Shown: piece after piece, positions 1 to 64,000 of the stretch | Layout of the letters: each line of letters starts with the position of its first letter | How positions within the stretch are numbered: position 1 is the first letter of the stretch | NCBI GenBank assembly: GCA_018672055.1 | Contig: JABHGM010000001.1 | Location: 136,884 to 200,883, forward strand | Length of the DNA: 64,000 nucleotides | Origin: a bacterium | GTDB taxonomy: Bacteria; Patescibacteriota; Patescibacteriia; UBA1558; UBA10009 | Direction: 5' to 3' | Program-made: the position numbers and the translations under genes | The notes under the pieces: generated by a model | What the model saw: the letters and a program-made list of their open reading frames with translations, nothing else | Database searches by the model: none | What the model was told of the DNA's origin: nothing

Positions 1-2
1 CA

Positions 3-119
3 AGTGGCTCAGATATTATTATTGTAGGTAGAGGTATATATGAATCAGCTAATCCAGAAGAAGAAGCTAAAAAATATAGAGAAGAAGGATTTAATGCTTA
101 CAAAACAAGAGAATATTGA
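3..119 (+). CDS. pyrF: 3' end of orotidine-5'-phosphate decarboxylase (partial; N-terminus lies upstream of the window)
   Basis: Frame 3 reads [38 protein letters not shown] then TGA at 117-119. The [11 protein letters not shown] motif is the conserved C-terminal phosphate-binding segment of URA3-type OMP decarboxylases. Confidence 0.5.
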
Positions 120-191
120 CTTTAATGATATAATATAATAAAATAATTTTAATCGTAAATTAAAAAAAATCAATTAGAAGAGGAGTCTAAT

Positions 192-602
192 ATGATGATC
201 AAAAAAATAGTAATCTTTATTATTACTACATTAGTACTAATTGCAGGAACCTTACACTATTTACCAATATTAACTAATTGGGAAATATATCTTTCTACTG
301 AGAGATATAGATTTCTGTGTGGAAGTATCATATTTGGTATAACTGCTAGTATAATACTTATCATGTTCCAAAACATACATGAAACACGTCTTGGAACAAT
401 ATGGTTTATAGGAACAAGTGGTATTATTGGTATAATAAATATTATTTATGGTATCATGATCTTTGGCTTTTGGGGAATTGTACCTGGAGTAGCATTATTA
501 ACTACTTACTACTTAATCTATTTTATAACCAAAATCACGGGTATCTTATACCATAATTATACTAACACTAATTATTTTATTGATAATAAAGTTCTTCCCT
601 AA
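192..602 (+). CDS. hypothetical small polytopic membrane protein
   Basis: 136-aa ORF with 4 hydrophobic helices. Nothing in the sequence identifies a family. An intrinsic terminator follows it. Confidence 0.4.
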   Translation: MMIKKIVIFIITTLVLIAGTLHYLPILTNWEIYLSTERYRFLCGSIIFGITASIILIMFQNIHETRLGTIWFIGTSGIIGIINIIYGIMIFGFWGIVPGVALLTTYYLIYFITKITGILYHNYTNTNYFIDNKVLP

Positions 603-622
603 ATCTAAAAAATCTTTCTCAT

Positions 623-652
623 CCCTCGTTTTTTTAAACGAGGGTTTTTTTT
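623..652 (+). terminator. rho-independent terminator
   Basis: Hairpin CCCTCG-TTTTTTTAAA-CGAGGG (623-644) followed by an 8-T run. Confidence 0.55.
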
Positions 653-749
653 AAGATAAACTTACAAAATAATATAAAAAATGATATAATATCCACATCA
701 AAAGCATGGGAGTATCTTAAATAGAACTCATGCTTTTATAATCCATAAT

Positions 750-3341
750 ATGTTTTTATCTAAACTAGAAATACAAGGTTTTAAATCTTTTGCTGAAAAA
801 GTTACTTTAGAATTCAATAAAGAACTAACAGCTATTGTCGGACCTAATGGTAGTGGTAAATCAAATATTACTGATGCTATCCGTTGGGTACTTGGCGAAC
901 AAAGTTTAAAACTTCTACGTGGTAAAAAATCAGCTGATGTTATCTTTGCTGGTTCCAAGAAAAAAGCTAGACTTGGCTTTGCTGAAGTAAGTCTTTTTTT
1001 AGATAATAAAAGTGGCAGAGCTCCGCTCGATTACCAAGAGATAGTCATCACACGTCGCATATACAGAAGCGGTGAAAGTGAATATTTAATAAATAAAAAT
1101 AAAGTAAGATTAACTGATATTCAACTCCTCTTAGCCAAATCATCTTTCGGACAAAAAACATATTCAATTATTGGCCAAGGCATGATTGATTCCATACTTA
1201 CCTCTTCACCAGCTGAAAGAAAAGAATTTTTTGACGAAGCTACTGGTATAAGAGAATTTCAAATTAAAAAAGATCAAGCCTCACATAAATTAGATCGTTC
1301 TGAAGAAAATCTAGGACAATCTCAACAAGTCTTACAAGAAATATCACCTAGACTTAAATCTCTGACTAGACAAATGAAAAAATTAGAACGTAAAGAAGAA
1401 ATAAATGAAAAATTAAAAGATTTACAAACTAAATATTATTCAAAACTCTTAAATGATTTAAAAAAGGATGAGGATAAAATTAATGAAAAACTAGCTAAAG
1501 TAGGAATTCAGAAAAAAGATTTAGAAACAGAGCAACTTGAATTACAAAAAGATATGGAAGCTATCCATATTCAAGATACTGAAGCTGAGGCTTTCCATAA
1601 GTTACAAGAAGAATACTCTCAAAAAAATAATAAAAAAAATAGTTTAATGCAAGAATTAACTATTATTAAAGGTAAGATAGATTTAGGACTAACCAAACTT
1701 GGAAAAACAGACTTAGTATGGGCAAGTTCCAAAAAAGAAGAATTAGATAATGAATTAACTGTAACTATAAGCAGTATTAAGAGTAATAATGATCTATTAG
1801 ATAAAGTGAGTAAGCAATTAGAAGAAAAGAGTGATAAGCAGAATAATATATTAAAAGAATTTAATGAATTACAAGATGAATTACTTAAAGCTCAAAAAGA
1901 ATTATCAAAGAGTGATAACTTTTCATTAAATAAAATTCAAAGTCATTTAACTGACCTCTATGAAAAGCAACAAGAATTTTTAGAAGCTTTAGATAAAATA
2001 ACTGAATTAGGACAACTAAAGAAGTTAAAAGATAAAGCAGAAGCTATAGCTAAAGAAATTAATTGGCTAACAAATAAATTAAGTGAGAATGATAATGATA
2101 ATTCTAATCAAATAGTTAAATTACAAGAACGTTTAAATAATTTCTTAGTTACTAAAGATTCTTTAGTTAATGAAATACAAGAACTTAAAATAAACTATGA
2201 AACTACCAAACAAAAAAATAATCATTTAAATGATTCAAAGGATAAATATGAAAATGATTTAAAAAAGATAAGCGGACAAATAAATGGTAATGAATCTAAA
2301 GATGCTATAAATAATGATAAGCAAGAATTAGAAAAAAAGATTCAACTAATTGAACAGGAATTAGATAATTTAAAAAAGAAGTTAGACAGTTTTTCTAAAG
2401 ATCAAGAAGCTAGTAGATTAACATTGCTTAAAGCACAAAGAGCTATACAAGACATACAGATACAATTAAATAATCAAAATAATGAGTATAGTAATTTCAA
2501 GATTGAACTAGCCAAGGTTGAAACAAAACATGAAGAGTTAGAAAAAGAAATTGCTACCAATGTAAAAAATGATTTTAAGCAATCTGAAATTAAAGATGAT
2601 ATTAATCTAGGAGAAACTTATGCAGAAATATCACGTCTTAAAAATCAATTAGCAATTATTGGTGGCATTGATGAAGAAGTGGCAGTGGAATACAAAGAAG
2701 TAAAAGAAAGGCATGACTTCTTAAACGAACAGATTACTGATCTTGGGCAAGCTATTAAATCATGTCATGACATTATTGAAGATTTAGATCAAAAAATGAA
2801 AAAACAATTTGAAAATTCATTTGAAAAGATAAATGAAAAATTCACATACTTTTTTAAAGTATTATTTAATGGTGGTAATGCAAAGTTAATACTTAAAAAA
2901 TCTGAAATAAAAGAAGTAGTAAAAGAAACTGAAGAAAATATAAAAGAAGAAATAGTAGAAGAAGAGATTAGACCTAAAAAAATAGAATATGGTATTGAAA
3001 TAGAAGCTACACCTCCAGGTAAAAAGTTAAAGAATTTAAATATGTTATCAGGTGGAGAAAAAGCTTTAACTTCAATCGCTATTATCTCTGCTATCATGTC
3101 AAATAACCCCTCACCTTTCGTAATACTAGATGAAGTAGATGCAGCACTTGATGAAGCTAACTCTGAAAGATTTATAAAAATAATAGATGAATTATCTGAT
3201 AAAACACAATTTATAACTATAACCCATAATAGAGCAACTATGCATCAAGCAGCTATACTTTACGGTGTTACCATGGGTGATAACGGTATATCTAAATTAC
3301 TCTCTATTAATCTAACTGAAGCAGAAAAAGTGGCAGAATAA
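750..3341 (+). CDS. smc: SMC-family chromosome condensation ATPase (short form, no recognisable hinge)
   Basis: N-terminus FKSFAEKVTLEFNKELTAIVGPNGSGKSNITDAIRWVLGEQS gives the Walker A motif. The C-terminus LSGGEKALTSIAIISAIMSNNPSPFVILDEVDAALDEAN gives the signature motif and Walker B, followed by a D-loop. The roughly 560 residues between the heads are continuous K/E/L/Q-rich coiled coil. Confidence 0.8.
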   Translation: MFLSKLEIQGFKSFAEKVTLEFNKELTAIVGPNGSGKSNITDAIRWVLGEQSLKLLRGKKSADVIFAGSKKKARLGFAEVSLFLDNKSGRAPLDYQEIVITRRIYRSGESEYLINKNKVRLTDIQLLLAKSSFGQKTYSIIGQGMIDSILTSSPAERKEFFDEATGIREFQIKKDQASHKLDRSEENLGQSQQVLQEISPRLKSLTRQMKKLERKEEINEKLKDLQTKYYSKLLNDLKKDEDKINEKLAKVGIQKKDLETEQLELQKDMEAIHIQDTEAEAFHKLQEEYSQKNNKKNSLMQELTIIKGKIDLGLTKLGKTDLVWASSKKEELDNELTVTISSIKSNNDLLDKVSKQLEEKSDKQNNILKEFNELQDELLKAQKELSKSDNFSLNKIQSHLTDLYEKQQEFLEALDKITELGQLKKLKDKAEAIAKEINWLTNKLSENDNDNSNQIVKLQERLNNFLVTKDSLVNEIQELKINYETTKQKNNHLNDSKDKYENDLKKISGQINGNESKDAINNDKQELEKKIQLIEQELDNLKKKLDSFSKDQEASRLTLLKAQRAIQDIQIQLNNQNNEYSNFKIELAKVETKHEELEKEIATNVKNDFKQSEIKDDINLGETYAEISRLKNQLAIIGGIDEEVAVEYKEVKERHDFLNEQITDLGQAIKSCHDIIEDLDQKMKKQFENSFEKINEKFTYFFKVLFNGGNAKLILKKSEIKEVVKETEENIKEEIVEEEIRPKKIEYGIEIEATPPGKKLKNLNMLSGGEKALTSIAIISAIMSNNPSPFVILDEVDAALDEANSERFIKIIDELSDKTQFITITHNRATMHQAAILYGVTMGDNGISKLLSINLTEAEKVAE

Positions 3342-3453
3342 AATAATTTAAATGAGAAATGTGTTTAGCCTTGACATTTCTCTGTTTTCTATTATAATAT
3401 CCCTAAATAACGAAATAGTGCTCAAATTTTAATTAATAATAAATACACAAGAT

Positions 3454-3909
3454 ATGTTAATGATTCGCTTATCCAGAGTCGGTAAGAAAAAACAACCTAC
3501 TTATAGAATAATAATTTCTGAAAAACAGAAGGATCCTTGGGGTAAATATCTAGAACTCTTAGGAAATTATAATCCTCATACTAAAGAAATTAACTTAGAA
3601 GTAGATAGAATAAAATATTGGCTTAGTAAAGGTGCTCAAGCTTCTAATACAGTAAATAACCTTTTAATTAAAGAAGGTATTTTAGAAGGTGATAAGAAAA
3701 AATCAGTTGCTATCTCTAAAAAGCTTATTGCTAGAAAAGAAAGTAAAGATAAAGAAGCTGATGATAAAAAACAAGCCGAAGAAGTTAAGAAAGAAGAGCC
3801 AAAGACTGAAACACCCAAAGAAGAAGCTAAAGTAGAAGAAAAGCCTAAGGAAGAAAAAGCTGAAGAAGCTCCAAAGGAAGAAGTTAAGAAAGAAGAGCCA
3901 AAAGCTTAA
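3454..3909 (+). CDS. rpsP: 30S ribosomal protein S16 with a K/E/P-rich C-terminal extension
   Basis: MIRLSRVGKKKQPTYRIIISEKQKDPWGKYLELLGNYNPHT matches the S16 N-terminal core. It is followed by a ~70-aa low-complexity tail of PKEE/VKKEEPK repeats. Confidence 0.85.
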   Translation: MLMIRLSRVGKKKQPTYRIIISEKQKDPWGKYLELLGNYNPHTKEINLEVDRIKYWLSKGAQASNTVNNLLIKEGILEGDKKKSVAISKKLIARKESKDKEADDKKQAEEVKKEEPKTETPKEEAKVEEKPKEEKAEEAPKEEVKKEEPKA

Positions 3910-4009
3910 ATACCTTGACAAAACATAATATACAATATATAATGTTATATACATTATCATCTCTTAATTAAGATAGTAATGGAAATCTAATCAATCTAAC
4001 TGCAGAAAT

Positions 4010-4330
4010 ATGGCAGAAGAAGTAGATCACAAGTTTCTAGATTTCGTCGTAAAAGGATTAGTTGATAATCCAAAAGACGTCAAAATCGAAAGAACTATCG
4101 ATGAAATGGGTGTACTATTAACACTCAATATTAATCCAGCCGACATGGGACAAATAATTGGTCGCCAAGGTCAAACAGCAAGAGCTATCAGAACTCTTTT
4201 AAGAGTTGTTGGTGCTAAATCAAATGCTAGGGTTAATTTAAAAATTGTTGAACCTGAAGGTTCAAGAAAACCAGCTGAGACTAAGACCGAAGAGGTTGAT
4301 ACCAGCGCAGTAGATGATTTAAAATTATAA
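4010..4330 (+). CDS. KH-domain RNA-binding protein (YlqC/UPF0109-like)
   Basis: Carries the GxxG KH motif IGRQGQTARAIRTLLRVVG. Its position between rpsP and trmD is the conserved position for this protein. Confidence 0.75.
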   Translation: MAEEVDHKFLDFVVKGLVDNPKDVKIERTIDEMGVLLTLNINPADMGQIIGRQGQTARAIRTLLRVVGAKSNARVNLKIVEPEGSRKPAETKTEEVDTSAVDDLKL

Positions 4331-4355
4331 ATTCAAATCATTGAATAAAACAAAA

Positions 4356-4381
4356 ACCTTACCACACGTGTAAGGTTTTTG
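4356..4381 (+). terminator. rho-independent terminator
   Basis: CCTTAC-CACACGT-GTAAGG followed by TTTTT. Confidence 0.55.
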
Positions 4382-4410
4382 TATTGATTAATATATGATA
4401 CTATTTAAAT

Positions 4411-5052
4411 ATGAAATTCGACATAATAACAATCTTTCCTAAAATACTAGATTCTTACTTTAATGAGTCTATTCTTAAACGTGCTCAAAAAAATAAGAAG
4501 GTTAAAATTATAACTCATGATTTAAGAAAGTGCTCAAAGGATAAGCATAAAAATACTGATGACTCACCTTATGGCGGAGGCCCTGGCATGATAATGATGA
4601 TTCAACCGCTCTATAACTGTTTAAAAAAGATAAGGCGTAAAAAGAATTCGCGTGTTATTATGCTTGATCCAGCTGGTAAACAATTTGATCAAAAAACAGC
4701 ACTTAGATATTCAAAATTAGATCAACTAATTTTTATATGTGGTAGATACGAAGGAATTGATGAGAGAATAAGTAATTATGTAGATGAAAAAATATCTATT
4801 GGCCCATATGTCTTATCCGGCGGTGAGCTTGGTGCTGCTGTTATTACTGAAGCAGTAGCTAGATTAATACCAGGTGTTTTAGGTTCAAAAGACTCACTTC
4901 AATATGAAACATTCTCAGGTGAAAAAAGCGATATTGTAGAATACCCACAATATACAAGACCAGAAAGTTTTAAAGACATGAATGTTCCTAAAATACTACT
5001 TAGTGGTAATCATAAAGAAATAGATAAGTGGCGAAAAAATAAGAAGAAATAG
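4411..5052 (+). CDS. trmD: tRNA (guanine37-N1)-methyltransferase
   Basis: MKFDIITIFP, YGGGPGM, ICGRYEGIDERI and SIGPYVLSGGELGA match the SPOUT-fold TrmD motifs. Confidence 0.9.
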   Translation: MKFDIITIFPKILDSYFNESILKRAQKNKKVKIITHDLRKCSKDKHKNTDDSPYGGGPGMIMMIQPLYNCLKKIRRKKNSRVIMLDPAGKQFDQKTALRYSKLDQLIFICGRYEGIDERISNYVDEKISIGPYVLSGGELGAAVITEAVARLIPGVLGSKDSLQYETFSGEKSDIVEYPQYTRPESFKDMNVPKILLSGNHKEIDKWRKNKKK

Positions 5053-5064
5053 AATATATAAAAA

Positions 5065-5094
5065 AGCCCAGTCTTATTTACGACCGGGCTTTTA
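5065..5094. terminator. probable bidirectional terminator between convergent genes
   Basis: AGCCCAGTC-ttatttac-GACCGGGCT with one mismatch, followed by TTTT. Confidence 0.45.
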
Positions 5095-5107
5095 TAATTA
5101 ACCATAA

Positions 5108-5869
5108 TTAAAGATTAAACTTTTCAAACTTATTTCTTACAGCTTGATAACTCAAGTGTATAGATTTAGCTAATACAGTTTTCTTATACCCAGATTCTCT
5201 ATACAGATACTCTAAGATATGCTTATCAAATTCATCATTCGCAGGGTACCATTTTTTAACTTCAAGGTGATCAATAAAATCCTGTATAGGCTGGATAATA
5301 TTCTCAGTAGGCATGACTTTATCACTGATTCGTAAATCAATGAACTCAAAACCTTTTTTATTCAACTTCAGATGATTAGAATAATAAGTTGCTTTTATTA
5401 AATCAATATCTTCCAAGAACTTTTGAAACTTATTATTATTATGCCTATGATAAGAAATCAAATTGTAATGAAAAAGATCTTTTATCTCTTGCCATGGCTT
5501 ATCCTTAATTAGTTCAAATAGATCATTATCTGATGTCTTTTCTAATTTAGAATCTGCTAAAAAACCAGGCCGAATATTCCATTTAATTTTAATCGTCGAC
5601 CCCTCGTGTTCATATTCACATTCAAATGGATTATCATCCTCTAATAATGAAATAATTTTCTTTAGTAATTCTCCAAAACTACTATCTATTTCCAGTATAC
5701 TTACTAATGGCTCAGACAACTCATTGTCGATTATAAAACCGTCTATTAGACGTCCATCCCATAAAAGAATTCCTATTACCAATCCCTCAAGCACTGGATT
5801 TTTAACTTCAAATGAAGTTAATAGATCGAGTAATTCTCCATACTTCCTTGCTAAATATATATTTATCAT
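5108..5869 (-). CDS. hypothetical protein, with a possible C-terminal helix-turn-helix
   Basis: 253-aa ORF. The C-terminal GYKKTVLAKSIHLSYQAVRNKFEKF resembles a Fis/NtrC-type HTH. No other recognisable motifs. Confidence 0.35.
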   Translation of the reverse strand: MINIYLARKYGELLDLLTSFEVKNPVLEGLVIGILLWDGRLIDGFIIDNELSEPLVSILEIDSSFGELLKKIISLLEDDNPFECEYEHEGSTIKIKWNIRPGFLADSKLEKTSDNDLFELIKDKPWQEIKDLFHYNLISYHRHNNNKFQKFLEDIDLIKATYYSNHLKLNKKGFEFIDLRISDKVMPTENIIQPIQDFIDHLEVKKWYPANDEFDKHILEYLYRESGYKKTVLAKSIHLSYQAVRNKFEKFNL

Positions 5870-5987
5870 TTCTTCTCCTTATTTTTATGATTAATGTATT
5901 TATTTTTTAATTTACGTGAATAATATAGACTATCATTTAGGCCGCTTTATGTCAATCACCTGCTCTTTCTACTGGCTTTTTATACCC

Positions 5988-6016
5988 TTGACTTAATATA
6001 GGGTATAATATATAAT
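5988..6016 (+). promoter_or_regulatory. sigma70-like promoter, candidate rRNA operon promoter
   Basis: TTGACT (5988-5993), a 17-nt spacer, then TATAAT (6011-6016), about 390 nt upstream of the 16S 5' end. A boxA-like CTTTAAGCAA lies at about 6153. A 13-nt tandem repeat AATACTAACAATT occurs at 6053 and 6073. Confidence 0.35.
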
Positions 6017-6276
6017 CCTCATAGGTTCCAATAAGTCGAATTTTATAAATTAAATACTAACAATTTCAACAAAATACTAACAATTAGTTAATTTTGAACG
6101 AAAGACAGAGGTTTTTGAAAGACTAAAGGCTTAGAGACATCATATTTGATAATCTTTAAGCAAACAGTTGTCGAAACCCCCTGTTTTTTGTTCACTATAT
6201 AAATACGAACTATTTAGTCGCAGCACCAATTGCATATACTAAATATATGGATATTTATATAGTCCCCGGACTTTGA

Positions 6277-6313
6277 CAGCTGAAAAAGTAATAGGATTAA
6301 CATATGTTAATTC
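6277..6313 (+). other. 5' arm of the pre-16S processing stem
   Basis: CAGCTGAAAAAGTAATAGGATTAACATATGTTAATTCC is nearly perfectly complementary to 7960-7992. Confidence 0.6.
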
Positions 6314-6396
6314 CTTCAATTCCAAAGGTGAACTTTTTATAACTGTTCATCTTATTCTCCGATCTCTTTGGAGAATAGAAAAAATAAATGTTATAT

Positions 6397-7888
<1,492 letters not shown>

Positions 7889-7959
7889 TAGGGAGTATTT
7901 ACTCAGTCATCTTTTTTAAAGATGATCTTAGAGAGGTCGAATACATTTTAATGTATACG

Positions 7960-7992
7960 GGAATTAACATTAATCCTATTACTTTCTAGCTG
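7960..7992 (+). other. 3' arm of the pre-16S processing stem
   Basis: GGAATTAACATTAATCCTATTACTTTCTAGCTG is the reverse complement of the 5' flank at 6277-6313, the usual RNase III-type processing helix. Confidence 0.6.
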
Positions 7993-8000
7993 TTAAAGTG

Positions 8001-8027
8001 GCTGGGTTTTCAAGCCCAGCTTTTTTT
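8001..8027 (+). terminator. terminator-like hairpin between the 16S and the tRNA pair
   Basis: GCTGGG-ttttcaag-CCCAGC followed by TTTTTTT. Confidence 0.4.
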
Positions 8028-8044
8028 GTTATCATTTACCTATT

Positions 8045-8119
8045 GCCACGGTAGCTCAGTGGTAGAGCAGTGGACTGAAAATCCACGTGTCGGCGGTTCA
8101 ATTCCACCCCGTGGCACCA
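8045..8119 (+). tRNA. tRNA-Phe (GAA), CCA encoded
   Basis: GCCACGG acceptor stem, GTTCAATTCC T-loop, anticodon loop CTGAAAA. Confidence 0.9.
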
Positions 8120-8196
8120 GGGCGATTAGCTCAGTTGGTTAGAGCGCTACACTGATAATGTAGAGGTCGGAGGTTCAACTCCTCCATCGCCCACCA
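8120..8196 (+). tRNA. tRNA-Ile (GAT), CCA encoded, directly abutting tRNA-Phe
   Basis: GGGCGAT acceptor stem, anticodon loop CTGATAA, GGTTCAACTCC T-loop. Confidence 0.9.
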
Positions 8197-8202
8197 TAAA
8201 AG

Positions 8203-8226
8203 ACCGAATTTACTTTCGGTTTTTTA
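8203..8226 (+). terminator. rho-independent terminator after the tRNA pair
   Basis: ACCGAA-tttact-TTCGGT followed by TTTTTT. Confidence 0.55.
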
Positions 8227-8283
8227 TATTGACTAATATTTTATATTAAGCTAAGGTTATTCTAATATTTAAATGGAGGGCAT

Positions 8284-8637
8284 ATGCCTTATTTCGTTAT
8301 ACTTATATTAGTAGCCCTAGTTCTTTACACAATCGCAATCTGGTCAGAAACAATTGTTAAACAATTAAAGCCATGGATAATTATAATATTTTCCATTGCT
8401 CTAATTTGTGACATTATTAGCACTTCTAAAATGTACTTTTTAGCAGGTAATCAAGAACTTAATCTTCATAGTGTAGCTGGTTATGCAGCCTTAGGAATTA
8501 TGTTATTACATTTTATCTGGGCAATCCTAGCTATAATAGGATTTAAAAACTTGGCTTTTTACTTTAATCGCTACTCTGTCTATGCTTGGTTTTTCTGGTT
8601 AATTACTTTTGGCACAGGAGTTTATCATAGGTTATGA
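8284..8637 (+). CDS. hypothetical small membrane protein (4 TM)
   Basis: 117-aa hydrophobic ORF. Its TGA stop is embedded in the following terminator hairpin. Confidence 0.45.
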   Translation: MPYFVILILVALVLYTIAIWSETIVKQLKPWIIIIFSIALICDIISTSKMYFLAGNQELNLHSVAGYAALGIMLLHFIWAILAIIGFKNLAFYFNRYSVYAWFFWLITFGTGVYHRL

Positions 8638-8656
8638 GAAATCATAACCTTTTTTA
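8629..8656 (+). terminator. rho-independent terminator
   Basis: AGGTTATGA-gaaa-TCATAACCT followed by TTTTT. Confidence 0.5.
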
Positions 8657-8685
8657 TTTTAGTTAAAAAGTATATAATAATTAAT

Positions 8686-9651
8686 ATGTTAATAAATATA
8701 CTATTCATAATAATAGGTTTTCTTATCCTTATTAAATCTGCTGATTGGTTAGTTGATAGTTCAGCAAATTTAGCAAACAAACTAGGAATATCTGCTTTAG
8801 TTATTGGTTTAACTATTGTGGCTTTTGGTACTTCAGCTCCAGAACTTGTAGTTAATCTAATTTCAAGTTTAAAAGGTAATAATGCTTTAGTTTTTGGTAA
8901 CATAGTTGGTAGTAATATTGCCAATATATTGTTAGTAGTAGGTTTGGGTGCTTTAATTATGCCCTTAACCATTAAATCACAAACTCTATTTAAAGAAATA
9001 CCTTTAATGGTGCTTGGAGGTTTGGGTTTGATTATTTTAGCTTTTGATAAGTTTTTTACAAATAGTCCTAATATAATTGATAGAAGTGATGGAGCTATCT
9101 TACTTTTGATCTTTGCTATCTTTGTATATTACATAATTCAATCTGCTCTTTCTGAAAGAGGTAAAGTAGAAAAAAAATTCGCTAAGAGTATTAAAGAACA
9201 AAATACATTATTATCTATAGTCTTAATTATAGTATCAGCTATTGGCTTGTTCATTGGTGGTAAATTAGTAGTTGATAATGCTATTTCTCTAGCAACTATA
9301 CTTGGAGTAGGTGAAAAATTAATTGGTTTAACTATTGTAGCCATTGGCACTTCCCTACCTGAACTTACTACTGTTATAATATGTACTCTTAAGAAAAATA
9401 CTGATATGGCTATTGGTGGTATAATTGGTAGTAATATATTTAATACCTTATTTATATTTGGTCTAAGTAGTTTTATAACACCTGTTGAGCTAAATATGCC
9501 AGTTAGATTTGATCTATCAGTAATGATGATAGCTTTTCTCTTAATCTTTTTATTCAGTTTAACTAAGAGAAGAATTGAGAAATGGGAAGGTTTTGTTCTT
9601 TTTGTAATATACTTAGTCTATATATTAATGCTTATTCTAGGAGTTAATTAA
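8686..9651 (+). CDS. Ca2+/Na+ antiporter of the CaCA family (YrbG-like)
   Basis: Two alpha-repeat signatures, GTSAPELVVN and GTSLPELTT, separated by a hydrophilic loop, plus about 10 TM helices. Confidence 0.8.
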   Translation: MLINILFIIIGFLILIKSADWLVDSSANLANKLGISALVIGLTIVAFGTSAPELVVNLISSLKGNNALVFGNIVGSNIANILLVVGLGALIMPLTIKSQTLFKEIPLMVLGGLGLIILAFDKFFTNSPNIIDRSDGAILLLIFAIFVYYIIQSALSERGKVEKKFAKSIKEQNTLLSIVLIIVSAIGLFIGGKLVVDNAISLATILGVGEKLIGLTIVAIGTSLPELTTVIICTLKKNTDMAIGGIIGSNIFNTLFIFGLSSFITPVELNMPVRFDLSVMMIAFLLIFLFSLTKRRIEKWEGFVLFVIYLVYILMLILGVN

Positions 9652-9706
9652 TAGACTTGATTTATTTTAATAGAAATGGTATCGTTAGGTACGATTTCAT
9701 TATTAT

Positions 9707-9783
9707 CGGGCTGTGGCGCAGTTGGCTAGCGCGCCTGCTTTGGGAGCAGGAGGCCGTGAGTTCAAGTCTCACCAGCCCGACCA
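9707..9783 (+). tRNA. tRNA-Pro (TGG), CCA encoded
   Basis: CGGGCTG acceptor stem, anticodon loop TTTGGGA, GTTCAAGTC T-loop. Confidence 0.9.
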
Positions 9784-9787
9784 GAAC

Positions 9788-9863
9788 GCGGGTATTGTAT
9801 AATGGCTTATTATGTCAGCCTTCCAAGCTGAAGATACGGGTTCGATTCCCGTTACCCGCTCCA
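9788..9863 (+). tRNA. tRNA-Gly (TCC), CCA encoded
   Basis: GCGGGTA acceptor stem, anticodon loop CTTCCAA, ACGGG/CCCGT T-stem, one mismatch in the D-stem. It sits 4 nt after tRNA-Pro. Confidence 0.85.
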
Positions 9864-9901
9864 AATAACCAATTATGGTTATTTTTTGATATAATAAAAA
9901 T

Positions 9902-10219
9902 ATGAACTTCAATCAAAAAGTAATAGTCTTAATTAAAAAAATACCAAAAGGTAGAGTAGCTACTTATGGTCAAATAGCTTCTTTAGTCTCAACACCTCGT
10001 GCAGCTCGTATGGTAGGCGGTATTTTACATAGAGACTCAGAAAAATATGATTTACCATGGCAAAGAGTCATTAATTCAAAAGGTATGATCTCTACTACTT
10101 GCCAAAAGCATTCTTCTAACCTTCAAGCTAAGCTTCTTCAAAATGAAGGAGTTAAAGTAATTAAAAAAGATAATAATTACTTTATTGATTTAAAAAAATA
10201 TCTTTGGAGGGAAGCTTGA
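9902..10219 (+). CDS. alkyltransferase-like protein (MGMT DNA-binding fold with Trp replacing the catalytic Cys)
   Basis: ATYGQIASLV followed by PWQRVINSKG. The Ogt/Ada active-site PCHRV motif has Trp here, the hallmark of ATL proteins such as YbaZ and Atl1. Confidence 0.65.
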   Translation: MNFNQKVIVLIKKIPKGRVATYGQIASLVSTPRAARMVGGILHRDSEKYDLPWQRVINSKGMISTTCQKHSSNLQAKLLQNEGVKVIKKDNNYFIDLKKYLWREA

Positions 10220-10292
10220 CAAAATAAGTATAATATGCTAAGATATAGGGGTAATCCAATGCTATATGCATAGGTTTTTTTAATACCCATAT

Positions 10293-10850
10293 ATGAAAAA
10301 AATACATAAAAACTATAGGAAAATAGCTAAAAAAGCCACATTATTTATTAATAAATATTGGCCTATCTTTATGCTTGTTTTCATGCTTAATTTCTGTTTA
10401 CCTCATTTAGCTTTAGCTAAAAATATTGAAGTAATGCCTATATCTCAATTACCTCTTGAAGCTGGCAGAACTGAAGTAATTAAAAAAATTCCAACATTAC
10501 CAGGATTACCTATAATTGAAATAAAAGATCCACGTTGGACAGTAAATATTGCAGTTTCTGCATATAATTCATTACCTGGTCAAACTGACTCCACTCCATG
10601 TATTACTGCATCTAATCTTGATGTTTGTGAAAGATTTGAAAAATTAGGTGAAGAAGATGTTATTGCTACTAATTTCTGGAGATTACCCTTTGGAACTAAA
10701 GTAAGATTTCCTGACTTATTCGGTGATAAAATATTTACCATTGAAGATAGAATGAATCGTAGATATAATCAAACAGCAGATATCTGGATGGAAGAGTATT
10801 CTGATGCTAAGAAATTTGGTCGTAAATGGACTCAAATGGAAATACTATAA
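10293..10850 (+). CDS. secreted 3D-domain (MltA/RlpA-like double-psi beta-barrel) protein
   Basis: Signal/TM segment, then SAYNSLPGQTDSTPCITASN, LPFGTKVRF and FTIEDRM spaced as in 3D domains. Confidence 0.45.
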   Translation: MKKIHKNYRKIAKKATLFINKYWPIFMLVFMLNFCLPHLALAKNIEVMPISQLPLEAGRTEVIKKIPTLPGLPIIEIKDPRWTVNIAVSAYNSLPGQTDSTPCITASNLDVCERFEKLGEEDVIATNFWRLPFGTKVRFPDLFGDKIFTIEDRMNRRYNQTADIWMEEYSDAKKFGRKWTQMEIL

Positions 10851-10872
10851 TTTAAATATATTAAATAATAAA

Positions 10873-10902
10873 AAACTCTTAAATAATTTAAGAGTTTTTT
10901 AT
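10873..10902 (+). terminator. rho-independent terminator
   Basis: AACTCTTAAAT...ATTTAAGAGTT followed by TTTTT. Confidence 0.5.
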
Positions 10903-10903
10903 T

Positions 10904-10978
10904 TGGAGGCCTGGACTGGGATCGAACCAGCGAATGGCGGTTTTGCAAACCGATGCCTTACCACTTGGCTACCAGGCC
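10904..10978 (-). tRNA. tRNA-Cys (GCA), CCA encoded
   Basis: The minus strand reads GGCCTGGTAGCCAAGTGGTAAGGCATCGGTTTGCAAAACCG...GGTTCGATCCCAGTCCAGGCCTCCA. The anticodon loop is TTGCAAA. Confidence 0.85.
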
Positions 10979-11068
10979 GTTAATCTACACTTATATATAT
11001 CAAATATATGGATAAAAATCAAGATATAAAAAAGGAGCAGAACGAGCCACTCCTTTAAATTTTTTCAA

Positions 11069-11440
11069 TTAACATAGAAATATAATTTCAATGAGGCTTA
11101 CATTTATACCAAACTTCTCAATAAATCTAGAAAAACTTTCTTTTAGTCCCTTGTCAAACTGTAGTTTCTCTTTCTCGGTTATATTATTATTAATTATTAT
11201 TGTGAATTTCATTTTGCCATGTTTGGTTTTACTCATAACTTCAATATTTATTGACTCTCTAGAATAATTTATCTCAGCAGATGGCAATTCTTCAAATTCA
11301 TCCGTAAATTCATCTAGGTAAAGTGGGCAACGCCTAACAGCTTGAATTAATTCATTATTTAAATCTTTCTTAAACGTTTCATCAACAATACTACCTGAAC
11401 TTGATGGCATACCATGTATATGTATTTCGAAACTTCTCAT
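11069..11440 (-). CDS. hypothetical protein
   Basis: ORF with no recognisable motifs. Its likely start is MRSFEIH, preceded by AGAGGAAA, rather than the upstream Met at 11470 given in the ORF track. Confidence 0.35.
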   Translation of the reverse strand: MRSFEIHIHGMPSSSGSIVDETFKKDLNNELIQAVRRCPLYLDEFTDEFEELPSAEINYSRESINIEVMSKTKHGKMKFTIIINNNITEKEKLQFDKGLKESFSRFIEKFGINVSLIEIIFLC

Positions 11441-11547
11441 TTCTATTTCCTCTTTTTTATTAAATAACAATAATATAGTAAATTACCATATAATAACTAT
11501 TGTGTCAATACTTAGCTAAAATCAATAAAAAATGATAAAATGGGCGT

Positions 11548-12039
11548 ATGAAACAAGCCTTACTTATAGTTGATGTACAGAATTATTTCATCAATAAATA
11601 TACTCAAAAAATACCTAATTTAATTAAAACACTAATTGAAGAAAATAGCTTTAAAACTATTATTTTTTCGCAATTCATAAATACTCCAGATAGTTTATTT
11701 GTTACTGAACAAGACTTTACTGGTTGTCTAAAATCTCCATATATTGATATTGTTGACGAGTTAAAACCATGGTTAAAAAAAGATAATCTATTTACTAAAT
11801 GTGCCTACTCTGTATTTACAAATCCTAAATTTAATAAATATTTAAAAAAGAATAAAATAGAAGAATTAGTTATTGTAGGACTAGATACAGATTTTTGTGT
11901 TTTAGCTGACTGCTTTAATGCTTTTGACAAGGGATATAAAATAAGTGTTGTTTCTAATTGTACTGCTAGCTATACTTCTGGATCAGAAGGCACTAAACAT
12001 GCTTTAAATATAATAAAAGATATTGGTAAAATAATATAA
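11548..12039 (+). CDS. isochorismatase-family cysteine hydrolase
   Basis: ALLIVDVQNYF, then VIVGLDTDFCV with the catalytic Cys in context. Confidence 0.6.
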   Translation: MKQALLIVDVQNYFINKYTQKIPNLIKTLIEENSFKTIIFSQFINTPDSLFVTEQDFTGCLKSPYIDIVDELKPWLKKDNLFTKCAYSVFTNPKFNKYLKKNKIEELVIVGLDTDFCVLADCFNAFDKGYKISVVSNCTASYTSGSEGTKHALNIIKDIGKII

Positions 12040-14783
12040 TGCCTAAAAAAGAAAAATTTATTATCATCGATGGTAACGCTCTTCTGCATAGAGCCTTCCA
12101 TGCCCTACCTCCAATGACTACGTCTGACGGAACGTTAGTTAATGCTGTTTACGGCTTTACTTCAATTCTTTTAAAAATTATTAAAGAGTTAAAACCTGAT
12201 TATTTATGTGCTTCTTTTGATAGAAAAGGTACTACTCTTCGAGCTCAAGAATTTAAAGAGTATAAGGCGCAACGTAAAAAACAACCTGATGAATTATATG
12301 CTCAAATACCTTTAATAGAAAATGTCTTAGAAGCTTTTAATATACCTGTAGTTGATTCTGAGAAAGCCGGCTATGAAGCAGATGATGTTATTGGTAGTGT
12401 AGTTACCGAATTAAAAGGTAAAAATATTTTAAGTACTATTGTTACTGGAGATTTAGATGCTTTACAACTAGTAGACAAACAAACAGAAGTCTTTACTTTA
12501 AGAAAAGGTATTTCCGATACTATTACCTATGATCCTAGTACAGTTTTTGAAAGATATTCCTTAAAACCAGATCAATTAATTGATTACAAGGCGCTACGAG
12601 GTGATCCTTCAGATAATATACCTGGAGTTCGTGGTATTGGTGAAAAGACTGCTACCGGGCTAATTAAAGCCTTTAAAACACTAGATAAGCTATATGAAGG
12701 CATTGATAAAGATGATAAGAAGTTAGGTGAATTTAAAGAGCGTATTATTAATCTACTTAAAGATAATAAGAAAGAAGCGTATTTAAGCAAAAAACTAGTT
12801 ACCATTGAAACTAATTTACCAACTAATTTTAAACTTAAAGATACAGCTCTAAATGGATTTGATACAAAAAAAATTATTAAATTATTTAGTAAATTAGAAT
12901 TTAATAGTTTACTCACTAAGATTCCTCAAAGTATGACTGGTCAGATTAATTTAGCACATAAACAGAATCAAATGGAATTCGCTAAAATTGAAACTCAAAC
13001 TAAAGATACAAAATTAAAATATACTCTAATTGATACTGATCAAAAATTTAAAGACTTTTTAAATAAAATAAGTAAAGTAAAAGAATTTGCCGTTGATACT
13101 GAGACTACTTCATTAAATATTTGGCAAGCTAAACTATTAGGTATTAGTTTTTCCTGGAATCATGATGTTGGTTACTATGTAGTAAATAATAAAAAGTATT
13201 TAAAAGACTTAAAACCTATACTAGAAGATCCTCAAATTAAAAAAGTTGGTCATCATTTAAAATATGATTACGGAATTCTCTCAAATTATGATATCTATTT
13301 AAAAGGTATTTCTTTCGATACTCTGCTAGCTGCCTATTTACTAACTTCAGGAAGTCGTAATTTAGATTTAGATAGTTTAGTATTTGCAGAATGTGAACAT
13401 AAAATGCAATCTATTGAAGAATTAATTGGACCAAGAGGTAAAAATCAATTAACTCTAGATAAAATACCTTTAGAAGAAGTGTCTTGGTATGCCTGTGAAG
13501 ATGCTGATTTTACATTAAAGCTATCTACTAAGCTCAAACCAAGAATGGATGATATAGCTGATATGGGTCTTTTAAAAAAATTGGAAATTCCTTTAATTTC
13601 TGTACTTTCTAAAATGGAAAAACAAGGTATTTTAGTAGATAAAACATTTTTAAAAAAATTAGATACTAAATTTACAAATGAATTGAAGAAAATTAAGAAA
13701 AAGATATATAAATTTGCTGGATCTGAATTTAACATTGCTTCTCCCCTTCAATTAAAAGAAATACTATTTGAAAAATTAAATATTTCTTCAGCTGGTTTAA
13801 AAAGAACTAAAACTGGTATTTCAACAGCAGCTGGTGAACTTGAAAAAATGAAAGACAGACACGCCATTATTCCTTTAATATCTCAGTTTAGAGAATATTC
13901 TAAACTACAAAATACATATACTCGTTCCCTGCAAGATGATTTAGATAAGAATAATAGGATACATACTACATTTAATCAAACTATTACTGCAACAGGTAGA
14001 TTATCTTCTTCAAAGCCTAATTTACAAAACATTCCAATTAGAACAGAGCTAGGCAGAGAAATAAGGAAAGCTTTTATAGCACCGCCTGGTTTTGAATTAA
14101 TTGCAGCTGATTATTCTCAAATAGAACTTAGAGTTATTGCTTCACTTGCTAATGATAAAAAAATGATTTCATACTTTAAACGTGGTGATGATATTCATAA
14201 AAGAACAGCAGCTAATATAAATAAAAAAGACATGAAAGATGTTACCTTTGAAGAAAGATATGCTGCTAAAGAAATTAACTTTGGCATAATATATGGTTTA
14301 GGTGCCAGAGGTTTAGCTCAAAGAACAGAACTAGATCACAGTGAAGCTAAAGCATATATTGAAGCATATTATAAGTTACATCCAAGTGTTAAAAAATGGC
14401 TTGTTGAAACTAAAGATATTGCTAGTGAACTAGGCTATGTAGAAACATTATTAGGTAGACGTAGATACTTGCCTGATATTAACTCAGGAGTACCTATGAT
14501 ACGAGCATCAGCTGAAAGAATGGCTACTAATGCTCCAATCCAAGGTACGGCAGCTGATCTACTTAAAATGGCTATGATAGAAATAGATAAAGAACTTAAT
14601 GATATTTCAACTAAAACTAATATGTTACTTACAGTACATGATGAAATAGTATTTGAAGTACCTAAAAAAGATACTAAAAAGGTTACTAAGTTTATTAAAA
14701 ATAAAATGGAAAATATATATAAATTAAGAGTACCAATTAAAGTAGATATTCACTCTGGTAAAAATTGGGGGGAATGTAAATAA
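12039..14783 (+). CDS. polA: DNA polymerase I
   Basis: 5'-nuclease N-domain (IIDGNALLHRAFHA, GDPSDNIPGVRGIGEKTA), a 3'-5' exo-like domain, then polymerase motifs RLSSSKPNLQNIP, DYSQIELRV, QGTAADL and VHDEIVFE. Confidence 0.9.
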   Translation: MPKKEKFIIIDGNALLHRAFHALPPMTTSDGTLVNAVYGFTSILLKIIKELKPDYLCASFDRKGTTLRAQEFKEYKAQRKKQPDELYAQIPLIENVLEAFNIPVVDSEKAGYEADDVIGSVVTELKGKNILSTIVTGDLDALQLVDKQTEVFTLRKGISDTITYDPSTVFERYSLKPDQLIDYKALRGDPSDNIPGVRGIGEKTATGLIKAFKTLDKLYEGIDKDDKKLGEFKERIINLLKDNKKEAYLSKKLVTIETNLPTNFKLKDTALNGFDTKKIIKLFSKLEFNSLLTKIPQSMTGQINLAHKQNQMEFAKIETQTKDTKLKYTLIDTDQKFKDFLNKISKVKEFAVDTETTSLNIWQAKLLGISFSWNHDVGYYVVNNKKYLKDLKPILEDPQIKKVGHHLKYDYGILSNYDIYLKGISFDTLLAAYLLTSGSRNLDLDSLVFAECEHKMQSIEELIGPRGKNQLTLDKIPLEEVSWYACEDADFTLKLSTKLKPRMDDIADMGLLKKLEIPLISVLSKMEKQGILVDKTFLKKLDTKFTNELKKIKKKIYKFAGSEFNIASPLQLKEILFEKLNISSAGLKRTKTGISTAAGELEKMKDRHAIIPLISQFREYSKLQNTYTRSLQDDLDKNNRIHTTFNQTITATGRLSSSKPNLQNIPIRTELGREIRKAFIAPPGFELIAADYSQIELRVIASLANDKKMISYFKRGDDIHKRTAANINKKDMKDVTFEERYAAKEINFGIIYGLGARGLAQRTELDHSEAKAYIEAYYKLHPSVKKWLVETKDIASELGYVETLLGRRRYLPDINSGVPMIRASAERMATNAPIQGTAADLLKMAMIEIDKELNDISTKTNMLLTVHDEIVFEVPKKDTKKVTKFIKNKMENIYKLRVPIKVDIHSGKNWGECK

Positions 14784-15241
14784 TGTTTTTAACAGTTCAT
14801 GCTTCAGCTGGAATATATATTGGCACAGTTATAACTAATCCTTGGCTAGCATTTATTCTTGCAATTATTTCTCATTTAATTTTAGATGCAGTGCCACATG
14901 GAGATGAAAATATAGGAAAAGAAACTGATAGAAAGAAAAAAATAATTAAATTAAGTATCATAGCCTTTGTAGATACGCTAGGCGTAGTAATTTTATACTA
15001 CTTCTTAACTTCATACTTTATTACACCATCCCCAGCTATTATATTAGGTATCATTGGTTCAATCATGCCTGATTATCTTTGGGGTGTATATGAATTAACT
15101 AAGAACAAAATATTAGGCTGGATATCAATCCATATATTAAGCTATTTTCATAATATTCTACACACCAGAGTATCACTCCCTGTAGGCATGTTAATCCAAG
15201 CTTTAACTCTATTATTCTTTATCACTCTTGTTATTTTATGA
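14783..15241 (+). CDS. hypothetical membrane protein
   Basis: 152-aa ORF with 4 TM helices, overlapping polA by 1 nt. Confidence 0.4.
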   Translation: MFLTVHASAGIYIGTVITNPWLAFILAIISHLILDAVPHGDENIGKETDRKKKIIKLSIIAFVDTLGVVILYYFLTSYFITPSPAIILGIIGSIMPDYLWGVYELTKNKILGWISIHILSYFHNILHTRVSLPVGMLIQALTLLFFITLVIL

Positions 15242-15813
15242 AAATAAAACGTAGATGCGCTTGGACTAATCAAAAAAATGAACTATATATAAAATACCAT
15301 GATGAAGATTGGGGCGTGCCTATTCATGATGATCAAAAACTTTTTGAAATGATAGTTCTTGAAGGAGCTCAAGCAGGTCTTTCCTGGGAAACAGTTTTGA
15401 AAAAAAGAAAAAATTATAAGAAAGCTTTTAATAATTTTGATCCAAAAAAAGTATCTAAGTATAATGAGAAAAAAATAGAAGAGTTACTACAGAATGAAGG
15501 AATAATTCGAAATCGCTTAAAAATAAGATCAGCTATTCAAAATGCAAAAAGCTTTTTAAAAATTCAAAAAGAATTCAAAAGCTTTAATAAATATATCTGG
15601 AGTTTTGTAGATAATAAGCCAATTAAAAATAAATTTAAATCTTTTTCTGAAATACCAGCAAAAACTGAGCTTTCTGACAAAATATCTAAAGATTTAAAAA
15701 TAAGGGGTATGAATTTTGTTGGCTCAACTATAATTTATGCTTTTATGCAATCTACAGGATTAGTTAATGATCATGAAGTCTCATGCTTTAGATATAAGGA
15801 AGTAAATAAATAA
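15238..15813 (+). CDS. tag: DNA-3-methyladenine glycosylase I
   Basis: RCAWTNQKNELYIKYHDEDWGVPIHDDQKLFEMIVLEGAQAGLSWETVLKKR is the Tag signature, followed by the expected Cys/His zinc-site residues. Confidence 0.85.
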   Translation: MKIKRRCAWTNQKNELYIKYHDEDWGVPIHDDQKLFEMIVLEGAQAGLSWETVLKKRKNYKKAFNNFDPKKVSKYNEKKIEELLQNEGIIRNRLKIRSAIQNAKSFLKIQKEFKSFNKYIWSFVDNKPIKNKFKSFSEIPAKTELSDKISKDLKIRGMNFVGSTIIYAFMQSTGLVNDHEVSCFRYKEVNK

Positions 15814-15870
15814 TAAAAAGTTAAATAAATTGACTTTTATCCTCAATATACTAAACTATTATCACCTATT

Positions 15871-16821
15871 ATGATTTTATTCCTATGGGGTGAAGATAGT
15901 TATAGATCTCACCAAAAGTTAAAAAAAATTAAAGAAAAGTTTCAACAAGAAAGAGATCCCTCTGGTCTTAATATTGTAGTACTTGAAGGAGATAAATTTG
16001 ATTTAGAAAAATTTAATAATGCTGCTGTCCAGCAGGGTTTTATAGTTAGTAAAAGATTAATTATAATCAAAAATCTTTTAATGAATAAACCTAATAAAGA
16101 ACTAGTTGATAGTTTAATAGAAATACTAGATAGAATAAAAGATGGTGATAATGTATTTATCTTCTATGAACAAGGCGCACCTGATAAAAGAAATAAGCTA
16201 TATAAATATTTATCTAAAGATAAAAAATTATCTGAAGAATTTTCTACACTAACACCATTTGAACTTGAGAGTTGGGTAAAAGAATATATTAAAATTAATA
16301 ATGGTAAAGTAGAAAAAAAAGCTATTAATCTTTTAATTAGCTTTGTAGGAAATAATTTATGGCAACTTAGTAATGAGCTTGATAAATTAATATCATTTAA
16401 AAATAAAGGTGTTATTTTAGAAAAAGATATCGAAAACATGGTTCAAGCTAAACTTGATGAAAATATTTTTGGTTTAGTTGATGCTATTTCAAATAATAAT
16501 AAATCTTTGGCTCTAAAATTATTAACTGAACAATTTGAAGTTGGTTTAAATGAAATATATATCTTTTCTATGATAACTAGACAATTTAGAATACTTTCAA
16601 TTCTAGCTTCTTTAAAAAGTCAAAAATTAAGTGAAGTAGAAATAGTTAAATTAACTAAATTACATCCATATGTTGTTAAAAAACTACTTCCTGTTTCTAG
16701 TAAATTTAAATTTCAAAGATTACAAGATATATATAACAAATTAACTGAAATAGATTTGAAACTTAAATCTACTTCACTGCCTCCTCAAACATTAATTGAT
16801 CTATTTATTCAAGAAATATAA
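15871..16821 (+). CDS. holA: DNA polymerase III delta subunit
   Basis: N-terminal LFLWGEDSYR clamp-loader delta motif. The length and helical C-terminal domain fit HolA. Confidence 0.55.
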   Translation: MILFLWGEDSYRSHQKLKKIKEKFQQERDPSGLNIVVLEGDKFDLEKFNNAAVQQGFIVSKRLIIIKNLLMNKPNKELVDSLIEILDRIKDGDNVFIFYEQGAPDKRNKLYKYLSKDKKLSEEFSTLTPFELESWVKEYIKINNGKVEKKAINLLISFVGNNLWQLSNELDKLISFKNKGVILEKDIENMVQAKLDENIFGLVDAISNNNKSLALKLLTEQFEVGLNEIYIFSMITRQFRILSILASLKSQKLSEVEIVKLTKLHPYVVKKLLPVSSKFKFQRLQDIYNKLTEIDLKLKSTSLPPQTLIDLFIQEI

Positions 16822-16822
16822 A

Positions 16823-16848
16823 ATCCCTCATGAATGAGGGATTTAAAT
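16823..16848. terminator. bidirectional terminator between holA and rpsT
   Basis: ATCCCTCA-tgaa-TGAGGGAT flanked by A/T runs on both sides. Confidence 0.5.
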
Positions 16849-16860
16849 TTAATATGTATA

Positions 16861-17130
16861 TTATTTCTTAACTGCTTTTTTTACTTTCTTAGCTAATCTT
16901 GATTTCTTACGATTACCTGTATTTTTCTTAAGCCATCCTGTCTTAACTGCTTTATCTATAGCTTTTTGATATGTAAGAGATATTTTTTTTACTTCATCAA
17001 GTTTAGAATCATCTACAGCTTTAATAGCTTTTTTAAGAAGTTCTTTAATATTTCTCTTTTCATTAGCATTTTTAAGAGCCTTCTTCTTAGAAGACTTTAA
17101 ATCTTTAATTGCTGCTTTTTTTACTGGCAT
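16861..17130 (-). CDS. rpsT: 30S ribosomal protein S20
   Basis: 89-aa lysine-rich helical protein: MPVKKAAIKDLKSSKKKALKNANEKRN...AIDKAVKTGWLKKNTGNRKKSRLAKKV. Confidence 0.7.
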   Translation of the reverse strand: MPVKKAAIKDLKSSKKKALKNANEKRNIKELLKKAIKAVDDSKLDEVKKISLTYQKAIDKAVKTGWLKKNTGNRKKSRLAKKVKKAVKK

Positions 17131-17202
17131 AATTGTTGTTTAATGTTTATACTTAAGTAAGACGATACTAACATATATAATAAATTAAATCAAGGGTCAT
17201 CT

Positions 17203-17667
17203 ATGAATATTAAAAATTGGTTTAAATCTAAGCCAATGTGGTTAAAAAGCGCATTAATAACTTATAGTTTAAATATTATACCGGCTTTGCTTTTTCTATA
17301 TTACATATACTTAGATACTAACGGCTTTGATGCACTCGGTATGTTGATATTATTAATTTGTGGCTTAATCATACTTTTTCCTATTGGGGCAATAATTGGT
17401 ATTTTCATAGACAAAATTAACAAAACCAAGCACCATAAAAACTATAAAATATTATGCTCCTTAATTGCTTCTATTTTATTTTTAGCATTACATTTTTCCA
17501 AGTTAATCATTACTTTGATAACTAATAGACGAAAATTTAATTTTGGATTTAGTTTATATGATTTACGAAGTTTACTTACATTCATAATAACTGGATTGAT
17601 TATTGGTTATATTATTGATCTTGTAATAAAATGTAAAACAAAATCTAACCAAAAATATGATAGTTAA
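17203..17667 (+). CDS. hypothetical membrane protein
   Basis: 154-aa ORF with 4 TM helices. Confidence 0.4.
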   Translation: MNIKNWFKSKPMWLKSALITYSLNIIPALLFLYYIYLDTNGFDALGMLILLICGLIILFPIGAIIGIFIDKINKTKHHKNYKILCSLIASILFLALHFSKLIITLITNRRKFNFGFSLYDLRSLLTFIITGLIIGYIIDLVIKCKTKSNQKYDS

Positions 17668-17902
17668 ATATATCTCTTACAATAAACAGCTTAAAATAGC
17701 AGAAGACCTATATAGTATGTCAGATTCTATTGAAGCAGCTAAACGTTTAGAAAAAGACTATAATATTACTATAAAATATGGTAAATCAGTTAAACTAAGA
17801 CCATTTGCTAGAAAATTAAATAAAACTAGATTTTTTAATCATAAAATAGAAAAATCTATTTTAAAACATACGGGTAATGAAATTGACTTAAATAAATTAT
17901 AG
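17657..17902 (+). CDS. hypothetical small protein
   Basis: 81-aa ORF overlapping the upstream gene by 11 nt. No motifs. Confidence 0.3.
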   Translation: MIVKYISYNKQLKIAEDLYSMSDSIEAAKRLEKDYNITIKYGKSVKLRPFARKLNKTRFFNHKIEKSILKHTGNEIDLNKL

Positions 17903-17903
17903 T

Positions 17904-18395
17904 ATGGATCAAGAACAAAATAATCCTAGAAAATCAGCTGCAGATGATATTAATATTGATCAAATCGGTCAAGGTAATCTATATTCCAAAGGTGCTTCAA
18001 GTGGCGGGTCAGGTAATAAAGGCTGGGGTCTTAAAGGTCAATTATCTCAATATAGAAAAAGAGGCGGGAGAACAGAAACTAAGAATCTATCAAAACAGAA
18101 TCTTGATGATATGGAAAATTTGATTTCTAGTCGTATAAAAGGTAATTCTAGTAGATCTTCAGCTATTGTGTCTAGACAGGATAGTCTAAATATAATGAAA
18201 AAAGCTGAAGAGCTAGTTAAGACTGAGGGTAGTAATTTTACTAGGCAGGATAAAGAAGATTTAAAAAATGTTGTCAGTACTATGCGAATTAAAAGTCGTC
18301 AAGCACTTAGATCTAGACCTTTAAACAATACTAATGAATTAAAAAACAGTAGTTCAACTACTGTTAGTGATATTAATGAATTCTTAGTAGATTGA
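17904..18395 (+). CDS. hypothetical Gly/Ser/Arg-rich, probably disordered protein
   Basis: 163-aa ORF starting 2 nt after the previous stop. Low complexity. Confidence 0.35.
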   Translation: MDQEQNNPRKSAADDINIDQIGQGNLYSKGASSGGSGNKGWGLKGQLSQYRKRGGRTETKNLSKQNLDDMENLISSRIKGNSSRSSAIVSRQDSLNIMKKAEELVKTEGSNFTRQDKEDLKNVVSTMRIKSRQALRSRPLNNTNELKNSSSTTVSDINEFLVD

Positions 18396-19514
18396 TTATT
18401 TTGCGCAGTACTCATTTATTACATCTATCCCTTCTAATGGTTTTATCCTATATTTAAAATAATTCTCTTTAGTAATATTATTAATTTTAATTGAATTGCT
18501 AGATTTAAAATCACCAATAGCAATTCTTTTTAATTCTTCAATATAGGCTCCTGTTTTTAACTTTTTACCAATATCATGAGCTAGTGTTCTAATATAGGTG
18601 CCTGTACTACACTTAACTCTTATTTTTAATAAATCATTCTTAAATTCTATTAATTCAATATTATATATTTCTATTGAACTTTTTTTTCTTTTTATTACTT
18701 TACCTTGTCTGGCTAAATCATATAGCTTTTTACCATTTACTTTTTTTGCTGAATACATTGGAGGTGTTTGTTTTTGTTTACCAATAAATTTATTTAAAAC
18801 TTTTTCTAATTTTTCTTTTGAAATATCTACCTCTTTCTCTTTGCTTATAGTACCTGTTCTATCGTAAGTATCAGAAATACCCCCTAATTTAATAGTTGCC
18901 TCATATTCTTTTGGTAATAGATCAAATATACCAACAAGCTTAGTAGCCTTAGAAACAGCACATATTAAAAGACCTGTAGCAAATGGATCTAGAGTACCTG
19001 TATGGCCAATTTGTTTTAAGTCTAAAATAGACCTTAATTTAGAAACAACATCATGTGAAGTCCATTCATCTTCTTTATCAATTAGTAAAAAACCAGCTTG
19101 TTCATCCAAATGTGCTTTTCGTAATTTTCTACCTTTACAATAATCTTCTTTAAAAGGCATTAACTCTTCTATTTTATAATGTAATTTTGAATTTAATCTT
19201 AAATCATACAAGCCTTTAACAAAGAATTGTTGATCATAACCTAAAGCCACTACATCAGGCTCTTCTTCTCTTATAATTTTATATGGATCCTTTAAGTCTC
19301 CTAAGATTACTTTATCAACTATTTTCAAGATTTTTAAATAGCTTAGTCTTTCCTCTTCATTAAAATGCGGTTTAAAACCTTTATGTTTTTCTACGTTCTT
19401 ATCTCTAGCAATTATTACAATTAAAAAATCCCCCAGTTCCTTAGCTTGTCTAATTGCATCAATATGACCTGGATGAAAAAAATCGAAAGTTCCCGTTAAT
19501 ATTACTTTTTTCAT
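18396..19514 (-). CDS. truB: fusion protein: RibL-like HxGH nucleotidyltransferase domain plus tRNA pseudouridine(55) synthase TruB
   Basis: N-terminal ~130 aa (VILTGTFDFFHPGHIDAIRQAKELGDFLIVIIARDKNVEKHKGFKPHFNEEERLSYL...PDVVALGYDQ) carry cytidylyltransferase-superfamily motifs, closest by eye to archaeal FAD synthetase RibL. Residues ~140-372 (LLIDKEDEWTSHDVV...GHTGTLDPFATGLLICAVSKATK...YSAKKVNGKKLYDLAR) carry the TruB catalytic Asp and PUA-less core. Confidence 0.75.
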   Translation of the reverse strand: MKKVILTGTFDFFHPGHIDAIRQAKELGDFLIVIIARDKNVEKHKGFKPHFNEEERLSYLKILKIVDKVILGDLKDPYKIIREEEPDVVALGYDQQFFVKGLYDLRLNSKLHYKIEELMPFKEDYCKGRKLRKAHLDEQAGFLLIDKEDEWTSHDVVSKLRSILDLKQIGHTGTLDPFATGLLICAVSKATKLVGIFDLLPKEYEATIKLGGISDTYDRTGTISKEKEVDISKEKLEKVLNKFIGKQKQTPPMYSAKKVNGKKLYDLARQGKVIKRKKSSIEIYNIELIEFKNDLLKIRVKCSTGTYIRTLAHDIGKKLKTGAYIEELKRIAIGDFKSSNSIKINNITKENYFKYRIKPLEGIDVINEYCAK

Positions 19515-19574
19515 ATATTTCTATTGTATCTTACTTACTAAAATTAACAAGTATTAAATCTAAAATACTACAAA

Positions 19575-19603
19575 TTGACAAAAATCGATAGATATGTTAC
19601 AAT
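19575..19603 (+). promoter_or_regulatory. sigma70-like promoter with an extended -10
   Basis: TTGACA (19575-19580), a 17-nt spacer, TGnTACAAT (19595-19603). It sits about 165 nt upstream of the 19770 CDS. Confidence 0.4.
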
Positions 19604-19769
19604 ATATAATTATTTTACCTCTGTTATTATAATGTAAATAGCATATAACCTCTATTTATATGTTGTAAAATAATGTGAAAGATTATTAACAAAGATATTT
19701 AATCTAGGCTGATTTAAACAAATCGTAGATTAAAATGTCGCTCATTGATAAACAAAGAAAGGAAAGATC

Positions 19770-21299
19770 ATGAAAAGAATCACTCTCTTCATTATCGCTG
19801 TCTTAGCTATTAGCCAAGCATCTATAACTATTGAACCCAATATAATCATTGATCAGAGTAACAATACTGGTATTGCAACCGTCTGGATTACAAATGCTAA
19901 TGTAGATATTGCTGGAATTCACCTCGGCCTCTATGATACTGAAAATTTCAATCCTATTACAATTACCAATGTCTACGGCGAGATTTTGGAAAATTTAAAC
20001 TGGTTAACCGGCTGGAATGAAAATGAAATAATGACAGTAATGCTTAATCCAAATACACAGTTTCCAACCGGAAACAATCTTCTAATTAATATTGAATTTC
20101 AAGTTGAAGATGCGGCATGTGTTGTATTAATACCTAATCTAGAAATGCCAGCTTTCGTCTCAATGCAATCATTTAATCTGATTACAGATTATATATTCAT
20201 AAATGATGAAAATTGCGAATTAATTTCTGGTTGTACTGACCTATCAGCGCAAAACTATAACGATATCGCTCTCTATAACAACGGCACATGCGAATACGCA
20301 CCAATTATAGAACATATACCAAACCAATGGTTAACACCAAGCGAACCGTTATTGATTGAACTTAATGCCAGTGATGAGGATGATGATGAACTTACTTATT
20401 CAATAAATGATAATGGACTACTGTCAATCTTGCTAGACTCTAACGTTTTAATAATAGATACTTCTCAGTTAAATTGGGGATTCACTGAAGTCACAGTATA
20501 TGTCAGCGATGACACTTATCAAGACCAAGTCACATTCTCTATTATGGAAAACATGGAGTATGAGACTAGTTATGGAGATGTTAATAATGACGGCATTGTT
20601 AATGTAAGTGATATAGTTACAACTATTTCCATAATTTCTGGTCAATTAACCATGACTGAACAGGCAGACATTAACAGCGATGGTATTGTTAATATCATTG
20701 ATGTAGTTCTCCTAGTAGAAATTGTCTTGGGTTATAATCCTGGACGACTTTCTCCGTCGATAATTGACCTCTTACTTGAAGAAGGTTCTCTGAATACTAA
20801 AGCATCTGGTATCGCCGGTTTTCGACTAACAACTAACGTCGAAGATTTCGAAATTACGAATCATCCTGACAACTGGATACTAACACAATACGATAATCAA
20901 TTAATTATGATAAATCTCGATGGTTCAGAATCTGCTGGTAAATTATTTGAATACTCTGGTAAAATAGAAATCGAAGATGTCTTCCTGATCGGCTGGAATG
21001 GTGTTCAAATTGAAACCAATATTATTACTGTACCGAATGATTTTGAGCTATTCCCAGCTTATCCTAATCCTTTCAATCCTCAAACAACCATTGACTTTGA
21101 ATTGGCTTCTGACTCAAATGTCAAAATATCAATCTATAACTTATCCGGTCGTGAAATAGAAACCCTAGAAAATGGTACTAGACAATCCGGTTATTATTCT
21201 ATGACCTGGGATGCCAGTAGTCAAGCTACAGGCGTTTACCTAGTCAGAATGACTGTCGATAACTTTACCACCACACAAAAAGTGATGTTGGTTAAATAA
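19770..21299 (+). CDS. secreted protein with two dockerin-type Ca-binding repeats and a T9SS-type (Por) C-terminal sorting domain
   Basis: Signal peptide MKRITLFIIAVLAISQA. Dockerin repeats GDVNNDGIVNVSDIVTTISIISG and ADINSDGIVNIIDVVLLVEIVLG. The C-terminus YPNPFNPQTTIDFELASDSNVKISIYNLSGREIETL...GVYLVRMTVDNFTTTQKVMLVK matches the Por secretion tail consensus. GC and C/G-ending codon use look higher than in neighbouring genes. Confidence 0.6.
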   Translation: MKRITLFIIAVLAISQASITIEPNIIIDQSNNTGIATVWITNANVDIAGIHLGLYDTENFNPITITNVYGEILENLNWLTGWNENEIMTVMLNPNTQFPTGNNLLINIEFQVEDAACVVLIPNLEMPAFVSMQSFNLITDYIFINDENCELISGCTDLSAQNYNDIALYNNGTCEYAPIIEHIPNQWLTPSEPLLIELNASDEDDDELTYSINDNGLLSILLDSNVLIIDTSQLNWGFTEVTVYVSDDTYQDQVTFSIMENMEYETSYGDVNNDGIVNVSDIVTTISIISGQLTMTEQADINSDGIVNIIDVVLLVEIVLGYNPGRLSPSIIDLLLEEGSLNTKASGIAGFRLTTNVEDFEITNHPDNWILTQYDNQLIMINLDGSESAGKLFEYSGKIEIEDVFLIGWNGVQIETNIITVPNDFELFPAYPNPFNPQTTIDFELASDSNVKISIYNLSGREIETLENGTRQSGYYSMTWDASSQATGVYLVRMTVDNFTTTQKVMLVK

Positions 21300-21321
21300 T
21301 ACTTTTAAAATGTATTATAAA

Positions 21322-21356
21322 AGGCCTTATGAATTTATTCCTCTAAGGCCTTTTTT
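21322..21356. terminator. bidirectional terminator
   Basis: AGGCCTTA-14 nt-TAAGGCCT followed by TTTTTT. It overlaps the 3' end of uvrB on the other strand. Confidence 0.5.
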
Positions 21357-23391
21357 ATTTCTTTAACTTTTTAATCTGATCTCTAATACTAGCTGCTTTT
21401 TCAAATTCTAAATTCTCAGCTACTAATTTCATTTGATTTTCTAAATCATGAATAAGCATAGCTTTTTCTTTTCTAGGTAGTTTTTTCATAGCTTTTTCAT
21501 CAACCTTATTATTCTTAGTAAAGCTATCATCTATTTCCTTTTCAATACCTTTTGGAGTTATCTTATGCTTTATATTATATGCTTCTTGTATTTTTCTTCT
21601 TCTCTTAGTTTCTAAAATAGCTCTTTTCATCGAATTAGTCATTTTATCTGCATACATTATTACCTTACCTTCAACATGTCTGGCTGCTCTACCCATTGTT
21701 TGTATGAGAGCTGTTTCTGATCTTAAAAAGCCTTCTTTATCAGCATCTAATATGGCTACTAATGATACCTCTGGCAAATCTAAACCCTCTCTAAGTAAAT
21801 TAATACCAACTAAAACATCATATTTACCAAGTCTCAAATCTTTAATTATTTCAATCCTATCTAAAGTATCTACTTCTGAGTGTAAATACTGAACTTTAAC
21901 TTTTAAATCATTTAAATAATCAGTAAGTTCTTCTGCTAAACGTTTAGTAAGCGTAGTTACTAAAACTCTTTCCTTTTTATCAGTTCTTAACTTTATTTCA
22001 TTTAATAGATCATCTACTTGATACTTAGATTTTCTTAATTCAATTTCAGGATCAAGTAACCCTGTTGGTCTTATTACTTGTTGCGCAATAGCAGAGCCCT
22101 TCTCTTTTACTTTCTTTTTAAGATCAATGTAATCTACTAAGAGTTTTTGCTTATGATTAACTTCAATTTTTTTAGTTATTATACCCGATCTATCATATTC
22201 ATAACCAGCAGGTGTAGCTGATACATAAATTATCTTATTTACCTTTTTCTCAAACTCTTTAAATTTAAGTGGTCTGTTATCAAGTGCTGATGGTAATCTA
22301 AAACCATATTCAATTAAATTCTCTTTCCTAGCTTTATCTCCTCTATACATTCCATTAATTTGAGGTATGGTCATGTGTGATTCATCAACGAAAAGTAAAA
22401 AATCTTTCGGAAAGTAATCTATTAAGGTTTCAGGTCCAACACCTTCAGCTCTACCAGTTAAATACCTTGAATAATTTTCAATACCATTACAATATCCAAC
22501 ATGATTCATCATTTCTAAATCATGCTTAGTTCTCTCTTCAATACGCTGTGCTTCAATTAATTTATTATTCTTCTTAAAATACTTTATCTGTTTCTTCATG
22601 TCATTCTCAATTTCTTTGTTTACTCTTTTTATTGTAGTTTCTGGTGTTACAAAATGTTTTACTGGGAATAATACAATATTATCTAAAGTCTCTTTTTTTC
22701 TTCGAGTTAAAAAGTTAACTTTGGTTATCTTATCAATTTTATCGCCAAAAAATTCAACCGTTACTATATCTTCACTTGATTCAACTGGAAACACTTCCAC
22801 TGTATCACCTCTTACTCTAAATGTTCCTCTCTTAAATTCAATTTCATTTCTTGTAAATTGTACATTAACTAATTTTTTTAAAAATTCTTGAATACTTATT
22901 TTCTCATTTACTTTTATCTTAACAGAAAGATCTTGATAGAACTCTTTAGAGCCTAAACCATAAATACAAGAAACTGAAGCTACAATAATTACATCTTTTC
23001 TGGATAATAGTGAATTAGTTGAAGCATGTCTTAATCTATCTATCTCTTCATTAATATCTGTTTCCTTTTCAATATATGTATCTGAAGATACAACATATGC
23101 TTCTGGTTGATAGTAGTCATAATAGCTCACAAAATAATGAACTGCATTATCTGGAAAAAATCTCTTAAATTCTGAAGCTAATTGCGCAGCTAATGTCTTA
23201 TTATGTGAGATAACTAATGTTGGTTTCTGATACTTAGCAATAATATTTGCCATAGTAAACGTTTTACCTGAACCAGTTACACCAAGCAATGTTTGATCTT
23301 TATAATTCTTTAAACCACTATTAAGTTTAGCAATTGCCTGAGGCTGATCACCTGTTGGTTTAAATTTAGATTGTAATTTAAACTTATTCAT
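21355..23391 (-). CDS. uvrB: excinuclease ABC subunit B
   Basis: [15 protein letters not shown] Walker A, a helicase motif set, a beta-hairpin region, and the C-terminal UVR domain [12 protein letters not shown]. Confidence 0.9.
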
Positions 23392-23487
23392 AAAGTAACA
23401 TTCATATTATCACTATATCTGACATTTATCAATTATATTGATTTTTAATCCTAAACTTGCTAAAGTAATAATAATTAATAATATAAA

Positions 23488-24408
23488 TTGAATAATATGA
23501 ATGAACAATTTGAAGATCAGTCTGAATCACCAGAAACTTTAGCAGAAAAAATGACAGAGGATGGAATACAAAATTTAGGTGAACGATATATTGATATTTT
23601 CTATGAAAAAGCTAGATCAATGTTGAGAGAAGACAAGATAGATCCAGATAACTTTGAATATTACGATAAAGAAATGATAGCTAGAGATAAGAAATATGTA
23701 GAAGAGATGAAATCAATATTTTCAGAATCCAATACTAAAGAAGAAAAAATTTCACTAAAATTTGCTACTGTTTTAGAAGCTATCATTGATCAACATACTA
23801 CTCTTAGCAATTGGCTTGGTGAAAGGGCTCATTCTAGACAAGCAAGTGATTTTGATAATTACAAAAATGGTATTGATACAATTGTTGAATTTGAAACAGA
23901 ACAACCAGAATCAACCTCACATTTAGGACTAGCTATGGACGTTACTTTCTCAAATAACTTATCAAAAAAAATTAGCCGCATAAAAGATGAGATTGATAAG
24001 GATGAATTACCAGAAATAAAATACTTTGAATCAGAAATTGAAGACTCTATTAGTTCTCAAGGCAGGGTTAGGGATCTTCCACGTGTTATTATTGCTTTTG
24101 ATACAAAATCTTTATCAGAACTTGCAGCTCTTTGGATTCAAGGTAAAAATAGTGAACTAGGTAATCATCCTGCTCAGATACTAATAATTGAAGAAATACT
24201 TCTTCAATTAAAAACATACAGAGAATATGCTCAAGCAAATAATCAACGTAAAATTGTTAGACGATATGATCGATCAATTAGTATTGTTGAAAGCATTAAA
24301 CTCGAAAAAGAAGAACTATATTTAGAAACTCAAAAAAAACACGGTCAATCACATAAAGATAACCCTGCATTTATTAATCTGCAAAAGAATTTAAAAATAT
24401 TTAGATAA
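23488..24408 (+). CDS. hypothetical acidic protein
   Basis: 306-aa ORF with no recognisable motifs. Confidence 0.4.
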   Translation: MNNMNEQFEDQSESPETLAEKMTEDGIQNLGERYIDIFYEKARSMLREDKIDPDNFEYYDKEMIARDKKYVEEMKSIFSESNTKEEKISLKFATVLEAIIDQHTTLSNWLGERAHSRQASDFDNYKNGIDTIVEFETEQPESTSHLGLAMDVTFSNNLSKKISRIKDEIDKDELPEIKYFESEIEDSISSQGRVRDLPRVIIAFDTKSLSELAALWIQGKNSELGNHPAQILIIEEILLQLKTYREYAQANNQRKIVRRYDRSISIVESIKLEKEELYLETQKKHGQSHKDNPAFINLQKNLKIFR

Positions 24409-24488
24409 AATCACTAAAATTACTATAATATTTATTTAGTAATTTTTTGATTGATTTTTTGCTCTAAATTTGCTACTTTTTATATACT

Positions 24489-25070
24489 ATGATTTCTTAC
24501 TTAAAAGGCAAAATATTACATATAAAAAGCAGTTACTTGATACTTGAGGTTAATAACATTGGTTATCAAGTATTTTTTAATAATAATGCTCTAAATAGCT
24601 TAAATGAGGGTGATGATATTAAAATATATACTCATCATCAAATAAAAGAAGATCTTGATGATCTGTATGGTTTTTTAACTCTACCTGAACTTGAGCTCTT
24701 TAAGCTTGTTATCTCTATTTCTGGAGTGGGTCCCAAAAGTGGTTTAAATGTTTTAGCTACAGCTACTGTTGAAGAGATTATTCAAGCTATACTTTCAGAA
24801 AATCCTGAACTCTTGAAATCAGCATCTGGTATTGGTATTAAAACTGCTGAAAGATTAGTTATTGAACTAAAATCTAAAATAGGTAAACTGGGTAAAGAAT
24901 TAACTGGTAAAGATATAAAAGTCATGTCTGCAGATAATGAAGTGATTGAAGCTTTAATTAGTTTAGGTTATTCAAGGAATGAAGTGATGGTGGCTGTTCG
25001 TGGAATAGATAAAGATATTAAAGATATATCTGAAAAGATAAAAGCTGCTTTAAAAATCTTAGGCAAATAA
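24489..25070 (+). CDS. ruvA: Holliday junction branch-migration complex subunit RuvA
   Basis: MISYLKGKI then GYQVF in an OB fold, two HhH motifs (GVGPKSG and GIGIKTAERL), and a C-terminal domain III. Confidence 0.85.
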   Translation: MISYLKGKILHIKSSYLILEVNNIGYQVFFNNNALNSLNEGDDIKIYTHHQIKEDLDDLYGFLTLPELELFKLVISISGVGPKSGLNVLATATVEEIIQAILSENPELLKSASGIGIKTAERLVIELKSKIGKLGKELTGKDIKVMSADNEVIEALISLGYSRNEVMVAVRGIDKDIKDISEKIKAALKILGK

Positions 25071-26054
25071 ATGGAAGTAAGATTAATAGAAAAAAAAGAG
25101 TTAGATAACTTTTTAAAAAGTACGTCTCATGCTCAAATATTACAATCATGGGATTGGGGCGAATTTCAAAAAAAAGTAGGACACCAAGTATGGCGCTTTG
25201 GTGTTTTTAATAATGATGAATTAATTGCTTCTGCTCAAATTATAGAACATAAATTAAAACTTAATTTAAGCTATATCTATTGCCCTCGAGGACCTATGTT
25301 GGGTAGTAATATAGAAGATAAAGATAAAATACTTAAATTAATTCTAAGTAAAGCTCGTGATATAGCAATTACAACTCAAAAACAAGAAGAAATATTTTTT
25401 AGATTTGAACCAACTTTTAATTTTAAAATAAAGGCTACTAAAACTAAATCAGTTCAACCAAGCGATACTGTAATAATCAATCTAGCTAAAAGTGAAGAAG
25501 AATTATTAAAAAGTTTTCATCAAAAAACTAGATACAATATTAAAGTAGCTTCAAAACATAATATTAAGGTAGAAGAATATGATAATTCTAATTTTGAAAG
25601 AATTTGGGCTATCTTTGATAAGACAGCTAAGCGCGATAACTTTAATTTACATAAAAAAGAATATTACCAACAGATGGTTAAACAATCCGAGATTATTAAA
25701 ATATATGTTGCCTATCATCAAGCAATACCAGTTGCTGTAGCTCTCTGTGGTATAACTGGTGATACTATTACCTACTTACATGGAGCTTCAAATTATGAAT
25801 TCAGAAAATTAATGGCACCTCATGCTCTACATTGGGAGATAATACAACAAAGTAAAAAACAAGGATTTAAATACTATGATTTACATGGTATTACTATGAG
25901 TAAAAAATCAAATCATCCCTGGTCTGGCTTTACTCGATTTAAAAAAGGTTTTAATGGTGAAATAACTAATTATCCAGGTACATATGACTTTATTTATTCT
26001 CATACATGGTATATGATATATAAAATTTTTAGATTATTAAATAAACTAAGATGA
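25071..26054 (+). CDS. FemAB-family (FemX-like) peptidyl/aminoacyl transferase, candidate
   Basis: 327 aa. Length and N-terminal profile (hydrophobic core, WDWGEF, then an acyltransferase-like half) fit PF02388. No experimental-level certainty. Confidence 0.45.
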   Translation: MEVRLIEKKELDNFLKSTSHAQILQSWDWGEFQKKVGHQVWRFGVFNNDELIASAQIIEHKLKLNLSYIYCPRGPMLGSNIEDKDKILKLILSKARDIAITTQKQEEIFFRFEPTFNFKIKATKTKSVQPSDTVIINLAKSEEELLKSFHQKTRYNIKVASKHNIKVEEYDNSNFERIWAIFDKTAKRDNFNLHKKEYYQQMVKQSEIIKIYVAYHQAIPVAVALCGITGDTITYLHGASNYEFRKLMAPHALHWEIIQQSKKQGFKYYDLHGITMSKKSNHPWSGFTRFKKGFNGEITNYPGTYDFIYSHTWYMIYKIFRLLNKLR

Positions 26055-26767
26055 TTAAAAAAGTAGTAGTAGCTGCTGCTGGTCGTGGCACACGCATGCT
26101 ACATTTAAGCGCAAATAAACCAAAACATTTAATAAAAGTAAATGGTAAGCCTTTTTTATACTATCTAATGAATAATTTAAAAAAGGCCGGACTCACTGAA
26201 ATCTATATGATTATTGGATATAAGAAAAGAATGATTGAAAAATTCTTAACAGAGTATAAAGATGAATTCAATATTACAGTTATTAATCAATTTGATGAAT
26301 TAGGTGATAAATATGGTACTGCCTGCCCTATTGAATGTGTTAAAGATTTAATAAAAGAAAATTTCATCTCTGTAAATGGTGATAACCTCTATTCAGTTCA
26401 TGATTTAAAAAGAATGATGATTGATGACGACTTTAACTATATTGCTGGAATTAAAGTTCAGGATCCTCAAAAATATGGTGTACTAATTAGAGATGGTGAT
26501 GACTATTTAGATAGTATAAATGAAAAACCAGAAAATTACGTAGGTAATTTAATTAATACCGGACTCTTTAAATTGACCCCTAATGTATTTTCAAAATTAC
26601 CTGACCTAAAAAAATCCTCTCGTGATGAATATGAATTTACTGATATAATTACAATGCTAGCACAAGAAAAAAAAGTAAAGATAAAAGAAATAGCTGATTA
26701 CTGGTTAGATTTAGGAAAACCTAGCGACGTTAAAAAAATAGAATACTTTTTAAACAATAATAAATAA
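26051..26767 (+). CDS. sugar-phosphate nucleotidyltransferase
   Basis: VVAAAGRGTRM is the G-x-G-T-R NTP_transferase motif. Overlaps the upstream gene by 4 nt. Confidence 0.6.
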   Translation: MIKKVVVAAAGRGTRMLHLSANKPKHLIKVNGKPFLYYLMNNLKKAGLTEIYMIIGYKKRMIEKFLTEYKDEFNITVINQFDELGDKYGTACPIECVKDLIKENFISVNGDNLYSVHDLKRMMIDDDFNYIAGIKVQDPQKYGVLIRDGDDYLDSINEKPENYVGNLINTGLFKLTPNVFSKLPDLKKSSRDEYEFTDIITMLAQEKKVKIKEIADYWLDLGKPSDVKKIEYFLNNNK

Positions 26768-26771
26768 AAAT

Positions 26772-27119
26772 ATGAGATCATATCACAAAAGATTAGAACA
26801 ATATAAAAGTAGAGGTATTTCACATAAAGAAAAGCTAGCAGATAATATATCTAACTGGTCTGGCTCATGGAATTTTTTAATCCTACATATTATTTGGTTT
26901 ACAATCTGGATCGGCTTAAAACTAGAAGTAAATGTTTTAACATTAATTGTTTCACTCGAAGCTATTATCTTAATGAGCATACTTTTAATGACTCAAACCA
27001 GACAAGCTAAAAAAGATGATCTTAGAGATGAAGCTGATTACCAAGCTGATAAAAATAGTGAATTAGAAATAAATGAAATTAAAAAAATAGTAGATGAAAT
27101 AAATAGAAAATTAAAATAA
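26772..27119 (+). CDS. DUF1003-like small membrane protein
   Basis: NWSGSWNFLILHIIWFTIWI and a second TM, followed by a charged coiled tail. Confidence 0.4.
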   Translation: MRSYHKRLEQYKSRGISHKEKLADNISNWSGSWNFLILHIIWFTIWIGLKLEVNVLTLIVSLEAIILMSILLMTQTRQAKKDDLRDEADYQADKNSELEINEIKKIVDEINRKLK

Positions 27120-28406
27120 ATGTTAAAATCTATTTTAAAAAAAATAATCCCTACCTGGATAATTAGCTGGTATCATAAAATACTAGCTTATTTAGCTATG
27201 ATAATTTATCTTAATCCTTCATCTAAGCTAATAATAATAGGGGTAACAGGTACTAATGGTAAATCAACGGTAGTTAATTTAATTGGTGAAATATTAAACA
27301 AAGCAGGTCATAAAACTGGCTGGACCTCTACTACTAATTTTAGTATAGGAGACAAGAGCTGGTTAAATGATAAAAAGATGACTATGCTTGGACGTTTTCA
27401 AACACAAAGTTTTTTGAAAAAATGTCTTAAAGAAAAATGTAAATATGTAGTTATTGAAACTTCCTCAGAAGGCATTAAACAGTCAAGACATTTAGGAATT
27501 AATTATGATATTGCTCTTTTTACTAATTTAACACCAGAGCATATTGAATCACATGGTTCATTTGAAAAATATAAAGAAGCTAAAGGTAAATTATTTAAAC
27601 ATCTCTCATCAAGAAAAAGAAAATCTATTGATAAAACTATCATAGTAAATAGTGATGACTTAAATGCTGATTACTTTCTTTCATTTAAAGCAGAGCGTAA
27701 GATAACTTTTTCAATTAATAATAATTCTGAATTTAAAGCAAAAAATATTGAACTTACTTCTAATGGTACTATCTTTAATCTTGAGCAAGAAACATTTAAA
27801 ACAAATTTGCTTGGCAATGTAAATGTATATAATTGTTTAGCTACTATTTCAGTTTGTAAAATATTAAAAGTTGATGATCAAAAAATACGTGAAGCTCTTT
27901 TAAAATATAAAGGAGTGCCTGGACGTTTTGAATTTATTAATGAAGGTCAAAATTTTAAAGTTATGGTTGACTATGCTCCTGAAATAGAATCAATGAAAAA
28001 ACTATATGAAACAGTTAAACTATTTAAGTATAATAAAATAATTCATGTGCTTGGTTCTTGTGGTGGTGGTAGAGATTTAGCTAGAAGACCTGTGCTAGGC
28101 AAACTGGCAGCTACAAACGCTGATTACGTAATCATAACCAATGAAGATCCTTATAATGATGATCCAATAGAAATTATTAATCAAGTTTCTCTAGGTGCTG
28201 AAAATAATGGTAAAGTCTTAAATCAAAACTTATTCAAAATAATAGACAGAAATGAAGCAATTAAGAAAGCCCTATCCCTTGCCTCTCCAAATGATTTAGT
28301 CTTAATTACAGGCAAAGGCTCAGAACAAGCAATCTGTCTAGAACATGGCAAAAAAATGCCTTGGGATGATAGAAAAATAGTTAAAGAATTACTTTCATCC
28401 AAATAA
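27120..28406 (+). CDS. Mur ligase family protein (MurE/MurT-like)
   Basis: N-terminal TM, then IIGVTGTNGKSTVVNLIG P-loop, and a central domain ending with a DDQK-type motif. Confidence 0.55.
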   Translation: MLKSILKKIIPTWIISWYHKILAYLAMIIYLNPSSKLIIIGVTGTNGKSTVVNLIGEILNKAGHKTGWTSTTNFSIGDKSWLNDKKMTMLGRFQTQSFLKKCLKEKCKYVVIETSSEGIKQSRHLGINYDIALFTNLTPEHIESHGSFEKYKEAKGKLFKHLSSRKRKSIDKTIIVNSDDLNADYFLSFKAERKITFSINNNSEFKAKNIELTSNGTIFNLEQETFKTNLLGNVNVYNCLATISVCKILKVDDQKIREALLKYKGVPGRFEFINEGQNFKVMVDYAPEIESMKKLYETVKLFKYNKIIHVLGSCGGGRDLARRPVLGKLAATNADYVIITNEDPYNDDPIEIINQVSLGAENNGKVLNQNLFKIIDRNEAIKKALSLASPNDLVLITGKGSEQAICLEHGKKMPWDDRKIVKELLSSK

Positions 28407-28569
28407 CTGTGGATAACTTAGTGTATAAACTACTAATTTTGAGCTAAATTTAGCTTAATTTTTTTAATTTCTTGACTTTTTATCAAATTTAGTATATTTT
28501 CAGCGCTGTGGATAAATCCATTGTTCTTACCTAATATTAGGCAAATAACTACCTGTTCAAGATAAGTCC

Positions 28570-28598
28570 TTGACAAAAGTAAAAAAATGATGTATTAT
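28570..28598 (+). promoter_or_regulatory. strong sigma70-like promoter upstream of rpoB
   Basis: TTGACA (28570-28575), a 17-nt spacer, TGTATTAT (28591-28598, extended -10). Confidence 0.5.
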
Positions 28599-28644
28599 CC
28601 TCTTATGTTTTTGCGCCCAACTGTGTAAAAAATCTCGATTCTGT

Positions 28645-28673
28645 CACCCCTCATACCTCTAGGGTGGCTTTTT
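28645..28673 (+). promoter_or_regulatory. leader hairpin plus U-run (attenuator-like) between the promoter and rpoB
   Basis: CACCC-ctcatacctcta-GGGTG followed by GCTTTTT, about 40 nt after the predicted TSS and 35 nt before the rpoB start. Confidence 0.35.
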
Positions 28674-28705
28674 AAATGCCTAAAAATCAATAATTTTAAT
28701 ATTTT

Positions 28706-31700
28706 ATGCCTCAAGCACCCGAGAGAAAATATTTTACTGATACTAAGACCACTCAAGAGCTACCTGATTTAATCGAAATTCAAAAAAGTTCTTATGATTG
28801 GTTCCTGCAAAATGGATTAAAAGAGCTTTTAGAAGAAATTTCACCTATCCAAGATTTTATTGGTCGTGATTTAGAATTGCACTTTGTTGATCATTATTTA
28901 GATGAACCTAAATTTGATGAAGTTACTTCAAAAGCTAAAAATATTACTTACGATGCTCCGCTTCGTGTAAAAGTAAAACTTTCAAATAAAAAAACTGGTG
29001 AATCTAAGTCTCAAGAAATATACTTAGGTGATTTTCCATTAATGACTCAAAGAGGAACCTTTATCATTAATGGTGTTGAAAGAGTTGTAGTCTCCCAATT
29101 AATTAGATCTGCGGGAGTCTTTTTTAGTTCTGAGAACTATCGTGGTAAAAGACTTTACGGTGCTAAGATAATTCCTAATCGTGGAGCATGGCTTGAATTT
29201 GAAACTGATGCTAACCATATTATTTATGTAAAGATAGATCGTAAAAGAAAAGTTGCTGCTACTTCATTACTTCGTGCTTTTGGTTACTCCACTGACGAAG
29301 AAATACTTGAACTCTTTAAAGATGTAGACAACTTACCAGAATATAGTTTTATACAAAATACTTTAGCTAAAGATATTGCCCATAATATGGATGAAGGTCT
29401 TATTGAAATATATAAAAGAATTAGACCAGGTGACTTAGCTACTGCAGATAATGCAAAATCTTTAATCTATGCTATGTTTTTTAACTTTGATAGGTATGAC
29501 TTTGGTGTTGTTGGAAGATATAAGTTAAATAAAAAATTTGATCAAGATTTAGAAATAAATAAAGAAACTAGAGTTTTAACTAAAGAAGATATTGTTAAAG
29601 TTTTAAGAGAAGTTATACGTTTAAATATTACTCAAGAAGAAGCTGATGATATTGATCACTTAGGAAATCGTAGAATTAGAGCTATTGGTGAACTTGTTCA
29701 AAATAAATTTAGAGTAGGGCTTGCTAGACTCGAAAGAATAGTTAAAGACAGAATGAGTACCATGGATATTAATGCTTTAACTCCTAACATGTTAATTAAT
29801 GCTCGCCCTGTAATTGGTACTATTAAAGAATTCTTTATGAGTTCTCAATTATCTCAATTCATGGATCAGACTAACCCTCTAGCAGAATTAGAACATAAGC
29901 GTAGATTATCTGCTATGGGTCCTGGAGGATTATCAAGAGAACGTGCTGGTTTTGAAGTTCGTGATGTTCATAGAACTCATTACGGACGTATTTGCCCTAT
30001 TGCTACTCCTGAAGGACCAAATATTGGTTTAGTTGGACATCTTTCATGTTACGCTAAAGTTAATGAATATGGTTTTATTGAAACTCCTTTTAGAAAAGTC
30101 TTACATGATATACCTAACAATCCTAAAATAACTTTAGATAAAATTGCCAGAGAAGATATAATTGATCCTGAATCAAAGAAAACTATTGTTTCTAAAGACG
30201 ATGTAATTGACAAGAAAAAAGCTGAAACTCTTAAAAAATATTCTGATATTAAAACTATTCCTATTAAACCAGTTGCTACTAAAGAAATCGAATATTTAAA
30301 TGCTTTTACCGAAGAACAGGCCGTTACAACTGCAGCCACAACTCCTCTTGATGAAAATGGGCATTTTATAAAAGACTATGCTGAAATGAGAATTCACGGT
30401 ACTCCTTCTTATGATAGTGTAAATAAAATTGATTATATGGATGTAGCACCTAATCAGATTATTTCTGTAGCTACTTCCTTGATTCCTTTCTTGGAACATG
30501 ATGATGCTGTTCGTGCTTTAATGGGAACAAACATGCAACGTCAAGCCGTCTCTGTTATTAGACCTGATTCCCCTATTATCGGTACAGGTATTGAATACAG
30601 AGCTGCTAAAGATTCTGGACAAGTTATTGTAGCTAATGAAGACGGTGAAGTTACAAGTGTTCAAAGTAATAAGATAACTATTAAAACTAAAAATAAAGAA
30701 CGTGAATATAGTTTAGGTAAATTTGTTCGTTCTAATGCTTCAACTTGCATGAATCAACGTCCTTTAGTAAATAAAGGTGAAAAAGTTAACAAAGGTGATA
30801 TTATTGCTGATGGTGCTGCTACTGATAAAGGCGAACTTGCTCTTGGTCAAAACTTAACTGTTGCTTTCATGACTTGGGAAGGTGGTAATTATGAAGATGC
30901 TATTTTAATTTCTGAACGCGTAGTACAACAAGATCGTTTCTCTTCAATTCATATTGAAGATTATTCAATTGATATTCGTGATACTAAGCTTGGACCAGAA
31001 GTAGTAACTCGTGATATTCCAAATGTTGGTGAAGAAAAATTAAAAGATTTAGATGAAGAAGGTATTATACGTATTGGTGCTCATGTAACTTCCGGTGATA
31101 TTTTAGTTGGTAAGATTACACCTAAAGGTGAAACTGAACTTAGTGCTGAAGAAAAATTACTTAGAGCAATCTTCGGAGAAAAAGCCAAAGATGTTAGAGA
31201 TAGCTCATTGTACTTAGAACATGGTGAACGTGGTAAAGTTATTGATGTTAAAATATTTTCTCGTAAAAATGGTGATAAATTACAATCAGGTGTTATTAAA
31301 TCAATCCAAGTTACTGTAGCTCAACTAAGAAAAATTCAACCTGGTGATAAATTAGCTGGTCGTCATGGTAATAAAGGTGTTATTTCAAGAATAGTACCAG
31401 TAGAAAATTTACCGTTTTTAGCAGACGGTACTCCTGTAGACATTATTCTAAATCCTCTTGGGGTTATTTCTCGTATGAACTTAGGTCAACTTTTAGAAAC
31501 TCATTTAGGTATTGCTGCTCGTACTCTAGGTTACAAAGTAGCTACTCCAGCTCTTAACGGCGTACCTGGTAAATTTATTAAAGAAGAATTAGAAAAAGCA
31601 GGACATACTCCAGATGGTAAAGCTCAATTATATGATGGTAGAACTGGTGAGCCTTTTAATAAAAAGACAACTGTTGGTGTTATTTATATGCTTAAATTAA

Positions 31701-32116
31701 ATCACTTAGTAGAAGATAAGATACATCAACGTTCAATTGGTCCTTATTCACTTGTAACTCAACAACCTCTTGGTGGTAAAGCTCAAGGTGGTGGACAAAG
31801 ATTTGGAGAAATGGAAGTATGGGCTTTAGAAGCCTATGGTGCTGCTAATACCCTGCAAGAAATATTAACAATTAAATCTGATGATGTAGCTGGTCGTTCT
31901 AAAGCTTATGAATCAATTATTAAAGATGAGCCAATTAGTAAATTAGCTATACCTGAATCATTTAATATTTTAGTTCGTGAACTTAAAGGTCTTGGTTTAG
32001 ATGTAGAACTTATGAAAGGTAAAAGAGAAAGAGTAATTAAAGAAGTAAAAGAAGAAAAACCTAAGGTCGAACCTAAAAAGGAAACTAAGAAAGAAACTAA
32101 GAAAAAAGATAAATAA
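28706..32116 (+). CDS. rpoB: DNA-directed RNA polymerase subunit beta
   Basis: 1136 aa. Contains [45 protein letters not shown] and [18 protein letters not shown]. Confidence 0.95.
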
Positions 32117-32121
32117 AATAT

Positions 32122-35100
32122 ATGCCTACACCTTCTTCAACAAGAACAACTTTAATGCCAGATGACAATATCCCGGTAGTGGAATTTGAAGCTATTCGTT
32201 TAAAATTAGCTTCCCCAGAAATAATGCATAGATGGTCACATGGTGAAGTATTAAAACCTGAAACTATTAATTATAGAACTCAGAAACCTGAGAAGGATGG
32301 TTTATTTTGTGAAAAAATATTTGGACCTACTAAAGATTGGGAATGCTATTGTGGTAAATATAAAAAGATCCGTTACAAAGGTATTGTTTGTGATAAATGT
32401 GGCGTAGAAGTAACTAGATCAGTTGTAAGACGTGAAAGAATGGGACACATTGATTTAGCTGTACCTGCTGCCCATATTTGGTTCTTAAGAGGTATTCCTT
32501 CAAAGATAGGTCTTGTTTTAAATCTATCAATTCAAGAACTAGAAAAAATTATATACTTTGCTTCTTTTATAATAACTTCTGTTAAAGAAGAATTAAAAGA
32601 ACAAACTCTTGAACAAATTAAAAATGAGTTAAAGAGTAAACGTAAAGTAATAGAAAAAGAATTTGAAAATAAATTAAATCAGATTAATCAAAAGAAATCC
32701 GAACTACTTGGTAAAGCAAAGGATGATGCTAAAAAAGGCGCCATACAATCTGATATTGCTAAAGAAATTAAACTTTTAGAAACATTAAAAGATAATAAGG
32801 CTAGTACTCTAGAAGAAGCAGCAGATACTGCTAAAAAAGAATTGCGTGATATTAAAAAATTAAAAATTATTTCAGAAACTAAATATCGTGACTTATCACT
32901 TAAATATGGTCATGTTTTTGAAGCTGGCATTGGTGCTAAAACTATACGTGACTTATTAGCTGAAATTGATTTAAAGAAATTATCTAAAGAATTAGCAGAA
33001 GAGATCTCTCATGCTATTCCTTCAAAAAAGAAAAAATTAGTAAAACGTTCAAGGTTAGTAAATAGTTTAATACTAAACAATATTAATCCTGAATGGATGA
33101 TTTTAACAACTATTCCAGTAATTCCACCAGATTTAAGACCTATGGTACAACTTGATGGTGGTCGTTTTGCTACTTCAGATTTAAATGATCTATATAGAAG
33201 AGTTATTAATAGAAATAACAGATTAAAGAGATTACTCGACCTTAAAGCTCCTGAAGTTATTCAAAGAAATGAAAAAAGAATGCTTCAAGAAGCTATTGAT
33301 GCTTTAATTGATAATAATGCTCGTCATTCAAAGACAGTAACTGCTTCAACTGGTCAAAAAAGACAATTAAAGAGTATTGCTGATATTTTAAAAGGTAAGC
33401 AAGGTCGTTTTAGACAAAACTTACTTGGTAAACGTATTGATTATTCAGGACGTTCTGTAATTGTTATTGGACCTAAATTAAAAATGAATGAATGTGGTTT
33501 ACCTAAAACTATGGCTCTTGAACTATTTAGACCATTTGTAATATCACAGCTTATTAAAAGAGAATTAGTACATAATGTAAGAAGTGCTAATAAATATATT
33601 GAACAAGATCACGCAGAAGTATGGGATATTTTAGAAGGCATTACTAACAAAGCTCATGTTCTCTTAAATAGAGCGCCTACTCTACACAGACTTGGTATTC
33701 AAGCTTTTAAACCTGTTTTAATTGAAGGTAAAGCTATTCAAGTTCATCCTCTAGTATGTCGCCCATTTAATGCTGACTTTGACGGTGATCAAATGGCTGT
33801 TCATGTACCACTTACAGCAAAGGCTAGACATGAAGCAGCTACAATTATGCTTTCAACTAAAAACTTACTTAAACCAGCAACTGGTGAACCTATTAATTCA
33901 CCTGATCAAGATATTGTCTGGGGTTGTTATTATTTAACCTTTATTAATCCACAGCAAAAAGAATCTGTTAAATTCTTTAGCTCTAAAGAAGAGGCTAAAC
34001 TTGCTTATGATTTAAAGGCTATTCGTTTACATGATAGAATTACTATTAAATTTAAAAATGAAAGAATTGAAACTACTGTTGGACGTGTCATATTTAACTC
34101 AATAATTCCTGAAAAATTACAATTTGTTAATAATGAAATGAATTCTGGTAAACTAAAGAATTTAGTAGCTCAAGTCCTTGAAGCTTATGGTAGAGAAGAA
34201 ACTGCTGAATTTTTAGACAATATTAAAAAACAAGGTTTTGAAACAATTACTGCCTCAGGATTGTCATGGGGAATGGATGATGTGCCTATTCTTAAAGAAA
34301 AGAAAGATATTATTAAGTCTGGTGAAATAAAAGTAAAAGAAATTCAAGAACAATTTGAAAAGGGTTTACTAACCAATAAGGAAAGATATGTTAAGGTAGT
34401 TGAAACCTGGAAAGAAATAAAAGATGAGATTACTGAAATTAGTCAAAACCTATTTAGCGTACATAGTTCACTTTACTCCATTATTAACTCTGGTGCTCGT
34501 GGTTCATGGGCTCAGATGATTCAAATCATGGGTATGAAAGGTTTAGTAATTAACCCGGCTGGTGAAGTTATTGAATTACCTATTAAAGCTAACTTCCAAG
34601 AAGGTCTTGATGTGCTTGAATACTTTATCTCTACTCATGGTACTCGTAAAGGATTATCTGATACTGCTCTTCGTACTGCTAATGCTGGTTATTTAACACG
34701 TAGACTTGTTGATGTTTCACAAGATATTATTACTAATATAGCTGATTGTGGCGATAAAGAAGGCTTAACTTTAAACCAAGCTGATGCTGAAATGATGGGT
34801 GAACCTTTAGTTAATTTAATCATGGGTCGTACAGCAATGACCAAGATTGTTCATCCTAAGACAAAAACTGTTTTAGTTAAAAAGAATGAAATAATTAACA
34901 AGGATCATATAAAGAAATTAAAAAAACTAACTCTTGAATCAGTTCATATACGTTCACTATTCTCATGTAAATCAGTACGTGGTATTTGTCAAAAATGTTA
35001 TGGTACTGACTTGGCTTTTAATGCTCCGGTAAAACAAGGTGTAGCTGTTGGTACTATTGCTGCTCAAAGTATTGGTGAGCCTGGTACACAGCTTACTATG

Positions 35101-36027
35101 AGAACTTTCCATACAGGTGGTGTAGCTGGTACTGATATTACTCAAGGTTTACCTAGAGTTGAAGAATTATTTGAGGCTAGACCTCCAAAGAATAAATCAA
35201 TTATCTCTGATGTTGCTGGACAAGTTATAATTGATAAAGAAATGGCTAGTGGTGTTAGAAATCAAAGAATTGTTAAAGTTAAATACAGAGGATATATTAA
35301 AGAAGATTACTTAGTTCATGAAGATTATGATATTTTAGTTAAAGATGGTGACAAGGTTAAAGCTAAGCAACAAATAATGAAACATAAGCAAACTGAGAAA
35401 CCTGTAGTTACTAAACATGATGGAACTATTAAAATTGATTCTAAAAAAGTTAAAATTATTTCTGATGAAGAAACAATAAAAGAATTTACTATACCTCCAG
35501 GTTTAAGTTTATGGGTTAAAGATGGTGACTTAGTTAATCCAGGAGATCCTTTAACTGAAGGTAGCATTGATCTAAGAGAATTATATGAACATCGTGGTGA
35601 ACTAGCTACTCAAAAATACATCATTAAAGAAATTCTTAAGATTTATTCAATGCAAGGTCAGAAACTAAATATGAAACATATTGAAATTATTGTCAGACAA
35701 ATGTTCTCAAGAGTTCTGATTCAAGATTCAGGTGATACTAAATTATTATCTGGTGAAATTATTACTAGACCTATCTTTAATGAAGAAAATAACAAAGCTA
35801 AGAAAGAAGGCAAAAAAGAAGCTGAAGGTGAAATTCTACTCTTAGGTATTACTAAAGCTTCATTATCTACTGATTCCTTCTTATCAGCTGCCTCATTCCA
35901 AGAAACAGCTCGTGTCTTAATAGATGCTGCTATTACTGGTAAAGTAGATCATTTAAGAGGTTTGAAAGAAAATGTTATTATTGGACGCTTAATACCTGCT
36001 GGAACTGGCTTTGAAAAGAAAAAATAA
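32122..36027 (+). CDS. rpoC: DNA-directed RNA polymerase subunit beta'
   Basis: 1301 aa. Zn-finger CYCGKYKKIRYKGIVCDKCGVEV, the catalytic NADFDGDQMAVHVPL motif, and trigger-loop and bridge-helix regions. Confidence 0.95.
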   Translation: MPTPSSTRTTLMPDDNIPVVEFEAIRLKLASPEIMHRWSHGEVLKPETINYRTQKPEKDGLFCEKIFGPTKDWECYCGKYKKIRYKGIVCDKCGVEVTRSVVRRERMGHIDLAVPAAHIWFLRGIPSKIGLVLNLSIQELEKIIYFASFIITSVKEELKEQTLEQIKNELKSKRKVIEKEFENKLNQINQKKSELLGKAKDDAKKGAIQSDIAKEIKLLETLKDNKASTLEEAADTAKKELRDIKKLKIISETKYRDLSLKYGHVFEAGIGAKTIRDLLAEIDLKKLSKELAEEISHAIPSKKKKLVKRSRLVNSLILNNINPEWMILTTIPVIPPDLRPMVQLDGGRFATSDLNDLYRRVINRNNRLKRLLDLKAPEVIQRNEKRMLQEAIDALIDNNARHSKTVTASTGQKRQLKSIADILKGKQGRFRQNLLGKRIDYSGRSVIVIGPKLKMNECGLPKTMALELFRPFVISQLIKRELVHNVRSANKYIEQDHAEVWDILEGITNKAHVLLNRAPTLHRLGIQAFKPVLIEGKAIQVHPLVCRPFNADFDGDQMAVHVPLTAKARHEAATIMLSTKNLLKPATGEPINSPDQDIVWGCYYLTFINPQQKESVKFFSSKEEAKLAYDLKAIRLHDRITIKFKNERIETTVGRVIFNSIIPEKLQFVNNEMNSGKLKNLVAQVLEAYGREETAEFLDNIKKQGFETITASGLSWGMDDVPILKEKKDIIKSGEIKVKEIQEQFEKGLLTNKERYVKVVETWKEIKDEITEISQNLFSVHSSLYSIINSGARGSWAQMIQIMGMKGLVINPAGEVIELPIKANFQEGLDVLEYFISTHGTRKGLSDTALRTANAGYLTRRLVDVSQDIITNIADCGDKEGLTLNQADAEMMGEPLVNLIMGRTAMTKIVHPKTKTVLVKKNEIINKDHIKKLKKLTLESVHIRSLFSCKSVRGICQKCYGTDLAFNAPVKQGVAVGTIAAQSIGEPGTQLTMRTFHTGGVAGTDITQGLPRVEELFEARPPKNKSIISDVAGQVIIDKEMASGVRNQRIVKVKYRGYIKEDYLVHEDYDILVKDGDKVKAKQQIMKHKQTEKPVVTKHDGTIKIDSKKVKIISDEETIKEFTIPPGLSLWVKDGDLVNPGDPLTEGSIDLRELYEHRGELATQKYIIKEILKIYSMQGQKLNMKHIEIIVRQMFSRVLIQDSGDTKLLSGEIITRPIFNEENNKAKKEGKKEAEGEILLLGITKASLSTDSFLSAASFQETARVLIDAAITGKVDHLRGLKENVIIGRLIPAGTGFEKKK

Positions 36028-36047
36028 TATATTAATTTATATACTAA

Positions 36048-36075
36048 AACAGGGTTAAAATAGCCCTGTTTTTTG
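36048..36075 (+). terminator. rho-independent terminator after rpoC
   Basis: AACAGGG-ttaaaatag-CCCTGTT followed by TTTT. Confidence 0.55.
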
Positions 36076-36126
36076 ATATAGCCATAATTAAAAAAAAATG
36101 TTAAAATACTACTACTAAAATACAAA

Positions 36127-38397
36127 ATGGCAAGAAAAAAAAGAAGAAAATCAAAGAAAAAAAAGAAACAGTTACTTGAAGAAGAATACGAATCTGAGGG
36201 TACCCTAAATGGAGAGACAAAAAGGGGTATTTTTATTGTATTAATTCTAGTTATAGCTCTTTTAGTAATTCTCTCTTTATTCAATTTATCTGGTGAATTA
36301 GGCTTATATTTGAAAAATTTCTTAGGTATTATATTTGGCTGGGGCTTTTACTTTTTCCCAGTTATTTTATTACTTTTAGCATTTACTCTGCTTAATCCAG
36401 AAAGATACGAAGTAAGACCTAGTAACTATTTTGGTCTTTTTTTACTACTAGCTAGTCTCTTGGGTTTATTACAGATAATAAAGAGTGATCCTACAACATA
36501 TATATCTGGTTCTGGTGGTGGTTATCTAGGTTATGCTCTGGCATTTCCTTTAATCGGCTTGACTGGTATTTGGGCAACTTTAATAATATTGGTAGCTATT
36601 TTTTTAATATCCCTGTTAGTAACCTTTAACACATCTTTAAATACAATTTTAGGTAATTTTAATATTCTAAATTGGTTCAGAGGCAAAGTAAATCAAGCTG
36701 AAGAATATTACGAAGATGATGACGAAGAAGAGGAAGAAGAAATAGAAGAAGATGATGACGAAGAAGAACCCACTTTTAAAACTAAAAAAATGCCATTCTC
36801 TAAACAAAAAAGTAATGGCAAGATAAAAGAAATTCCCGAAGGTTTAAATGTTACTTTCTCGCATGGTAAAAGTCATAAAGTAGAAGTTCCTTTAAATCTA
36901 TTAGATAACAGAACATCAAAACCAACTAGTGTTGATATTAAAGCTAATTCTGAAAAAATTAAAGATACTTTAGATAATTTTGGTATTGAAGTTACTATGG
37001 GCGAAGTAAATACTGGTCCAACGGTTACTCAATTTACTTTAAAACCTTCAGAAGGAATTAGATTAAATCAAATTACTGGTTTACAAAATGACTTAGCTCT
37101 AGCTTTAGCTGCACATCCTATCCGTATTGAAGCTCCTATCCCGGGCAAATCATTAGTTGGTATAGAAATTCCAAATCAAAGTATTGCTTTAGTTAAATTA
37201 AGAGAAATTTTAACTAGCAATGAATTTAAAAAGAAAAAAGGTGCTTTACTATTTTCACTCGGTAAAGATGTGGCCGGACGTCCTTGGATCGGTGATCTAG
37301 ATAAAATGCCTCACTTACTTATTGCTGGAGCTACTGGTTCTGGTAAATCAGTTTGTATAAATAATATTATTGTTAGTCTACTCTATCAATACACCCCTGA
37401 AAATCTAAGATTAATAATGGTTGATCCTAAGCGTGTTGAACTTTCTACTTTTAATGGTATTCCTCATTTACTTACTCCTGTTATTACTGAGCCTGATAAA
37501 ACCATCAATGCTTTAAGATGGGCTATCAATGAAATGGATGAAAGATATAAATTATTCTCAGCTGTTGGTAAACGTAATATTGGTGCCTATAATTCATCTG
37601 TAATTACCAATAAATTACCATATATAGTTATTATAATAGATGAACTTGCTGACCTTATGGCTGTTGCTCCTCGTGATGTTGAAGCTGCCATTGTTAGACT
37701 AGCTCAAATGGCTAGAGCTACTGGTATTCACTTAATAGTTGCTACTCAAAGACCTTCTGTTAATGTTATTACAGGTTTAATTAAAGCTAATGTTACTTCA
37801 CGCATTGCTTTTGCTGTAGCCTCATCTGTTGATTCTAGAACAATTATTGATACTTCTGGTGCTGAAAAATTATTAGGTAAAGGTGATATGTTGTTTATCT
37901 CTGCTGAGCTATCTAAACCAAAACGTTTGCAATGTGCTTTCATTAGTGACGCTGAAATAGAAGGTGTAGTTGATTTCTGGTCAAAACAAGGCGAAGCAGA
38001 ATTCAAAGATAATATAACTGAAAAACAAACTAAAGTTAGTATGCCAGGTAGCGGAGGCTCAAGTGATGAGGATGAATTATTAGAAGAAGCTAAAGATGTA
38101 ATTATAAAAGCTGGTAAAGCATCTGCTTCACTTTTACAAAGAAGATTAAGAGTTGGTTACGCTAGAGCAGCACGTATGTTAGATCTTTTAGAAGAGCAAG
38201 GTATTGTTGGACCATCTGAAGGAGCTAAGCCTCGTGAAATATTAATAGATGATGATTATTTAGCAATACCAGTTGAAACAACTGAAAGCTATGTTAGTCC
38301 TGAACCTGAGTATATAGAATCAGAAGATACAGAAGAAGTAGAAGATGATGATACTGAAAACTTTGAAGAGGAGGATGAAGAAGAAAAGATAAATTGA
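36127..38397 (+). CDS. ftsK: DNA translocase FtsK/SpoIIIE
   Basis: N-terminal TM segments and an acidic linker, GATGSGKSVCINNII Walker A, IIIDELADLM Walker B, and a C-terminal gamma winged helix LLQRRLRVGYARAARMLDLLEEQGIV. Confidence 0.85.
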   Translation: MARKKRRKSKKKKKQLLEEEYESEGTLNGETKRGIFIVLILVIALLVILSLFNLSGELGLYLKNFLGIIFGWGFYFFPVILLLLAFTLLNPERYEVRPSNYFGLFLLLASLLGLLQIIKSDPTTYISGSGGGYLGYALAFPLIGLTGIWATLIILVAIFLISLLVTFNTSLNTILGNFNILNWFRGKVNQAEEYYEDDDEEEEEEIEEDDDEEEPTFKTKKMPFSKQKSNGKIKEIPEGLNVTFSHGKSHKVEVPLNLLDNRTSKPTSVDIKANSEKIKDTLDNFGIEVTMGEVNTGPTVTQFTLKPSEGIRLNQITGLQNDLALALAAHPIRIEAPIPGKSLVGIEIPNQSIALVKLREILTSNEFKKKKGALLFSLGKDVAGRPWIGDLDKMPHLLIAGATGSGKSVCINNIIVSLLYQYTPENLRLIMVDPKRVELSTFNGIPHLLTPVITEPDKTINALRWAINEMDERYKLFSAVGKRNIGAYNSSVITNKLPYIVIIIDELADLMAVAPRDVEAAIVRLAQMARATGIHLIVATQRPSVNVITGLIKANVTSRIAFAVASSVDSRTIIDTSGAEKLLGKGDMLFISAELSKPKRLQCAFISDAEIEGVVDFWSKQGEAEFKDNITEKQTKVSMPGSGGSSDEDELLEEAKDVIIKAGKASASLLQRRLRVGYARAARMLDLLEEQGIVGPSEGAKPREILIDDDYLAIPVETTESYVSPEPEYIESEDTEEVEDDDTENFEEEDEEEKIN

Positions 38398-38414
38398 GTT
38401 AAAACAAAAATTTA

Positions 38415-39101
38415 ATGACTAGTTTTATACAAAAAAAACTACCTACCAACAAAACCCTGCCTGAAATTTTAAAAGATCAACGGAGCAGGGCTGATTTATC
38501 ATTAGACGAAATTTCATTTAAAACTAACATAAGTATTAAATACATTGATGCTTTAGAAAAAGGTAAATATGATAAATTGCCAGGTGAAATATATAATAGA
38601 CAATTTATAAAAAAATTAGCTAACATATATTCATTATCCGAAAAATCTTTACTTAAAATATATCAAGATGAAAAAGAATCTCAACTTACTTTTAAAGAAT
38701 TAGCTAGAGAGACTCCTAAAAAAGAAAATATTTTAAATAATATTTCTCCTAAGATAATAAAAAGAAGTTTAGTAATATTACTAATTTTAGCTTGTTTTAC
38801 ATATTTAGGTTGGGAAGTATTTAATATATTTTCTCCACCAAATTTAGAAATAGCTTCACCCTTACCACAAACTATTACTACGGACCCTTATGTAGAAATA
38901 ATAGGCATAACTGAACCAGAGGCTATTTTGACAATTAATAATCAAAAAGTAATTATTGAACCTGATGGAAAATTCGATCAAACAGTAGATTTAACATTTG
39001 GCTTGAATAATTTCGTAATTTCTGCTAAAAAGAAACATAGTAAAGCTATAGATATCACCTTATCTATTCTAAGACAAGGCGAAGCTACAGCCTTTAAATA
39101 A
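38415..39101 (+). CDS. RodZ-like cytoskeleton/morphogenesis protein (HTH, TM, extracytoplasmic domain)
   Basis: XRE-type HTH LSLDEISFKTNISIKYIDALEKGKYDKLPGEIYNRQFIKKLA, a single TM at about residue 115-135, and a C-terminal beta-rich domain. Confidence 0.5.
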   Translation: MTSFIQKKLPTNKTLPEILKDQRSRADLSLDEISFKTNISIKYIDALEKGKYDKLPGEIYNRQFIKKLANIYSLSEKSLLKIYQDEKESQLTFKELARETPKKENILNNISPKIIKRSLVILLILACFTYLGWEVFNIFSPPNLEIASPLPQTITTDPYVEIIGITEPEAILTINNQKVIIEPDGKFDQTVDLTFGLNNFVISAKKKHSKAIDITLSILRQGEATAFK

Positions 39102-39131
39102 TAGGGTCATTTAAACATTAATCATAATTAT

Positions 39132-40145
39132 ATGGTAAAAGAAGAAAAGAAAAAGGAAAAACAAAAAAACAAAGCAGCAGATGATGCTATTGCTCAAATT
39201 CAAACAAAATTTGGTGAAGGCTCTATTATGAAGCTAGGTGATGCTAAACAGTTAAAAGTAGACTCTATCCCAACGGGATGCTTATCGCTAGACATAGCTC
39301 TAGGTATTGGTGGTGTACCAAAAGGTAGAATCATTGAAATATACGGACCTGAAGCATCAGGTAAAACTACCCTATCCCAACACATTACTGCTGAGTGTCA
39401 AAAATTAGGTGGTACTGCAGCTTTTATTGATGCTGAACATGCTCTAGATCCATCTTATGCAAAAAAGATAGGAATCAATGTAGATGATCTGCTAATTTCA
39501 CAACCTGATACAGGTGAACAAGCTTTAGAAATTGCAGAAGCATTAGTTAGATCTAACGCAGTTGATGTAATTATTATTGATTCAGTAGCAGCTCTTGTAC
39601 CTAAATCAGAAATTGAAGGTGAAATGGGCGATAGACAAATGGGTACCCAAGCTAGACTAATGAGTCAAGCCTTAAGAAAGCTATCTGGTATTGTTAGTAA
39701 AACAAATACCACTGTAATATTTATTAATCAGATCAGAATGAAGATAGGCGTCTTCTTCGGTAACCCAGAAACAACTACTGGTGGTATGGCTCTTAAATTC
39801 TATTCTTCAGTTAGAATTGAAGTAAGAAGAGCAGCACAAATTAAAAAAGGTGATCAAGTTATTGGTAACCGTGTAAGATGTAAAGTAGTTAAGAATAAAG
39901 TAGCTGCTCCATTTAAAAATACTGAATTTGATATTATGTATAATGAAGGTATTTCAATTGGCGGTGATGTCTTAGACACTGGAGTTAACCTAGGTATAGT
40001 TGATAAATCTGGTAACACTTATTCCTTCCAGGGTGAAAAACTAGGCGTAGGCAGAGAAAATTCAAAAGATTTCTTAAAACAAAATCCAAAGCTTATACAA
40101 AAAATTAAGAAAGACGTTTGGAAAGCAGTTAAAGAAGAAGATTAA
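39132..40145 (+). CDS. recA: recombinase A
   Basis: [27 protein letters not shown], and the L1/L2 loops. Confidence 0.95.
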
Positions 40146-40149
40146 ATAG

Positions 40150-40616
40150 TTAAATAAACTACCACCAGCTAAAATAGCTGGTGGTATTCACTTGCCTGCT
40201 AAACGCAGGCTACAATCTACCTTCTGAAAGTAAAGGGTAGTTTGGGCAATTCTACTTGATGGTGTTGTTGATTCATAACATATTGTCTAACTATCTCTTC
40301 ATCAACGCCAACTGTAGTAACAAAATAGCCTCTGGCCCAAAATGAACCTTTGGGTATTTTTTTAGTCTTTTTTTTGATCCAAGCTGATGATTTGCTTTTG
40401 ATTAAGCAAACAACGTATGATATTGAATATTTAGGTATCCAGACCAAATGATACGAACATCGGTAAGTGCAATGTGATAGCTGATATAATCTATGATTAT
40501 TAATAAAAATCACCTCCTTTCTTTTTTGAGGTGATTTAATTATATCATTTTGATTATTTTACCAAGAGCTTCGCTCTAAACGCACCCACCAGCCTTTGGC
40601 TGGTGGTTTTTGGGTG
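40150..40616. mobile_element. degenerate IS200/IS605-family element with flanking sub-terminal palindromes
   Basis: Hairpins ACCACCAGCT/AGCTGGTGGT (40161-40185) and CCACCAGCC/GGCTGGTGG (40586-40606) share the same stem core on both sides of a truncated tnpA. A further hairpin AATCACCTC/GAGGTGATT (40508-40536) sequesters the tnpA RBS. Confidence 0.5.
40217..40513 (-). pseudogene. tnpA: IS200-type Y1 (HUH) transposase, internally deleted
   Basis: YHLVWIPKY and the C-terminal FWARGYFVTTVGVDEEIVRQYVMNQ match IS200 TnpA. The ~50-aa block containing the HUH histidines between the two PKYS motifs is missing, and the start codon is GTG. Confidence 0.55.
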
Positions 40617-40671
40617 TATAAAAGAGCCCGGTGTAAATAACCGGGCTTTTTGAAATTAAGAAAATTTCTTT

Positions 40672-41079
40672 TTAATATTGAGACTGACCAATCACGATCA
40701 TGAAATGGTCCAAAACCGGATTATAACCAAAACCTAAATTTAATCGATAAGTATCATTAGGGAAAAGCGCGAAATCTCTGCTAAAAATATAGCTAAACTC
40801 TGCCTCACCAATATAGTTTATTAAGAAATCGTAATTTCCAAATGATTTTCTCAATGAATAATTTAAGTACCAGCTGTCATCTGTAACTAGATCTCCATTA
40901 TCCTCGACATCGAGAATTGTGATGACTCGACTTACACCAATACCAGGTGAAATAGGCCAAGCAGGTTTTAGTTCAAGACCGATATGTCTCAATCTAGGAT
41001 GAAATGCAAGATAATGGCTATAATCAAAGGCCATTACCATTGTTGTTAATGTAATTAAAATAATTACTTTTTTCTTCAT
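40672..41079 (-). CDS. hypothetical secreted protein
   Basis: N-terminal signal peptide MKKKVIILITLTTMVMA, a beta-rich composition, and a terminator hairpin AGCCCGGT/ACCGGGCT on its 3' side. Confidence 0.35.
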   Translation of the reverse strand: MKKKVIILITLTTMVMAFDYSHYLAFHPRLRHIGLELKPAWPISPGIGVSRVITILDVEDNGDLVTDDSWYLNYSLRKSFGNYDFLINYIGEAEFSYIFSRDFALFPNDTYRLNLGFGYNPVLDHFMIVIGQSQY

Positions 41080-41257
41080 TACGTACTCCTTATATAATAT
41101 GCGTAATATACTATACTAAGCTAAATCTATATAGTTGTCAAGTTTTATAATATTCCACAAAATTTAAAGCTTTTTAAAATAGTTACTAATTTGACTTAAA
41201 CTACTTAAAATGATAATTTATCATTAATCGTACAAAAACAACAAGAGGAGATTTAAA

Positions 41258-41686
41258 ATGCCTGATACTATACCGACTGGAATAAATACAACTATCGGTT
41301 CAATAATTACTAAAAAGTTTTCTTCGACGGATGCTAAGATATATTGTATTAAAAATGCTTTTATTAAAGGCTGTGTCCATATTGTCCTAGGTTATAAAGG
41401 TAAGCAACTCACCAACATCTTTATTAATCCTGAAGACACATCAAAGGCTCGAGAGTATATAGTTATTGGCGAATTGATATCTGCTGTTTTGCAAAATTCA
41501 GATAACCCTAATATTGTATTAAAAGAATTGCGAAACATATTCGATCCTGATGAAAAACCTTTCAACGCAGACAAATACCATAAATCCTTCTATTCTGAAA
41601 TAGCTGACGTCATTGAACAATTCTTTTTAGAGGTAGGTGCTATTAAACCAATAGATAATACCAATAAAAACCATTCAATTAACTAA
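41258..41686 (+). CDS. hypothetical protein
   Basis: 142-aa ORF with no recognisable motifs. Confidence 0.35.
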   Translation: MPDTIPTGINTTIGSIITKKFSSTDAKIYCIKNAFIKGCVHIVLGYKGKQLTNIFINPEDTSKAREYIVIGELISAVLQNSDNPNIVLKELRNIFDPDEKPFNADKYHKSFYSEIADVIEQFFLEVGAIKPIDNTNKNHSIN

Positions 41687-41704
41687 AGATTAATTGTAAA
41701 ATAA

Positions 41705-41736
41705 AAGCCTGTAGTAATATAGGCTTTTTTATTTTT
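41705..41736 (+). terminator. rho-independent terminator
   Basis: AAGCCT-gtagtaatat-AGGCTT followed by TTTTT. Confidence 0.5.
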
Positions 41737-41831
41737 CTAAATTGTATTCAAATAATAATATCTATTATACACTAATAAAAAAGTGCTTAGATATTGTAAT
41801 CCAAGCACCTACTAAAAAGTTTTGTAACGTT

Positions 41832-42377
41832 TTATTCAATACCATATCGCTTTAATAGTTGTTTTGAATTTTCAATTGATCTTTCATGGTGTTCAAGCCC
41901 TAATAGCTCAATTACTTCTTCAAATAATTTACCTTCTGGATCACCATGTGATGATTCAAGCTCAATATACGTAGGAATTCTATTACCACCTTTGAACAGT
42001 TCTCTTATCTCGACTTTCACACCATTTAACTCAAAAACTATTTTAGTTTTTTCGATTTCAACAAAACATGAATGACCAATACGTTCAAAAATTTCATTTA
42101 ATATTCTAGCATCACCAATCTCAGTCTCTAGCTCTTTTACAGTAGCTACCTGACTTTTTAACGTTCCAGTAATTGTCTCGCCATACTTACAGGTAACAGT
42201 GGGTTTATTATTTTGAACCCTTATTCTAAGTATTTTAACTGAATCTGGAATATTATAATATCTATCACAGATACTAAGCGGAACACCTCCTCCAACGCCT
42301 AATTCTTTGAGTCGAGCAATAACTTCTTGTTTATTGATCTCTAAAATCTTAGTTTCAGGTTCATTAATTCCTGGCAT
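41832..42377 (-). CDS. CYTH-domain protein (triphosphate tunnel metalloenzyme / class IV adenylyl cyclase-like)
   Basis: N-terminal EPETKILEI (ExExK) motif and later acidic-strand motifs, in the 181 aa typical of CYTH proteins. Confidence 0.45.
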   Translation of the reverse strand: MPGINEPETKILEINKQEVIARLKELGVGGGVPLSICDRYYNIPDSVKILRIRVQNNKPTVTCKYGETITGTLKSQVATVKELETEIGDARILNEIFERIGHSCFVEIEKTKIVFELNGVKVEIRELFKGGNRIPTYIELESSHGDPEGKLFEEVIELLGLEHHERSIENSKQLLKRYGIE

Positions 42378-42481
42378 TTTCTTCTCCTTTTTCTATTATT
42401 TTAATTTGTTCAGAATAGATGATTATATATTAAATGATTATCATTGTCAACCGCTCTTATTTAAGCTAAAATAGGTTTAAT

Positions 42482-43900
42482 ATGACAATAGCCAGATCAA
42501 TAGCAAACAATACATTTTGGCAGATAATCGGTAAAATAATCGGTACTTTTTTAGGTATCATAACTATTGGTTTATTAACTCGATACTTAGGCCAAACTGG
42601 TTTCGGACAATATACAACTGCTCTTGCATTTATGCAATTCTTTGGTGTTTTAGTAGACATGGGTCTTTATTTAATATGTCTTCGTGAAATATCAGCAAAT
42701 CCTGAAAGAGAAGAATATATAATAAGTAATATATTTACTTTAAGAATTATTTCTGCATTTATCTTTATTGGTGGTGGTGCTTTATTAATCTTTTTATTCC
42801 CCTACCCAGCTATAGTTAAATACTCAGCTCTCATAGTATCACTATCATTTTTCTTCATGTCTTTAGTCCAAATCTTAACAACTGTCTTTCAAAAAAATCT
42901 AAAGATGACACAAGTTGCTTTAGCAGAAGTAATTGGTAGAATTGGTTTCTTAATTGTTATATTCCTATTTATTTTTTATAAAGAAAACTTACCAGCTTTA
43001 ATGCTAGGTAATGTAGCTAATACTTTTATTTACTTTTTAATATTGTGGGTCCTAGTAAAAAAGTATGTAAAAATTACCTGGCTTATTGATCTACCGTATT
43101 GGAAAGAAATAATTACTAAAGCTTGGCCTATAGCTTTAGGCGTTGTTTTAAACTTAGTATATTTTAGAGCAGATACTATAATATTGAGCTTATATAAGCC
43201 AGCCAGTGAAGTTGGTATTTACGGAGCTCCATATAAAATATTGGAAATCATAGCTACTTTCCCTCATATGTTTATGGGATTAGTTATGCCTCTTTTAACT
43301 GCCGCTTGGCTTGTTAAAAATAAAGAAAAATTTCAAAATATTTTACAACATACTTTCAATTTCTTTTTAATTATAATAATACCAATGATACTAGGAACTA
43401 TTCCTTTATCTCACGGAATTATGAAATTAATAGCTGGAGACGGATTTACAGAGTCTGGTGCCATCTTACCGATTTTAATAGTAGCTACAGGCTTAATATT
43501 CTTAGGCACTATGTTTACCTATACTTTAGTAATTTTAGATAAGCAAAAAGCTATGCTTAAATATTTTGGCTTAGCTGCTGTACTTGCTTTAATCGGCTAC
43601 TTTATTTTCATTCCGCGTTACTCATACTTTGGAGCTGCCTGGGTCACAGTTATAGTAGAAGGCTTTATTACAATAATGGCTCTTAGTTTAACTTTCTACC
43701 ATGCTAAGATTAAACTTAAATTAAATGTCCTTTGGAAATCATTACTTGCTTCAATAATAATGACTTCTTGTTTATACTATTTATTACCCTTCAATTTAAA
43801 TATAATACTTCTACTTTTAATTGCTTGCCTTGTTTATTTTATCTTTCTATTTCTTCTTAAAGGAATTGACAAAAAAATGATAAATGCTATATTGAAATAG
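42482..43900 (+). CDS. MOP-superfamily polysaccharide/oligosaccharide flippase (Wzx/MurJ-like)
   Basis: 472 aa with about 14 TM helices. The N-terminal SIANNTFWQIIGKIIGTFLGIITIGLLTRYLG is typical of PF01943-type flippases. Confidence 0.6.
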   Translation: MTIARSIANNTFWQIIGKIIGTFLGIITIGLLTRYLGQTGFGQYTTALAFMQFFGVLVDMGLYLICLREISANPEREEYIISNIFTLRIISAFIFIGGGALLIFLFPYPAIVKYSALIVSLSFFFMSLVQILTTVFQKNLKMTQVALAEVIGRIGFLIVIFLFIFYKENLPALMLGNVANTFIYFLILWVLVKKYVKITWLIDLPYWKEIITKAWPIALGVVLNLVYFRADTIILSLYKPASEVGIYGAPYKILEIIATFPHMFMGLVMPLLTAAWLVKNKEKFQNILQHTFNFFLIIIIPMILGTIPLSHGIMKLIAGDGFTESGAILPILIVATGLIFLGTMFTYTLVILDKQKAMLKYFGLAAVLALIGYFIFIPRYSYFGAAWVTVIVEGFITIMALSLTFYHAKIKLKLNVLWKSLLASIIMTSCLYYLLPFNLNIILLLLIACLVYFIFLFLLKGIDKKMINAILK

Positions 43901-43928
43901 TTCTGTTCTAAATAACTTAGGAGAAATC

Positions 43929-44453
43929 GTGTTTAACAAAATAGACATTCTTAAAAAAATCTTCGCGCTAGATAATACAAGATTTGCTTTATGTCTTTTG
44001 GGAGCAATATCTTTAGGGATCCTAACCGCCTTATTTTCTCAATGGATTATAAAAAATACCTGGTTCAATCAATACTTTGCTGCCATAATGATTTCAATTA
44101 TTGTGCTTTCAAGCATACTTTACATTCTGTTACTTAAAAAATCACCTAGACGTAATAAATATAGTCAAGTAATTTATTTAATAGGGGCTGTAACTATATT
44201 GATATTAATGTCTCTTGAAGTATTTTCAGATGCAAATCAAGTAAAAGAACGAATCGTAATTATTACACTTACACTATTCTATCTAGTAATAATAGTTTTC
44301 ATGATAGATAGCAAAGATGATCAAAAATTATTTCTTGCAAATCAACACATGATAAGTGAATTAATAAAAGAAGTAAAAGTTAGACTAGCTATTGAAGAAA
44401 CCAAAGAAGACGAAAAAGAACTAAAAAGACTACTCAATCTACAAAAACAGTAG
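43929..44453 (+). CDS. hypothetical membrane protein
   Basis: 174-aa ORF with 4 TM helices and a charged C-terminal tail. Confidence 0.35.
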   Translation: MFNKIDILKKIFALDNTRFALCLLGAISLGILTALFSQWIIKNTWFNQYFAAIMISIIVLSSILYILLLKKSPRRNKYSQVIYLIGAVTILILMSLEVFSDANQVKERIVIITLTLFYLVIIVFMIDSKDDQKLFLANQHMISELIKEVKVRLAIEETKEDEKELKRLLNLQKQ

Positions 44454-44479
44454 TAATGCTTAAAAATATTTTCTCTATA

Positions 44480-44508
44480 AACGCTCAGTCCAATTGAGCG
44501 TTTTTTAT
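44480..44508 (+). terminator. rho-independent terminator
   Basis: AACGCTCA-gtccaat-TGAGCGTT followed by TTTTT. Confidence 0.5.
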
Positions 44509-44536
44509 TTACTTAAAAGTCTGTTAAAATAGAGCT

Positions 44537-45880
44537 ATGTTAAACATCGTATTAATCATTCTATTCTACCTATTATTCGCCTATTTAAGCTCAAAAAACG
44601 TTAAATATGGCCTCTTTATGGTAACTGCGTTACTTCCATCATATTTGGTTAGATTTAACGTTTTTAACATACCAACTACACTTTTAGAAGGTATGATATA
44701 TATTCTATTTATCATTTGGCTATTTAAAATGAAGAAAGAATATAGTCTTACCTTTAACCCACTTAAGTGGTTTAAATCTAAAAAAGAATTATTTAATCCA
44801 GTACCTAATATATTAAAATTACCTTTAATTCTCTTTTTAGTAGCAGCTACTATCTCCGTATTTGTATCACCTAACTTTGAATCTGCTCTAGGTTTATGGA
44901 AAGCATATTTTATTGATGCCCTATTATATTTCATAATATTTATTTATACTATTAAATCTAAAATTGATATACAAAATATTATCAGAGTTTTAGGTTTAAC
45001 TGTTATTGTAATTGGTTTATTTGCTATATATCAAAAAATAACTGGCAATTTAATTCCTAACCCTTTTTGGGCAGACGAAAGTACTAGACGCATAACAACA
45101 TTTTTTGGTTATCCCAATGCTAATGCTTTATTTATATCACCTATACTTCTTTTAACTTTAATTAATTTAGTTAAAGACAAAAAAAAGTATTTATATCAAA
45201 TACTAAATATTTTAATCTTAATACTTGGCTTTCTAACTGTGCTTTGGGCAGAATCAACAGGAGCCTTACTTGGTATCCTAGCTGGTTTAATAACAATATT
45301 TATTTTCACTAAAAAAACTAGACTTATAACTCTTACTTTAATTGCATTTGTTTTAATTGTTTCATTATTTATACCGGGAGTTACCTCAAAGATAGAAAGT
45401 TCATATATTTCCATAAATGAAACTCATCTTTCTGCATCACCAACTGATTTACAACTAAGAACAAGCCAGTGGCGTGAAACATATGAGCTTTTAAAAACAA
45501 AACCTATCTTAGGTGCTGGCTTAGCTGGGTATCAAACATTAGTTGAGCCATATCATATAAATAAACATATTGAAATCTATTTATATCCACATAACTTCTT
45601 TCTAAACTTTTATGTTGAGATTGGTCTACTAGGATTAATTAGTATTTGCTGGCTTCTTATTATATACTACAAGCTATCATATAAGTCAGAATATTCTATT
45701 TATTCCATAATCTTAAGTTCAGTAATGATTACTATTCTAGTACATGGTTTAGTAGATGTACCATATTTAAAAAATGACTTAGCAATATTATTTTGGATTA
45801 TCTTTGGCTTAACAATCAGTATATATAATACACGGAGAGGTGCCGGAGTGGTTGAACGGGCTGCTCTCGAAAAGCAGTAG
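44537..45880 (+). CDS. O-antigen ligase/polymerase-like (Wzy_C family) polytopic membrane protein
   Basis: About 12 TM helices with a large extracytoplasmic loop near the C-terminal third, as in Wzy/WaaL proteins. The last ~15 codons overlap tRNA-Ser. Confidence 0.5.
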   Translation: MLNIVLIILFYLLFAYLSSKNVKYGLFMVTALLPSYLVRFNVFNIPTTLLEGMIYILFIIWLFKMKKEYSLTFNPLKWFKSKKELFNPVPNILKLPLILFLVAATISVFVSPNFESALGLWKAYFIDALLYFIIFIYTIKSKIDIQNIIRVLGLTVIVIGLFAIYQKITGNLIPNPFWADESTRRITTFFGYPNANALFISPILLLTLINLVKDKKKYLYQILNILILILGFLTVLWAESTGALLGILAGLITIFIFTKKTRLITLTLIAFVLIVSLFIPGVTSKIESSYISINETHLSASPTDLQLRTSQWRETYELLKTKPILGAGLAGYQTLVEPYHINKHIEIYLYPHNFFLNFYVEIGLLGLISICWLLIIYYKLSYKSEYSIYSIILSSVMITILVHGLVDVPYLKNDLAILFWIIFGLTISIYNTRRGAGVVERAALEKQ

Positions 45881-45923
45881 ACTTTTACTAGTCACGGGGG
45901 TTCGAATCCCTCCCTCTCCGCCA
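45834..45923 (+). tRNA. tRNA-Ser (CGA) with a long variable arm, CCA encoded
   Basis: GGAGAGG acceptor stem, anticodon loop CTCGAAA, a long extra arm, GGTTCGAATCC T-loop. Confidence 0.9.
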
Positions 45924-45989
45924 TAAAAGATAATTTAAATTTTTAATGTTACTTTTTTCATTTTAATTCGTTGTATATATTAGAAAACC

Positions 45990-46514
45990 ATGGTTTTAGA
46001 AGAACAAAATATAATAGATATGTATGATAAATATGTAGATAAAATATATAATTTTGTTTACTATCGTACACATCATAAAGAAACTGCTGAGGATTTAACT
46101 AGCTTAATCTTTATTAAAGCTCTTGAAAACATTAGTAATTATAAAAAGGGAACTAATTTTAATGCTTGGATATATAGAATAGCTAGAAACACAATTATAG
46201 ATCATTATCGTACAAAACGAGAATTTAAAGATATTGATGATATTTGGGACTTAGCTTCTAGTGATGACCTAAGCTCAAAGATTGATAACAAAGAAACATT
46301 AAAAAAGATAGAAAAATACCTTAATACTTTGAAATCATTACAAAGAGATGTAATAATAATGAGAATCTGGGATAATCTATCTTTTAAAGAAATAAGTAAA
46401 ATTCTAAATAAAAGTGAAGGCTCTTTAAAAATGATGCTTAGCAGAAGCAGGAAAGAGTTAAAAGAAAATTATTTAACTATATTAATCCTCTTAATATCAA
46501 TAAAACATGGATAA
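45990..46514 (+). CDS. ECF (sigma-70 family group 4) RNA polymerase sigma factor
   Basis: Region 2 (YNFVYYRTHHKETAEDLTSLIFIKALENISNY...AWIYRIARNTIIDHYR) and region 4 (LQRDVIIMRIWDNLSFKEISKILNKSEGSLKMMLSRSRKELK). Confidence 0.8.
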   Translation: MVLEEQNIIDMYDKYVDKIYNFVYYRTHHKETAEDLTSLIFIKALENISNYKKGTNFNAWIYRIARNTIIDHYRTKREFKDIDDIWDLASSDDLSSKIDNKETLKKIEKYLNTLKSLQRDVIIMRIWDNLSFKEISKILNKSEGSLKMMLSRSRKELKENYLTILILLISIKHG

Positions 46515-47994
46515 AGAAATTAAAAACATTTTAAATGATCTATATAAAATAGATAAAAGTTTTAAAAAACATGAATCTGAATTAATTAAAACTATAAATG
46601 AATTAATAAATAATAAGCCAAAAATTATTATTAACAAAGATTTTAGAGAAGAATTAAAATCTAAACTCATTAAACAAGCTAAAAAGCTCAATAAAACAAA
46701 AATTAAAAAACTAAACTTAAACTTTATGAAATTAAGAAACTATTATTATGTATTCGGCAGTTTTGCTATTATTATCTTAATAGTTATATCATCTGTTTAC
46801 TACTCAAATCAAACAAGTAACCTAGCCTTTGGATTAAATATTGAATCTGTTTCAGAAAATGCCTTTGGATCTATTGAAAATAATCTTTCCGCTAATGAAA
46901 CCGTCGACAGGCAAGCATTGGGCATTGGCGCTGGAGGCGGAGGCGGTTATGCAACTGCTTCTTCAGAAATGGCTACTAAATCAGATACAGCTGTTTCTAT
47001 GATAGCCCCTGATTATATGAATAATTTTCAATACATATATGAAGGTGATGAAATAACTATCTCTGAAAATGAAATGGCAGTACTTAAAAAATCAAAAAAC
47101 ATTAATAATCTTAATCTTTCATCAATAATTAATAACTTTAATTTTGAAACTGTTAATTTAAATAAGTTTTCTGATGCAAAAGTCCAAAATATTTCGTTTG
47201 CTCAAGAAAAAGACTTTGGTTATCAAGTTTATCTTAATTTCTTAGAAGGCCAGGTTAGTCTTAACCAAAACTACAGCACTTGGCCACAAAATAATGAGCA
47301 TGGATGTATAGGTGATGTTTGTACAATAGAAATACAGCAAAGGACTTCTATTTCTGATGTTCCAGAAAACCAGGCTTTAATCAATATTGCAAATGATTTT
47401 TTAAATGAATATGACATAGATACTTCCCTATACGGCGAACCTGAAGTAGATAACAGATGGAAAATATATTATGAACAATCCAAAGATAAGGCTAGCTACT
47501 ATATTCCAGAAGTTATTAATGTGCTCTATCCTCTCAAAATCAATAACCAAATTGTATATAATGAAGGAGGCAATAAAGAGGGTTTAAATCTGGCTATTCA
47601 TATTAAATATAAGAAGGTTTATAGTCTACATAACCTAACCTCGCAGAATTATCAAAGTTCAATGTATAAAACTGAGACTGATATAAATAAAATTTTGGAT
47701 ATAGCAAGACGAGGAGGTAGAAATGTTTATACATATCAAAACAATCAGAAAGTTATTGAAGTTAAAATAGGAACACCAACACTATCATATGTAAAAATAT
47801 GGCAATATAATAATAATCAAAATGATGAATTATTGGTTCCAGCATTTATATTTCCCATCTTAGAAAAACCAGCTGTTAACTATTTTTACAAAGATAATAT
47901 AATAGTCCCTCTTATTAGTGATATGCTTGATTCAGATAATAATCCACGAGTAATGCCTATGCCTCTTGTTGAACCTGCAATAATGGAAAATTAA
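46507..47994 (+). CDS. putative anti-sigma factor (cytoplasmic N-domain, single TM, large extracytoplasmic domain)
   Basis: Overlaps the sigma factor by 8 nt. Has a ~80-aa N-terminal region, TM YYVFGSFAIIILIVISSVYY, and a ~395-aa outer domain. Assignment is by position and topology only. Confidence 0.35.
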   Translation: MDKEIKNILNDLYKIDKSFKKHESELIKTINELINNKPKIIINKDFREELKSKLIKQAKKLNKTKIKKLNLNFMKLRNYYYVFGSFAIIILIVISSVYYSNQTSNLAFGLNIESVSENAFGSIENNLSANETVDRQALGIGAGGGGGYATASSEMATKSDTAVSMIAPDYMNNFQYIYEGDEITISENEMAVLKKSKNINNLNLSSIINNFNFETVNLNKFSDAKVQNISFAQEKDFGYQVYLNFLEGQVSLNQNYSTWPQNNEHGCIGDVCTIEIQQRTSISDVPENQALINIANDFLNEYDIDTSLYGEPEVDNRWKIYYEQSKDKASYYIPEVINVLYPLKINNQIVYNEGGNKEGLNLAIHIKYKKVYSLHNLTSQNYQSSMYKTETDINKILDIARRGGRNVYTYQNNQKVIEVKIGTPTLSYVKIWQYNNNQNDELLVPAFIFPILEKPAVNYFYKDNIIVPLISDMLDSDNNPRVMPMPLVEPAIMEN

Positions 47995-48005
47995 TAATTA
48001 TATAT

Positions 48006-48040
48006 AAAAGCTCTAATAATATACTTAGAGCTTTTATATT
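48006..48040 (+). terminator. rho-independent terminator
   Basis: AAAGCTCTA-10 nt-TAGAGCTTT followed by a T-rich run. Confidence 0.45.
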
Positions 48041-48074
48041 TACCTAATATTAGCTAAATTATATCAATTATTTA

Positions 48075-48103
48075 TTGACAAAACTTCTAACACATGCTAA
48101 TAT
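48075..48103 (+). promoter_or_regulatory. sigma70-like promoter of a short leader or sRNA unit
   Basis: TTGACA (48075-48080), a 17-nt spacer, TAATAT (48098-48103). Confidence 0.45.
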
Positions 48104-48165
48104 AATATATCGTCTACTAACTATGGTAGATGAAATAAAAGTCCGAATGGACAAGGAGAATCTAT

Positions 48166-48210
48166 ATGATTCAAACAAAACCAGTATTGAACAAAAGCCA
48201 TACAAGCTAA
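48166..48210 (+). CDS. 14-codon mini-ORF with a strong Shine-Dalgarno (possible leader peptide or small protein)
   Basis: AAGGAG (48154-48159) sits 6 nt before the ATG at 48166. The ORF reads MIQTKPVLNKSHTS then TAA. SD sites this strong are rare elsewhere in the window. Confidence 0.25.
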   Translation: MIQTKPVLNKSHTS

Positions 48211-48349
48211 TCAAATCTATGCCGGTGACAAGGTGCTAAAAGCAACCTTGAAAAATTCCCTGAAGTATTAAACTTTTAAAATCAGATTACAATACTCCTA
48301 TTAGAATAATTTTAGGATAATTGCTTTAAAATGATAATAATCTAATTTT

Positions 48350-48379
48350 GAAAATCCTGCTTCAGGGATTTTCTTTTTA
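48350..48379 (+). terminator. rho-independent terminator with a possible alternative antiterminator pairing
   Basis: GAAAATCC-tgcttcag-GGATTTTC followed by TTTTT. The CTTCAGGGA segment of the loop and 3' arm is perfectly complementary to TCCCTGAAG at 48258-48266. Confidence 0.5.
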
Positions 48380-48382
48380 TTA

Positions 48383-48411
48383 TTGCTTATATACTTTAAA
48401 AATTGTATAAT
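48383..48411 (+). promoter_or_regulatory. sigma70-like promoter immediately upstream of galU
   Basis: TTGCTT (48383-48388), a 17-nt spacer, TGTATAAT (48404-48411). It would give a near-leaderless transcript for the ATG at 48424. Confidence 0.4.
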
Positions 48412-48423
48412 AATATCATATTT

Positions 48424-49287
48424 ATGACTAAAATTCGCAAAGCAATTATACCAGTAGCTGGTTTTGGAACTAGATTCCTACCTGCTTCAAAAGCTCAGCC
48501 TAAAGAAATGTTGCCTATAGTTGATAAACCAACTATTCAATACATTGTCGAAGGCTGTGTTAAGGCTGGAATAAAAGATATTATCTTTGTTACTTCAAGT
48601 AACAAACGTGCTGTTGAAGATCACTTTGATAATTCAACTGGTTTAGAAAATTGGTTAAAAAAACAAGGCAAAACTAAACAGTTAAATGAAATTAAAAAAA
48701 TTGCTCAGATGGCTAATTTTATTTACATCCGACAAAAAGGACCTATGGGTAATGGTACTCCTGTTTTAAATGCTGAAAAAATAATTGGTGATGAGCCCTT
48801 TATGGTTTTTTGGGGTGATGAATTCTATACTGGTCCTAAATCTTGGGTAAAACAAATGATTGATGTCTATGAAAAATATGGAGATCCAGTTCTAGCTGCT
48901 GTTAAAACTGATAAAGAAGGCCAGGCTCGTTACGGAATTATTGATGGCGTTAAAGTAGATAAAAATATTTATGAAATTAAAAAAGTAATTGAAAAACCTG
49001 GTCCTAAAAAAGCACCTTCTAAATTAGCTTCAGTTGGTGGTTATCTTTTAACACCTGATATATTCCCTATTTTAAAAAAATTAAAACCTAGTAAAGGTGG
49101 TGAAGTATGGCTAGCTGATGCTATTCATACACTAAGCAAACAAAGAGCTATGTATGCCTGTGAAATTGATGGTGAATTATATGATGCCGGAACTCTATTT
49201 GGTTGGTTAAAGGCTAATGTTGATCTAGCTTTAACTCATCCTAAAATAAGTAAAGAATTTAAAAAATATCTTAAAAAAATTAAGTAA
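48424..49287 (+). CDS. galU: UTP--glucose-1-phosphate uridylyltransferase
   Basis: MTKIRKAIIPVAGFGTRFLPASKAQPKEMLPIVDKPTIQYIVEG is the canonical GalU N-terminus. The ORF track starts at 48403, but that start would place the -10 element inside the coding sequence. Confidence 0.8.
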   Translation: MTKIRKAIIPVAGFGTRFLPASKAQPKEMLPIVDKPTIQYIVEGCVKAGIKDIIFVTSSNKRAVEDHFDNSTGLENWLKKQGKTKQLNEIKKIAQMANFIYIRQKGPMGNGTPVLNAEKIIGDEPFMVFWGDEFYTGPKSWVKQMIDVYEKYGDPVLAAVKTDKEGQARYGIIDGVKVDKNIYEIKKVIEKPGPKKAPSKLASVGGYLLTPDIFPILKKLKPSKGGEVWLADAIHTLSKQRAMYACEIDGELYDAGTLFGWLKANVDLALTHPKISKEFKKYLKKIK

Positions 49288-50660
49288 TGAGATTATTTTC
49301 AAACAAAATATTCGTTTTACTCTTAATTAGTACTTTCTTTTTAACTACTGGTTTATCTTGTAAATTATTTCCCGGTAAACAAGCTCCTGCTGCATATACC
49401 AAAGCTCAAACTTTAACTTTTTGGGGTGTCTGGGATACAAGTGATGATTTAGAAGTGTTGATAAAAGATTTTAAAGCTATACATCCAAATATTAAAATAA
49501 GTTATAAGAAGTTTAGATATCAAGAATATGAACAAAAACTTTTAGAAGCTTGGGCTGAAGACAGAGGTCCGGATATATATAGTATTCCAGCTACTTGGCT
49601 TAGAAAATATAAATCAAAAATTACTCCAATGCCGGATAGCACTAAACTTAGTTTTCAAGAAGTAAAAACTACTTTAGGTAAAACTGAAATAAATACCTAT
49701 GTTAGAGATATTCCAACCTACAGTGCTCGTGACATTAAAAATGAATTCGTTGATGTTGTCTATAATGATGTAATAATCGGTGGTAAAGTATTAGGTATAC
49801 CATTTAGCATGGATACTTTAGTTCTTTACTATAATAAAGATTTACTAGATGCTAGCGATATACCTGTACCTCCAACTGATTGGACTGAATTAAAAGAAGC
49901 TGTTAAAAAAATTACTAAAGTAAATAATAATAATGAAATATTACAAGCTGGTGTAGCTTTGGGTGTAGCTGACAATCTACCACATAGCGTTGATATAGCT
50001 TCTTTACTCATGATTCAAAATGGAGCACAAATGGTTGATGCTCGTGGTCAAGTTGCTTTCCATACTTCACCTACTAAAGATAAAAGTTATGCTCCAGGAC
50101 TCCAAGCTTTACAATTCTATCTAGACTTTGCAGATCCAATAAAAGAAGTATATTCTTGGAATAATAATCAAAATGATGCCTTTAATGCTTTTGTCTCGGG
50201 TAAACTTGCTATGTTCTACGGCTATTCATATCACTTACCTCTCATTAAAACTCAAGCTCCCAAATTAGAAATAGATATTGCCCCAATGACTCAGATAGAA
50301 GGTTCTCAAAAAAATATTAATTATACTGATTACTGGGTCTATACTGTTTCTCATAAATCAGCCAATACTGATGCTGCTTGGGGTTTTATAAACTTTGCTT
50401 CAGGTGACAAAGAAGTAACTAAGTATTTAAATCAAACTAAAAAACCTACAGCTTTAAGAAGTTTAATTACAAAGCAAAAAGCAGATCCAGAACTAGCAGT
50501 CTTTGCAGATCAAGTATTAACTGCTACCCATTGGTATAGAGGTAATGATGCTTTAAAAATGGAAGAATTCTTTAAAGAAATGTTAGACAGGCTACCTAAT
50601 GCAGCAGATCCTATTGAAATAATGCAAAACGCAGCTTTAAAAATAAATCAAACTTTATAA
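49287..50660 (+). CDS. ABC-type extracellular solute-binding lipoprotein (sugar-binding family 1), orphan
   Basis: Lipobox LTTGLSC, then TLTFWGVWDTSDD...LEAWAEDRGPDIYSIPATW typical of SBP_bac_1. No permease or ATPase genes are adjacent. The start overlaps the galU stop, and the stop lies 1 nt before the first pilin-like gene. Confidence 0.6.
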   Translation: MRLFSNKIFVLLLISTFFLTTGLSCKLFPGKQAPAAYTKAQTLTFWGVWDTSDDLEVLIKDFKAIHPNIKISYKKFRYQEYEQKLLEAWAEDRGPDIYSIPATWLRKYKSKITPMPDSTKLSFQEVKTTLGKTEINTYVRDIPTYSARDIKNEFVDVVYNDVIIGGKVLGIPFSMDTLVLYYNKDLLDASDIPVPPTDWTELKEAVKKITKVNNNNEILQAGVALGVADNLPHSVDIASLLMIQNGAQMVDARGQVAFHTSPTKDKSYAPGLQALQFYLDFADPIKEVYSWNNNQNDAFNAFVSGKLAMFYGYSYHLPLIKTQAPKLEIDIAPMTQIEGSQKNINYTDYWVYTVSHKSANTDAAWGFINFASGDKEVTKYLNQTKKPTALRSLITKQKADPELAVFADQVLTATHWYRGNDALKMEEFFKEMLDRLPNAADPIEIMQNAALKINQTL

Positions 50661-50661
50661 T

Positions 50662-51417
50662 ATGAAATTATTTATATTAATAATTACTTTGCTTATACTA
50701 TTAAACCCATTAGCAGCTGAGGCTAGTGTCTTACCTGCTTGTACAGCTACTGGTAATTGTGGTTTATGTGACTTTTTTGATACTTTCATTAATATTATAA
50801 ATTGGTTACTAGGCGTTGTTGGTGGAATTGCTCTTTTCTTATTTGGCTGGCATGGTTTTGGTATGATAACTAGCGCAGGTAACCCAGAAAAAGTAACTGC
50901 TGCCAGAAAAGGCATGATGCATACTGTTTTAGGAATAGTTATTATTATTTTCTCTTGGTTCTTAGTTACTATCATAATCGGCATATTACTATCAACACCT
51001 GGTTCTACAGGTGATGATGCTTTCAAAAATACTTTATTTAATAATGAAGCTGCTTGGAATCAATATTGTGTAGGTAAGACTGATATTAAAAAATGCCAAG
51101 GCAGAGGCCTAGGTAGTCCTTGTGGTAGTGGTAACTTCTGTTATCCTGACGATGGTAACAAAAAAGTACTAACTTGTACTAATTCAGCTTTTATAGATAA
51201 TAAAGATGGGGATGCTCTGATTGAGGTCAAGAATGCCTGTGAATATTGGGCCAATAGGCCACTCAACCCTAAAGAAGGTTTTCATAATAATCCATACACT
51301 GGCTATACTTGTTTAGAAAAAAAATTATGTGATCCATATGAAAATTTAGGTGCCAGTTATTGTGCTACTTCTGATGCTGAATGTTGTCTGACGCTCCCCT
51401 TTGATCCTTTTTTATAA
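50662..51417 (+). CDS. VirB2/TrbC-like (T4SS-type) pilin-family paralog 1, with a ~140-aa Cys-rich C-terminal module
   Basis: Signal peptide, a variable segment (ACTATGNCGLCDFF), the helix-loop-helix core LFGWHGFGMITSAGNPEKVTAARKG then IIIFSWFLVTIIIG, and a tail with about 15 Cys. Confidence 0.5.
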   Translation: MKLFILIITLLILLNPLAAEASVLPACTATGNCGLCDFFDTFINIINWLLGVVGGIALFLFGWHGFGMITSAGNPEKVTAARKGMMHTVLGIVIIIFSWFLVTIIIGILLSTPGSTGDDAFKNTLFNNEAAWNQYCVGKTDIKKCQGRGLGSPCGSGNFCYPDDGNKKVLTCTNSAFIDNKDGDALIEVKNACEYWANRPLNPKEGFHNNPYTGYTCLEKKLCDPYENLGASYCATSDAECCLTLPFDPFL

Positions 51418-51431
51418 TAATATAAATAAAT

Positions 51432-51827
51432 ATGATAAATAAAAAAAACATTTCAATTCTTTTCCTAGCTATTCTAATGGCTACTCTAATCATTCCTCTA
51501 CCTTTAACTCTAAATGCTGCTGGTAACTGTGGTAACAGTTATTCTGAAGACGATTCAGGAAGTTGTTTAGAAAATCCTTTAGGCTCAGAAACAATTGATC
51601 TGCCAACTTTATATGGTAGGTTACTTTTCTACGGTGTCCTTTTTGTAACTGGTGGTGTAGCTTTAATTATGTTTGTAATAGGTGGCTTTATGTGGATGAC
51701 TGCAGCAGGTAATCCTGAGAAAATTAAAAAAGGTAAAGACACATTAATGTGGGCTATCTTGGGAATAATATTGATATTTTCTAGTTATTCCATACTTCGT
51801 GCTATCTTTGAAATATTACAATTTTAA
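51432..51827 (+). CDS. VirB2/TrbC-like pilin-family paralog 2
   Basis: Signal peptide, a GNCG-containing variable segment, then the core GGFMWMTAAGNPEKIKKGKDTLMWAILGIILIF. Confidence 0.55.
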   Translation: MINKKNISILFLAILMATLIIPLPLTLNAAGNCGNSYSEDDSGSCLENPLGSETIDLPTLYGRLLFYGVLFVTGGVALIMFVIGGFMWMTAAGNPEKIKKGKDTLMWAILGIILIFSSYSILRAIFEILQF

Positions 51828-51961
51828 ATTATCTAGTTTTATTATTAGAATTATTGTATAATATAACTAGGTTATCCACATTTAAAATAAATTTAAATAA
51901 TATTAATTAAAGTAAATTAAAACAAAAACAAAATTTTAATTTACATTTAAGGAGCAAGTCT

Positions 51962-52351
51962 ATGAAAAAATACTTTTCAAAAAAAAGTATCATGGCTTCA
52001 GCAGCAACTATTCTTTGGGTAGTCCCAATGATAGTTGGCGCACAAGTTGATGCTGACTTTGGATTAGGTTATCCTGCAGCAACTGGCTTGGGCACAAACG
52101 ACTTAAAAGACACTATTATAGCTGTACTAAATGTACTGCTTGGTTTCTTAGGCATAATTGCCGTAATTGTAATCTTACTTGGTGGTTTCAAATGGATGAC
52201 AGCCGCTGGTAATGAAGACAAAGTCGCTGAAGCTAAAAAACTACTTGGCGCTGGTATTGTCGGTATAATAATTATATTATCCGCCTATGCAATTGCCACT
52301 TACGTTATTACTCAGATTCAAACCTCGACCGGTGGCACTTTAATTGAGTGA
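51962..52351 (+). CDS. VirB2/TrbC-like pilin-family paralog 3
   Basis: Strong SD AAGGAG. Signal peptide, then the core GGFKWMTAAGNEDKVAEAKKLLGAGIVGIIIILSAY. Confidence 0.55.
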   Translation: MKKYFSKKSIMASAATILWVVPMIVGAQVDADFGLGYPAATGLGTNDLKDTIIAVLNVLLGFLGIIAVIVILLGGFKWMTAAGNEDKVAEAKKLLGAGIVGIIIILSAYAIATYVITQIQTSTGGTLIE

Positions 52352-52450
52352 TAAACTTTAAAAAACTATAGTTATTTAAAGTCTAGACGTTTTCCTCCTC
52401 TGTTTGAGGGGGAATGGCTTAGACTGTAATGACAACTTATACAAAATTAA

Positions 52451-52864
52451 ATGTTTGAAAAACTATACAAACAGTTAATAATTCGGGCATTATTCTTTGC
52501 CCTATTTTTGTATTTGGTAATACCTTTTAATTTACAAGCTTCCCCTGCTGGTGATATTGCTACTCAAATATTAGAAGATACAGCTGTTGAAGCTAAATTA
52601 ATTAATTCAGCAGACAATGCTTTAAATATCTTTGAAATCTCTGGCTTTGTAATTAATATAGTTTTAGGATTTGTAGGTATAATATTTCTAGTCCTTATAA
52701 TTGCTGGTGGCTATATGTGGATGACTGCAGGAGGTAATGATGAAAAAGTAACTAAAGGTAAATCTCTTTTAACTCAATCAATTATAGCTTTAGCTGTTAT
52801 TCTAAGCGCTTTCCTATTAACCAACTTTGTTATAATAAGATTAATGACTAATCTATGGGGTTAA
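52451..52864 (+). CDS. VirB2/TrbC-like pilin-family paralog 4
   Basis: Core GGYMWMTAGGNDEKVTKGKSLLTQSIIALAVILSAF. Confidence 0.55.
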   Translation: MFEKLYKQLIIRALFFALFLYLVIPFNLQASPAGDIATQILEDTAVEAKLINSADNALNIFEISGFVINIVLGFVGIIFLVLIIAGGYMWMTAGGNDEKVTKGKSLLTQSIIALAVILSAFLLTNFVIIRLMTNLWG

Positions 52865-53526
52865 TTAAAAAAAACTTATTTTTAATTCTAATACTATGTT
52901 TTTTAATTATTCCTTTTTATACTCAAGCTGAAGCTGCTTGTCCAAAAAGTCTTAGTATTCAAGAATGTGTTAAATGGGGTCTAGAACAAACTAGCGCTGA
53001 AGCAGGCTATACATTTAATGAAAATCTTGATTCTCAAAGTATTTCAGAAACTGTAGGTAATATTATTTCAAATATTTTAACCTTTTTAGGTGCTTTAGTC
53101 TTGATAATGATTATTACGGCTGGTTTTCAATGGTTAACTGCCCAAGGCGATGAAGAGAAGCTAAACACTGCTAAATCTAGACTGAAGAATGCATTAATTG
53201 GTTTATTAATAATTGTAGCTGCATTTGCTATTACTACATTTGTAACTAGTAATCTAAAAAATATTATTGATGATGCTACAATACCTGATAATCCTGCTAA
53301 TTATATATGCTCTAATTATGATTATGATGTCTGTATTGATAATGTTGACAGAGCTTGTGGTTATTGGATTCCTGATCAAGGATGCTATCCAAACCCTTTT
53401 GACTGTGATTTACGATATCCTTCAGATTGTGAAATACCTGATCCTGATACAGGCCATGATGTTTGTTTGGGTGAAGGCGGTAACTGTATAATAACGCCCC
53501 AAGGCGATAGTTGTTATTGTAATTAA
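52855..53526 (+). CDS. VirB2/TrbC-like pilin-family paralog 5, with a Cys-rich C-terminal module
   Basis: Core AGFQWLTAQGDEEKLNTAKSRLKNALIGLLIIVAAF, then an ~85-aa tail with 12 Cys (CSNYDYDVCIDNVDRACGYW...CYCN). Overlaps paralog 4 by 10 nt. Confidence 0.55.
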   Translation: MGLIKKNLFLILILCFLIIPFYTQAEAACPKSLSIQECVKWGLEQTSAEAGYTFNENLDSQSISETVGNIISNILTFLGALVLIMIITAGFQWLTAQGDEEKLNTAKSRLKNALIGLLIIVAAFAITTFVTSNLKNIIDDATIPDNPANYICSNYDYDVCIDNVDRACGYWIPDQGCYPNPFDCDLRYPSDCEIPDPDTGHDVCLGEGGNCIITPQGDSCYCN

Positions 53527-53527
53527 T

Positions 53528-54073
53528 ATGAATAAAAAATATATAATTCTGTTTCTAACCTTAATAATCTTACTTATTCCTGTTTTAACATACTCCGCAA
53601 ATATTACAGATATAATAGAAGGGTTAGATAAAACAGCAGAAAAATCACTTTTAATAGATCCTAATGAAGAGGCTACTACAATATATGATATGATTGGACG
53701 TATTCTATTTTTTACTTTAAGCCTTCTTGGTATTATTTTCTTAGGTTTAATTATATTTGGTGGTATTGGTTGGTTAACAGCTGCTGGCAATGAAGAAAAG
53801 ATAACTAAAGCTAAAGGTTTGATGTCTAATGCTTTAATTGGTTTAATAATAATAATTGCTGCATATACTATAGCTAACTTTGTAATATTTACTTTAGCTG
53901 ATAAAATAACTGAGGGCAATGATTCATTATGTATAGAAGCTTCAGGAGAATGCCAAAACCATGCATTGGGTGCCACAGATTGCACAATTAATGGTTCTCC
54001 TGGTACTTATGCTTCTAATTATTGTGGAAGTCAATCAAATGATTCTCTTTATCGTTGCTGTATAGCTAACTAA
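53528..54073 (+). CDS. VirB2/TrbC-like pilin-family paralog 6, with a Cys-rich C-terminal module
   Basis: Core GGIGWLTAAGNEEKITKAKGLMSNALIGLIIIIAAY, then a ~60-aa tail with 8 Cys. Starts 1 nt after paralog 5. Confidence 0.55.
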   Translation: MNKKYIILFLTLIILLIPVLTYSANITDIIEGLDKTAEKSLLIDPNEEATTIYDMIGRILFFTLSLLGIIFLGLIIFGGIGWLTAAGNEEKITKAKGLMSNALIGLIIIIAAYTIANFVIFTLADKITEGNDSLCIEASGECQNHALGATDCTINGSPGTYASNYCGSQSNDSLYRCCIAN

Positions 54074-54079
54074 TAATTT

Positions 54080-54589
54080 ATGTTTTTAAATTTAAAAAAA
54101 TCTTTATTTATTCTAATAATAAGTTTTTTAATACTAAGTCCTTCTTTATTATTCGCTCAATCTCCAGAGGATCCTAGTAATCAACCTAATTATACTTATA
54201 AGCAAATTTGTAAATGGGGTGATAATTTAACTGATTGCTTAGAAGAAAATTATAATACTATTACTGGGACTGAGAATGATGATTTTGAAAAAGTAACTTC
54301 TGCAAGTTTATCTACAAAAATAGGAATTATCATTTCATACGTTTTAGCATTTTTAGGAGTTATTTTCTTAGTTTTAATTGTAATTTCTGGATTTCAATGG
54401 TTAACAGCTGGTGGGAATGAAGAAACTGTAACTACTTCTAGAAAAAGAATTATTAATGCTGTTGTTGGCCTCATTATTATTCTCTCTGCCTACGTTATTA
54501 CTGCTTTTGTTACTGATAGGATAGAAAGATCTATTGATAAAACAAATACTGTTAGTATTAATTTGCCTAGTGACTATTTATCTATTTAA
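54080..54589 (+). CDS. VirB2/TrbC-like pilin-family paralog 7
   Basis: Core SGFQWLTAGGNEETVTTSRKRIINAVVGLIIILSAY. Confidence 0.55.
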   Translation: MFLNLKKSLFILIISFLILSPSLLFAQSPEDPSNQPNYTYKQICKWGDNLTDCLEENYNTITGTENDDFEKVTSASLSTKIGIIISYVLAFLGVIFLVLIVISGFQWLTAGGNEETVTTSRKRIINAVVGLIIILSAYVITAFVTDRIERSIDKTNTVSINLPSDYLSI

Positions 54590-54604
54590 TATTTAATTAT
54601 TTAT

Positions 54605-54976
54605 ATGACTAAAAAAATTATAATTTCATTACTAATACTAATTATCTCTAGTTTTTTAATAATCCCCGCTCTAGCTCAAACAAATATAAATACCAATCTT
54701 GAAGCAGCTGGAGAAGGTGCTAAGTATAATATAGACGTTGATGATAATACTATACCTGAAATAATTGGTAAAGTAGTGGCTACTCTACTGGCTTTTGTCA
54801 CCTCAATTTTTATGATGATGGTTGTTTTCTCTGGCGTTCAATGGATGGTTGCTGGAGGTAATGAAGAAAAAATTACTAAAGCTCGTGGTAGATTAATAAG
54901 TAGTATTATTGGCGTAGGTATAACTGCTGCTGCTTATTTCATAACCTGGTTAATTACTGAAACTTTACTAAAATAA
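54605..54976 (+). CDS. VirB2/TrbC-like pilin-family paralog 8
   Basis: Core SGVQWMVAGGNEEKITKARGRLISSIIGVGITAAAY. Confidence 0.55.
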   Translation: MTKKIIISLLILIISSFLIIPALAQTNINTNLEAAGEGAKYNIDVDDNTIPEIIGKVVATLLAFVTSIFMMMVVFSGVQWMVAGGNEEKITKARGRLISSIIGVGITAAAYFITWLITETLLK

Positions 54977-54979
54977 AAT

Positions 54980-55648
54980 ATGAAATCATTTCTTTTAATA
55001 ATTGCTGTTTGTTTCTTAATCCTAGCACCCTTAACTGTGTCTAATGCTTTAAATTTAGGCCAAGAAACATATTTAGAAAGTTTAGCTGGTACAGCCGGCT
55101 ATCAAATTGATAGTGTTCAATCTAATACCTATCTTGATTCGACAATTGGTAAACTACTAGCAAGTATATTTACTTTAGTTGGTATTTCTTTCTTATCACT
55201 TATCATTGTTTCTGGATTTCAATGGATAAACGCTCATGGTAATGAAGAAAGCGCTAAAAAAGCTAAAGATCGAATAATCCATGCTACTATTGGATTAATT
55301 ATTATTGCTTCTTCCTATTTAATCTCCTTCTTCATATATAATTCAATAAATTCCTCAATTACTGGCGAGGTTAATAACTTTGTTCCAGAACCAGGCTTAG
55401 AATGTATAGATAATACAAATTGTATTGGGCATGAAAATGGACCTTACTGTAACTATAATCAAGCTACTGGTTATTGTGGTGGGTGTACAGATGACGATGA
55501 TTGTTCAAGCCCTACTCCTGAATGTGTACGTCCTCTTATTGGCCCTAGCTCATGTCATGAATGCGTAATAGATGCAGATTGTTCTGATAATTTTGGTCCC
55601 AGTTTTGTTTGTGGTAATTTCGAATGTATAGAAAATAATGATTTTTAA
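54980..55648 (+). CDS. VirB2/TrbC-like pilin-family paralog 9, with a Cys-rich C-terminal module
   Basis: Core SGFQWINAHGNEESAKKAKDRIIHATIGLIIIASSY, then a ~100-aa tail with 13 Cys, including the repeated C-x-E-C...D-x-C motifs CTDDDDCSSPTPEC and CHECVIDADC. Confidence 0.55.
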   Translation: MKSFLLIIAVCFLILAPLTVSNALNLGQETYLESLAGTAGYQIDSVQSNTYLDSTIGKLLASIFTLVGISFLSLIIVSGFQWINAHGNEESAKKAKDRIIHATIGLIIIASSYLISFFIYNSINSSITGEVNNFVPEPGLECIDNTNCIGHENGPYCNYNQATGYCGGCTDDDDCSSPTPECVRPLIGPSSCHECVIDADCSDNFGPSFVCGNFECIENNDF

Positions 55649-55653
55649 TTAAT

Positions 55654-56631
55654 ATGATAAAAAAATATAAAAAAATAATATTAAGCTCTCTAATCCTACT
55701 TTTTTTAATACTGGGAATAAATGTTTTAGCACAAGGTGGTTTTCAACAAGAGTTAATAAATAATATTGCTAGTACTACTGAAATTGTTGGTCAAGGACCA
55801 GGTTACAATACAAACGCTCAAGGTGAGGATTTTTTTGGAGGTATTTTAATTAAAATATTTGGTTATGGAATTAGTTTCTTAGGCGTTTTCTTCATGTTAC
55901 TTATTGTCTACTCTGGATTTCAATGGATGTTTTCTAGTGGTAATGAAGAAAAGGTTACTCAAGCTAAAACTAGAATTACTCAAGCAGTGACAGGTTTAGT
56001 TATTGTCTTAGGTGCTTTTATAATCTCCTATGCTATATTCTCATTCTTGACTACAGAATATTTAGAAACCCCTTCCTCTGGCATTCAAGCTCCTGATGGT
56101 TATCAAGAGCAAATAGCTTGTAGTAATTCTAATAGTGATACGCCTCCTGAATGCGCTGATAGAGGAACTAGAATATATTGTTCTAGCTCTGGTAATTGTG
56201 TTGAATGTTTAGACGACGCACGTTGTGCAGAAGCTCCATTTGAACCGCTCGGCTTAACATCTTGCGACCCAACTTGGAATGTTTGTACTTTCGATTTAGA
56301 TCATACATGTGCTGAAATTACCAACGCTGGCTTATGCATATCTAATGAAAGTTGTAATTGGGCACTGACACCGTCTAACCCAACATGGGAGACAGGTGTA
56401 TGTGTTAATTCAAATGAATATAATTGCACAACTGGACAATGCCCTCAAGATAGGCCATATTGCATAAATAATAATCAACCAGAAGGAGAATATAGCTGTC
56501 ATGAATGCAGCCCTGGTATAGATGCTTCATGTGGTCTTTTAAAAAACTGCACACAGCCATTTCTTGAAGGTGGTGAAGGTATCAATGAAGATGATTATCA
56601 TCTCTACATTTGTACAATTTTTGGTTTTTAA
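55654..56631 (+). CDS. VirB2/TrbC-like pilin-family paralog 10, with a long (~185-aa) Cys-rich C-terminal module
   Basis: Core SGFQWMFSSGNEEKVTQAKTRITQAVTGLVIVLGAF, then a tail with about 24 Cys including CVECLDDARC and CHECSPGIDASC, the same motif seen in paralog 9. Confidence 0.55.
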   Translation: MIKKYKKIILSSLILLFLILGINVLAQGGFQQELINNIASTTEIVGQGPGYNTNAQGEDFFGGILIKIFGYGISFLGVFFMLLIVYSGFQWMFSSGNEEKVTQAKTRITQAVTGLVIVLGAFIISYAIFSFLTTEYLETPSSGIQAPDGYQEQIACSNSNSDTPPECADRGTRIYCSSSGNCVECLDDARCAEAPFEPLGLTSCDPTWNVCTFDLDHTCAEITNAGLCISNESCNWALTPSNPTWETGVCVNSNEYNCTTGQCPQDRPYCINNNQPEGEYSCHECSPGIDASCGLLKNCTQPFLEGGEGINEDDYHLYICTIFGF

Positions 56632-56643
56632 ATAATAAAACAT

Positions 56644-57051
56644 ATGAAAAAAACAATATTAAAAATTTCTAGCCTTTCCCTTATTATAGGATTAGGCTTT
56701 ACAAAAATAGCTTTGGCTATGCCAACGTTAAATCCTTTAGCCAGAATGAAACACACTGCTGATGTTATTGGTCTGTCCACTGTAAATGTTCATCCAGCTG
56801 AAGTAGCAGCTAATATTATTGCCATCATACTCGGATTAGTAGGTATTATATTTTTTGTGATGATACTTTTTTCTGGTTATGAGCTTATGACTTCTGGTGG
56901 TAACGAAGAAGTAGTGGGTAGAGCTAAAAAAAGATTACAATATGCAATTATTGGAATTGTAGTAATCTCTCTTTCATACATAATAACTATTTATGTTTCT
57001 GAATTAATAAACAGAGCTACATGTGAAGGTTATTATTGTATTAATGAATAA
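56644..57051 (+). CDS. VirB2/TrbC-like pilin-family paralog 11
   Basis: Core SGYELMTSGGNEEVVGRAKKRLQYAIIGIVVISLSY, with the conserved Trp replaced, and a short C-terminal CEGYYCINE. A hairpin and T-run (AGACTGACTTCAT/ATGAAGTCAGTCT) follow the stop. Confidence 0.5.
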   Translation: MKKTILKISSLSLIIGLGFTKIALAMPTLNPLARMKHTADVIGLSTVNVHPAEVAANIIAIILGLVGIIFFVMILFSGYELMTSGGNEEVVGRAKKRLQYAIIGIVVISLSYIITIYVSELINRATCEGYYCINE

Positions 57052-57125
57052 TATATTATTTAAAGACTGACTTCATAAATGAAGTCAGTCTTTTTTATTT
57101 ACTAAATACTTGTTAAACTAGTAAC

Positions 57126-59045
57126 ATGATTAATTATATTAAAGAAAAACAAATTAAAATATTAATAATATCTATTATTACCTATATTACTATTTTTTCT
57201 TTAATTTGCTACTGGAAGTACCTTAATTTTGGCTATAATGGCTTAGATTTGACGATATTTAACCAAGTTTTCTTTAATTCGGTACATGGTGACTTTTTTA
57301 GGTTTACTATCCATCCTGGGCTATATTTAGGCGATCACTTTACGCCTATTATTCTATTACTTCTGCCATTATATTACTTTTTTCAAAGCCCAATTACTCT
57401 GCTTATTCTACAAACTATTATCCTAGCTTTATCTGCTTGGCCAATATATTTAATTGCTAAAAAATATTTACCTTCTGCCTGGCCACTTTTTATTTCCTTA
57501 GCCTGGCTTTTTAATCCATTCGTACAAAATGTAAATCTTTTTGAATTTCATTTACTTCCTTTTGCAATATTTTTAATATTCTGGACGTTTTATTTTTATT
57601 TAAAAAATAACTTTAACTTATTTCTTCTATTCTCTCTTCTGAGCATGTTGGTTAGAGAAGATGTGGCTTTAGTAATTATTATGATGGCTGTACTGGCTCT
57701 TTTTGAAAAAAGAAAATGGTTTTGGTTTATTATTCCAGGGGTAATAAGTATTATCTATTTCTTAACCTCTATGTCTATAATCGGACATTTTACTCCTGAC
57801 GGACAATACAAATTTCTTTACTACTACAATTTTTTAGGTAACAGCTTTAAAGAAATAATTATAACTGCTTTAACTAAACCTTGGCTTATTATTAAACAAA
57901 TTGCATCATGGCATAACTTATTTTTTACTCTAACGCTTTTTATGCCCTTTGCTTATCTATTAAGACTTAAATATTTGATACCAGCTTTTTTAATCTACCT
58001 CCAACTAATCATTGGGAGTGCTAATGACTCAGTTTTGGTCCTTAGTATGCACTATGTTTCTTTATTACTGCCCCCAATATTTATTGCTTTTATTATGTTT
58101 TTGAATAGATTCCTATTAACTGATAACTATTTAAAATTAAAAAGCCTTCTTCAATTAAATAATTCATTATTTATATTAATTCTTTCAACAATTGTATTGT
58201 ATAGTTCTTTAACTATGGGCCCTCTGCCCTCTGTTGCTAAAAATTTAATAAGCCCCGGTTGGTCAGAAGAAAAACTATTAATTAAAAAAGAATTAGTTAA
58301 AAATATTTCACCTAGTGATAATTTAGGAGCTACTTATGAATTTCTATCACCCATGTCGTCAAGGCATAATCTCTATTCAATGCATTATGCGTTCTTAGGT
58401 AAATTACAATTTTCTAATACAGATTATGAGCTACCATTAGACGTTGATACATTGCTTATTGATTTTAATGATTTTATATACTATGAACTACAATACCCTG
58501 ACGAGCCAACTTGGCAATCATATTATCAAAAAGGTGATGATAGTATAAGGAAGTTAATTGAAGAACGTAGTTTTGGGATAACTAAAATTAATGACTTATA
58601 TGTTTTAATGAAAAAAGATGTAAATAATAATATTAAGTTATATGAAATAGTTGACGATACTAAGTTTGATGAAGTGGATTATAAAAAAATAGGTGAAAAT
58701 ATTTCATTCCTGGGTTATGAAAATAATTTAGATCATATTTCACTATATTTTAAATCAAATTCTAAACTTAATGAAGACTATCAAATAAGATTAATTGGTA
58801 AAAATAATAATGAAGAAGTTTTTAATAGATATTTACCACTAGCCTACGGCTTATACCCCACCAGAGAGTGGGGAAAAGATGAAATTATTAAAATTAATTA
58901 TTATTTGAATTTAAAAGATGTATCTTCTTTAGAATTAAATTTAGTTAATCTTCAAGGCTACTACACTTTAAATAACCTAGGAACCATGATAAATAAAATA
59001 ACCCAAGAAAATACCCTGGGTTATGTTAAAATCGATTTAGATTAA
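57126..59045 (+). CDS. large polytopic membrane protein with a C-terminal extracytoplasmic domain; GT-C-fold glycosyltransferase-like (DUF2079-like) candidate
   Basis: About 11 TM helices in the first 360 aa. After TM1 comes a long first external loop with Asp/His residues (GYNGLDLTIFNQVFFNSVHGDFFRFTIHPGLYLGDHF) as in GT-C enzymes, then a ~280-aa soluble C-terminal domain. Confidence 0.3.
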   Translation: MINYIKEKQIKILIISIITYITIFSLICYWKYLNFGYNGLDLTIFNQVFFNSVHGDFFRFTIHPGLYLGDHFTPIILLLLPLYYFFQSPITLLILQTIILALSAWPIYLIAKKYLPSAWPLFISLAWLFNPFVQNVNLFEFHLLPFAIFLIFWTFYFYLKNNFNLFLLFSLLSMLVREDVALVIIMMAVLALFEKRKWFWFIIPGVISIIYFLTSMSIIGHFTPDGQYKFLYYYNFLGNSFKEIIITALTKPWLIIKQIASWHNLFFTLTLFMPFAYLLRLKYLIPAFLIYLQLIIGSANDSVLVLSMHYVSLLLPPIFIAFIMFLNRFLLTDNYLKLKSLLQLNNSLFILILSTIVLYSSLTMGPLPSVAKNLISPGWSEEKLLIKKELVKNISPSDNLGATYEFLSPMSSRHNLYSMHYAFLGKLQFSNTDYELPLDVDTLLIDFNDFIYYELQYPDEPTWQSYYQKGDDSIRKLIEERSFGITKINDLYVLMKKDVNNNIKLYEIVDDTKFDEVDYKKIGENISFLGYENNLDHISLYFKSNSKLNEDYQIRLIGKNNNEEVFNRYLPLAYGLYPTREWGKDEIIKINYYLNLKDVSSLELNLVNLQGYYTLNNLGTMINKITQENTLGYVKIDLD

Positions 59046-60022
59046 ATCTTATCCCTAAACTTCAACCACTTGCTCATAATCTTTGGTGCTAAATAGATAG
59101 CAATAAACGCTACTAATAATCCAGCTAGCAGATCTATTAAGTAATGCCATCTTAAATAAAGAGTAGAAAGCCAAACAGACGTTACTAATGGAATATGTAG
59201 ATAATATAAATACTTAAGGTATTTATTTTTTCTTAAATATTTCCAAGCAAAGTATAACCAAATAAAAGTTACTCCAAAGTGAAGACTTGGAAAACAATGC
59301 AAAGCCCTATTTTCAATCAAATATTCCATTACCATAGTATTGGGAGTATAGTATGGCTCGCCATTTAAAGTAATAAGTTCAGTTGTTAAAACCTCCTTTT
59401 GAGCTAGTAATGGACCATCACAAGGCACTAAAACATACCCTGCTAGTCCTAAAAAATTAGTTATTATGACAGTCAATAAAAGAGTTTCAAAAACTCTTTT
59501 ACTTTTAAAAATAGAATATATTATTGGGTTCACAAAATAAAACACAAAATATAAAGTGTAAGCAAAAGCAAACCAACTAGTTAGGCCTGGAGTAATTAAT
59601 TTTTCAAATAAAACTGCAATGTCGTTACCAAATAATAGTGCTCTATCAATGCTTATTAATACTTCATCATAATTATTTGAATTAAAAAATCTTGTTATAT
59701 CATGAATTGAATCGTATATGTATAAAAAAATAAAAAAAGGAATTATTTGAATAATAAAATCCTTAGTAGCAATTAAGGCCTCTTTAAATATTTCTAATAT
59801 CTTTATATCTTCTTTAAATCTAGTAAACAATATAAGAGTTAGTTTAATTAAAGAAAAGCCTAAAATTATATAAATAAATAAAATAATTCCACTAATCTCA
59901 TTAATCGAATTAATTGGCAAATTAAAAACTTTAAACGCTAAGAGAGTTAATGTTAAACAAATAAAACTAACCCAGAATACTGGGTTAAAAAAATTTAATA
60001 TAAACTGCTTGTATTTTTCCAT
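59042..60022 (-). CDS. PAP2-superfamily-like membrane phosphatase/phosphotransferase candidate
   Basis: Polytopic. CFPSLHFGVT resembles the PSGH motif, and LRWHYLIDLLAG resembles the SRxxxxxHxxxD motif. Confidence 0.35.
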   Translation of the reverse strand: MEKYKQFILNFFNPVFWVSFICLTLTLLAFKVFNLPINSINEISGIILFIYIILGFSLIKLTLILFTRFKEDIKILEIFKEALIATKDFIIQIIPFFIFLYIYDSIHDITRFFNSNNYDEVLISIDRALLFGNDIAVLFEKLITPGLTSWFAFAYTLYFVFYFVNPIIYSIFKSKRVFETLLLTVIITNFLGLAGYVLVPCDGPLLAQKEVLTTELITLNGEPYYTPNTMVMEYLIENRALHCFPSLHFGVTFIWLYFAWKYLRKNKYLKYLYYLHIPLVTSVWLSTLYLRWHYLIDLLAGLLVAFIAIYLAPKIMSKWLKFRDKI

Positions 60023-60029
60023 TCTTAAG

Positions 60030-61055
60030 CTACTTACTAGCCATCCTATGTTTAAAATAATCTACCCAAGGTATAAGAGTGGGGTCTTGTTTATTAAGCT
60101 TAGTTAATTTAAAAGATAATAAAGCACCAAAAGTAAGCATGCTAAATACTTGCTCTTCTTTTGTTCCATTCAACTTAATATCAGAATATTTTATCTTATA
60201 TTTATTCAATACTTCTTTCATTACTTTATATCTCTTTTGATTTCTAGGTAAATACATGTCTGAGTTTACTAAAACAAAGTGTAATAACTTAGTATTTGCT
60301 TTAGGGAAGGTTAAGCCTTCTAACAAATGATGGTTTAATTCTGGAATATGGTAATAATATGCTAACTGTTTTGAAGATTCGTTTGTTTGATTAGTTATAA
60401 TATGTCCATTACCCTCTAAAAATTCTGAGGTAACATATATTATTATTTTGTCTTTTAATTTCTTAGCTAAATTATCTACTTCTTTAGTTTTTGTATATTT
60501 TTTATAACTCTTAACTAAATATTTAGCTAAATTATCTACTTCACTATCTGTTATTTTTAAAGCTCCTGATTTTTTTAATATTTGTAAAACAGCTCCGGTG
60601 GTATAGCTAGTTCCCATCCTTGGTTGACCGCTAGGATTATCTATTGGATCAAATAAATATATTGGTAGCTTATATTTCTTAGCTAAGCTGGCTAACTTGC
60701 CTCCCGTACATATGGCTAGAGCTTTAAGTCCTCTCTTCTTTGCTTCGTGTGCTCCGCTTATTACCTCTTCTGTACTGCCCGAATAACTTGATAAAATAAC
60801 TAATGTTTTTTTATCAACATACTTTGGTAATTTATAACCTCTAATTTGTGTAATAGGATATTTTAATCTATCAAAAAATAAAGCATTTATTAAATCTACA
60901 CCTAATTGAGAACCACCCATTCCAACAACTAATACCTTATTTATATCACTAAAATTCTTAGGTAACTTTAATAATTTTGCCTCATTATAGCTTGCTAATA
61001 ATTGTTTACCGCTAAGCTCAATTGACTCTAAATATGTCTCATCTGCTTTATTCAT
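60030..61055 (-). CDS. SIS-domain bifunctional phosphoglucose/phosphomannose isomerase-like protein
   Basis: VLVVGMGGSQLGVDL matches the GMGGS motif of archaeal-type PGI/PMI, and the protein has two SIS-like halves. Confidence 0.55.
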   Translation of the reverse strand: MNKADETYLESIELSGKQLLASYNEAKLLKLPKNFSDINKVLVVGMGGSQLGVDLINALFFDRLKYPITQIRGYKLPKYVDKKTLVILSSYSGSTEEVISGAHEAKKRGLKALAICTGGKLASLAKKYKLPIYLFDPIDNPSGQPRMGTSYTTGAVLQILKKSGALKITDSEVDNLAKYLVKSYKKYTKTKEVDNLAKKLKDKIIIYVTSEFLEGNGHIITNQTNESSKQLAYYYHIPELNHHLLEGLTFPKANTKLLHFVLVNSDMYLPRNQKRYKVMKEVLNKYKIKYSDIKLNGTKEEQVFSMLTFGALLSFKLTKLNKQDPTLIPWVDYFKHRMASK

Positions 61056-61125
61056 AGTCTAAATTATATCATATTTTGACGAAATTACTAATTTAAGCTA
61101 AACTTTTAAAGTAAATAATATACAT

Positions 61126-61830
61126 ATGTCAGGACATTCTAAATGGTCAAAAATTAAAAGAAAAAAAGGCGTTAATGATGCTAGGCGTTCAGCTAACTTT
61201 ACCAAACTAGCTAATGCTATTTCTCTTGCTGCACGCGGAGGTAGCGATCCAGACACCAATTTTAAACTTAAAATGGCTATTGATAAGGCCAAGTCTAATT
61301 CTCTGCCAAAAGATAATATTGATAGAGCTATAAAGCGTGGTACTGGTGAAATAGAAGGTCAACAAATTGAAGAGCTAACTTATGAAGGTTATGGACCTGA
61401 AGGTGTAGCTATTATCGTAGAAATTGTTACTGATAATAAAAATAGATCCTCTCAAGAAGTAAAGCATATTCTTTCCAAATATGGTGGTAAGTTAGCAGGA
61501 CCAGGGAGTGTTATGTGGCAATTTGATTACAAAGGTGTGGTTACTCTTGAATTAGATAAATTAGATGATGATACTCAATTGCTTTTAATTGATGCCGGGG
61601 CTGAAGATATTAAAACAGATGGCGGCATTACTCTTATAACTCAAACTGATAATTTAAATATTTTAAAGAATAAAGTTGTTGAACTTAAGCTACCATTAAT
61701 TGATCATATTTTAGAGTACGTACCTAAAGAAACTGTTAAACCTACAAATGAAAATTCTCTTCTTAAATTATTTGATGAACTTGATGAATGTGACGATGTA
61801 AATAATTTCTTTTCTAACGCTGATTTATGA
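61126..61830 (+). CDS. yebC: YebC/PmpR-family DNA-binding transcriptional regulator
   Basis: MSGHSKWSKIKRKKGVNDARRSANFTKLANAISLAARGGSDPDTNFKL is the family hallmark N-terminus. Confidence 0.9.
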   Translation: MSGHSKWSKIKRKKGVNDARRSANFTKLANAISLAARGGSDPDTNFKLKMAIDKAKSNSLPKDNIDRAIKRGTGEIEGQQIEELTYEGYGPEGVAIIVEIVTDNKNRSSQEVKHILSKYGGKLAGPGSVMWQFDYKGVVTLELDKLDDDTQLLLIDAGAEDIKTDGGITLITQTDNLNILKNKVVELKLPLIDHILEYVPKETVKPTNENSLLKLFDELDECDDVNNFFSNADL

Positions 61831-62315
61831 CTTCTAAAAAACAAATTATTTTAGGTATTGATCCAGGTCTAGCTGATACTGGATTTGGTGTCATTTCTAA
61901 AGAAGGTCAAACTTTAACTATGCTCGATTGTGGTAGTATAAAAACAAAACCACAAACTGAGTTTATGGATAGGTTAAAAATTATAAATTTTGAACTTAAG
62001 AAAATTATTAAAAAGCATAAACCAGATATAGCTGCTGTTGAAGAGCTGTTTTTTTGTAAAAACGCTAAGACTGCTCTTTTGGTTGGCCAAGCTCGTGGTG
62101 TTTGCTTACTAACCATAGCTGAAGCTAAAATCGAATTTACTGAATTTACTCCACTTCAAATTAAACAAGCTATAACCGGGTATGGTAAAGCTGATAAAAA
62201 CCAAGTAGGACAAATGGTAAAGTTTTTTTTAAATTTAAAAGAAGTCCCTAAACCTGATGATGCAGCTGACGCTCTAGGCGCTGCCATAACTTGTGCTAAT
62301 ACTAAGAAATTTTAA
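61827..62315 (+). CDS. ruvC: crossover junction endodeoxyribonuclease RuvC
   Basis: ILGIDPGLADTGFGVI then EELFF and DAADALGAAI give the catalytic Asp/Glu/Asp/Asp set. Overlaps yebC by 4 nt. Confidence 0.85.
   Translation: MTSKKQIILGIDPGLADTGFGVISKEGQTLTMLDCGSIKTKPQTEFMDRLKIINFELKKIIKKHKPDIAAVEELFFCKNAKTALLVGQARGVCLLTIAEAKIEFTEFTPLQIKQAITGYGKADKNQVGQMVKFFLNLKEVPKPDDAADALGAAITCANTKKF
62298..62315 (+). repeat. 18-bp direct repeat, copy 1 (AATACTAAGAAATTTTAA)
   Basis: Identical to 63119-63136. Copy 1 supplies the last codons and the TAA stop of ruvC. Confidence 0.8.
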
Positions 62316-62329
62316 TATATTTAATAATA

Positions 62330-62358
62330 TTGACATATATTAGTATATATAATATACT
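62330..62358 (+). promoter_or_regulatory. sigma70-like promoter of the cassette gene
   Basis: TTGACA (62330-62335), a 17-nt spacer, TATACT (62353-62358). An alternative TATAAT lies at 62348-62353. Confidence 0.4.
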
Positions 62359-62402
62359 GCTATATTCAACTGAACATTTCACAAACAAATCAAGGAGAGA
62401 AA

Positions 62403-63059
62403 ATGAAGAATTTATTAATTCTTGCACTAACTGTATGGCCAGCCATGGCTCAAGCTTCTGAAGGAGTCAATCAATTTTGGTTCGGTATCATTTATATTGT
62501 AGGCGCTATACTCATAATCATTACCATATGCCTTGGTATAGCGTATAGATCAGTTAAAAAGGATCTCAAAGAAAAAAATGGACTCTACAATTACTTAAAA
62601 ACAAAAAACGAACGTTGCGATAGGCTGCTAGAAGGGCGCTTAGAGTTTGTTGAAAGACAAAGTTATGACGACTTATTTAGGGAACATCCTAATTTCTTAT
62701 TAACAGACTTGGCAGGAATTCTTTCTTGCGCAGACAGAGATATAGAAATAGTAGAACGTGGCTTACTTAAAATAATATTGTCTTCATTGGCTGAAAATAA
62801 AATAGTACGTCAAGGTGAACTAATATATACTGAAGCTGTGATCCAAATTGGGCGATGTGAAGGTATAGTTTTTCTACTTAAACATGATGAGGGTGTGGTA
62901 CGAATTAAAACTAATAAACGCGTCTACTATCTTTTGCCAAGACTGGGCTTCATTATTGAAGAAGAAGTTGCTTCATATACTAAATTTAATAATTTAAAAA
63001 ATATCTATCCTTTTTCTGGGGAAAAAGGCAAGCCTGCAAGAATAGATTTAAAAAAATAA
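62403..63059 (+). CDS. hypothetical exported/membrane-anchored protein (cassette gene)
   Basis: Classical signal peptide MKNLLILALTVWPAMAQA, then TM FWFGIIYIVGAILIIITICLGIAY, then a ~150-aa soluble domain with no recognisable motifs. It has its own promoter and terminator. Confidence 0.4.
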   Translation: MKNLLILALTVWPAMAQASEGVNQFWFGIIYIVGAILIIITICLGIAYRSVKKDLKEKNGLYNYLKTKNERCDRLLEGRLEFVERQSYDDLFREHPNFLLTDLAGILSCADRDIEIVERGLLKIILSSLAENKIVRQGELIYTEAVIQIGRCEGIVFLLKHDEGVVRIKTNKRVYYLLPRLGFIIEEEVASYTKFNNLKNIYPFSGEKGKPARIDLKK

Positions 63060-63093
63060 AAATCTCAATAAAACTTGAGAAATTATATTTAAG

Positions 63094-63118
63094 GGCAGAT
63101 TTTATATCTGCCTTTTTT
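63094..63118 (+). terminator. rho-independent terminator
   Basis: GGCAGAT-tttat-ATCTGCC followed by TTTTTT. Confidence 0.5.
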
Positions 63119-63136
63119 AATACTAAGAAATTTTAA
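63119..63136 (+). repeat. 18-bp direct repeat, copy 2 (AATACTAAGAAATTTTAA)
   Basis: Perfect copy of 62298-62315. It contains the TAG stop codon (minus strand) of tyrS. Confidence 0.8.
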
Positions 63137-64000
63137 CAAATTTTCTCTTACCAACTTGTATAATCATGCCTGATTTTACTTCTATCTCTGATATAGAAAT
63201 TATTTTTTTATCATCTATCTTTACTGCTCCTTGTTTTACCATTCTCTTTGCATCTGATTTTGAAGACACAAGCTTTGTTTCAAATAATAATTCAATAATA
63301 TCCCATTTCTTATTTTCAATTTTAACTTCTTTAATATCATCTGGTATTTCATTATCCTTAAACTGTTTATCAAAATTATCTGAAGCAGTTTTTGCTTTTT
63401 TTTCACCATAAAACATCTTGACTATTTCATTAGCTAATTTAGCCTTAATATCTCTTGGGTTTGCACCAGATTTTATTTGTGATTCAATGCCTATTATATC
63501 ATCCATAGGTACACGAGTTACTAAAGTAAAATATTTAACAATCAAGTCATCTGAAATTGACATCACTTTACCAAACATATTATTTGGTTCTAAGGTTAAA
63601 TCAATTGTATTACCCCATGAAGAACTCATTTTTCTTGAATCAGTGCCTGCCATAAGTTCCGTCATTAATATATTTTGTGGTTCTTGTTTAAAATGCTCTT
63701 GCATCTTTCTGCCAGCTAAAAGATTAAATCTTTGATCAGTTCCGCCAAGCTCAACATCTGCTTTTATAGCTACGCTATCGTAGCCCTGCATTAAAGGATA
63801 AAGCATTTCTCTGAGTGATACTCTTGAGCCTTTATCTAATCTTTTTTTAATATTTTCACGAGCAATAAACTCAGCGACTGAAAATAGATTAGCTTGTTCC
63901 CCTATTTCATTATATTTTAATTTCTTTAGCCACTTACTATTATATTTAACTTCGCATTTTCTTAAATTAATAATCTTACCTGCTTGGGCAGCATACTCTG
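63123..64000 (-). CDS. tyrS: tyrosine--tRNA ligase (C-terminal ~290 aa; the 5' part runs off the window)
   Basis: LYPLMQGYD...ELGGTDQRFN, KMSSSWGN (KMSKS motif) and the C-terminal S4 domain KSDAKRMVKQGAVKIDDKKI. The same frame stays open upstream of the listed Met out to the window edge. Confidence 0.75.
   Translation of the reverse strand, partial: EYAAQAGKIINLRKCEVKYNSKWLKKLKYNEIGEQANLFSVAEFIARENIKKRLDKGSRVSLREMLYPLMQGYDSVAIKADVELGGTDQRFNLLAGRKMQEHFKQEPQNILMTELMAGTDSRKMSSSWGNTIDLTLEPNNMFGKVMSISDDLIVKYFTLVTRVPMDDIIGIESQIKSGANPRDIKAKLANEIVKMFYGEKKAKTASDNFDKQFKDNEIPDDIKEVKIENKKWDIIELLFETKLVSSKSDAKRMVKQGAVKIDDKKIISISEIEVKSGMIIQVGKRKFVKIS

Follow-up and report, generated by a model that had tools for sequence, protein, structure and literature searches.

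A RibL-like nucleotidyltransferase domain joined to the N-terminus of a PUA-less TruB in Patescibacteria

The locus and the fusion gene

The window, the whole 64-kb stretch of Patescibacteria DNA that was analysed, contains a gene in which a RibL-like nucleotidyltransferase domain is followed in the same frame by the tRNA pseudouridine-55 synthase TruB. A six-frame HMM scan of the 64 kb finds one RibL-like region and one TruB region. The gene lies between uvrB and rpsT, which are on the opposite strand, and stands alone. The features of the locus are the following:

18345..18365, minus strand: terminator-like hairpin, a 9-bp stem followed by a T-run, which begins 31 nt past the stop codon
18396..19514, minus strand: complete fusion gene, 372 codons and a stop codon (ORF list and sequence; both domains in one frame)
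18399..19130, minus strand: PUA-less TruB catalytic core, residues 129–372 (TIGR00431, PDB and Foldseek matches)
18972..19007, minus strand: TruB active-site motif G170-H-T-G-T-L-D176-P-F-A-T-G181, aligned with the catalytic motif of TruBs in the PDB
19128..19139, minus strand: junction motif C126-K-G-R129 (class-wise column conservation and alignment of an unfused orthologue, P0120)
19131..19514, minus strand: RibL-like HxGH nucleotidyltransferase domain, residues 1–128, a putative FMN adenylyltransferase/FAD synthase (Pfam, sequence identity, HMM and Foldseek)
19230..19241, minus strand: G92-Y-D-Q95, part of the “LGYDQ” motif, invariant in N-type fusions
19464..19475, minus strand: HxGH nucleotide-binding motif H14-P-G-H17, invariant in 41 N-type fusions
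19515..19769, no strand assigned: AT-rich divergent intergenic region 5′ of the fusion gene, the presumed promoter region (from sequence)

A scan with a terminator consensus gave one site against 0.5 expected, which on its own is weak evidence, and promoter-like hexamers in 19515..19769 are no commoner than in shuffled sequence. The preliminary description placed the gene in an rRNA/tRNA maturation operon; the opposite-strand flanks, the identity of the neighbours uvrB and rpsT and the gene's own terminator-like hairpin contradict this.

The 372-amino-acid reading frame starts with ATG and has no internal stop codon or frameshift in either the ORF list or the sequence; a protein identical to it over 100% of positions (P0001) is present in public data. 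It includes every peptide string quoted in the preliminary description. Pfam assigns CTP_transf_like (PF01467) to residues 6–117 (E 3.8e-19), TruB_N (PF01509) to residues 161–308 (E 1.1e-53) and TruB_C_2 to residues 309–354. Two of the domains named beforehand, CTP_transf_like and TruB_N, are thus present, while FAD_syn (PF06574) gives no match at E<=1, nor does the flavokinase family PF01687. The unfused orthologue P0120 aligns from residue 129 of the fusion protein onward, so that the earlier estimate of an N-terminal domain of ~130 residues was roughly right and the boundary is more sharply placed at 128/129; the RibL-derived part ends at C126-K-G-R129. The AlphaFold2 model of the full-length protein (pLDDT 92, pTM 0.86) has no disordered linker, and its pTM suggests fixed packing of the two domains, which could allow functional cross-talk.

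The two halves of the protein

The N-terminal domain is an HxGH nucleotidyltransferase of the cytidylyltransferase fold, as first proposed, according to both the PF01467 match and the fold comparison. Its closest family is that of RibL, the archaeal FAD synthase (MJ1179, EC 2.7.7.2), which shares its fold and, at ~130–150 residues, is of comparable size. The first 98 residues are 50% identical to a Methanocaldococcus RibL (P0242, labelled “FAD synthetase” by its sources) with an E-value of 8e-30. An HMM built from 120 archaeal RibL proteins scores the domain at 122 bits and the Thermoplasma volcanium protein 3glv at 138 bits, as against 53–59 bits for TagD, HldC and ECT. Among solved structures 3glv is the best match both by sequence (E 9.6e-23, followed by ECT at 2e-17 and TagD at 1e-11, with PPAT at E >=0.004 and NadM, MJ0541, at 0.67) and by fold (top Foldseek match, TM 0.90, rmsd 1.8 Å); structure comparison also matches the fold to TagD and HldC. 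In a neighbour-joining tree 3glv groups with archaeal RibL, in line with its HMM score, and the depositors' name, “lipopolysaccharide core biosynthesis protein”, probably implies the wrong function. Unlike the fusion, 3glv is a standalone archaeal protein, and we know of no ligand-bound flavin complex of it.

A RibF-type origin of the domain is ruled out by Pfam, by an NF045965 (RibF_rel) score of 22.5 bits, where the cutoff is 200, and by the fold matches, the top 50 of which include no RibF FMNAT module. Weak PF06574 co-hits on some homologues are superfamily cross-talk and not a RibF relationship. Bacterial RibF (PF06574 with PF01687) belongs to the same broad HxGH superfamily but to a different subfamily, and its riboflavin-kinase module is absent from the fusion. 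An NadM/NMNAT identity, prompted by NUDIX fusions of related domains, is ruled out by the MJ0541 E-value given above. The scores against NCBIfam models of other families also lie far below their curated cutoffs (rfaE_dom_II 64.3 bits against 181.5, TagD 46.6 against 165.4, PPAT 25.9–30.6 against 103–104, NMNAT 14–17 against 127–341), and the generic domain model TIGR00125 is the only NCBIfam level reached, with no curated equivalog. The neighbour-joining tree places the domain on the RibL side, with a bootstrap of 45% for the split between the RibL family and outgroups that are partial sequences. Several standalone relatives are labelled “FAD synthetase” by JGI, and NCBI names the relatives only “adenylyltransferase/cytidyltransferase family protein”. 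Judged by these comparisons the domain is of RibL type and not of bacterial RibF type; in HMM score, identity and fold alike it resembles RibL far more than TagD, HldE, PPAT, NadM or bacterial RibF, in agreement with the preliminary description.

Column conservation was compared in four classes, namely N-fused, C-fused and standalone domains and archaeal RibL. The motifs that RibL and the fusion share (GTFDxxHPGH, ARD, K..P...E..R and LGxDQ) are retained throughout, the positions GTFDxxHxGH, ARD, K45, P49, E53, R56, PD and LGYDQ being 96–100% conserved across all four classes, with the HxGH motif itself at 96–100% and Q95 at 100%. LGYDQ is common to archaeal RibL and 3glv and absent from TagD, HldC and ECT; its counterpart is MGDD/MGHDW in TagD and KGGDY in 5x9q. 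Across N-type fusions that are only 42–66% identical overall, HxGH and ~20 other positions of the RibL catalytic core are invariant.

The fusion departs from RibL at the end of the domain. The C-terminal Ser-Ser of RibL is the counterpart of the ISST motif of other nucleotidyltransferases, and the conserved cysteine pair of RibL is linked to its air sensitivity. Archaeal RibL has C-S-S at this phosphate-binding position (Ser 97% and Ser 93%) and the standalone and C-fused relatives have Y-K-S-S, while the N-fused class has K-G-K/R, Gly-Lys/Arg replacing Ser-Ser. A single cysteine, C126, takes the place of the pair; it is present in 71% of N-type fusions and is a Tyr in the standalone and C-fused relatives. 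The helix that follows Ser-Ser in RibL is also missing, and the N-terminus of TruB begins there instead. The fusion further differs from RibL in its bacterial host and in the covalent attachment to TruB. The FAD synthase of Entamoeba histolytica (EhFADS, EHI_198800) is a RibL-family enzyme outside Archaea, to which the fusion is likened by description only; it is a standalone eukaryotic protein, unlike the fusion, and has a degenerate second motif and no cysteine pair, and is still an active FAD synthase (PMC11423594). Ser-Ser may be non-essential, because this motif is also degenerate in the active Entamoeba enzyme (PMC11423594).

The altered Ser-Ser motif bears on the choice of substrate. 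It is unlikely that the domain is active on a substrate other than FMN, such as a polyol- or sugar-phosphate, 4′-phosphopantetheine, NMN or another nucleotide-related phosphate, and that the CPR/DPANN clade is a paralogous RibL subfamily with a different job. The generic level of the TIGR00125 match and of the NCBI names would fit this, as would the failure to find a flavokinase nearby and the fusion partners of related domains, many of which handle nucleotides (Ham1, NUDIX, guanylate kinase) and none of which is a flavin enzyme. The RibL HMM score, twice that of TagD, HldC and ECT, the 50% identity to RibL, the retention of the RibL-specific LGYDQ and ARD...K..P...E..R motifs, and the marginal PPAT and NadM matches (E 0.004–0.7) argue for FMN, and the Entamoeba enzyme, 41% identical to RibL, has been proven to be an FAD synthase (PMC11423594).

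The second half of the protein scores 239.5 bits with the NCBIfam TruB model TIGR00431 (cutoff 151.45) and matches TruBs in the PDB with E-values down to 6e-44. Its core is 35–37% identical to TruB of E. coli (1k8w) and T. maritima (1r3e/2ab4), and Foldseek superimposes it on 2ab4 with an rmsd of 1.7 Å over 220 columns (E 1e-26 for 2ab4/1r3e). The catalytic Asp176 is encoded by nucleotides 18987–18989 of the minus strand, within GHTGTLDPFATG. In 41 N-type fusions no variation is seen at G173, T174, L175, D176 and P177, nor at H14, G16 and H17; both halves have invariant catalytic residues. Residues 129–372 make up, by sequence and fold, a complete catalytic core of TruB that includes the catalytic Asp, as had been claimed from the DNA alone, and Pfam, TIGR00431, PDB and Foldseek alignments concur.

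What distinguishes it from the E. coli and T. maritima enzymes, apart from the 128-residue N-terminal enzyme domain, is that it ends without the C-terminal PUA domain: Pfam gives no PUA or TruB_C match on the fusion protein, which aligns only to residues 4–223 of the 309-residue T. maritima TruB. PUA is dispensable for TruB catalysis, and TruB acts on T-arm minihelices. Unfused CPR TruBs of ~230 residues also have no PUA. The N-terminal domain could be imagined as a catalytically dead appendage, structural, ligand-sensing or tRNA-binding, which offsets the absent PUA, and the basic C-K-G-K/R-x-x-R-K sequence that stands at the junction in place of the phosphate-binding motif would suit such a role, as would a junction helix that is confident only in the full-length model (the two models used different alignments). 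This is highly improbable given the invariance of HxGH and ~20 other RibL core positions in such divergent fusions, and the unfused CPR TruBs manage without PUA and without an extra domain.

Recurrence and origin of the fusion

The 119 nearest TruB homologues, all apparently from Patescibacteria, comprise 52 proteins with the RibL-like domain at the N-terminus (N-type), 33 with it at the C-terminus (C-type) and 34 that are unfused. The N-type architecture occurs at 43–65% identity in dozens of independent assemblies, its members forming over 50 distinct protein clusters (NCBI, JGI, ENA and Logan), and a junction motif, EPFKEDxCKGK, is conserved among its members. N-fused, C-fused and unfused truB share one orthologous locus, uvrB-truB-rpsT-holA. 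An artefact, be it a chimeric contig or two neighbouring genes run together by a frameshift in sequencing or assembly, has a practically negligible probability in view of this conserved synteny and junction motif and the number of clusters; the continuous reading frame and the recurrence in independent assemblies rule out frameshift and misassembly, and the gene is a single one, as first described. A scan of species genomes for close relatives gave only ordinary TruBs (Delongbacteria, Clostridia, Saccharibacteria). The fusion had been called unusual, which is true by comparison with textbook bacteria only; in Patescibacteria it is common and occurs in both domain orders.

Komeilibacteria, a candidate phylum in which N-type fusions also occur, include a genome with an unfused truB at the orthologous locus, and no remnant of a RibL domain was found beside this gene. 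The RibL domains of N- and C-type fusions were grouped together in none of 200 neighbour-joining bootstraps, and standalone proteins lie nearer than C-type domains to the domain studied here; these trees are weakly supported, with a bootstrap of 29% for N-type monophyly, and the tree of TruB moieties does not resolve the branching. Circular permutation of a single ancestral fusion is disfavoured by the failure of the two kinds of RibL domain ever to form a clade, with the same weak support. The fusion at the truB locus seems, from these sequences, to have arisen at least twice, once on each side, and the two orders would be of independent origin.

RibL-like relatives are also fused to at least ten unrelated partners, among them Ham1, NUDIX, TilS, DTD, Gmk, 5-FTHF cyclo-ligase, AlkD, M15 peptidase and HTH regulators. 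In CPR bacteria and DPANN archaea the small ribL-like gene appears to fuse readily to any adjacent housekeeping gene, which makes it a clear case of a small enzyme gene that, in streamlined genomes, joins promiscuously with many housekeeping partners. In the literature searched, neither a TruB-RibL fusion nor RibL in CPR is described.

Proposed function and flavin context

The protein is probably bifunctional, with two autonomous catalytic modules, a RibL-type FMN adenylyltransferase and a Ψ55 synthase, joined end to start without a linker. In module 1 (residues 1–128) ATP would most likely be bound through H14-x-G-H17 and AMP most likely transferred onto FMN to yield FAD (EC 2.7.7.2), while module 2 (residues 129–372) would act as a minimal, PUA-less TruB, converting U55 of tRNA to pseudouridine via Asp176. 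The choice of FMN is in line with the measured FAD synthase activity of RibL and of the RibL-like Entamoeba enzyme (PMC11423594); among CPR/DPANN members of the clade the literature searched holds no characterised enzyme. The two activities would be independent, and because the reactions share no substrate the benefit of the fusion is most likely limited to co-expression, stability or genome compaction, without channelling. The enzymology would be new only in its context, the families of both halves being well known.

Flavin-related genes are absent from the 50 ORFs of the window that were scanned, and no riboflavin kinase, flavin transporter or flavoenzyme occurs either in the 64-kb window or among the RibL-like fusion partners. 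Riboflavin synthesis and ribF, ribK and ribL were not found in 17 Parcubacteria genomes, and reconstructions of CPR metabolism list FAD synthase among the near-universal functions that are lacking, despite the retention of the FAD-dependent flavoenzymes MurB and TrxB (PMC4508563). Nearly all named fusion proteins are called simply “TruB” by NCBI and JGI, and because of this a homology-based census would miss a hidden RibL-type enzyme. The fusion may hide the FAD synthase reported missing from CPR/Patescibacteria. If the N-terminal domain is an FMN adenylyltransferase, part of the FAD-synthase gap is an annotation artefact, and hosts need supply only FMN or riboflavin and not FAD. The domain is also a case of an archaeal-type, here putative, cofactor enzyme common to CPR bacteria and DPANN archaea.

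In ordinary bacteria adjacency of truB and ribF is widespread (PMC4630832, PMC2447356). There the genes are separate, with truB upstream, and the fusion is one gene, but both arrangements juxtapose truB with an FAD-synthesising nucleotidyltransferase, a putative one in the fusion. The TruB-RibL fusion is a natural test of whether this classic neighbourhood has any meaning, and together with the pairing of TruB in both orders at the same locus the adjacency could point to a genuine link. A specific functional link between FAD supply and modification of the tRNA T-loop could take the form of FAD delivery to the FAD-dependent U54 methyltransferase TrmFO, which acts beside U55, or of a flavin- or ATP-regulated TruB, and the apparently tight packing of the domains (no linker) and the occurrence of two further tRNA enzymes, TilS and DTD, among the partners are consistent with it. 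Such a link is nonetheless very unlikely, as enzymes of DNA repair, the cell wall, folate and nucleotides equally carry the RibL-like domain, TruB is unfused at the same locus in the Komeilibacteria genome, standalone RibL-like genes in CPR do not adjoin truB, and no trmFO was seen. To our knowledge no biochemical link between FAD supply and T-loop modification has been described. The flavin-tRNA coupling put forward in the preliminary description is undermined in particular by the variety of unrelated partners. A combined proposal, that the RibL-like domain, standalone or hidden in genes annotated as TruB, Ham1, NUDIX, TilS and others, is the missing CPR/DPANN FAD synthase and that its fusions to TruB, in both orders at one locus and reminiscent of the truB-ribF adjacency, represent a real Ψ55-FAD link, for instance because T-loop modification depends on flavin or because TruB senses flavin or ATP, is quite unlikely as a whole.

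At the far end of the window, a TyrRS ORF (63123–63806) looks truncated and runs past the window end.

The fusion gene and its two halves

The window is bacterial DNA of low GC content (~29%), and the nearest relatives of its proteins in a protein search all come from Patescibacteria/CPR assemblies. The gene under study encodes a RibL-like nucleotidyltransferase domain (residues 1–128) followed by TruB (residues 129–372).

18396–19514, minus strand: fusion gene, a single 372-codon open-reading frame with no internal stops
Residues 6–117: CTP_transf_like (Pfam, E 3.8e-19)
Residues 161–308: TruB_N (Pfam, E 1.1e-53)
Residues 309–354: TruB_C_2 (Pfam)

The fusion announced in the preliminary description thus exists, with both domains recognized by Pfam in one reading frame and every quoted peptide string found in it. 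The protein scores 239.5 bits against TIGR00431, the NCBIfam TruB equivalog (cutoff 151.45). The only NCBIfam model reached by the N-terminal part is the generic ‘cyt_tran_rel’ domain model, and this part falls far under the cutoffs of rfaE domain II, TagD, PPAT, NMNAT and RibF_rel. A six-frame HMM scan of the window revealed no further RibL-like or TruB gene.

A frameshift between two genes, or an assembly artefact, is ruled out by the continuity of the frame and by the recurrence of the architecture: among 5.8 billion proteins, dozens of distinct clusters carry the same three Pfam domains and are 43–65% identical to the query. Their source assemblies (NCBI, JGI, ENA and Logan) belong to Komeilibacteria and other Patescibacteria, and nearly all of the proteins are labelled there only as ‘tRNA pseudouridine(55) synthase TruB’. 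In an alignment of 41 fusions, the nucleotidyltransferase residues G8, F10, D11, H14, P15, G16, H17, D38, K45, R56, P86 and G92-Y-D-Q95 are invariant, as is the TruB active site G173-T-L-D176-P, at an overall identity of merely 42–66%; the catalytic positions of both halves are thus under purifying selection.

An unfused Komeilibacteria TruB of 260 residues (P0120) aligns to query residues 129–370, which places the end of the RibL-derived part at about C126-K-G128; beyond this point standalone CPR RibL-like proteins have just 5–8 further residues. Helix 128–136 belongs to TruB itself, as its N-terminal segment. AF2 models the full-length protein with confidence (pLDDT 92, pTM 0.86), without a disordered linker and with the two domains seemingly in close contact. 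In this model the TruB half can be superposed on the T. maritima enzyme with 1.7 Å over 220 columns; it aligns solely to residues 4–223 of that 309-residue protein, and Pfam matched no PUA domain in the fusion protein. It is a minimal, PUA-less TruB, similar to the unfused TruBs of other CPR bacteria, which are roughly 230 residues long and lack PUA too.

Identity of the N-terminal domain

A sequence of M. jannaschii RibL, the archaeal FAD synthase, served solely as bait. It retrieved Methanocaldococcus proteins of 96–97% identity called ‘FAD synthetase’ by their sources, and a further 120 relatives from archaea, of which many bear the name ‘FAD synthase’. Over 98 residues the query domain shares 50% identity with one Methanocaldococcus protein (P0242; E 8e-30). 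An HMM derived from these 120 archaeal sequences gives 122 bits for query residues 1–100 and 138 bits for the Thermoplasma volcanium structure 3glv, as opposed to 53–59 bits for TagD from two species, the HldC-like 5x9q and human ECT. By sequence, PDB entries rank in the order 3glv (1e-22), ECT (2e-17), TagD (1e-11) and HldC-like (1e-9), with CCT, PPAT (≥0.004) and NadM (0.67) at the tail. The AF2 model of the domain alone (pLDDT 88.6) is also closest in fold to 3glv (TM 0.90, rmsd 1.8 Å), followed by cytidylyltransferases and PPAT, and no FMNAT module of the bacterial enzyme RibF is among the best 50 matches. The assignment to the RibL rather than the RibF type is therefore correct.

Four classes were compared column by column: 52 fusions with the RibL-like domain N-terminal to TruB (N-fused), 33 with it C-terminal (C-fused), 118 standalone CPR/DPANN proteins and 116 archaeal RibLs. 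GTFDxxHxGH, ARD, K45, P49, E53, R56, P86-D87 and LGYDQ are 96–100% conserved across all four; the last is not found in TagD (MGDD), HldC (KGGDY) or ECT. The second, C-terminal motif reads C-S-S in archaeal RibL, Y-K-S-S in standalone and C-fused proteins and C-K-G-K/R in N-fused ones, where the change of the Ser-Ser motif is a derived feature. Its loss is no strong argument against the predicted activity, since an Entamoeba RibL homolog with a degenerate second motif, lacking the cysteine pair, is a proven FAD synthase (PMC11423594).

The locus and the two fusion orders

Among the 119 nearest TruB homologs, the RibL-like domain is N-terminal in 52, C-terminal in 33 and absent in 34. The C-fused proteins come from Parcubacteria, Jackson-, Sung- and Kuenenbacteria, and all three forms of truB occur in an orthologous genomic context.

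Window: rpoB – mur ligase – DUF1003 – NTP-transferase – femAB – ruvA – uvrB – fusion – rpsT – holA – polA
Loci L001 and L018, N-fused relatives: gene order as in the window
Locus L004, 8001–9098, and locus L017, 7001–8089: C-fused genes (TruB, then RibL-like domain) after uvrB in the same block
Locus L015, 2622–3404: unfused Komeilibacteria truB, located between uvrB and rpsT; neither a RibL-like gene nor a remnant of one was found nearby

Two fusion orders at one locus could stem from a single event followed by permutation, or from independent fusions on both sides of truB. A neighbor-joining tree built on the RibL-like domains unites the N-fused ones in a single clade (29% bootstrap) and disperses the C-fused ones among standalone proteins; the two sets group together in 0 of 200 bootstraps. 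The tree of TruB moieties is unresolved. As the two sets never group and the query domain is nearer to standalone proteins (mean distance 0.90) than to C-fused ones (1.26), the comparison favors independent fusions, with weak tree support.

The fusion gene lies outside any nusA-infB-rbfA-truB operon, both of its neighbors are on the opposite strand, and it has its own terminator-like hairpin.

18345–18365: terminator-like hairpin, 31 nt past the fusion gene stop
17904–18395, plus strand: 163-residue, low-complexity, Ser/Asn/Lys-rich frame without Pfam match, its end flush with the fusion gene stop
19770–21299, plus strand: 509-residue protein with a T9SS-type C-terminal sorting domain (Por_Secre_tail), dockerin and FlgD-Ig, between uvrB and the fusion gene

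The 163-residue frame is doubtful as a real gene, since the hairpin lies inside it. Since a sorting signal of the T9SS type is not expected in a CPR genome, the 509-residue protein may be a horizontally acquired surface protein; local GC is slightly raised (0.327), and L001, L018 and L015 have a small frame or nothing at this position. In another CPR genome (locus L016), an unfused truB adjoins infB and rbfA.

Elsewhere in the window, a 16S rRNA gene (6398–7887) is followed by two tRNA genes (8045–8193) and then protein-coding genes. No 23S rRNA gene is present in the 64 kb; the rRNA operon is unlinked, a common arrangement in CPR bacteria. At least four T4SS_pilin paralogs are clustered on the plus strand (50662–51417, 53528–54073, 54980–55648 and 55654–56631), and a similar array occurs at 13870–16807 of L016, an unrelated CPR locus. 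A small standalone TSCPD-domain protein (41258–41686, plus strand) adjoins a CYTH-domain protein (41832–42377, minus strand); both belong to short, poorly characterized families.

Fusion partners and predicted function

An exhaustive phmmer search of 1.84 billion representatives with the N-terminal domain gave 11,185 relatives; 1,392 have E≤1e-10, and many of the closest are 260–590 residues long. Pfam scans of 20 close relatives (in the range P0362–P0506), whose RibL-like domains are 40–47% identical to the query, found as partners Ham1/ITPase (in both orders), NUDIX, TilS, D-aminoacyl-tRNA deacylase, guanylate kinase, 5-formyl-THF cyclo-ligase, an AlkD-type DNA repair enzyme, M15 D-Ala-D-Ala dipeptidase, AsnC- and TrmB-type HTH regulators and TruB; riboflavin kinase was found in none of the 20. 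Names are attached to two of these relatives, one from a Nanoarchaeota archaeon and the other from a Patescibacteria bacterium. In CPR genomes, the standalone RibL-like genes do not adjoin truB.

Such varied partners, together with standalone genes away from truB, argue against a dedicated coupling of flavin metabolism to tRNA modification. The earlier interpretation accordingly stands in part: its RibL-type domain holds, while the flavin-tRNA coupling is not supported and the gene does not lie in an rRNA/tRNA-maturation operon. The variety of fusion partners is consistent with a small essential gene that frequently lands in-frame with a neighbor in streamlined genomes. In a scan of 50 open-reading frames of the window, Pfam detected no flavokinase, FAD_syn, riboflavin synthesis gene or obvious flavoenzyme.

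The reading with the best support is that of a bifunctional protein whose two active sites are independent of each other: a putative RibL-type FMN adenylyltransferase, predicted by homology, and a psi55 synthase, predicted at the equivalog level. Fusion would probably provide co-expression or stability, not channelling. RibL and TruB are each of a known kind; no description of this architecture or of RibL-type enzymes in CPR was found in the literature searched.

Nelson and Stegen reported ribF, ribK and ribL to be absent from 17 Parcubacteria genomes that keep MurB and TrxB, both FAD-dependent; their list of missing near-universal functions includes FAD synthase (PMC4508563). Parcubacteria-labelled proteins occur among both the C-fused and the standalone RibL-like proteins, and at least part of the reported absence may therefore be an annotation gap.

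Follow-up and report, generated by a model that had tools for sequence, protein, structure and literature searches.

A stretch of 64,000 nucleotides, referred to throughout as the window, carries a gene for a predicted secreted protein that ends in a type A T9SS C-terminal sorting domain (CTD). The locus raises the question of where such a gene came from and what would preserve an orphan sorting domain in a streamlined genome. Patescibacteria are described as monoderm (PMC11665869), and an undecayed type A CTD in this phylum stands against the reported confinement of T9SS and T9SS-CTD proteins to Bacteroidota, where the presence of CTDs tracks that of the core secretion genes (PMC10202324). 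Literature searches turned up no relevant account of a T9SS CTD or a Por_Secre_tail domain from CPR/Patescibacteria. Plain horizontal transfer would here be a curiosity rather than a discovery, and NCBI already names the domain in its label, 'T9SS type A sorting domain-containing protein [bacterium]'.

Domain architecture of the encoded protein

The open reading frame was found to be intact on the + strand, running from an ATG at 19770 to a TAA at 21297-21299. Its features are as follows, with the basis of each assignment in brackets.

19770..21299, + strand: coding sequence of a secreted multi-domain protein of 509 aa (ORF with Pfam/TIGR profile matches)
19770..19820, + strand: Sec-type signal peptide, aa 1-17, with cleavage after SQA and without a lipobox (inspection and AF2)
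19821..20213, + strand: N-terminal all-beta module, aa 18-148 (BLASTP to the P0385 repeats; AF2 at low confidence)
20232..20297, + strand: 22-aa two-cysteine motif CTDLSAQNYNDIALYNNGTCEY, aa 155-176 (repeated consensus in homologs)
20298..20555, + strand: Ig-like (Big_9/cadherin-like) domain, aa 177-262 (homolog matches at residues 176-259)
20571..20729, + strand: dockerin, aa 268-320 (Pfam, loops, AF2 and PDB sequence matches)
20577-20612, + strand: dockerin Ca-binding loop 1, DVNNDGIVNVSD, aa 270-281 (sequence; helix after the loop)
20667-20702, + strand: dockerin Ca-binding loop 2, DINSDGIVNIID, aa 300-311 (sequence; helix after the loop)
20745..21041, + strand: X module, a beta-sandwich between dockerin and CTD, aa 326-424 (AF2, homologs and hhalign)
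21060..21296, + strand: type A T9SS CTD, aa 431-509, reaching to the stop codon (PF18962, TIGR04183 and AF2)

The N-terminus (MKRITLFIIAVLAISQA, with an S after the cleavage point) is by inspection organised into n, h and c regions like a Sec signal peptide, and AF2 places a helix at residues 2-16 within this region. A signal peptide had been proposed in the preliminary description of this DNA, together with two dockerin loops and a T9SS-type sorting tail, and each of these was recovered in the present analysis.

The region that follows, aa 18-150, matched no Pfam family at E<=10. Residues 59-182 aligned in one register with three repeats of P0385 (BLASTP E=8e-8 to 1e-6), a score of which a large share comes from the adjoining Cys motif, and the module at aa 18-148 is a copy, although a divergent one, of the uncharacterised 'GFQF' module of FCB T9SS-CTD proteins. 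The treatment of aa 1-140 as a complete orphan was dropped once P0385 had been aligned there. Cohesins were the top Foldseek matches of this module, from a low-confidence AF2 model (pLDDT 50-61), and at the profile level an hhalign comparison with the cohesins (PF00963) of P0052 and P0068 gave a probability of 0.4%; a cohesin-like fold is offered only as a lead. The two-cysteine motif belongs to a consensus, CTDPxAxNYNPxATxDDGSCxY, with 810 occurrences among the 150 best matches. Many proteins matched residues 176-259, including P0281, the one scanned with Pfam, which is a Big_9/Cadherin_5 protein; Pfam Big_9 on the target protein itself was sub-threshold (E=0.05).

The dockerin was matched by Pfam Dockerin_1 (PF00404) over aa 268-316 (E=1.4e-7; 32 bits, cut-off 22.9) and by the sequences of solved dockerins (2y3n_B, E=4e-5). 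Its two loops are seen at the DNA level as a duplication (D1) with 90-nt spacing, AF2 models the domain at a pLDDT of ~90 and places helices at residues 279-289 and 309-320, and every invariant dockerin residue is kept in the homolog alignment. The domain resembles the cellulosomal type I dockerins of Clostridia in its duplicated 12-residue DxNxDGxxxxxD Ca loops, each followed by a helix. Unlike those dockerins, it is internal, with two more domains after it, and it sits in a protein without cellulosome context or catalytic CAZyme domain. No cohesin partner was found for it, as no Pfam Cohesin was detected in the window, in 20 kb beyond it or on the target protein.

The X module was modelled mostly at a pLDDT of 90-94, dropping to 82 in one block of 10 residues, and it is kept in about 60 homologs. 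Foldseek searches with the confident C-terminal half of the protein returned generic tandem Ig domains and nothing else, and from its structure the X module is therefore identified no further than 'beta-sandwich'. Profile comparison with the P0385 repeats (hhalign probability 91%, E=9e-7) identifies it as the protein's second member of the 'GFQF' module family.

The closest known system for the C-terminal end is the type A CTD cargo of the Bacteroidota T9SS, for example RgpB of P. gingivalis and the substrates of F. johnsoniae. Like this cargo, the protein combines an N-terminal Sec signal peptide with a C-terminal Ig-like beta-sandwich of ~80 aa, and it carries the PNPF, GxY and terminal-Lys motifs. 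PF18962 (Por_Secre_tail) matched aa 431-506 (E=3.4e-13; 50.1 bits, cut-off 27), and TIGR04183 scored 47.4 bits where the cut-off is 23; the 50 bits of the CTD compare with 42-56 bits in five FCB homologs and lie in the range usual for true substrates. All columns invariant in 43 homologs are kept (P432, N433, P434, F435, G460, G488 and Y490, plus the terminal K509), and Y431 and N436 are also invariant or nearly so across this set. The AF2 model of aa 431-509 is a beta-sandwich at pLDDT 95-98 with six long predicted strands (438-445, 449-456, 462-471, 474-481, 488-496 and 499-507). Short beta bridges at 426-435 lie N-terminal in the model, and DSSP does not cleanly define a seventh strand; as modelled, the domain accords with an Ig-like seven-strand beta-sandwich. 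Judged by its sequence, the CTD is a canonical, undecayed type A member of the PF18962/TIGR04183 domain family.

Host genome and the truB-uvrB insert

The RpoB encoded in the window is 74-82% identical to those of Komeilibacteria, Kerfeldbacteria and Patescibacteria, and its best named matches are all CPR. It was also noted that the window, at 30% GC, holds 11 tandem PF18895 T4SS_pilin genes plus FemAB, and that its synteny is common to CPR MAGs. We assign the host on this basis to the marine Patescibacteria (CPR), in agreement with the earlier premise of a minimal genome. From RpoB, and for the envelope from the literature, the host does not appear to be a Bacteroidota/FCB bacterium with an outer membrane.

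The window contains no second CTD, and no CTD protein was encountered in 159 kb of CPR DNA, in which positive controls were detected. Likewise, the Pfam assignments for 84 kb of the ~0.96 Mb genome (the 64-kb window plus 20 kb) include no outer-membrane family and no T9SS family, and thus none of the core components GldK/L/M/N or PorK/L/M/N, SprA/Sov, PorV and PorU; the genome as a whole would presumably lack the system. This sets the protein apart from T9SS type A cargo: its gene lies in a Patescibacteria genome, and since the host is monoderm by the literature and the part examined has no T9SS gene, the protein is not expected to pass through SprA/PorV or to be cleaved or attached by PorU. 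In such a host the CTD would be orphan or repurposed.

Comparison of the truB-uvrB junction with three syntenic relatives, whose RpoB is 78-81% identical to that of the window, places the gene in a lineage-specific insert with the following features.

18396-19514, - strand: truB, left flank of the insert
19515..21354, no strand: lineage-specific insert of 1,840 bp (comparison with the three relatives)
19575..19603, + strand: putative sigma-70-like promoter, TTGACA-17-TACAAT with a TG extension (consensus match only)
19758..19766, + strand: ribosome-binding-site-like AAAGGAAAG, 3-6 nt 5' of the ATG (sequence inspection)
21309..21364, no strand: hairpin AAAAGGCCTTA...TAAGGCCTTTTTT (inverted repeat I2 and sequence reading)
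21355-23391, - strand: uvrB, right flank of the insert, convergent with the coding sequence at 19770-21299

At this junction the gene is absent from all three relatives. In one (L169) truB and uvrB overlap, in another (L170) just a 51-aa ORF separates them, and in the third (L084) the gap is occupied by an unrelated ORF of 164 aa. Two metagenome loci matched by the TruB fusion in the metagenome-contig scan were a 1.1-kb piece and a non-syntenic 53% relative. The UvrB pattern YYDYYQPE proved to be universal, with 600 genome-contig matches at ~55% identity, among which the close relatives did not appear. We found no flanking repeats, integrase or tRNA around the insert as signs of a mobile element. 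The putative promoter agrees with the consensus at 11 of 12 positions and is the top-scoring site of the region. The hairpin, which lies between the convergent coding sequence and uvrB, is likely a bidirectional terminator; a simple terminator scan did not pick it up, since the loop exceeds 8 nt.

The identical 509-aa protein was encountered on 68 contigs, the longest of 963 kb, compared with 56-70 contigs for core genes, and the genome is present in ~140 marine assemblies. The same CPR neighbours flank the gene on both sides in all 24 contigs read, out of 142 collection blocks.

Composition and distribution of homologs

The atypical composition reported earlier for this gene was confirmed by several measures. 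Its GC3 is 0.292, where 60 ORFs average 0.184 (sd 0.042); this shares first place among all the ORFs and is far ahead of every other gene >300 aa. The short host ORF at 51962-52351 likewise has a GC3 of 0.292, and since some short host ORFs equal the gene in this respect, composition alone is insufficient. The synonymous-codon log-likelihood of the gene gave z=-3.3 relative to 21 genes >300 aa, and by tetranucleotide distance it ranked 3rd of 82 windows, with only two 16S rRNA windows farther away. The composition is atypical over the whole gene length. Two homolog-bearing FCB contigs have GC3 of 0.34-0.47 and GC of 37% and 47%, compared with a GC of 35% for the gene, whose GC3 is thus intermediate between the host (0.18) and these contigs.

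A nearest-homolog search, which had been suggested as a check, was made in 5.8 billion proteins and returned nothing between the gene's own cluster of at least 90% identity and 37% identity; the next best protein is 37% identical across 52% of the length. The gene is by this search restricted to one species-level cluster. Homologous modules were all found in T9SS-CTD proteins, the named ones coming from FCB-group or allied lineages with labels such as Bacteroidetes, Marinimicrobia, Zixibacteria and 'FCB group bacterium'.

The stretch from residue 269 to residue 509 can be aligned over its full length, at 30-37% identity, with a set of marine FCB proteins (P0002-P0037 and others), in which a cassette of dockerin, X module and CTD is always C-terminal and occurs on many different T9SS-CTD proteins. 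The 'GFQF' module with the Cys motif and the Big_9-like Ig domain occur there too. The protein differs from these in its best identity of 37%, its unique combination of modules, its very divergent N-terminal module and the phylum of its host. With regard to a phage origin, the protein had no PHROG match; ~80 IMG/VR contigs carry CTD proteins, and the best full-cassette match among them is just 28% identical.

Origin and possible role of the gene

Acquisition from an FCB-group donor, as suggested in the preliminary description, is supported by four independent lines, namely composition, the synteny gap, the lack of orthologs and the FCB-type modules. Horizontal gain as such is almost certain. 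We consider it likely that a complete gene for a modular surface protein was gained from such a donor by insertion between truB and uvrB, with its CTD left as an orphan. Because the nearest candidate donor sequences reach just 37% identity, the direction and the donor clade rest on distribution, and transfer from CPR to FCB is excluded only by parsimony.

Under this scenario, a marine CPR ancestor would have gained the complete FCB-type gene, which would have landed between truB and uvrB and would encode, in order, a Sec signal peptide, a 'GFQF' module, the two-cysteine motif, an Ig-like domain, the dockerin, the X module and the CTD. As the host is monoderm by the literature and the part of the genome read has no T9SS gene, export would end after the Sec step and signal-peptidase cleavage. 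The CTD would then be no outer-membrane sorting signal and would stay as an Ig-like domain at the end of the protein. The functional parts would be the Ca-binding dockerin and the beta-sandwich modules, with the protein either secreted or kept at the surface and serving in binding or as a scaffold, and the best reading of the protein appears to be a Sec-exported surface or extracellular binding protein. The gene would be expressed in this scenario, and it shows signs of being maintained, which include the intact ORF, the promoter-like site, the ribosome-binding-site-like sequence, the hairpin and the kept CTD and dockerin residues. A useless domain should erode, and the CTD shows no decay despite the partial amelioration suggested by GC3; in its orphan state the CTD may therefore have some other role.

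A different view would be that the gene is a recently transferred passenger, functionless in the CPR cell and still undegraded. This would suit its presence in one species-level cluster, its still foreign composition, a sorting signal without machinery and the lack of a partner cohesin or second CTD in the DNA examined. However, the 1.5-kb ORF is intact although CPR genomes are strongly reduced, it comes with a near-consensus promoter, a ribosome-binding site and a terminator-like hairpin, and its contig count is on par with core genes. Its GC3, well under that of the two FCB homologs, suggests some residence time without decay, and we regard a functionless passenger as unlikely. It also seems improbable, though of interest, that the gene serves host mimicry, in which a cassette taken from the CPR bacterium's own FCB host would let the epibiont dock onto the T9SS-displayed surface network of that host, with CTD and dockerin retained because they bind host components. 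The perfect conservation of the CTD and of the dockerin Ca-loops in an apparently useless context would be expected in that case, and the gene seems as widespread as core genes. The FCB homologs P0052 and P0068 combine cohesin, dockerin, X and CTD, which makes donor surface networks plausible. In the cultivated epibiont Southlakia epibionticum (Saccharibacteria), the dockerin-domain envelope protein SEML1_0315 is essential in culture and has been proposed to target host-cell-associated glycans for adhesion or degradation (PMC10633639). The likeness to SEML1_0315 is that of a shared domain type within Patescibacteria, and a T9SS CTD is not reported for that protein. Against mimicry, its support is domain content, and a single such gene was seen where a dedicated attachment system might have several components.

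Two further explanations carry far less weight. The preliminary description had allowed for an FCB segment joined into a CPR contig by assembly or binning, and the atypical composition and FCB-type homologs would be compatible with such a chimera. We consider it very unlikely, as the insert is just 1.84 kb with CPR genes on both sides in the conserved order of the relatives, the arrangement is identical in every contig read, up to 963 kb, and the GC of the gene lies under that of both FCB homolog contigs. There is similarly very little probability that the protein is a genuine T9SS substrate, in a lineage whose genome would encode both a T9SS and an outer membrane at other loci, or that the gene is old and has been inherited vertically within CPR. 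In favour of this, both the sequence and the predicted fold of the CTD are canonical, and most of the genome lies outside the examined 84 kb. However, RpoB places the host in a phylum described as monoderm, T9SS is reported as confined to Bacteroidota, 159 kb of CPR DNA yielded no CTD protein and 84 kb of this genome no T9SS or outer-membrane family, and the three syntenic relatives are without the gene.

The preferred reading, gain of a complete gene from an FCB-group donor, would provide a clean, well-bounded case of a CPR genome acquiring a surface gene of host-phylum type. Genes of this kind can serve to nominate hosts of uncultivated epibionts, and the present one may hint at the living partners of this bacterium. 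If mimicry were true, the gene would be a pointer to the host of an abundant marine Patescibacteria lineage. The locus also draws attention to a widespread, undescribed marine FCB cassette of dockerin, X module and CTD, along with the 'GFQF' and two-cysteine modules. It was noted that P0003, the closest JGI homolog, adjoins a gene with a phage-collar domain.

Domains and predicted structure of the protein

We characterized a gene whose 509-aa product had been read in the preliminary description as a secreted protein with a dockerin and a T9SS-type sorting tail. The gene and the sites around it are as follows.

Features of the gene and its insert
19770-21299, plus strand: ORF of the 509-aa protein
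20232-20297: 22-aa two-cysteine motif, consensus CTDPxAxNYNPxATxDDGSCxY
19575-19603: near-consensus promoter-like site in the insert
in the insert: RBS-like AAAGGAAAG
21309-21364: hairpin in the insert

All of these domains were recovered. By inspection, the N-terminus (MKRITLFIIAVLAISQA followed by S) is laid out like a Sec signal peptide, and this signal peptide has no lipobox; nor does the protein carry an LPXTG motif, a lipobox, a transmembrane segment or a known wall-binding domain. The dockerin (PF00404, aa 268-316; Pfam E=1.4e-7, 32 bits vs 22.9) matches solved dockerins in sequence (E=4e-5) and holds the two calcium loops given in the preliminary description, at aa 270-281 and aa 300-311, which are visible in the DNA as a duplication with a spacing of 90 nt. 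By sequence, the C-terminus falls within the domain family PF18962/TIGR04183: the type A C-terminal sorting domain (CTD) scored 50.1 bits against a Pfam cut-off of 27 (PF18962, aa 431-506, E=3.4e-13) and 47.4 bits against an NCBIfam cut-off of 23 (TIGR04183).

With an input of 43 homologs, AF2 modelled aa 268-509 at a pLDDT of ~90-98. The model comprises two dockerin helices, an intervening module (here the X module) folded as a beta-sandwich, and a beta-sandwich CTD in which six long strands are accompanied by short N-terminal bridges; for type A CTDs, a seven-stranded fold is described (PMC10202324). Foldseek matched the model to generic tandem Ig domains only.

Origin of the modules

It was noted that residues 269-509, comprising dockerin, ~100-aa X module and CTD (the cassette), align end to end with ~60 proteins at 30-37% identity. 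The cassette is always C-terminal in these proteins and follows varied N-terminal domains, including peptidase C25, sulfatase/phosphodiesterase, beta-propellers, LTD and cohesin. Those with names belong to Bacteroidetes, Marinimicrobia, Zixibacteria, Balneolaceae and 'FCB group bacterium', and several come from Tara Oceans samples.

An exhaustive search of 1.84 billion representatives with residues 1-267 returned 808 matches covering two parts, the two-cysteine motif and a Big_9/cadherin-like Ig domain. The motif has no Pfam model and occurs in 810 copies among the best 150 proteins, with up to ~27 per protein in proteins of up to 4,285 aa. Residues 18-148 first appeared to be an orphan, an impression revised by alignment to P0385, a 1071-aa T9SS-CTD protein made up of repeats in which a ~115-aa 'GFQF' beta module (absent from Pfam) regularly precedes this cysteine motif. 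Three repeats can be aligned with residues 59-182 of our protein in a single register (BLASTP E=8e-8 to 1e-6), the score deriving largely from the cysteine motif. By hhalign, an alignment of X modules matches the P0385 repeat with 91% probability (E=9e-7), and the N-terminal module alone matches weakly (P=0.014). The N-terminal and X modules are probably paralogs, the former being divergent. From these module homologies, the entire protein therefore appears to be assembled from FCB-type T9SS-CTD protein modules.

The second-best homolog overall, P0003, is the closest with a contig on record (JGI 3300072015). A phage tail Collar-domain gene and the gene of a 2,327-aa Laminin_G_3 protein immediately precede its own, with a LexA-type repressor nearby. 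CTD-bearing proteins are also encoded on ~80 IMG/VR viral contigs, two of which (L088 and L091) carry the complete cassette at 28% identity.

Horizontal gain by a Patescibacteria genome

The window has a GC content of 30%; besides housekeeping genes it contains tRNAs and a 16S rRNA gene. The RpoB encoded here shares 74-82% identity with proteins labelled Patescibacteria group, Candidatus Komeilibacteria, Kerfeldbacteria or Parcubacteria. Together with FemAB, the pilin array listed below and a longest contig bearing identical window proteins of 963,283 bp, this identifies the host as a member of the CPR/Patescibacteria whose genome measures ~1 Mb.

Pilin array in the window
49287-50660: SBP_bac_1 solute-binding protein gene, preceding the array
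50662-57051: eleven tandem small secreted proteins, all with a PF18895 T4SS_pilin match, after the SBP_bac_1 gene

Three syntenic CPR relatives (L084, L169, L170), with RpoB 78-81% identical to that of the window, keep the order S20, truB fusion, uvrB, ruvA, femAB, NTP-transferase, Mur ligase, rpoB, rpoC, ftsK. At the truB-uvrB junction the two genes overlap in L169, and are separated by a single 51-aa ORF in L170 and by an unrelated 164-aa ORF in L084. In the window the junction spans 1,840 bp, with our gene on the opposite strand. Outside its own >=90% cluster, the best homolog among 5.8 billion clustered proteins is 37% identical over 52% of the length, and no relatives lie between. No second CTD occurs in the window. 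A further 159 kb of CPR DNA, taken from the genome's extension and the relatives, contains none either, and positive controls were detected there.

The atypical composition first proposed was borne out: GC3 is 0.292 against 0.184 +/- 0.042 (60 ORFs), synonymous-codon usage deviates with z=-3.3 (vs 21 genes >300 aa), and only the two segments covering the 16S rRNA gene are farther in tetranucleotide composition. The raised GC3 spans the entire gene, including its N-terminal part. Two homolog-bearing FCB contigs have a GC of 37-47% and gene GC3 of 0.34-0.47; the 0.29 of our gene falls between these and the host's 0.18, which is what a partly ameliorated import would show. One T4SS_pilin paralog (51962-52351) has an equal GC3 of 0.292, the joint highest in the window.

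The preliminary description had offered an assembly or binning chimera as the alternative. The foreign segment is 1.84 kb long with CPR genes in conserved order on either side, and the identical 509-aa protein occurs on 68 contigs and in 142 collection blocks, with the same neighbours on each of the 24 longest contigs read; the locus is almost certainly not an artefact. Core genes of the same genome were found on 56-70 contigs, and the gene therefore appears equally widespread in the population. The gene is intact and apparently fixed, and its foreign composition, the insert relative to three relatives and the FCB-type modules show that it was horizontally gained by a CPR genome.

Other ORFs at 17203-18395 and 23488-24408 are missing from some or all syntenic relatives. 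Between S20 and truB, 154-aa and 163-aa ORFs have no counterpart in the three and an 81-aa ORF has one in L084; a 306-aa ORF between uvrB and ruvA has none. Because these extra ORFs are all host-like in composition, the neighbourhood is a variable region. TruB (18396-19514, minus strand) carries an N-terminal CTP_transf_like (cytidylyltransferase/FAD-synthetase-type) domain, a fusion kept in all three relatives.

The relatives are much GC-richer (rpoB GC3 of 0.26 in L084, 0.52 in L169 and 0.45 in L170 vs 0.13), which indicates a strong AT shift in the window's marine lineage. Immediately after the 16S rRNA gene come tRNA-Phe(GAA), tRNA-Ile(GAT) and then protein-coding genes (6398-8196); 23S and 5S rRNA are absent throughout the 64 kb, and the rRNA operon is thus unlinked.

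The sorting domain in a probably monoderm cell

The Patescibacteria phylum is described as having a monoderm envelope (PMC11665869). Sec export and signal-peptide cleavage would place a ~490-aa protein outside the single membrane. Retention, if any, would come from binding by the dockerin and beta modules, possibly to a different protein of the cell surface, to the protein itself or to a partner cell.

T9SS-CTD proteins are reported to be restricted to Bacteroidota, correlating with the machinery (PMC10202324). Unlike functional T9SS substrates, this protein belongs to a patescibacterial lineage, and in the 84 kb of host genome read no T9SS or outer-membrane family was found. On these grounds the CTD in this cell is most likely an orphan sorting signal that persists as an Ig-like domain at the terminus. 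The sole feature this leaves unexplained is the perfect conservation of the CTD, which leaves room for a low-probability reading, host mimicry, with components of an FCB host as the cassette's binding partners. In one cultivated patescibacterial epibiont, an envelope protein with a dockerin domain is essential (PMC10633639). The protein represents a known kind of domain in an unexpected host, its horizontal acquisition being well documented. We found no literature on T9SS CTDs in Patescibacteria; in NCBI the protein already bears the name 'T9SS type A sorting domain-containing protein [bacterium]'.

Two further observations concern other loci. As called, a Wzy_C (O-antigen ligase-like) gene extends with its 3' end ~47 nt into the 5' part of a tRNA gene (44618-45923).

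45834-45923: tRNA-Ser(CGA)

Beyond the window end by ~6-10 kb (L087, the extending DNA, 15906-20550) lie dnaN, dnaA, then rpmH, rnpA, yidD and yidC, an order from which the window adjoins a likely replication origin.

Follow-up and report, generated by a model that had tools for sequence, protein, structure and literature searches.

A candidate gene for a structured RNA of about 270 nucleotides upstream of galU in an uncultivated member of the Patescibacteria

The 64,000-nt stretch of DNA analyzed here (the window) comes from an uncultivated member of the Patescibacteria (Candidate Phyla Radiation, CPR), and the named relatives of its GalU protein include Komeilibacteria, Uhrbacteria, Falkowbacteria, and Gottesmanbacteria. 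Gaps between genes in the window are mostly shorter than 150 nt. The largest non-rRNA intergenic region measures 430 nt and lies upstream of galU; it has no gene call in public assemblies, and it holds a unit of about 270 bases that extends from a promoter to a terminator, 5' of galU and on the same strand. On one side of the unit is the conserved galU promoter and on the other the terminator of an upstream sigma-factor/495-aa gene pair; the terminator hairpin of the 495-aa gene forms its left boundary. The features of the region, with the energies of their predicted folds, are the following.

48002 to 48039, no strand assigned: 15-pair hairpin, terminator of the 495-aa gene upstream (MFE -16.1, z -5.5)
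48075 to 48103, plus strand: probable sigma-70-type promoter, TTGACA, 17-nt spacer, TGcTAATAT (extended -10)
48110 to 48133, plus strand: predicted hairpin P1, 10 bp including 2 G-U pairs (-11.3 kcal/mol, z -6.3)
48123 to 48239, plus strand: alternative 38-codon ORF, MVDEIKVRMDKENLYDSNKTSIEQKPYKLIKSMPVTRC, with no Shine-Dalgarno (SD) sequence and with its AUG inside P1
48141 to 48152, plus strand: predicted small hairpin P2, GUCC-GAAU-GGAC, directly 5' of the SD (-5.3 kcal/mol)
48153 to 48210, plus strand: SD AAGGAG (48153-48158) and 14-codon ORF, ATG 48166-48168, stop 48208-48210
48229 to 48250, plus strand: predicted hairpin P5, 9 bp with one bulge (-9.6 kcal/mol, z -3.3)
48250 to 48373, plus strand: 3' domain, a 124-nt imperfect palindrome predicted to form a long hairpin (-33.1 kcal/mol, z -5.9)
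48350 to 48381, plus strand: predicted local terminator hairpin (48350-48373, 9 pairs) and U-tract UUUUUAUU (48374-48381) (-10.7 kcal/mol, z -3.7)
48383 to 48411, plus strand: predicted promoter of galU itself, TTGCTT at 48383-48388 (3/6 matches), 17-nt spacer, TATAAT at 48406-48411

All of the individual signals that an initial annotation had read from this region were recovered in our analysis, one of them at coordinates shifted by one base. The TTGACA-17-TAATAT promoter that it placed at 48075-48103 is present as read, with TTGACA at 48075-48080 and TAATAT at 48098-48103, and the promoter scan adds a TG at 48095-96, at the spacing of an extended -10 element. By sequence match, the site has the -35 and -10 hexamers and the 16-18 nt spacing of a sigma-70-type promoter. 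Twelve sites in the window combine a perfect TTGACA with at least 10 of 12 matches, eight of which are intergenic and upstream of genes, and another two of the twelve have a gene start no more than about 80 nt away. Because intergenic sites of such quality in the window nearly always precede genes, the one at 48075-48103 is probably a real promoter, and transcription from it would start at about 48110. The intrinsic terminator claimed 5' of galU was likewise found by a scan, as the predicted G+C-containing hairpin and U-tract at 48350-48381. Terminator-like sites are about three-fold enriched in this genome (21 vs. 7.7 ± 2.9 expected) and are located at gene ends. The SD and mini-ORF between promoter and terminator were also confirmed in the sequence, down to the positions of AAGGAG and ATG and the count of 14 codons.

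The second promoter that had been proposed, at 48383-48411, is present as well. A TTG precedes its TATAAT, and 12 nt separate the end of the promoter from the galU ATG at 48424, which leaves a predicted galU leader of about 6 nt. Its -10 box, ATTGTATAAT, is found 11-14 nt 5' of the galU start codon, both in the window and in four relatives (the region lies at 48402-48424 in the window, at 220-246 in L001, and just before position 4001 in L083, L085, and L087). Since ATTGTATAAT is conserved at that spacing in five lineages, galU is likely transcribed from a promoter of its own as a nearly leaderless mRNA, and the promoter-to-ATG spacing agrees with the earlier prediction of such an mRNA. A promoter is similarly placed at the gene at 42482, where the -35 box starts 38 nt 5' of the start codon. 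Downstream, positions 48424-57051 are occupied by galU, a solute-binding protein (SBP) gene, and then at least 12 consecutive PF18895 (T4SS_pilin-like) genes, and the order galU-SBP-pilin recurs in relatives at 70-87% GalU identity (L001, L083-L089). This operon is likely involved in cell surface and host attachment.

Read from these signals, the candidate RNA would run from about 48110 to about 48381, a length of about 265-272 nt; that it is expressed and ends at these positions we infer from the sequence. The plus strand of 48105-48385 has a predicted MFE of -72 kcal/mol and a z score of -7.1 relative to shuffled sequence, compared with -4.6 for the minus strand. The two halves differ in this respect. 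The 5' domain (48110-48249) reaches z = -4.2 on the plus strand and only -1.4 on the minus strand, so its structure is strand-specific; it comprises P1 at the extreme 5' end of the predicted RNA, P2, the exposed SD and mini-ORF, and P5, and a middle part of the RNA, about 48153-48228, is A-rich and weakly structured. The 3' domain, by contrast, folds alike on both strands (z -5.9 on plus, -5.8 on minus). Because both strands are equally structured, it is possibly a palindrome at the DNA level and not a selected RNA fold.

The mini-ORF begins 7 nt after its SD, and its predicted product is MIQTKPVLNKSHTS. The arrangement AAGGAG-N5-7-ATG occurs six times in the window, counting both strands, and the other five occurrences are the starts of long genes. 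Our estimate from counts is that about one such arrangement would occur in the window by chance, and translation of the mini-ORF from 48166 is therefore suggestive but not significant. In the predicted fold, a weak 5-bp hairpin holds the start codon in its loop, where it should be accessible, and the ORF region shows the A-rich skew typical of coding strands in the window. No residue occurs more than twice in MIQTKPVLNKSHTS, and none is repeated in adjacent positions, so that the run of regulatory codons seen in leader peptides is absent. Six-frame translation of the unit region yielded short ORFs only, on which ground a pseudogene reading was dropped. A HMMER search with the 38-aa ORF against 1.84 billion representative proteins returned no hits, and back-translated patterns of a 54-aa ORF found no relative among metagenome contigs.

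The initial annotation had also described the terminator as one of two mutually exclusive structures, a terminator/antiterminator pair, on the basis of an exact complement to its loop and 3' arm at 48258-48266. The complementarity is exact, and its position is one base off: TCCCTGAAG lies at 48257-48265 and is complementary to 48360-48368. A longer match of 13 nt at 92% joins 48253-65 to 48360-72. Among 5000 dinucleotide shuffles, 1.7% gave an exact complement of at least 9 nt to the terminator arm. In the predicted fold, this pairing is part of the basal helix of the 3' domain, which has 11 pairs between 48257-67 and 48358-68 and 5 A-U/G-C pairs between 48250-54 and 48369-73, 16 pairs in all. 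At equilibrium, the pair probabilities of the basal helix are 0.83-1.0 (at least 0.99 for 9 of the 11 pairs) and that of the local hairpin is about 0, and imposing the local hairpin on the predicted fold costs about 8 kcal/mol. In folds of successively longer prefixes, the local 5' arm pairs with 48274-82 while the 3' arm has yet to be made. The 5' partner actually used by the terminator 3' arm is a prediction of the folding model.

The two helices do compete for one 3' arm, as had been claimed, but neither behaves as an antiterminator. In attenuation, the antiterminator sequesters the 5' arm of the terminator or otherwise leaves the U-proximal arm unpaired. Here, the upstream segment 48250-48267 pairs with the terminator loop and 3' arm (48358-73) and not with the 5' arm, and therefore the alternative helix also adjoins the U-tract; the local and the long-range helix both stop at C48373, abutting it. 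Since either helix remains stable beside the U-tract, 48250-67 is best regarded as a competitor of the local 5' arm and not as an antiterminator. A helix that closes a structured insert of 90 nt might terminate transcription as efficiently as a simple hairpin does.

Comparison with relatives shows that the unit is not a constant part of the galU locus. In the closest relative, L001 (87% GalU identity), the order of the 495-aa gene, galU, SBP, and pilin genes is the same as in the window, and the two sequences align up to window position 48016, within the 5' arm of the upstream terminator, which L001 retains, and again from 48381. Between these alignable parts are 30 nt in L001 vs. 364 nt in the window, and the whole unit of about 340 nt is absent, from which it follows that a single terminator is directly followed by the galU promoter in L001. 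At seven loci from relatives with 70-75% GalU identity, the gap preceding galU is only 103-141 nt long. More broadly, the gap upstream of galU is short at most of 80 Patescibacteria galU loci, and no known RNA was identified in the long gaps found in other lineages among them. For galU expression in relatives, the unit is dispensable. Within the species, contigs from four samples are 100% identical across the unit region. These contigs are nearly clonal (0-2 SNPs per 3-11 kb, in samples from different projects), and for this reason the identity is uninformative on selection. The assembly index places the organism itself in about 150 blocks (147-157 for each protein looked up; window 43507-52287; L081, L082, L090, L091, L093, and L094).

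Searches for homologs and known RNAs gave a consistent picture. Rfam, run on the whole window and on 601-nt and 286-nt stretches, returned nothing for the unit at gathering thresholds and no credible match to E 10, and for the 286-nt stretch no hit to E 10 was obtained for the housekeeping RNAs (6S, SRP RNA, RNase P RNA, and tmRNA); ARAGORN found no tRNA or tmRNA at the unit. Elsewhere in the window, tRNA-Phe (8045-8119) comes after a 16S rRNA gene (6398-7887) and is directly adjoined by tRNA-Ile (8120-8196), beyond which lie protein genes; the rRNA genes appear unlinked, as the window lacks a 23S gene. A tRNA-Ser(CGA) gene (45834-45923) overlaps the 3' end of a program-listed 447-aa ORF (44537-45880) encoding a Wzy_C-family membrane protein. 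Blastn, nhmmer, and tblastn searches against the 80 Patescibacteria galU loci and the seven loci at 70-75% identity identified no homolog of the unit, and only L001 aligns. DNA patterns matched nothing in metagenome contigs, three DNA patterns matched nothing in IMG/VR, and blastn against phage and plasmid collections gave no match to the unit. The lineage is very sparsely sampled in the collections searched. As homologs were found nowhere searched, the candidate RNA has no support from covariation or conservation.

Two partial resemblances were considered and rejected. An 18-mer that spans a hairpin and the SD, GTCCGAATGGACAAGGAG, occurs exactly in a viral contig (L092, IMG/VR UViG_3300001750_000012, 5751-5768), where it lies 6 nt 5' of a phage gene's ATG; that gene is followed by a large ORF (6622-7647). 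The flanking sequences are unrelated, about one chance match of an 18-mer is estimated in IMG/VR, and we do not regard this contig as carrying a homolog. Within the genome, neither the window nor a further 20 kb of flanking DNA holds a second copy of the unit (together about 84 kb of roughly 1 Mb); the similarity at 58082-58197 proved to reflect only the AT-richness of a stretch within a gene.

In two places, the candidate RNA perfectly complements the start of galU: 48317-48327 (11 nt) is the complement of codons 6-9 at 48439-48449, and 48176-48184 (9 nt) that of 48458-48466, all within the first 15 codons. By our estimate, both are near chance level for AT-rich sequence. Target prediction by duplex folding against 63 translation-initiation regions in the window singled out nothing, and galU ranked 11th of the 63; the screen was crude and gave unrealistic AT-rich duplexes.

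Overall, we see about an even chance that the unit is a single-copy, species-specific gene, transcribed on its own into a structured RNA of about 270 nt. The initial annotation had raised, as one of its options, an independent gene for a small RNA or a small protein. The anatomy of the unit supports that option, homologs and conservation do not, and it stands as a candidate. As we picture it, RNA polymerase would start at about 48110 from the strong extended -10 promoter, the 10-bp 5' hairpin would protect the 5' end of the transcript, the A-rich middle part would expose the ribosome-binding site and the 14-codon ORF, and the basal helix of the 124-nt hairpin together with the U-tract would end transcription 2 nt before the -35 box of galU, which would be transcribed separately from its own promoter into a nearly leaderless mRNA. 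The unit is insulated from galU by its own terminator and then the conserved galU promoter. The candidate RNA would most likely be trans-acting, with its open middle part engaging in base-pairing or binding a protein, and it may be dual-function and also translated.

The most serious competitor to this reading, which we consider somewhat unlikely, is that the unit is functionless or selfish DNA, a recent insertion of about 340 bp or a MITE/ERIC-like remnant whose promoter- and terminator-like signals arose by chance. Such an origin would fit the presence/absence difference between close relatives, the 124-bp palindrome that folds equally on both strands, and the failure of every search to find a homolog. 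It is harder to reconcile with a single copy in 84 kb of genome, with boundaries at which neither terminal inverted repeats nor a target-site duplication can clearly be read, with the strand-specific structure of the 5' domain, and with a promoter and terminator that match those of real genes in quality. Moreover, this genome is streamlined, with short intergenic gaps, and should therefore shed DNA that has no function. A small-protein gene seems distinctly unlikely. In that case, the transcript would be an mRNA for MIQTKPVLNKSHTS or for the 38-aa ORF from 48123, and its hairpins would act only as 5' stabilizer and terminator. The coding potential of the mini-ORF, with an AAGGAG-7 nt-ATG arrangement shared with five real gene starts in the window, an accessible start codon, and the A-rich skew of a coding strand, speaks for this; yet about one SD-ATG pair is expected by chance, a 45-nt ORF would carry a structured 3' UTR of 170 nt, and gene callers predict nothing there, while the 38-aa ORF combines a missing SD with an AUG buried in P1 and has no homolog.

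The remaining readings tie the unit to galU. The initial annotation had put forward an attenuator or riboswitch-like leader, in which transcripts from 48075 would enter galU when the terminator is bypassed, and we consider any such cis-acting control of galU (attenuator, riboswitch, or read-through) very improbable. The position immediately 5' of galU on the same strand, the two competing 5' partners of the terminator 3' arm, and the 11-nt complementarity of 48317-48327 to galU codons 6-9 are what one might expect of such a leader. The helix geometry contradicts it, as both competing helices reach the U-tract and the terminator arm is never free, and so do the conserved promoter that intervenes between terminator and gene and the absence of the unit from L001 and from the relatives at 70-75% identity. 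The short gaps at most of the 80 Patescibacteria galU loci, with no known RNA in the long ones, the absence of an Rfam aptamer, and a mini-ORF with no regulatory codon run argue in the same direction. Covariance models had been named as one check on the leader, and none matched at gathering thresholds; comparative alignment had been named as another, and it yielded no homolog in which compensatory changes could appear. Lack of conservation in relatives, which the annotation itself had listed as refuting its reading, is what the alignments show. A further, more elaborate proposal strikes us as quite unlikely. It holds that the unit is a regulatory RNA specific to this species and of recent acquisition, perhaps with a second role as mRNA for the 14-aa peptide, and that its strong promoter and a terminator adjoining the galU -35 box modulate the galU-SBP-pilin surface operon, either in trans via the 11-nt match or by transcriptional interference or read-through.

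To our knowledge, riboregulation in the Candidate Phyla Radiation is essentially unexplored, and a literature search found no described regulatory small RNA for CPR/Patescibacteria. If the RNA is real, it would be among the very few candidate regulatory RNAs in this radiation, and it would represent a clean case in which close relatives with a streamlined genome differ by the gain or loss of an sRNA gene. If it should also modulate galU, the locus would be a case of riboregulation arising de novo in the genome of an ultra-small symbiont. The unit is an orphan prediction from one clonal species, and it offers a specific and inexpensive target for the mapping of metatranscriptome reads.

Among known systems, leader-peptide attenuators of the trp, his, and pyrBI type share with the unit an SD and short ORF 5' of a terminator and two alternative helices. 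They differ in that the alternative helix of the unit uses the 3' arm of the terminator and abuts the U-tract, a conserved promoter lies between its terminator and galU, its mini-ORF has no regulatory codon run, and the unit is absent from relatives. The best Rfam match is to csRNA (RF02379), a Cia-dependent RNA of Streptococcus, at 48295-48376, with 23.8 bits against a gathering threshold of 57 and an E value of about 0.4-0.9. The unit resembles csRNA in its AT-rich body, a CUCCU anti-SD-like motif, and a terminal hairpin. The CiaR box has the form TTTAAG-N5-TTTAAG. In our reading of the sequence, no CiaR box lies upstream of the unit, and the host phylum differs; identity as a csRNA was rejected, given the score below the gathering threshold. 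With ERIC/MITE-like palindromic intergenic repeats, as they are generally described, the unit has in common an imperfect palindrome of about 124 bp and a location in a transcribed intergenic region, and unlike them it is single-copy in 84 kb, has no recognizable terminal repeats or target-site duplication, and possesses a strand-specific 5' domain and its own promoter.

The closest parallel is with the stand-alone bacterial sRNAs that end in a Rho-independent terminator, which include dual-function, peptide-encoding RNAs such as SgrS/SgrT, RNAIII/hld, and SR1/SR1P. The unit departs from these in having no homolog, known target, or known chaperone, in a predicted length of about 270 nt that places it at the long end of their size range, in a terminator that forms the base of a 124-nt hairpin, and in its CPR/Patescibacteria host. 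It resembles them in its intergenic location, its own sigma-70-type promoter, its 5' hairpin and structured body, its terminator hairpin with a U-tract, and the short ORF with a good ribosome-binding site that such RNAs optionally carry.

Follow-up and report, generated by a model that had tools for sequence, protein, structure and literature searches.

Patescibacteria are already known to carry arrays of 2–11 genes encoding VirB2-like pilins, and such an array is indispensable to Southlakia epibionticum, a cultivated parasitic relative of the ultra-small bacterium studied here (PMC12102498; PMC10633639; PMC12857230). Neither a solute-binding protein (SBP) nor a glycosyltransferase is mentioned in these three papers as a partner of the arrays. 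Here, we describe an eleven-pilin array flanked by galU and an SBP lipoprotein gene on one side and by a DUF2079 gene on the other. This cell-surface gene cluster is conserved and comes from a Parcubacteria-group Patescibacterium, whose closest named relatives are Komeilibacteria-like. The window, i.e., the whole stretch of DNA analyzed, is 64 kb long; the genes proposed in an earlier, sequence-only reading of it are all present, with coordinates essentially as given there. The features of the locus are as follows.

42482-43900, + strand, Wzx-type flippase (Pfam)
44537-45880, + strand, Wzy_C O-antigen-ligase-like protein (Pfam; weak TfpM match)
45990-46514, + strand, ECF sigma factor (Pfam)
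46507-47994, + strand, 495-aa protein; gene overlaps that of the ECF sigma factor
48075..48103, + strand, promoter-like site TTGACA-17-TAATAT in the 430-nt gap 5' of galU
48350..48373, + strand, hairpin with T-run, 50 nt 5' of the galU ATG (dG -10.7 kcal/mol, z -3.6)
48424..49287, + strand, galU, UTP-glucose-1-phosphate uridylyltransferase (Pfam NTP_transferase 3e-27)
49287..50660, + strand, orphan CUT1-type SBP lipoprotein (SBP_bac_1 1e-30, SBP_bac_8 2e-26)
50662..51417, + strand, pilin paralog 1, 251 aa (PF18895 1.6e-12)
51432..51827, + strand, pilin paralog 2, 131 aa (PF18895 5e-11, weak TrbC; positional orthologs in relatives)
51962..52351, + strand, pilin paralog 3, 129 aa (PF18895 3.7e-9)
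52451..52864, + strand, pilin paralog 4, 137 aa (PF18895 2.7e-6)
52855..53526, + strand, pilin paralog 5, 223 aa, Cys-rich C-terminal extension (PF18895 5e-10)
53528..54073, + strand, pilin paralog 6, 181 aa, Cys-rich C-terminal extension (PF18895 6e-9)
54080..54589, + strand, pilin paralog 7, 169 aa (PF18895 8e-8)
54605..54976, + strand, pilin paralog 8, 123 aa (PF18895 1.3e-8)
54980..55648, + strand, pilin paralog 9, 222 aa, Cys-rich C-terminal extension (PF18895 3.8e-8)
55654..56631, + strand, pilin paralog 10, 325 aa, long Cys-rich C-terminal extension (PF18895 1.2e-6)
56644..57051, + strand, pilin paralog 11, 135 aa (PF18895 7.8e-10)
57062..57093, + strand, intrinsic terminator, 14-bp stem followed by TTTTTTATTT (dG -19.3 kcal/mol, z -6.65)
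57126..59045, + strand, DUF2079 protein, 639 aa (Pfam 4e-59)
59042..60022, - strand, PAP2_3-family membrane protein (Pfam PAP2_3 2e-23)
60030..61055, - strand, pgi, bifunctional phosphoglucose/phosphomannose isomerase (Pfam bact-PGI_C and SIS; NCBIfam)

The galU, SBP, and eleven pilin genes form a head-to-tail run with small gaps. The galU stop and SBP start codons overlap (TAATG), and a single nucleotide separates the SBP stop codon from the ATG of paralog 1 (TAA-n-ATG); both junctions had been pointed out in the sequence-only reading. The galU start placed there at 48383, however, is out of frame: the ORF spans 48403-49287 from a TTG, and the ATG at 48424 is the likely start. GalU matches TIGR01099 over the full model length with 325.1 bits, 1.7 bits under the cut-off of 326.8. 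Gaps inside the pilin array range from -10 to 15 nt, except for spacers of 134 and 99 nt on either side of paralog 3. The strong terminator at 57062..57093 closes the galU-SBP-pilin operon and interrupts the run from paralog 11 into the 639-aa gene that had been proposed. A hairpin followed by a T-run also lies between the last pilin gene and DUF2079 in most relatives with a spacer at this position, and hence DUF2079, while syntenically fixed, is mostly a separate transcription unit. In some relatives it adjoins the last pilin gene at a distance of 1–13 nt.

The promoter-like site 5' of galU is weak evidence, as the scan yielded 87 sites versus 88 expected by chance in such AT-rich DNA. The hairpin 50 nt 5' of the galU ATG matches no Rfam family; it might end transcription arriving from upstream or act as an attenuator in the leader. 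The genes directly upstream encode the ECF sigma factor and the 495-aa protein, which may be an anti-sigma factor, and the same two genes are found 5' of galU in loci L003/L004. Farther upstream (2.5–6 kb), the flippase, a small membrane protein, and the Wzy_C protein form a group (42482..45880, + strand) that recurs 5' of galU or the SBP gene in relatives (L001, L003, L005, L011, L012, L014, L031, L034, L073, and L079). The Wzy_C superfamily includes O-oligosaccharyltransferases of type IV pilins.

On the other side, pgi together with yebC and ruvC makes a conserved right-hand boundary, which is repeated in L090-L092, and the number of genes between DUF2079 and pgi varies among loci. The PAP2 gene converges on DUF2079 with a 4-nt overlap and lies 7 nt 3' of pgi on the same minus strand, so that it is part of the pgi transcription unit; its product has a weak NCBIfam match to phosphoinositol dihydroceramide synthase. 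Among the relatives, only three other species (the genome with L005, L006, and L016; L012; and L040) have a PAP2 gene within 10 kb, at varying positions, and a shorter PAP2_3 gene was seen in L090. The convergent membrane protein of the sequence-only reading is present, but its gene comes last in the pgi operon, which runs toward DUF2079, and counts as a neighbor and not as a member of the conserved cluster.

All eleven paralogs (50662-57051) exceed the gathering score of PF18895, T4SS_pilin (27.8–47.7 vs. 26.6 bits), which makes them VirB2/TrbC-like pilins of the type IV secretion system (T4SS) kind. The array had been recognized as one of eleven pilin genes, which stands, but "pilin" here means VirB2-type; their identity as type IV pilus pilins was rejected on the basis of these matches. 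Neither the 64-kb window nor the 10-kb flanks of the SBP gene in any Pfam-annotated locus contain genes for VirB4, VirB6, or VirD4, and a T4SS-built pilus is therefore hypothetical for the eleven-pilin array. For paralogs 1, 2, 3, 7, 8, 10, and 11, relatives contain reciprocal best hits in collinear order at 31–70% identity (mostly 40–70%); identity between paralogs within the genome is 30–46%. The collinear orthologs rule out a recent amplification, and by these comparisons the paralogs are old, positionally orthologous genes. Paralog 3 is the most conserved (50–70% identity to its orthologs). Paralog 1, with a Cys motif ahead of TM1 and a Cys-rich C-terminal domain, belongs to a distinct "pilin-1" orthologous group (n = 79 in the alignment; reciprocal best hits in relatives).

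A pilin gene is located directly 3' of the SBP gene in 86 of 86 evaluable loci, four further loci being at contig ends. The gap has a median of about 5 nt and mostly falls between -4 and +28 nt. This adjacency is kept across four architectures that differ in flanking genes (galU, SMC/ComM, or flippase-Wzy_C on the 5' side; the array or RodZ-like/RecA genes on the 3' side), and it is still present at 32–34% SBP identity. The pair is intact in the 12 loci with the order SBP-pilin-1-RodZ-like-RecA; in L096, two tandem SBP genes precede four pilin genes, and in L094 the SBP gene is followed by one for a 718-aa protein with a C-terminal pilin-1 module (E 6e-17). The identity matrices of SBPs and pilin-1 proteins correlate (Spearman 0.81). 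The complete order galU-SBP-pilins-DUF2079 was found in relatives at 52–80% SBP identity, and SBP and pilin genes lie 5' of DUF2079 in all four loci anchored independently on DUF2079 homologs (37–38% identity). These genes constitute one clade-wide architecture. The sequence-only reading had made its proposals depend on conservation of gene order, and the order is indeed kept. Its recurrence in dozens of species-level genomes exceeds chance, while the loci compared come from one broad Patescibacteria lineage, so that much of the synteny could be shared ancestry.

The SBP itself matches SBP_bac_1 and SBP_bac_8 over its full length, and its distant relatives in the PDB are oligosaccharide binders. 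Its lipobox is atypical (G-x-S-C); residues G22 and C25, where the signal peptide ends, do not vary across 23 homologs. With 1077 cluster representatives (E<=1e-30), a mean column identity of 59% in the alignment of homologs, and many invariant Trp and Tyr residues, the family is large and under strong constraint. No ABC permease or ATPase was detected in Pfam scans of 60 ORFs of the window, which include all 12 ORFs of at least 100 aa at 44–64 kb and 34 of 41 farther upstream, there covering every ORF above 200 aa save the two largest (28706-32116 and 32122-36027). When about 90 related loci (SBP +/-10 kb) were scanned for motifs, only SMC proteins matched, and again no ABC permease or ATPase. 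The orphan status attributed to this SBP therefore holds locally, both in the window and in the loci of relatives. In the same genomes, the SBP, ATPase, and permease genes of true ABC operons stay together (e.g., L093).

Downstream of the array, the 639-aa protein comprises a polytopic N-terminal part and a C-terminal beta-sandwich region, with invariant residues D41, D70-H71, and R177-E-D179. Its AlphaFold (AF2) model (pLDDT 90.9) has only GT-C enzymes among the top Foldseek matches in the PDB (STT3, ALG12, PglB, ArnT, AglB, DPY19, EmbC), at TM-scores of 0.4–0.56 that speak for the fold and not for the specificity. The protein is thus predicted to be a GT-C-fold glycosyltransferase, in agreement with the GT-C character noticed earlier, when DUF2079 was named among candidate families. 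It has no WWDYG motif or Pfam STT3 match, i.e., no STT3/PglB signature. In other architectures, the array is flanked by a second GT-C-fold family, about 540 aa in length and without a Pfam match (model pLDDT 90.6; matches to STT3, DPY19, AglB, and AftA), which consists of three mutually related sequence clusters and has no detectable sequence similarity to DUF2079. It lies directly 5' of 21 of the 27 split-type arrays, usually accompanied by a GT2 gene. A GT-C neighbor is missing at 6/27 split-type and 3/10 contiguous arrays. MptA_B-family members also occur among the GT-C genes around related loci. The window yielded no polyprenyl-phosphate sugar synthase (GT2), which leaves a gap at this locus in the route from UDP-glucose to the GT-C enzyme.

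We propose, with a probability of roughly 0.5, that the SBP is a dedicated carbohydrate-recognizing or sensing partner of pilin 1, and that surface glycoconjugate synthesis is the task of GalU and the GT-C enzyme; everything beyond the gene anatomy is guilt by association. The SBP would no longer serve an ABC importer and would act at the external membrane surface together with pilin 1, which is a two-helix VirB2-type module able to bear large extracellular domains. As the carbohydrate-recognizing part of the pilin assembly, it would most likely bind host or envelope glycans (in adhesion, tip function, or sensing) or help nucleate the filament. The other ten pilins would be non-redundant subunits of the same structure, with paralog 3 probably the major subunit and several others presenting Cys-rich surface domains. 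GalU would provide UDP-glucose, and the GT-C enzyme would turn a lipid-linked sugar into a surface glycoconjugate needed by the pilin system. Which molecule accepts the sugar, perhaps the pilins or the SBP themselves, is the point of greatest uncertainty.

A stronger version of the last step, that the pilins are covalently glycosylated or lipid-modified, with GalU-derived UDP-glucose charged onto polyprenyl phosphate, transferred by DUF2079 outside the membrane, and the lipid recycled or remodeled by PAP2, seems doubtful. Both galU and DUF2079 are found around the array, the best structural matches of DUF2079 include the protein glycosyltransferases STT3, PglB, AglB, and DPY19, and two GT-C families with no sequence similarity detected between them flank arrays in different architectures, often with GT2. 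The recurrent upstream flippase and Wzy_C genes, the weak TfpM match, and the 1–13-nt junctions of some relatives point the same way. However, the GT-C fold does not give acceptor specificity, the STT3/PglB signature is missing from DUF2079, a GT2 was not detected in the window, a terminator separates pilins and DUF2079 in the window and most relatives, some arrays have no GT-C neighbor, and PAP2 belongs to the opposite-strand pgi operon and is not conserved. The variable gene number between DUF2079 and pgi would fit a general envelope-glycan island. We know of no precedent for glycosylation of VirB2-type pilins.

For some Gram-positive SBPs, the permease and ATPase are encoded elsewhere. It is unlikely that the present SBP is likewise an ordinary transport component, placed near the pilins by co-regulation of host contact and host-sugar uptake. 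Its full-length family matches and likeness to oligosaccharide-binding SBPs of known structure agree with such a role, the invariant aromatic residues would fit a sugar pocket that has been retained, and the nearby galU and pgi suggest sugar metabolism. On the other hand, about 90 loci have no permease or ATPase gene within 10 kb, other ABC systems of the same genomes keep their operons together, and the translationally tight adjacency to pilin 1 outlasts every rearrangement down to 32% identity, which co-regulation alone rarely achieves. The non-transport role, as a sensor or filament-associated component, that the sequence-only reading had suggested is strongly favored by these data.

LpqW, an orphan SBP-fold lipoprotein of Corynebacterineae, controls the GT-C mannosyltransferase MptB. 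By analogy, the SBP might be a cofactor or regulator passing a glycolipid intermediate to neighboring GT-C enzymes, the pilins being bystanders or merely embedded in an envelope island; GT-C genes including the MptA_B family do cluster at the loci, and galU and pgi flank the locus. We consider this very unlikely, as the invariant neighbor of the SBP is pilin 1 and not a GT-C gene, the pair persists in the 12 RodZ-like/RecA loci without tracked GT-C families within 10 kb downstream, and LpqW belongs to SBP family 5, unlike the SBP of the window. Finally, a frozen accident in one clade, with the genes acting independently (GalU in housekeeping, the pilins in a T4SS, the GT-C in the envelope, and the SBP decaying), would suit the single lineage, the co-tracking identity matrices expected under vertical inheritance, and the terminators and strand switches that split the region, but is hardly credible given an SBP that is strongly constrained, an SBP-pilin pair that moved among at least four genomic contexts without ever being parted, the recurrence of GT-C neighbors from different families, and the start/stop codon overlap.

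The locus represents a new variant among Patescibacteria pilin arrays, with SBP and GT-C partners. The SBP-pilin pairing, seen in about 90 related loci, offers a new handle on pilins that are essential to the parasitic lifestyle of a cultivated relative.

The galU, SBP and pilin genes are located on a chromosome fragment of ~30% G+C that also carries housekeeping genes, and its proteins have their nearest homologues in Komeilibacteria, Falkowbacteria, Kuenenbacteria, Buchananbacteria, and 'Patescibacteria group' MAGs. The features considered here, in window positions, are the following.

45990–46514, plus strand: ECF sigma factor gene
46507–47994, plus strand: gene for a 495-aa protein, overlapping the sigma factor gene
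47995–48423: gap of 430 nt
48424–49287, plus strand: galU, with a likely ATG start at 48424 (the ORF can be extended to a TTG at 48403)
49287–50660, plus strand: gene for a solute-binding protein (SBP) of the SBP_bac_1 family
50662–57051, plus strand: eleven T4SS_pilin (PF18895) genes, paralogs 1–11
57062–57093, plus strand: hairpin
57126–59045, plus strand: DUF2079 gene
59042–60022, minus strand: PAP2_3 gene
60030–61055, minus strand: pgi
61126–61830, plus strand: yebC
61827–62315, plus strand: ruvC

As an observation, the arrangement described in the sequence-only reading is confirmed, with minor corrections. The overlap of galU with the SBP gene and the 1-nt spacer between the SBP gene and paralog 1 are exact, the two junctions being TAATG and TAA-t-ATG; the galU start placed at 48383 is out of frame and is replaced by the ATG at 48424. 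Operon-like coupling of the galU, SBP, and pilin genes is thus shown. The galU product matches TIGR01099 over model positions 1–261 of 261 with 325.1 bits (E 3.4e-97), 1.7 bits short of the cut-off of 326.8, and is in all probability GalU, the UTP-glucose-1-phosphate uridylyltransferase. Elsewhere in the window (6398–8196), a 16S rRNA gene precedes tRNA-Phe and tRNA-Ile, and protein-coding genes come next; the rRNA operon is unlinked, since no 23S rRNA gene was found anywhere in the 64 kb.

Homologues of the SBP number in the hundreds at 43–80% identity, and an exhaustive phmmer search yielded 1077 cluster representatives at E≤1e-30. In a species-level scan with one genome per species, a relative of the SBP was present in at least 542 genomes. 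The best 80 loci were taken, and their six-frame ORFs were searched both with the proteins of the window and with an HMM of its eleven pilins. A pilin gene directly follows the SBP gene in all loci with downstream sequence (86/86), the four exceptions being contig ends, and the distance between the two genes is mostly −4 to +28 nt. Clustering of all ORFs resolved four architectures, as follows.

Type A: galU – SBP – array of 7–12 pilins – DUF2079 – (~540-aa gene, minus strand)
Type A': flippase – Wzy_C – SBP – array of 4–6 pilins – GT2 (minus) – (~540-aa gene) (minus) – pgi (minus)
Type B: SMC – (ComM) – SBP – pilin-1 – RodZ-like – methyltransferase – ... – GT2 (minus) – (MptA_B/PMT_2) (minus) – (~540-aa gene) (minus) – array of 6–7 pilins
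Type B': SBP – pilin-1 – RodZ-like – RecA, no array within 10 kb

Relatives at 51–65% SBP identity have galU, the SBP gene, 9–12 pilin genes, and DUF2079 in the same order as the window, often with a flippase and Wzy_C upstream. At about 49% identity, one pilin gene directly follows the SBP gene, galU and DUF2079 are absent, and a separate array of 6–7 pilin genes is situated 2–8 kb downstream. Independent anchoring on DUF2079 homologues (37–38% identity) recovered the SBP and pilin genes upstream in 4/4 loci, galU in 3/4, and the right-hand boundary pgi-yebC-ruvC, as in the window, in 3/4. The gene order is therefore kept in relatives, and the adjacency of the SBP gene to pilin-1 (the orthologue group of paralog 1, 50662–51417) is invariant across rearranged contexts.

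The adjacency extends to unusual family members. At one locus (L096, 56–2593) an 845-aa protein consisting of two SBP_bac_1 units in tandem (32% identity to the window SBP) is directly followed by four pilin genes; at another (L094), an SBP of 34% identity precedes a 718-aa protein, the last 90 residues of which are a pilin-1-type module (E 6e-17 with the pilin-1 HMM). The identity matrices of the SBP and pilin-1 correlate (rho 0.81), which only shows that the two are inherited together and not that they interact. In most other lineages (type B and B' loci), a RodZ-like gene (HTH_25/Glucodextran_B) and recA directly follow the SBP–pilin-1 pair; in the window the two are adjacent at 38415–40145, 10 kb upstream. 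This placement records a rearrangement that moved the SBP–pilin-1 pair without splitting it.

The SBP has a full-length Pfam match to SBP_bac_1 (1.2e-30) and SBP_bac_8 (2.4e-26), and its relatives of solved structure are oligosaccharide-binding proteins (MBP1, GacH, MalE-like proteins, SmoF). The protein is strongly constrained, with a mean column identity of 59% and many invariant Trp and Tyr residues. In its putative lipoprotein signal, the hydrophobic leader ends with an invariant G22 and C25, but the motif G-x-S-C departs from the canonical lipobox L-[AS]-[GA]-C; related genomes carry an Lgt gene. In several loci in which the array is split from the SBP gene, lgt is situated just past the pilin array (L008, 20775–21368; L027, L061, L072, and L077).

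Cognate transporter genes were not found nearby: there is no ABC permease or ATPase among the window ORFs scanned with Pfam, and no ABC ATPase or CUT1 permease motif within 10 kb in ~90 related loci, where only SMC proteins were detected. The SBP is thus locally orphan in the window, as had been noted from the sequence, and also in the ~90 loci. At locus L093, intact NMT1-type SBP-ATPase-permease operons are located a few kb from the orphan SBP gene. We estimate the probability that the SBP acts with pilin 1, and not with a transporter, at roughly 75–80%. Its most likely role would be recognition of a carbohydrate, in adhesion, sensing, or filament initiation, alternatives that we do not rank firmly.

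All eleven paralogs match PF18895 (27.8–47.7 bits, gathering score 26.6), and paralogs 2, 3, and 5 also match TrbC weakly. Their alignment shows a hydrophobic leader, a first transmembrane segment, a conserved W(M/L)TAxGNxEK loop, and a second transmembrane segment; five paralogs have Cys-rich C-terminal extensions. The intergenic distances within the array are, in order, 14, 134, 99, −10, 1, 6, 15, 3, 5, and 12 nt. At the level of sequence, the array is predicted to encode VirB2/TrbC-type pilins of type IV secretion systems (T4SS). A classical secretion-type pilus would accord with this assignment, and VirB4/VirB6-type genes could be located elsewhere in the genome; against this reading, no VirB4 or VirB6 gene is within reach in any locus examined, and Pfam scans revealed no T4SS ATPase or channel gene in the 64-kb window or in the Pfam-annotated related loci. 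Pilins of the type IV pilus (PilA type) were rejected, as Pfam assigns the VirB2/TrbC type.

It has been suggested that pilin paralogs aid adaptation to different host strains (PMC12102498), whereas the paralogs in the window are ancient and positionally orthologous. In six relatives (L001, L003, L005, L011, L012, and L015), paralogs 1, 2, 3, 7, 8, 10, and 11 have collinear reciprocal best hits at 31–70% identity (mostly 40–70%), and the best identity between paralogs of one genome, 30–46%, is below that between orthologues. Paralog 3 (51962–52351) is the most conserved and has long flanking spacers both in the window and in the relatives. Collinear orthologues more similar than paralogs argue for a fixed heteromeric set of subunits and against a cassette of rapidly exchanged variants. 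Recent amplification and antigenic variation were rejected on the same grounds, and the eleven genes are an ancient fixed set.

The spacer between paralogs 3 and 4 (52352–52450) contains a hairpin, not followed by a T-run, in which an outer stem TACAATTTA...TAGATTGTA encloses an inner G+C stem. It is conserved in the corresponding spacers of five relatives (L001, L003, L005, L011, and L012) with some compensatory changes, the covariation over six sequences being weak; it could be an mRNA stabiliser or a processing site that sets pilin stoichiometry. Pilin-1 itself varies in what it carries: the module has ~600 aa on its N-terminal side at two loci (L094, 7467–9623; L091, 7011–9011), and window pilin-1 has a ~140-aa Cys-rich domain on the C-terminal side. 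By its appearance, the module is a two-helix anchor on which variable domains are displayed at the surface.

The 639-aa DUF2079 protein had been ascribed GT-C character from its sequence, and structure prediction bears this out. The AF2 model (pLDDT 90.9, pTM 0.91) had 16 Foldseek matches in PDB at E≤1e-3, all of them GT-C enzymes (STT3, ALG12, ALG9, PglB, ArnT, AglB; probability 1.00, query-normalised TM 0.33–0.43), with DPY19 and EmbC just below the threshold. The modelled protein thus shows a GT-C fold, with a polytopic N-terminal module and an extracytoplasmic domain. Across 40 homologues, D41 (in the motif NFGYNxLD just after the first transmembrane segment), D70-H71, and R177-E178-D179 do not vary; the model places the acidic residues in extracytoplasmic loops, where they may be catalytic. 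An STT3/PglB oligosaccharyltransferase was rejected, as WWDYG/WWD is absent, the only Pfam match at E≤0.01 is DUF2079, and the likeness is confined to the fold. A phmmer search against PDB sequences gave nothing meaningful, and a full-text literature search for DUF2079 returned no paper and no characterised member.

In the other architectures, the arrays are flanked by polytopic ~540-aa proteins without a Pfam match. These form three sequence clusters related to one another (hhalign probability 86–98%), with at least 647 homologues, e.g., at L008 (14154–15806, minus strand), L001 (18153–19802, minus strand), L015 (19455–21068, minus strand), and ~40 other loci. Because the model of a representative (pLDDT 90.6) matches GT-C enzymes (STT3, DPY19, AglB, AftA, PglB), we predict that this is an unannotated GT-C-fold family. 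Its genes are situated directly upstream of 21/27 type-B arrays, usually beside a GT2 gene, and GT2 genes adjoin GT-C genes in relatives. DUF2079 and the ~540-aa family were not connected at sequence level by hhalign, only fold searches joining both to GT-C enzymes; the arrays are therefore repeatedly flanked by two GT-C-fold families with no detectable sequence similarity. We regard this recurrence as real but indirect evidence of a functional link. The window itself has no detectable ~540-aa family member or GT2, and its PAP2 gene fills the slot of the former.

A Wzx-type flippase and a Wzy_C protein (O-antigen ligase/polymerase-like) are encoded 2.5–6 kb upstream (42482–45880), and the pair is found upstream of the SBP gene in at least ten relatives. 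Wzy_C weakly matches models of the O-linking oligosaccharyltransferases TfpM and PEP_O_lig_1, both far below cut-off. A tRNA-Ser(CGA) gene (45834–45923) overlaps the last 47 nt of its ORF (44537–45880), so the gene itself probably ends upstream of where the mechanical ORF does.

The interpretation offered in the sequence-only reading, namely glycosylation or lipid modification of the pilins by GalU, a GT-C transferase, and a PAP2 phosphatase, together with a non-transport SBP, is partly supported: the orphan SBP and the GT-C fold stand, and the PAP2 component does not. Chances are about even that the system needs a glycoconjugate made by GalU and the GT-C enzyme; that the pilins themselves are the acceptor is unlikely. 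The PAP2 assignment is itself secure (PAP2_3, 83.6 bits with a cut-off of 27; PAP2, 48.8 bits), but the gene is on the opposite strand within the pgi unit, and its adjacency is not conserved. Between DUF2079 and pgi, relatives have one to four minus-strand genes of ~390–560 aa, mostly of the ~540-aa GT-C-fold family or GT87/MptA_B-like. Full-length PAP2 relatives are located within 10 kb in only three species besides the window, at varying positions; locus L090 has a shorter PAP2_3 gene, upstream. PAP2 was thus rejected as a member of the galU–SBP–pilin–GT-C cluster, and its participation is very improbable.

The terminator hairpin 3' of paralog 11 consists of a 14-bp stem and, after it, UUUUUUAUUU (dG −19.3 kcal/mol, z = −6.65), and most relatives with a spacer between the pilins and DUF2079 have a hairpin with a T-run at the same position. 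On the minus strand, 7 nt separate pgi from the PAP2 gene downstream of it. Hence three units are delimited: galU-SBP-pilins, DUF2079, and the convergent pgi-PAP2. Read-through from the pilins into DUF2079 is possible. In four relatives, DUF2079 starts only 1–38 nt past the last pilin gene. The terminator was rejected as proof that DUF2079 is unrelated to the array, given that the position of the gene is kept in 4/4 independently anchored loci and that it abuts the last pilin gene in some relatives.

A scan for sigma-70 promoters was uninformative in this AT-rich DNA (87 sites, 88 expected). The gap upstream of galU (47995–48423) contains a promoter-like TTGACA-17-TAATAT at 48075–48103 and a hairpin with a T-run at 48350–48373 (dG −10.7 kcal/mol); a small transcript, an ORF of 38 codons, or a leader attenuator may be encoded here, and an Rfam scan of the gap gave only sub-threshold noise and no family match. 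A candidate pair of regulators for the galU-SBP-pilin operon is encoded directly upstream of galU, namely the ECF sigma factor and the overlapping ~500-aa protein without a family match (45990–47994). Both recur in one relative lineage (L003/L004, 6795–8977), but most of the other loci lack them.

Three-component systems of extracytoplasmic glycosylation (GtrABC, CsbB/YfhO, Ppm1/Pmt) combine a GT2 enzyme that makes a polyprenyl-phosphate sugar with a flippase and a GT-C transferase. The loci described here are similar in that GT-C-fold enzymes (DUF2079 or the ~540-aa family) are encoded beside a GT2 in relatives and that GalU, a supplier of nucleotide sugar, and a flippase are encoded nearby; they differ in that the window has no GT2 and the enzymes do not belong, at sequence level, to PMT, YfhO, ArnT, or STT3.

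SBPs are known as sensors or accessories of type IV secretion and conjugation, e.g., ChvE with VirA in Agrobacterium and PrgZ and TraC of enterococcal pheromone plasmids. As proposed for the window SBP, they act or are encoded with a T4SS-related system and have a role beyond their own transporter. In contrast to the locally orphan window SBP, ABC permeases remain the partners of ChvE and PrgZ; SBP family 5 includes PrgZ and TraC, and none of the three is translationally coupled to a pilin gene. In Corynebacterineae, the GT-C mannosyltransferase MptB is under the control of LpqW, an SBP-fold lipoprotein: as would be the case for the window SBP, it is an orphan envelope lipoprotein near GT-C enzymes and not involved in transport. 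LpqW belongs to another SBP family and has no pilins, whereas the invariant partner of the window SBP is a pilin and not a GT-C enzyme.

VirB2-like pilin arrays of 2–11 genes have been described in 383 Patescibacteria assemblies (PMC12102498, Microb Genom 2025), and that of Southlakia epibionticum, inside a T4SS cluster, is essential (PMC10633639; reviewed in PMC12857230). Both the Southlakia array (SEML1_0006–0019) and the survey arrays resemble the window in combining PF18895 with weak TrbC matches; the survey arrays likewise are tandem sets of sequence-divergent paralogs (2–11 genes, 11 in the window), and all are chromosomal loci of monoderm ultra-small bacteria. The Southlakia array adjoins virB4, whereas no T4SS machinery is present in the 64 kb around the window array, which is headed by galU and an orphan SBP gene and flanked by a GT-C enzyme. 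The Trw system of Bartonella also has divergent VirB2 (trwL) copies in tandem, thought to diversify binding to host surfaces (PMC12857230), and variant trwJ (VirB5) copies in addition. It differs in its diderm envelope, complete adjacent VirB machinery, and lack of an SBP or glycosyltransferase partner, and its copies are lineage-specific amplifications, whereas those of the window are a fixed ancient set. An SBP or glycosyltransferase partner is not mentioned in PMC12102498, PMC10633639, or PMC12857230, and a full-text search of open-access papers and preprints found no link of either to such arrays. Thus, the pilin array itself is a known feature, and the orphan-SBP partner, the GT-C neighbours, and the fixed order of paralogs appear to be undescribed.

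In a more far-reaching reading, which is tentative and which we consider improbable, a large clade of Patescibacteria has turned an oligosaccharide-binding SBP into an obligate stoichiometric partner of VirB2-type pilins. A two-helix pilin module would anchor or present the SBP and, with it, extracellular domains that are variable and Cys-rich or giant; the filament bearing them would be heteromeric, with about ten fixed paralogs, and glycosylated by dedicated GT-C enzymes, and the assembly might even work without a nearby T4SS. If true, this would be the first type IV secretion-type pilus with glycosylated pilins and with a tip or receptor component that recognises glycans, in a previously undescribed SBP–pilin surface module. 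Few gene sets have been shown to be essential for epibiotic life in a cultivated Patescibacterium, and VirB2-like arrays belong to them (PMC10633639). The loci described here would clearly exemplify, over hundreds of species, how an SBP of ABC transporters is recruited to a role other than transport. They offer three handles on the arrays: an invariant, highly conserved, predicted sugar-binding lipoprotein partner; recurrent GT-C neighbours, including a Pfam-less GT-C-fold family, which predict a glycan that can be searched for; and a fixed, ordered set of paralogs, not a variable cassette, which points to a heteromeric structure.
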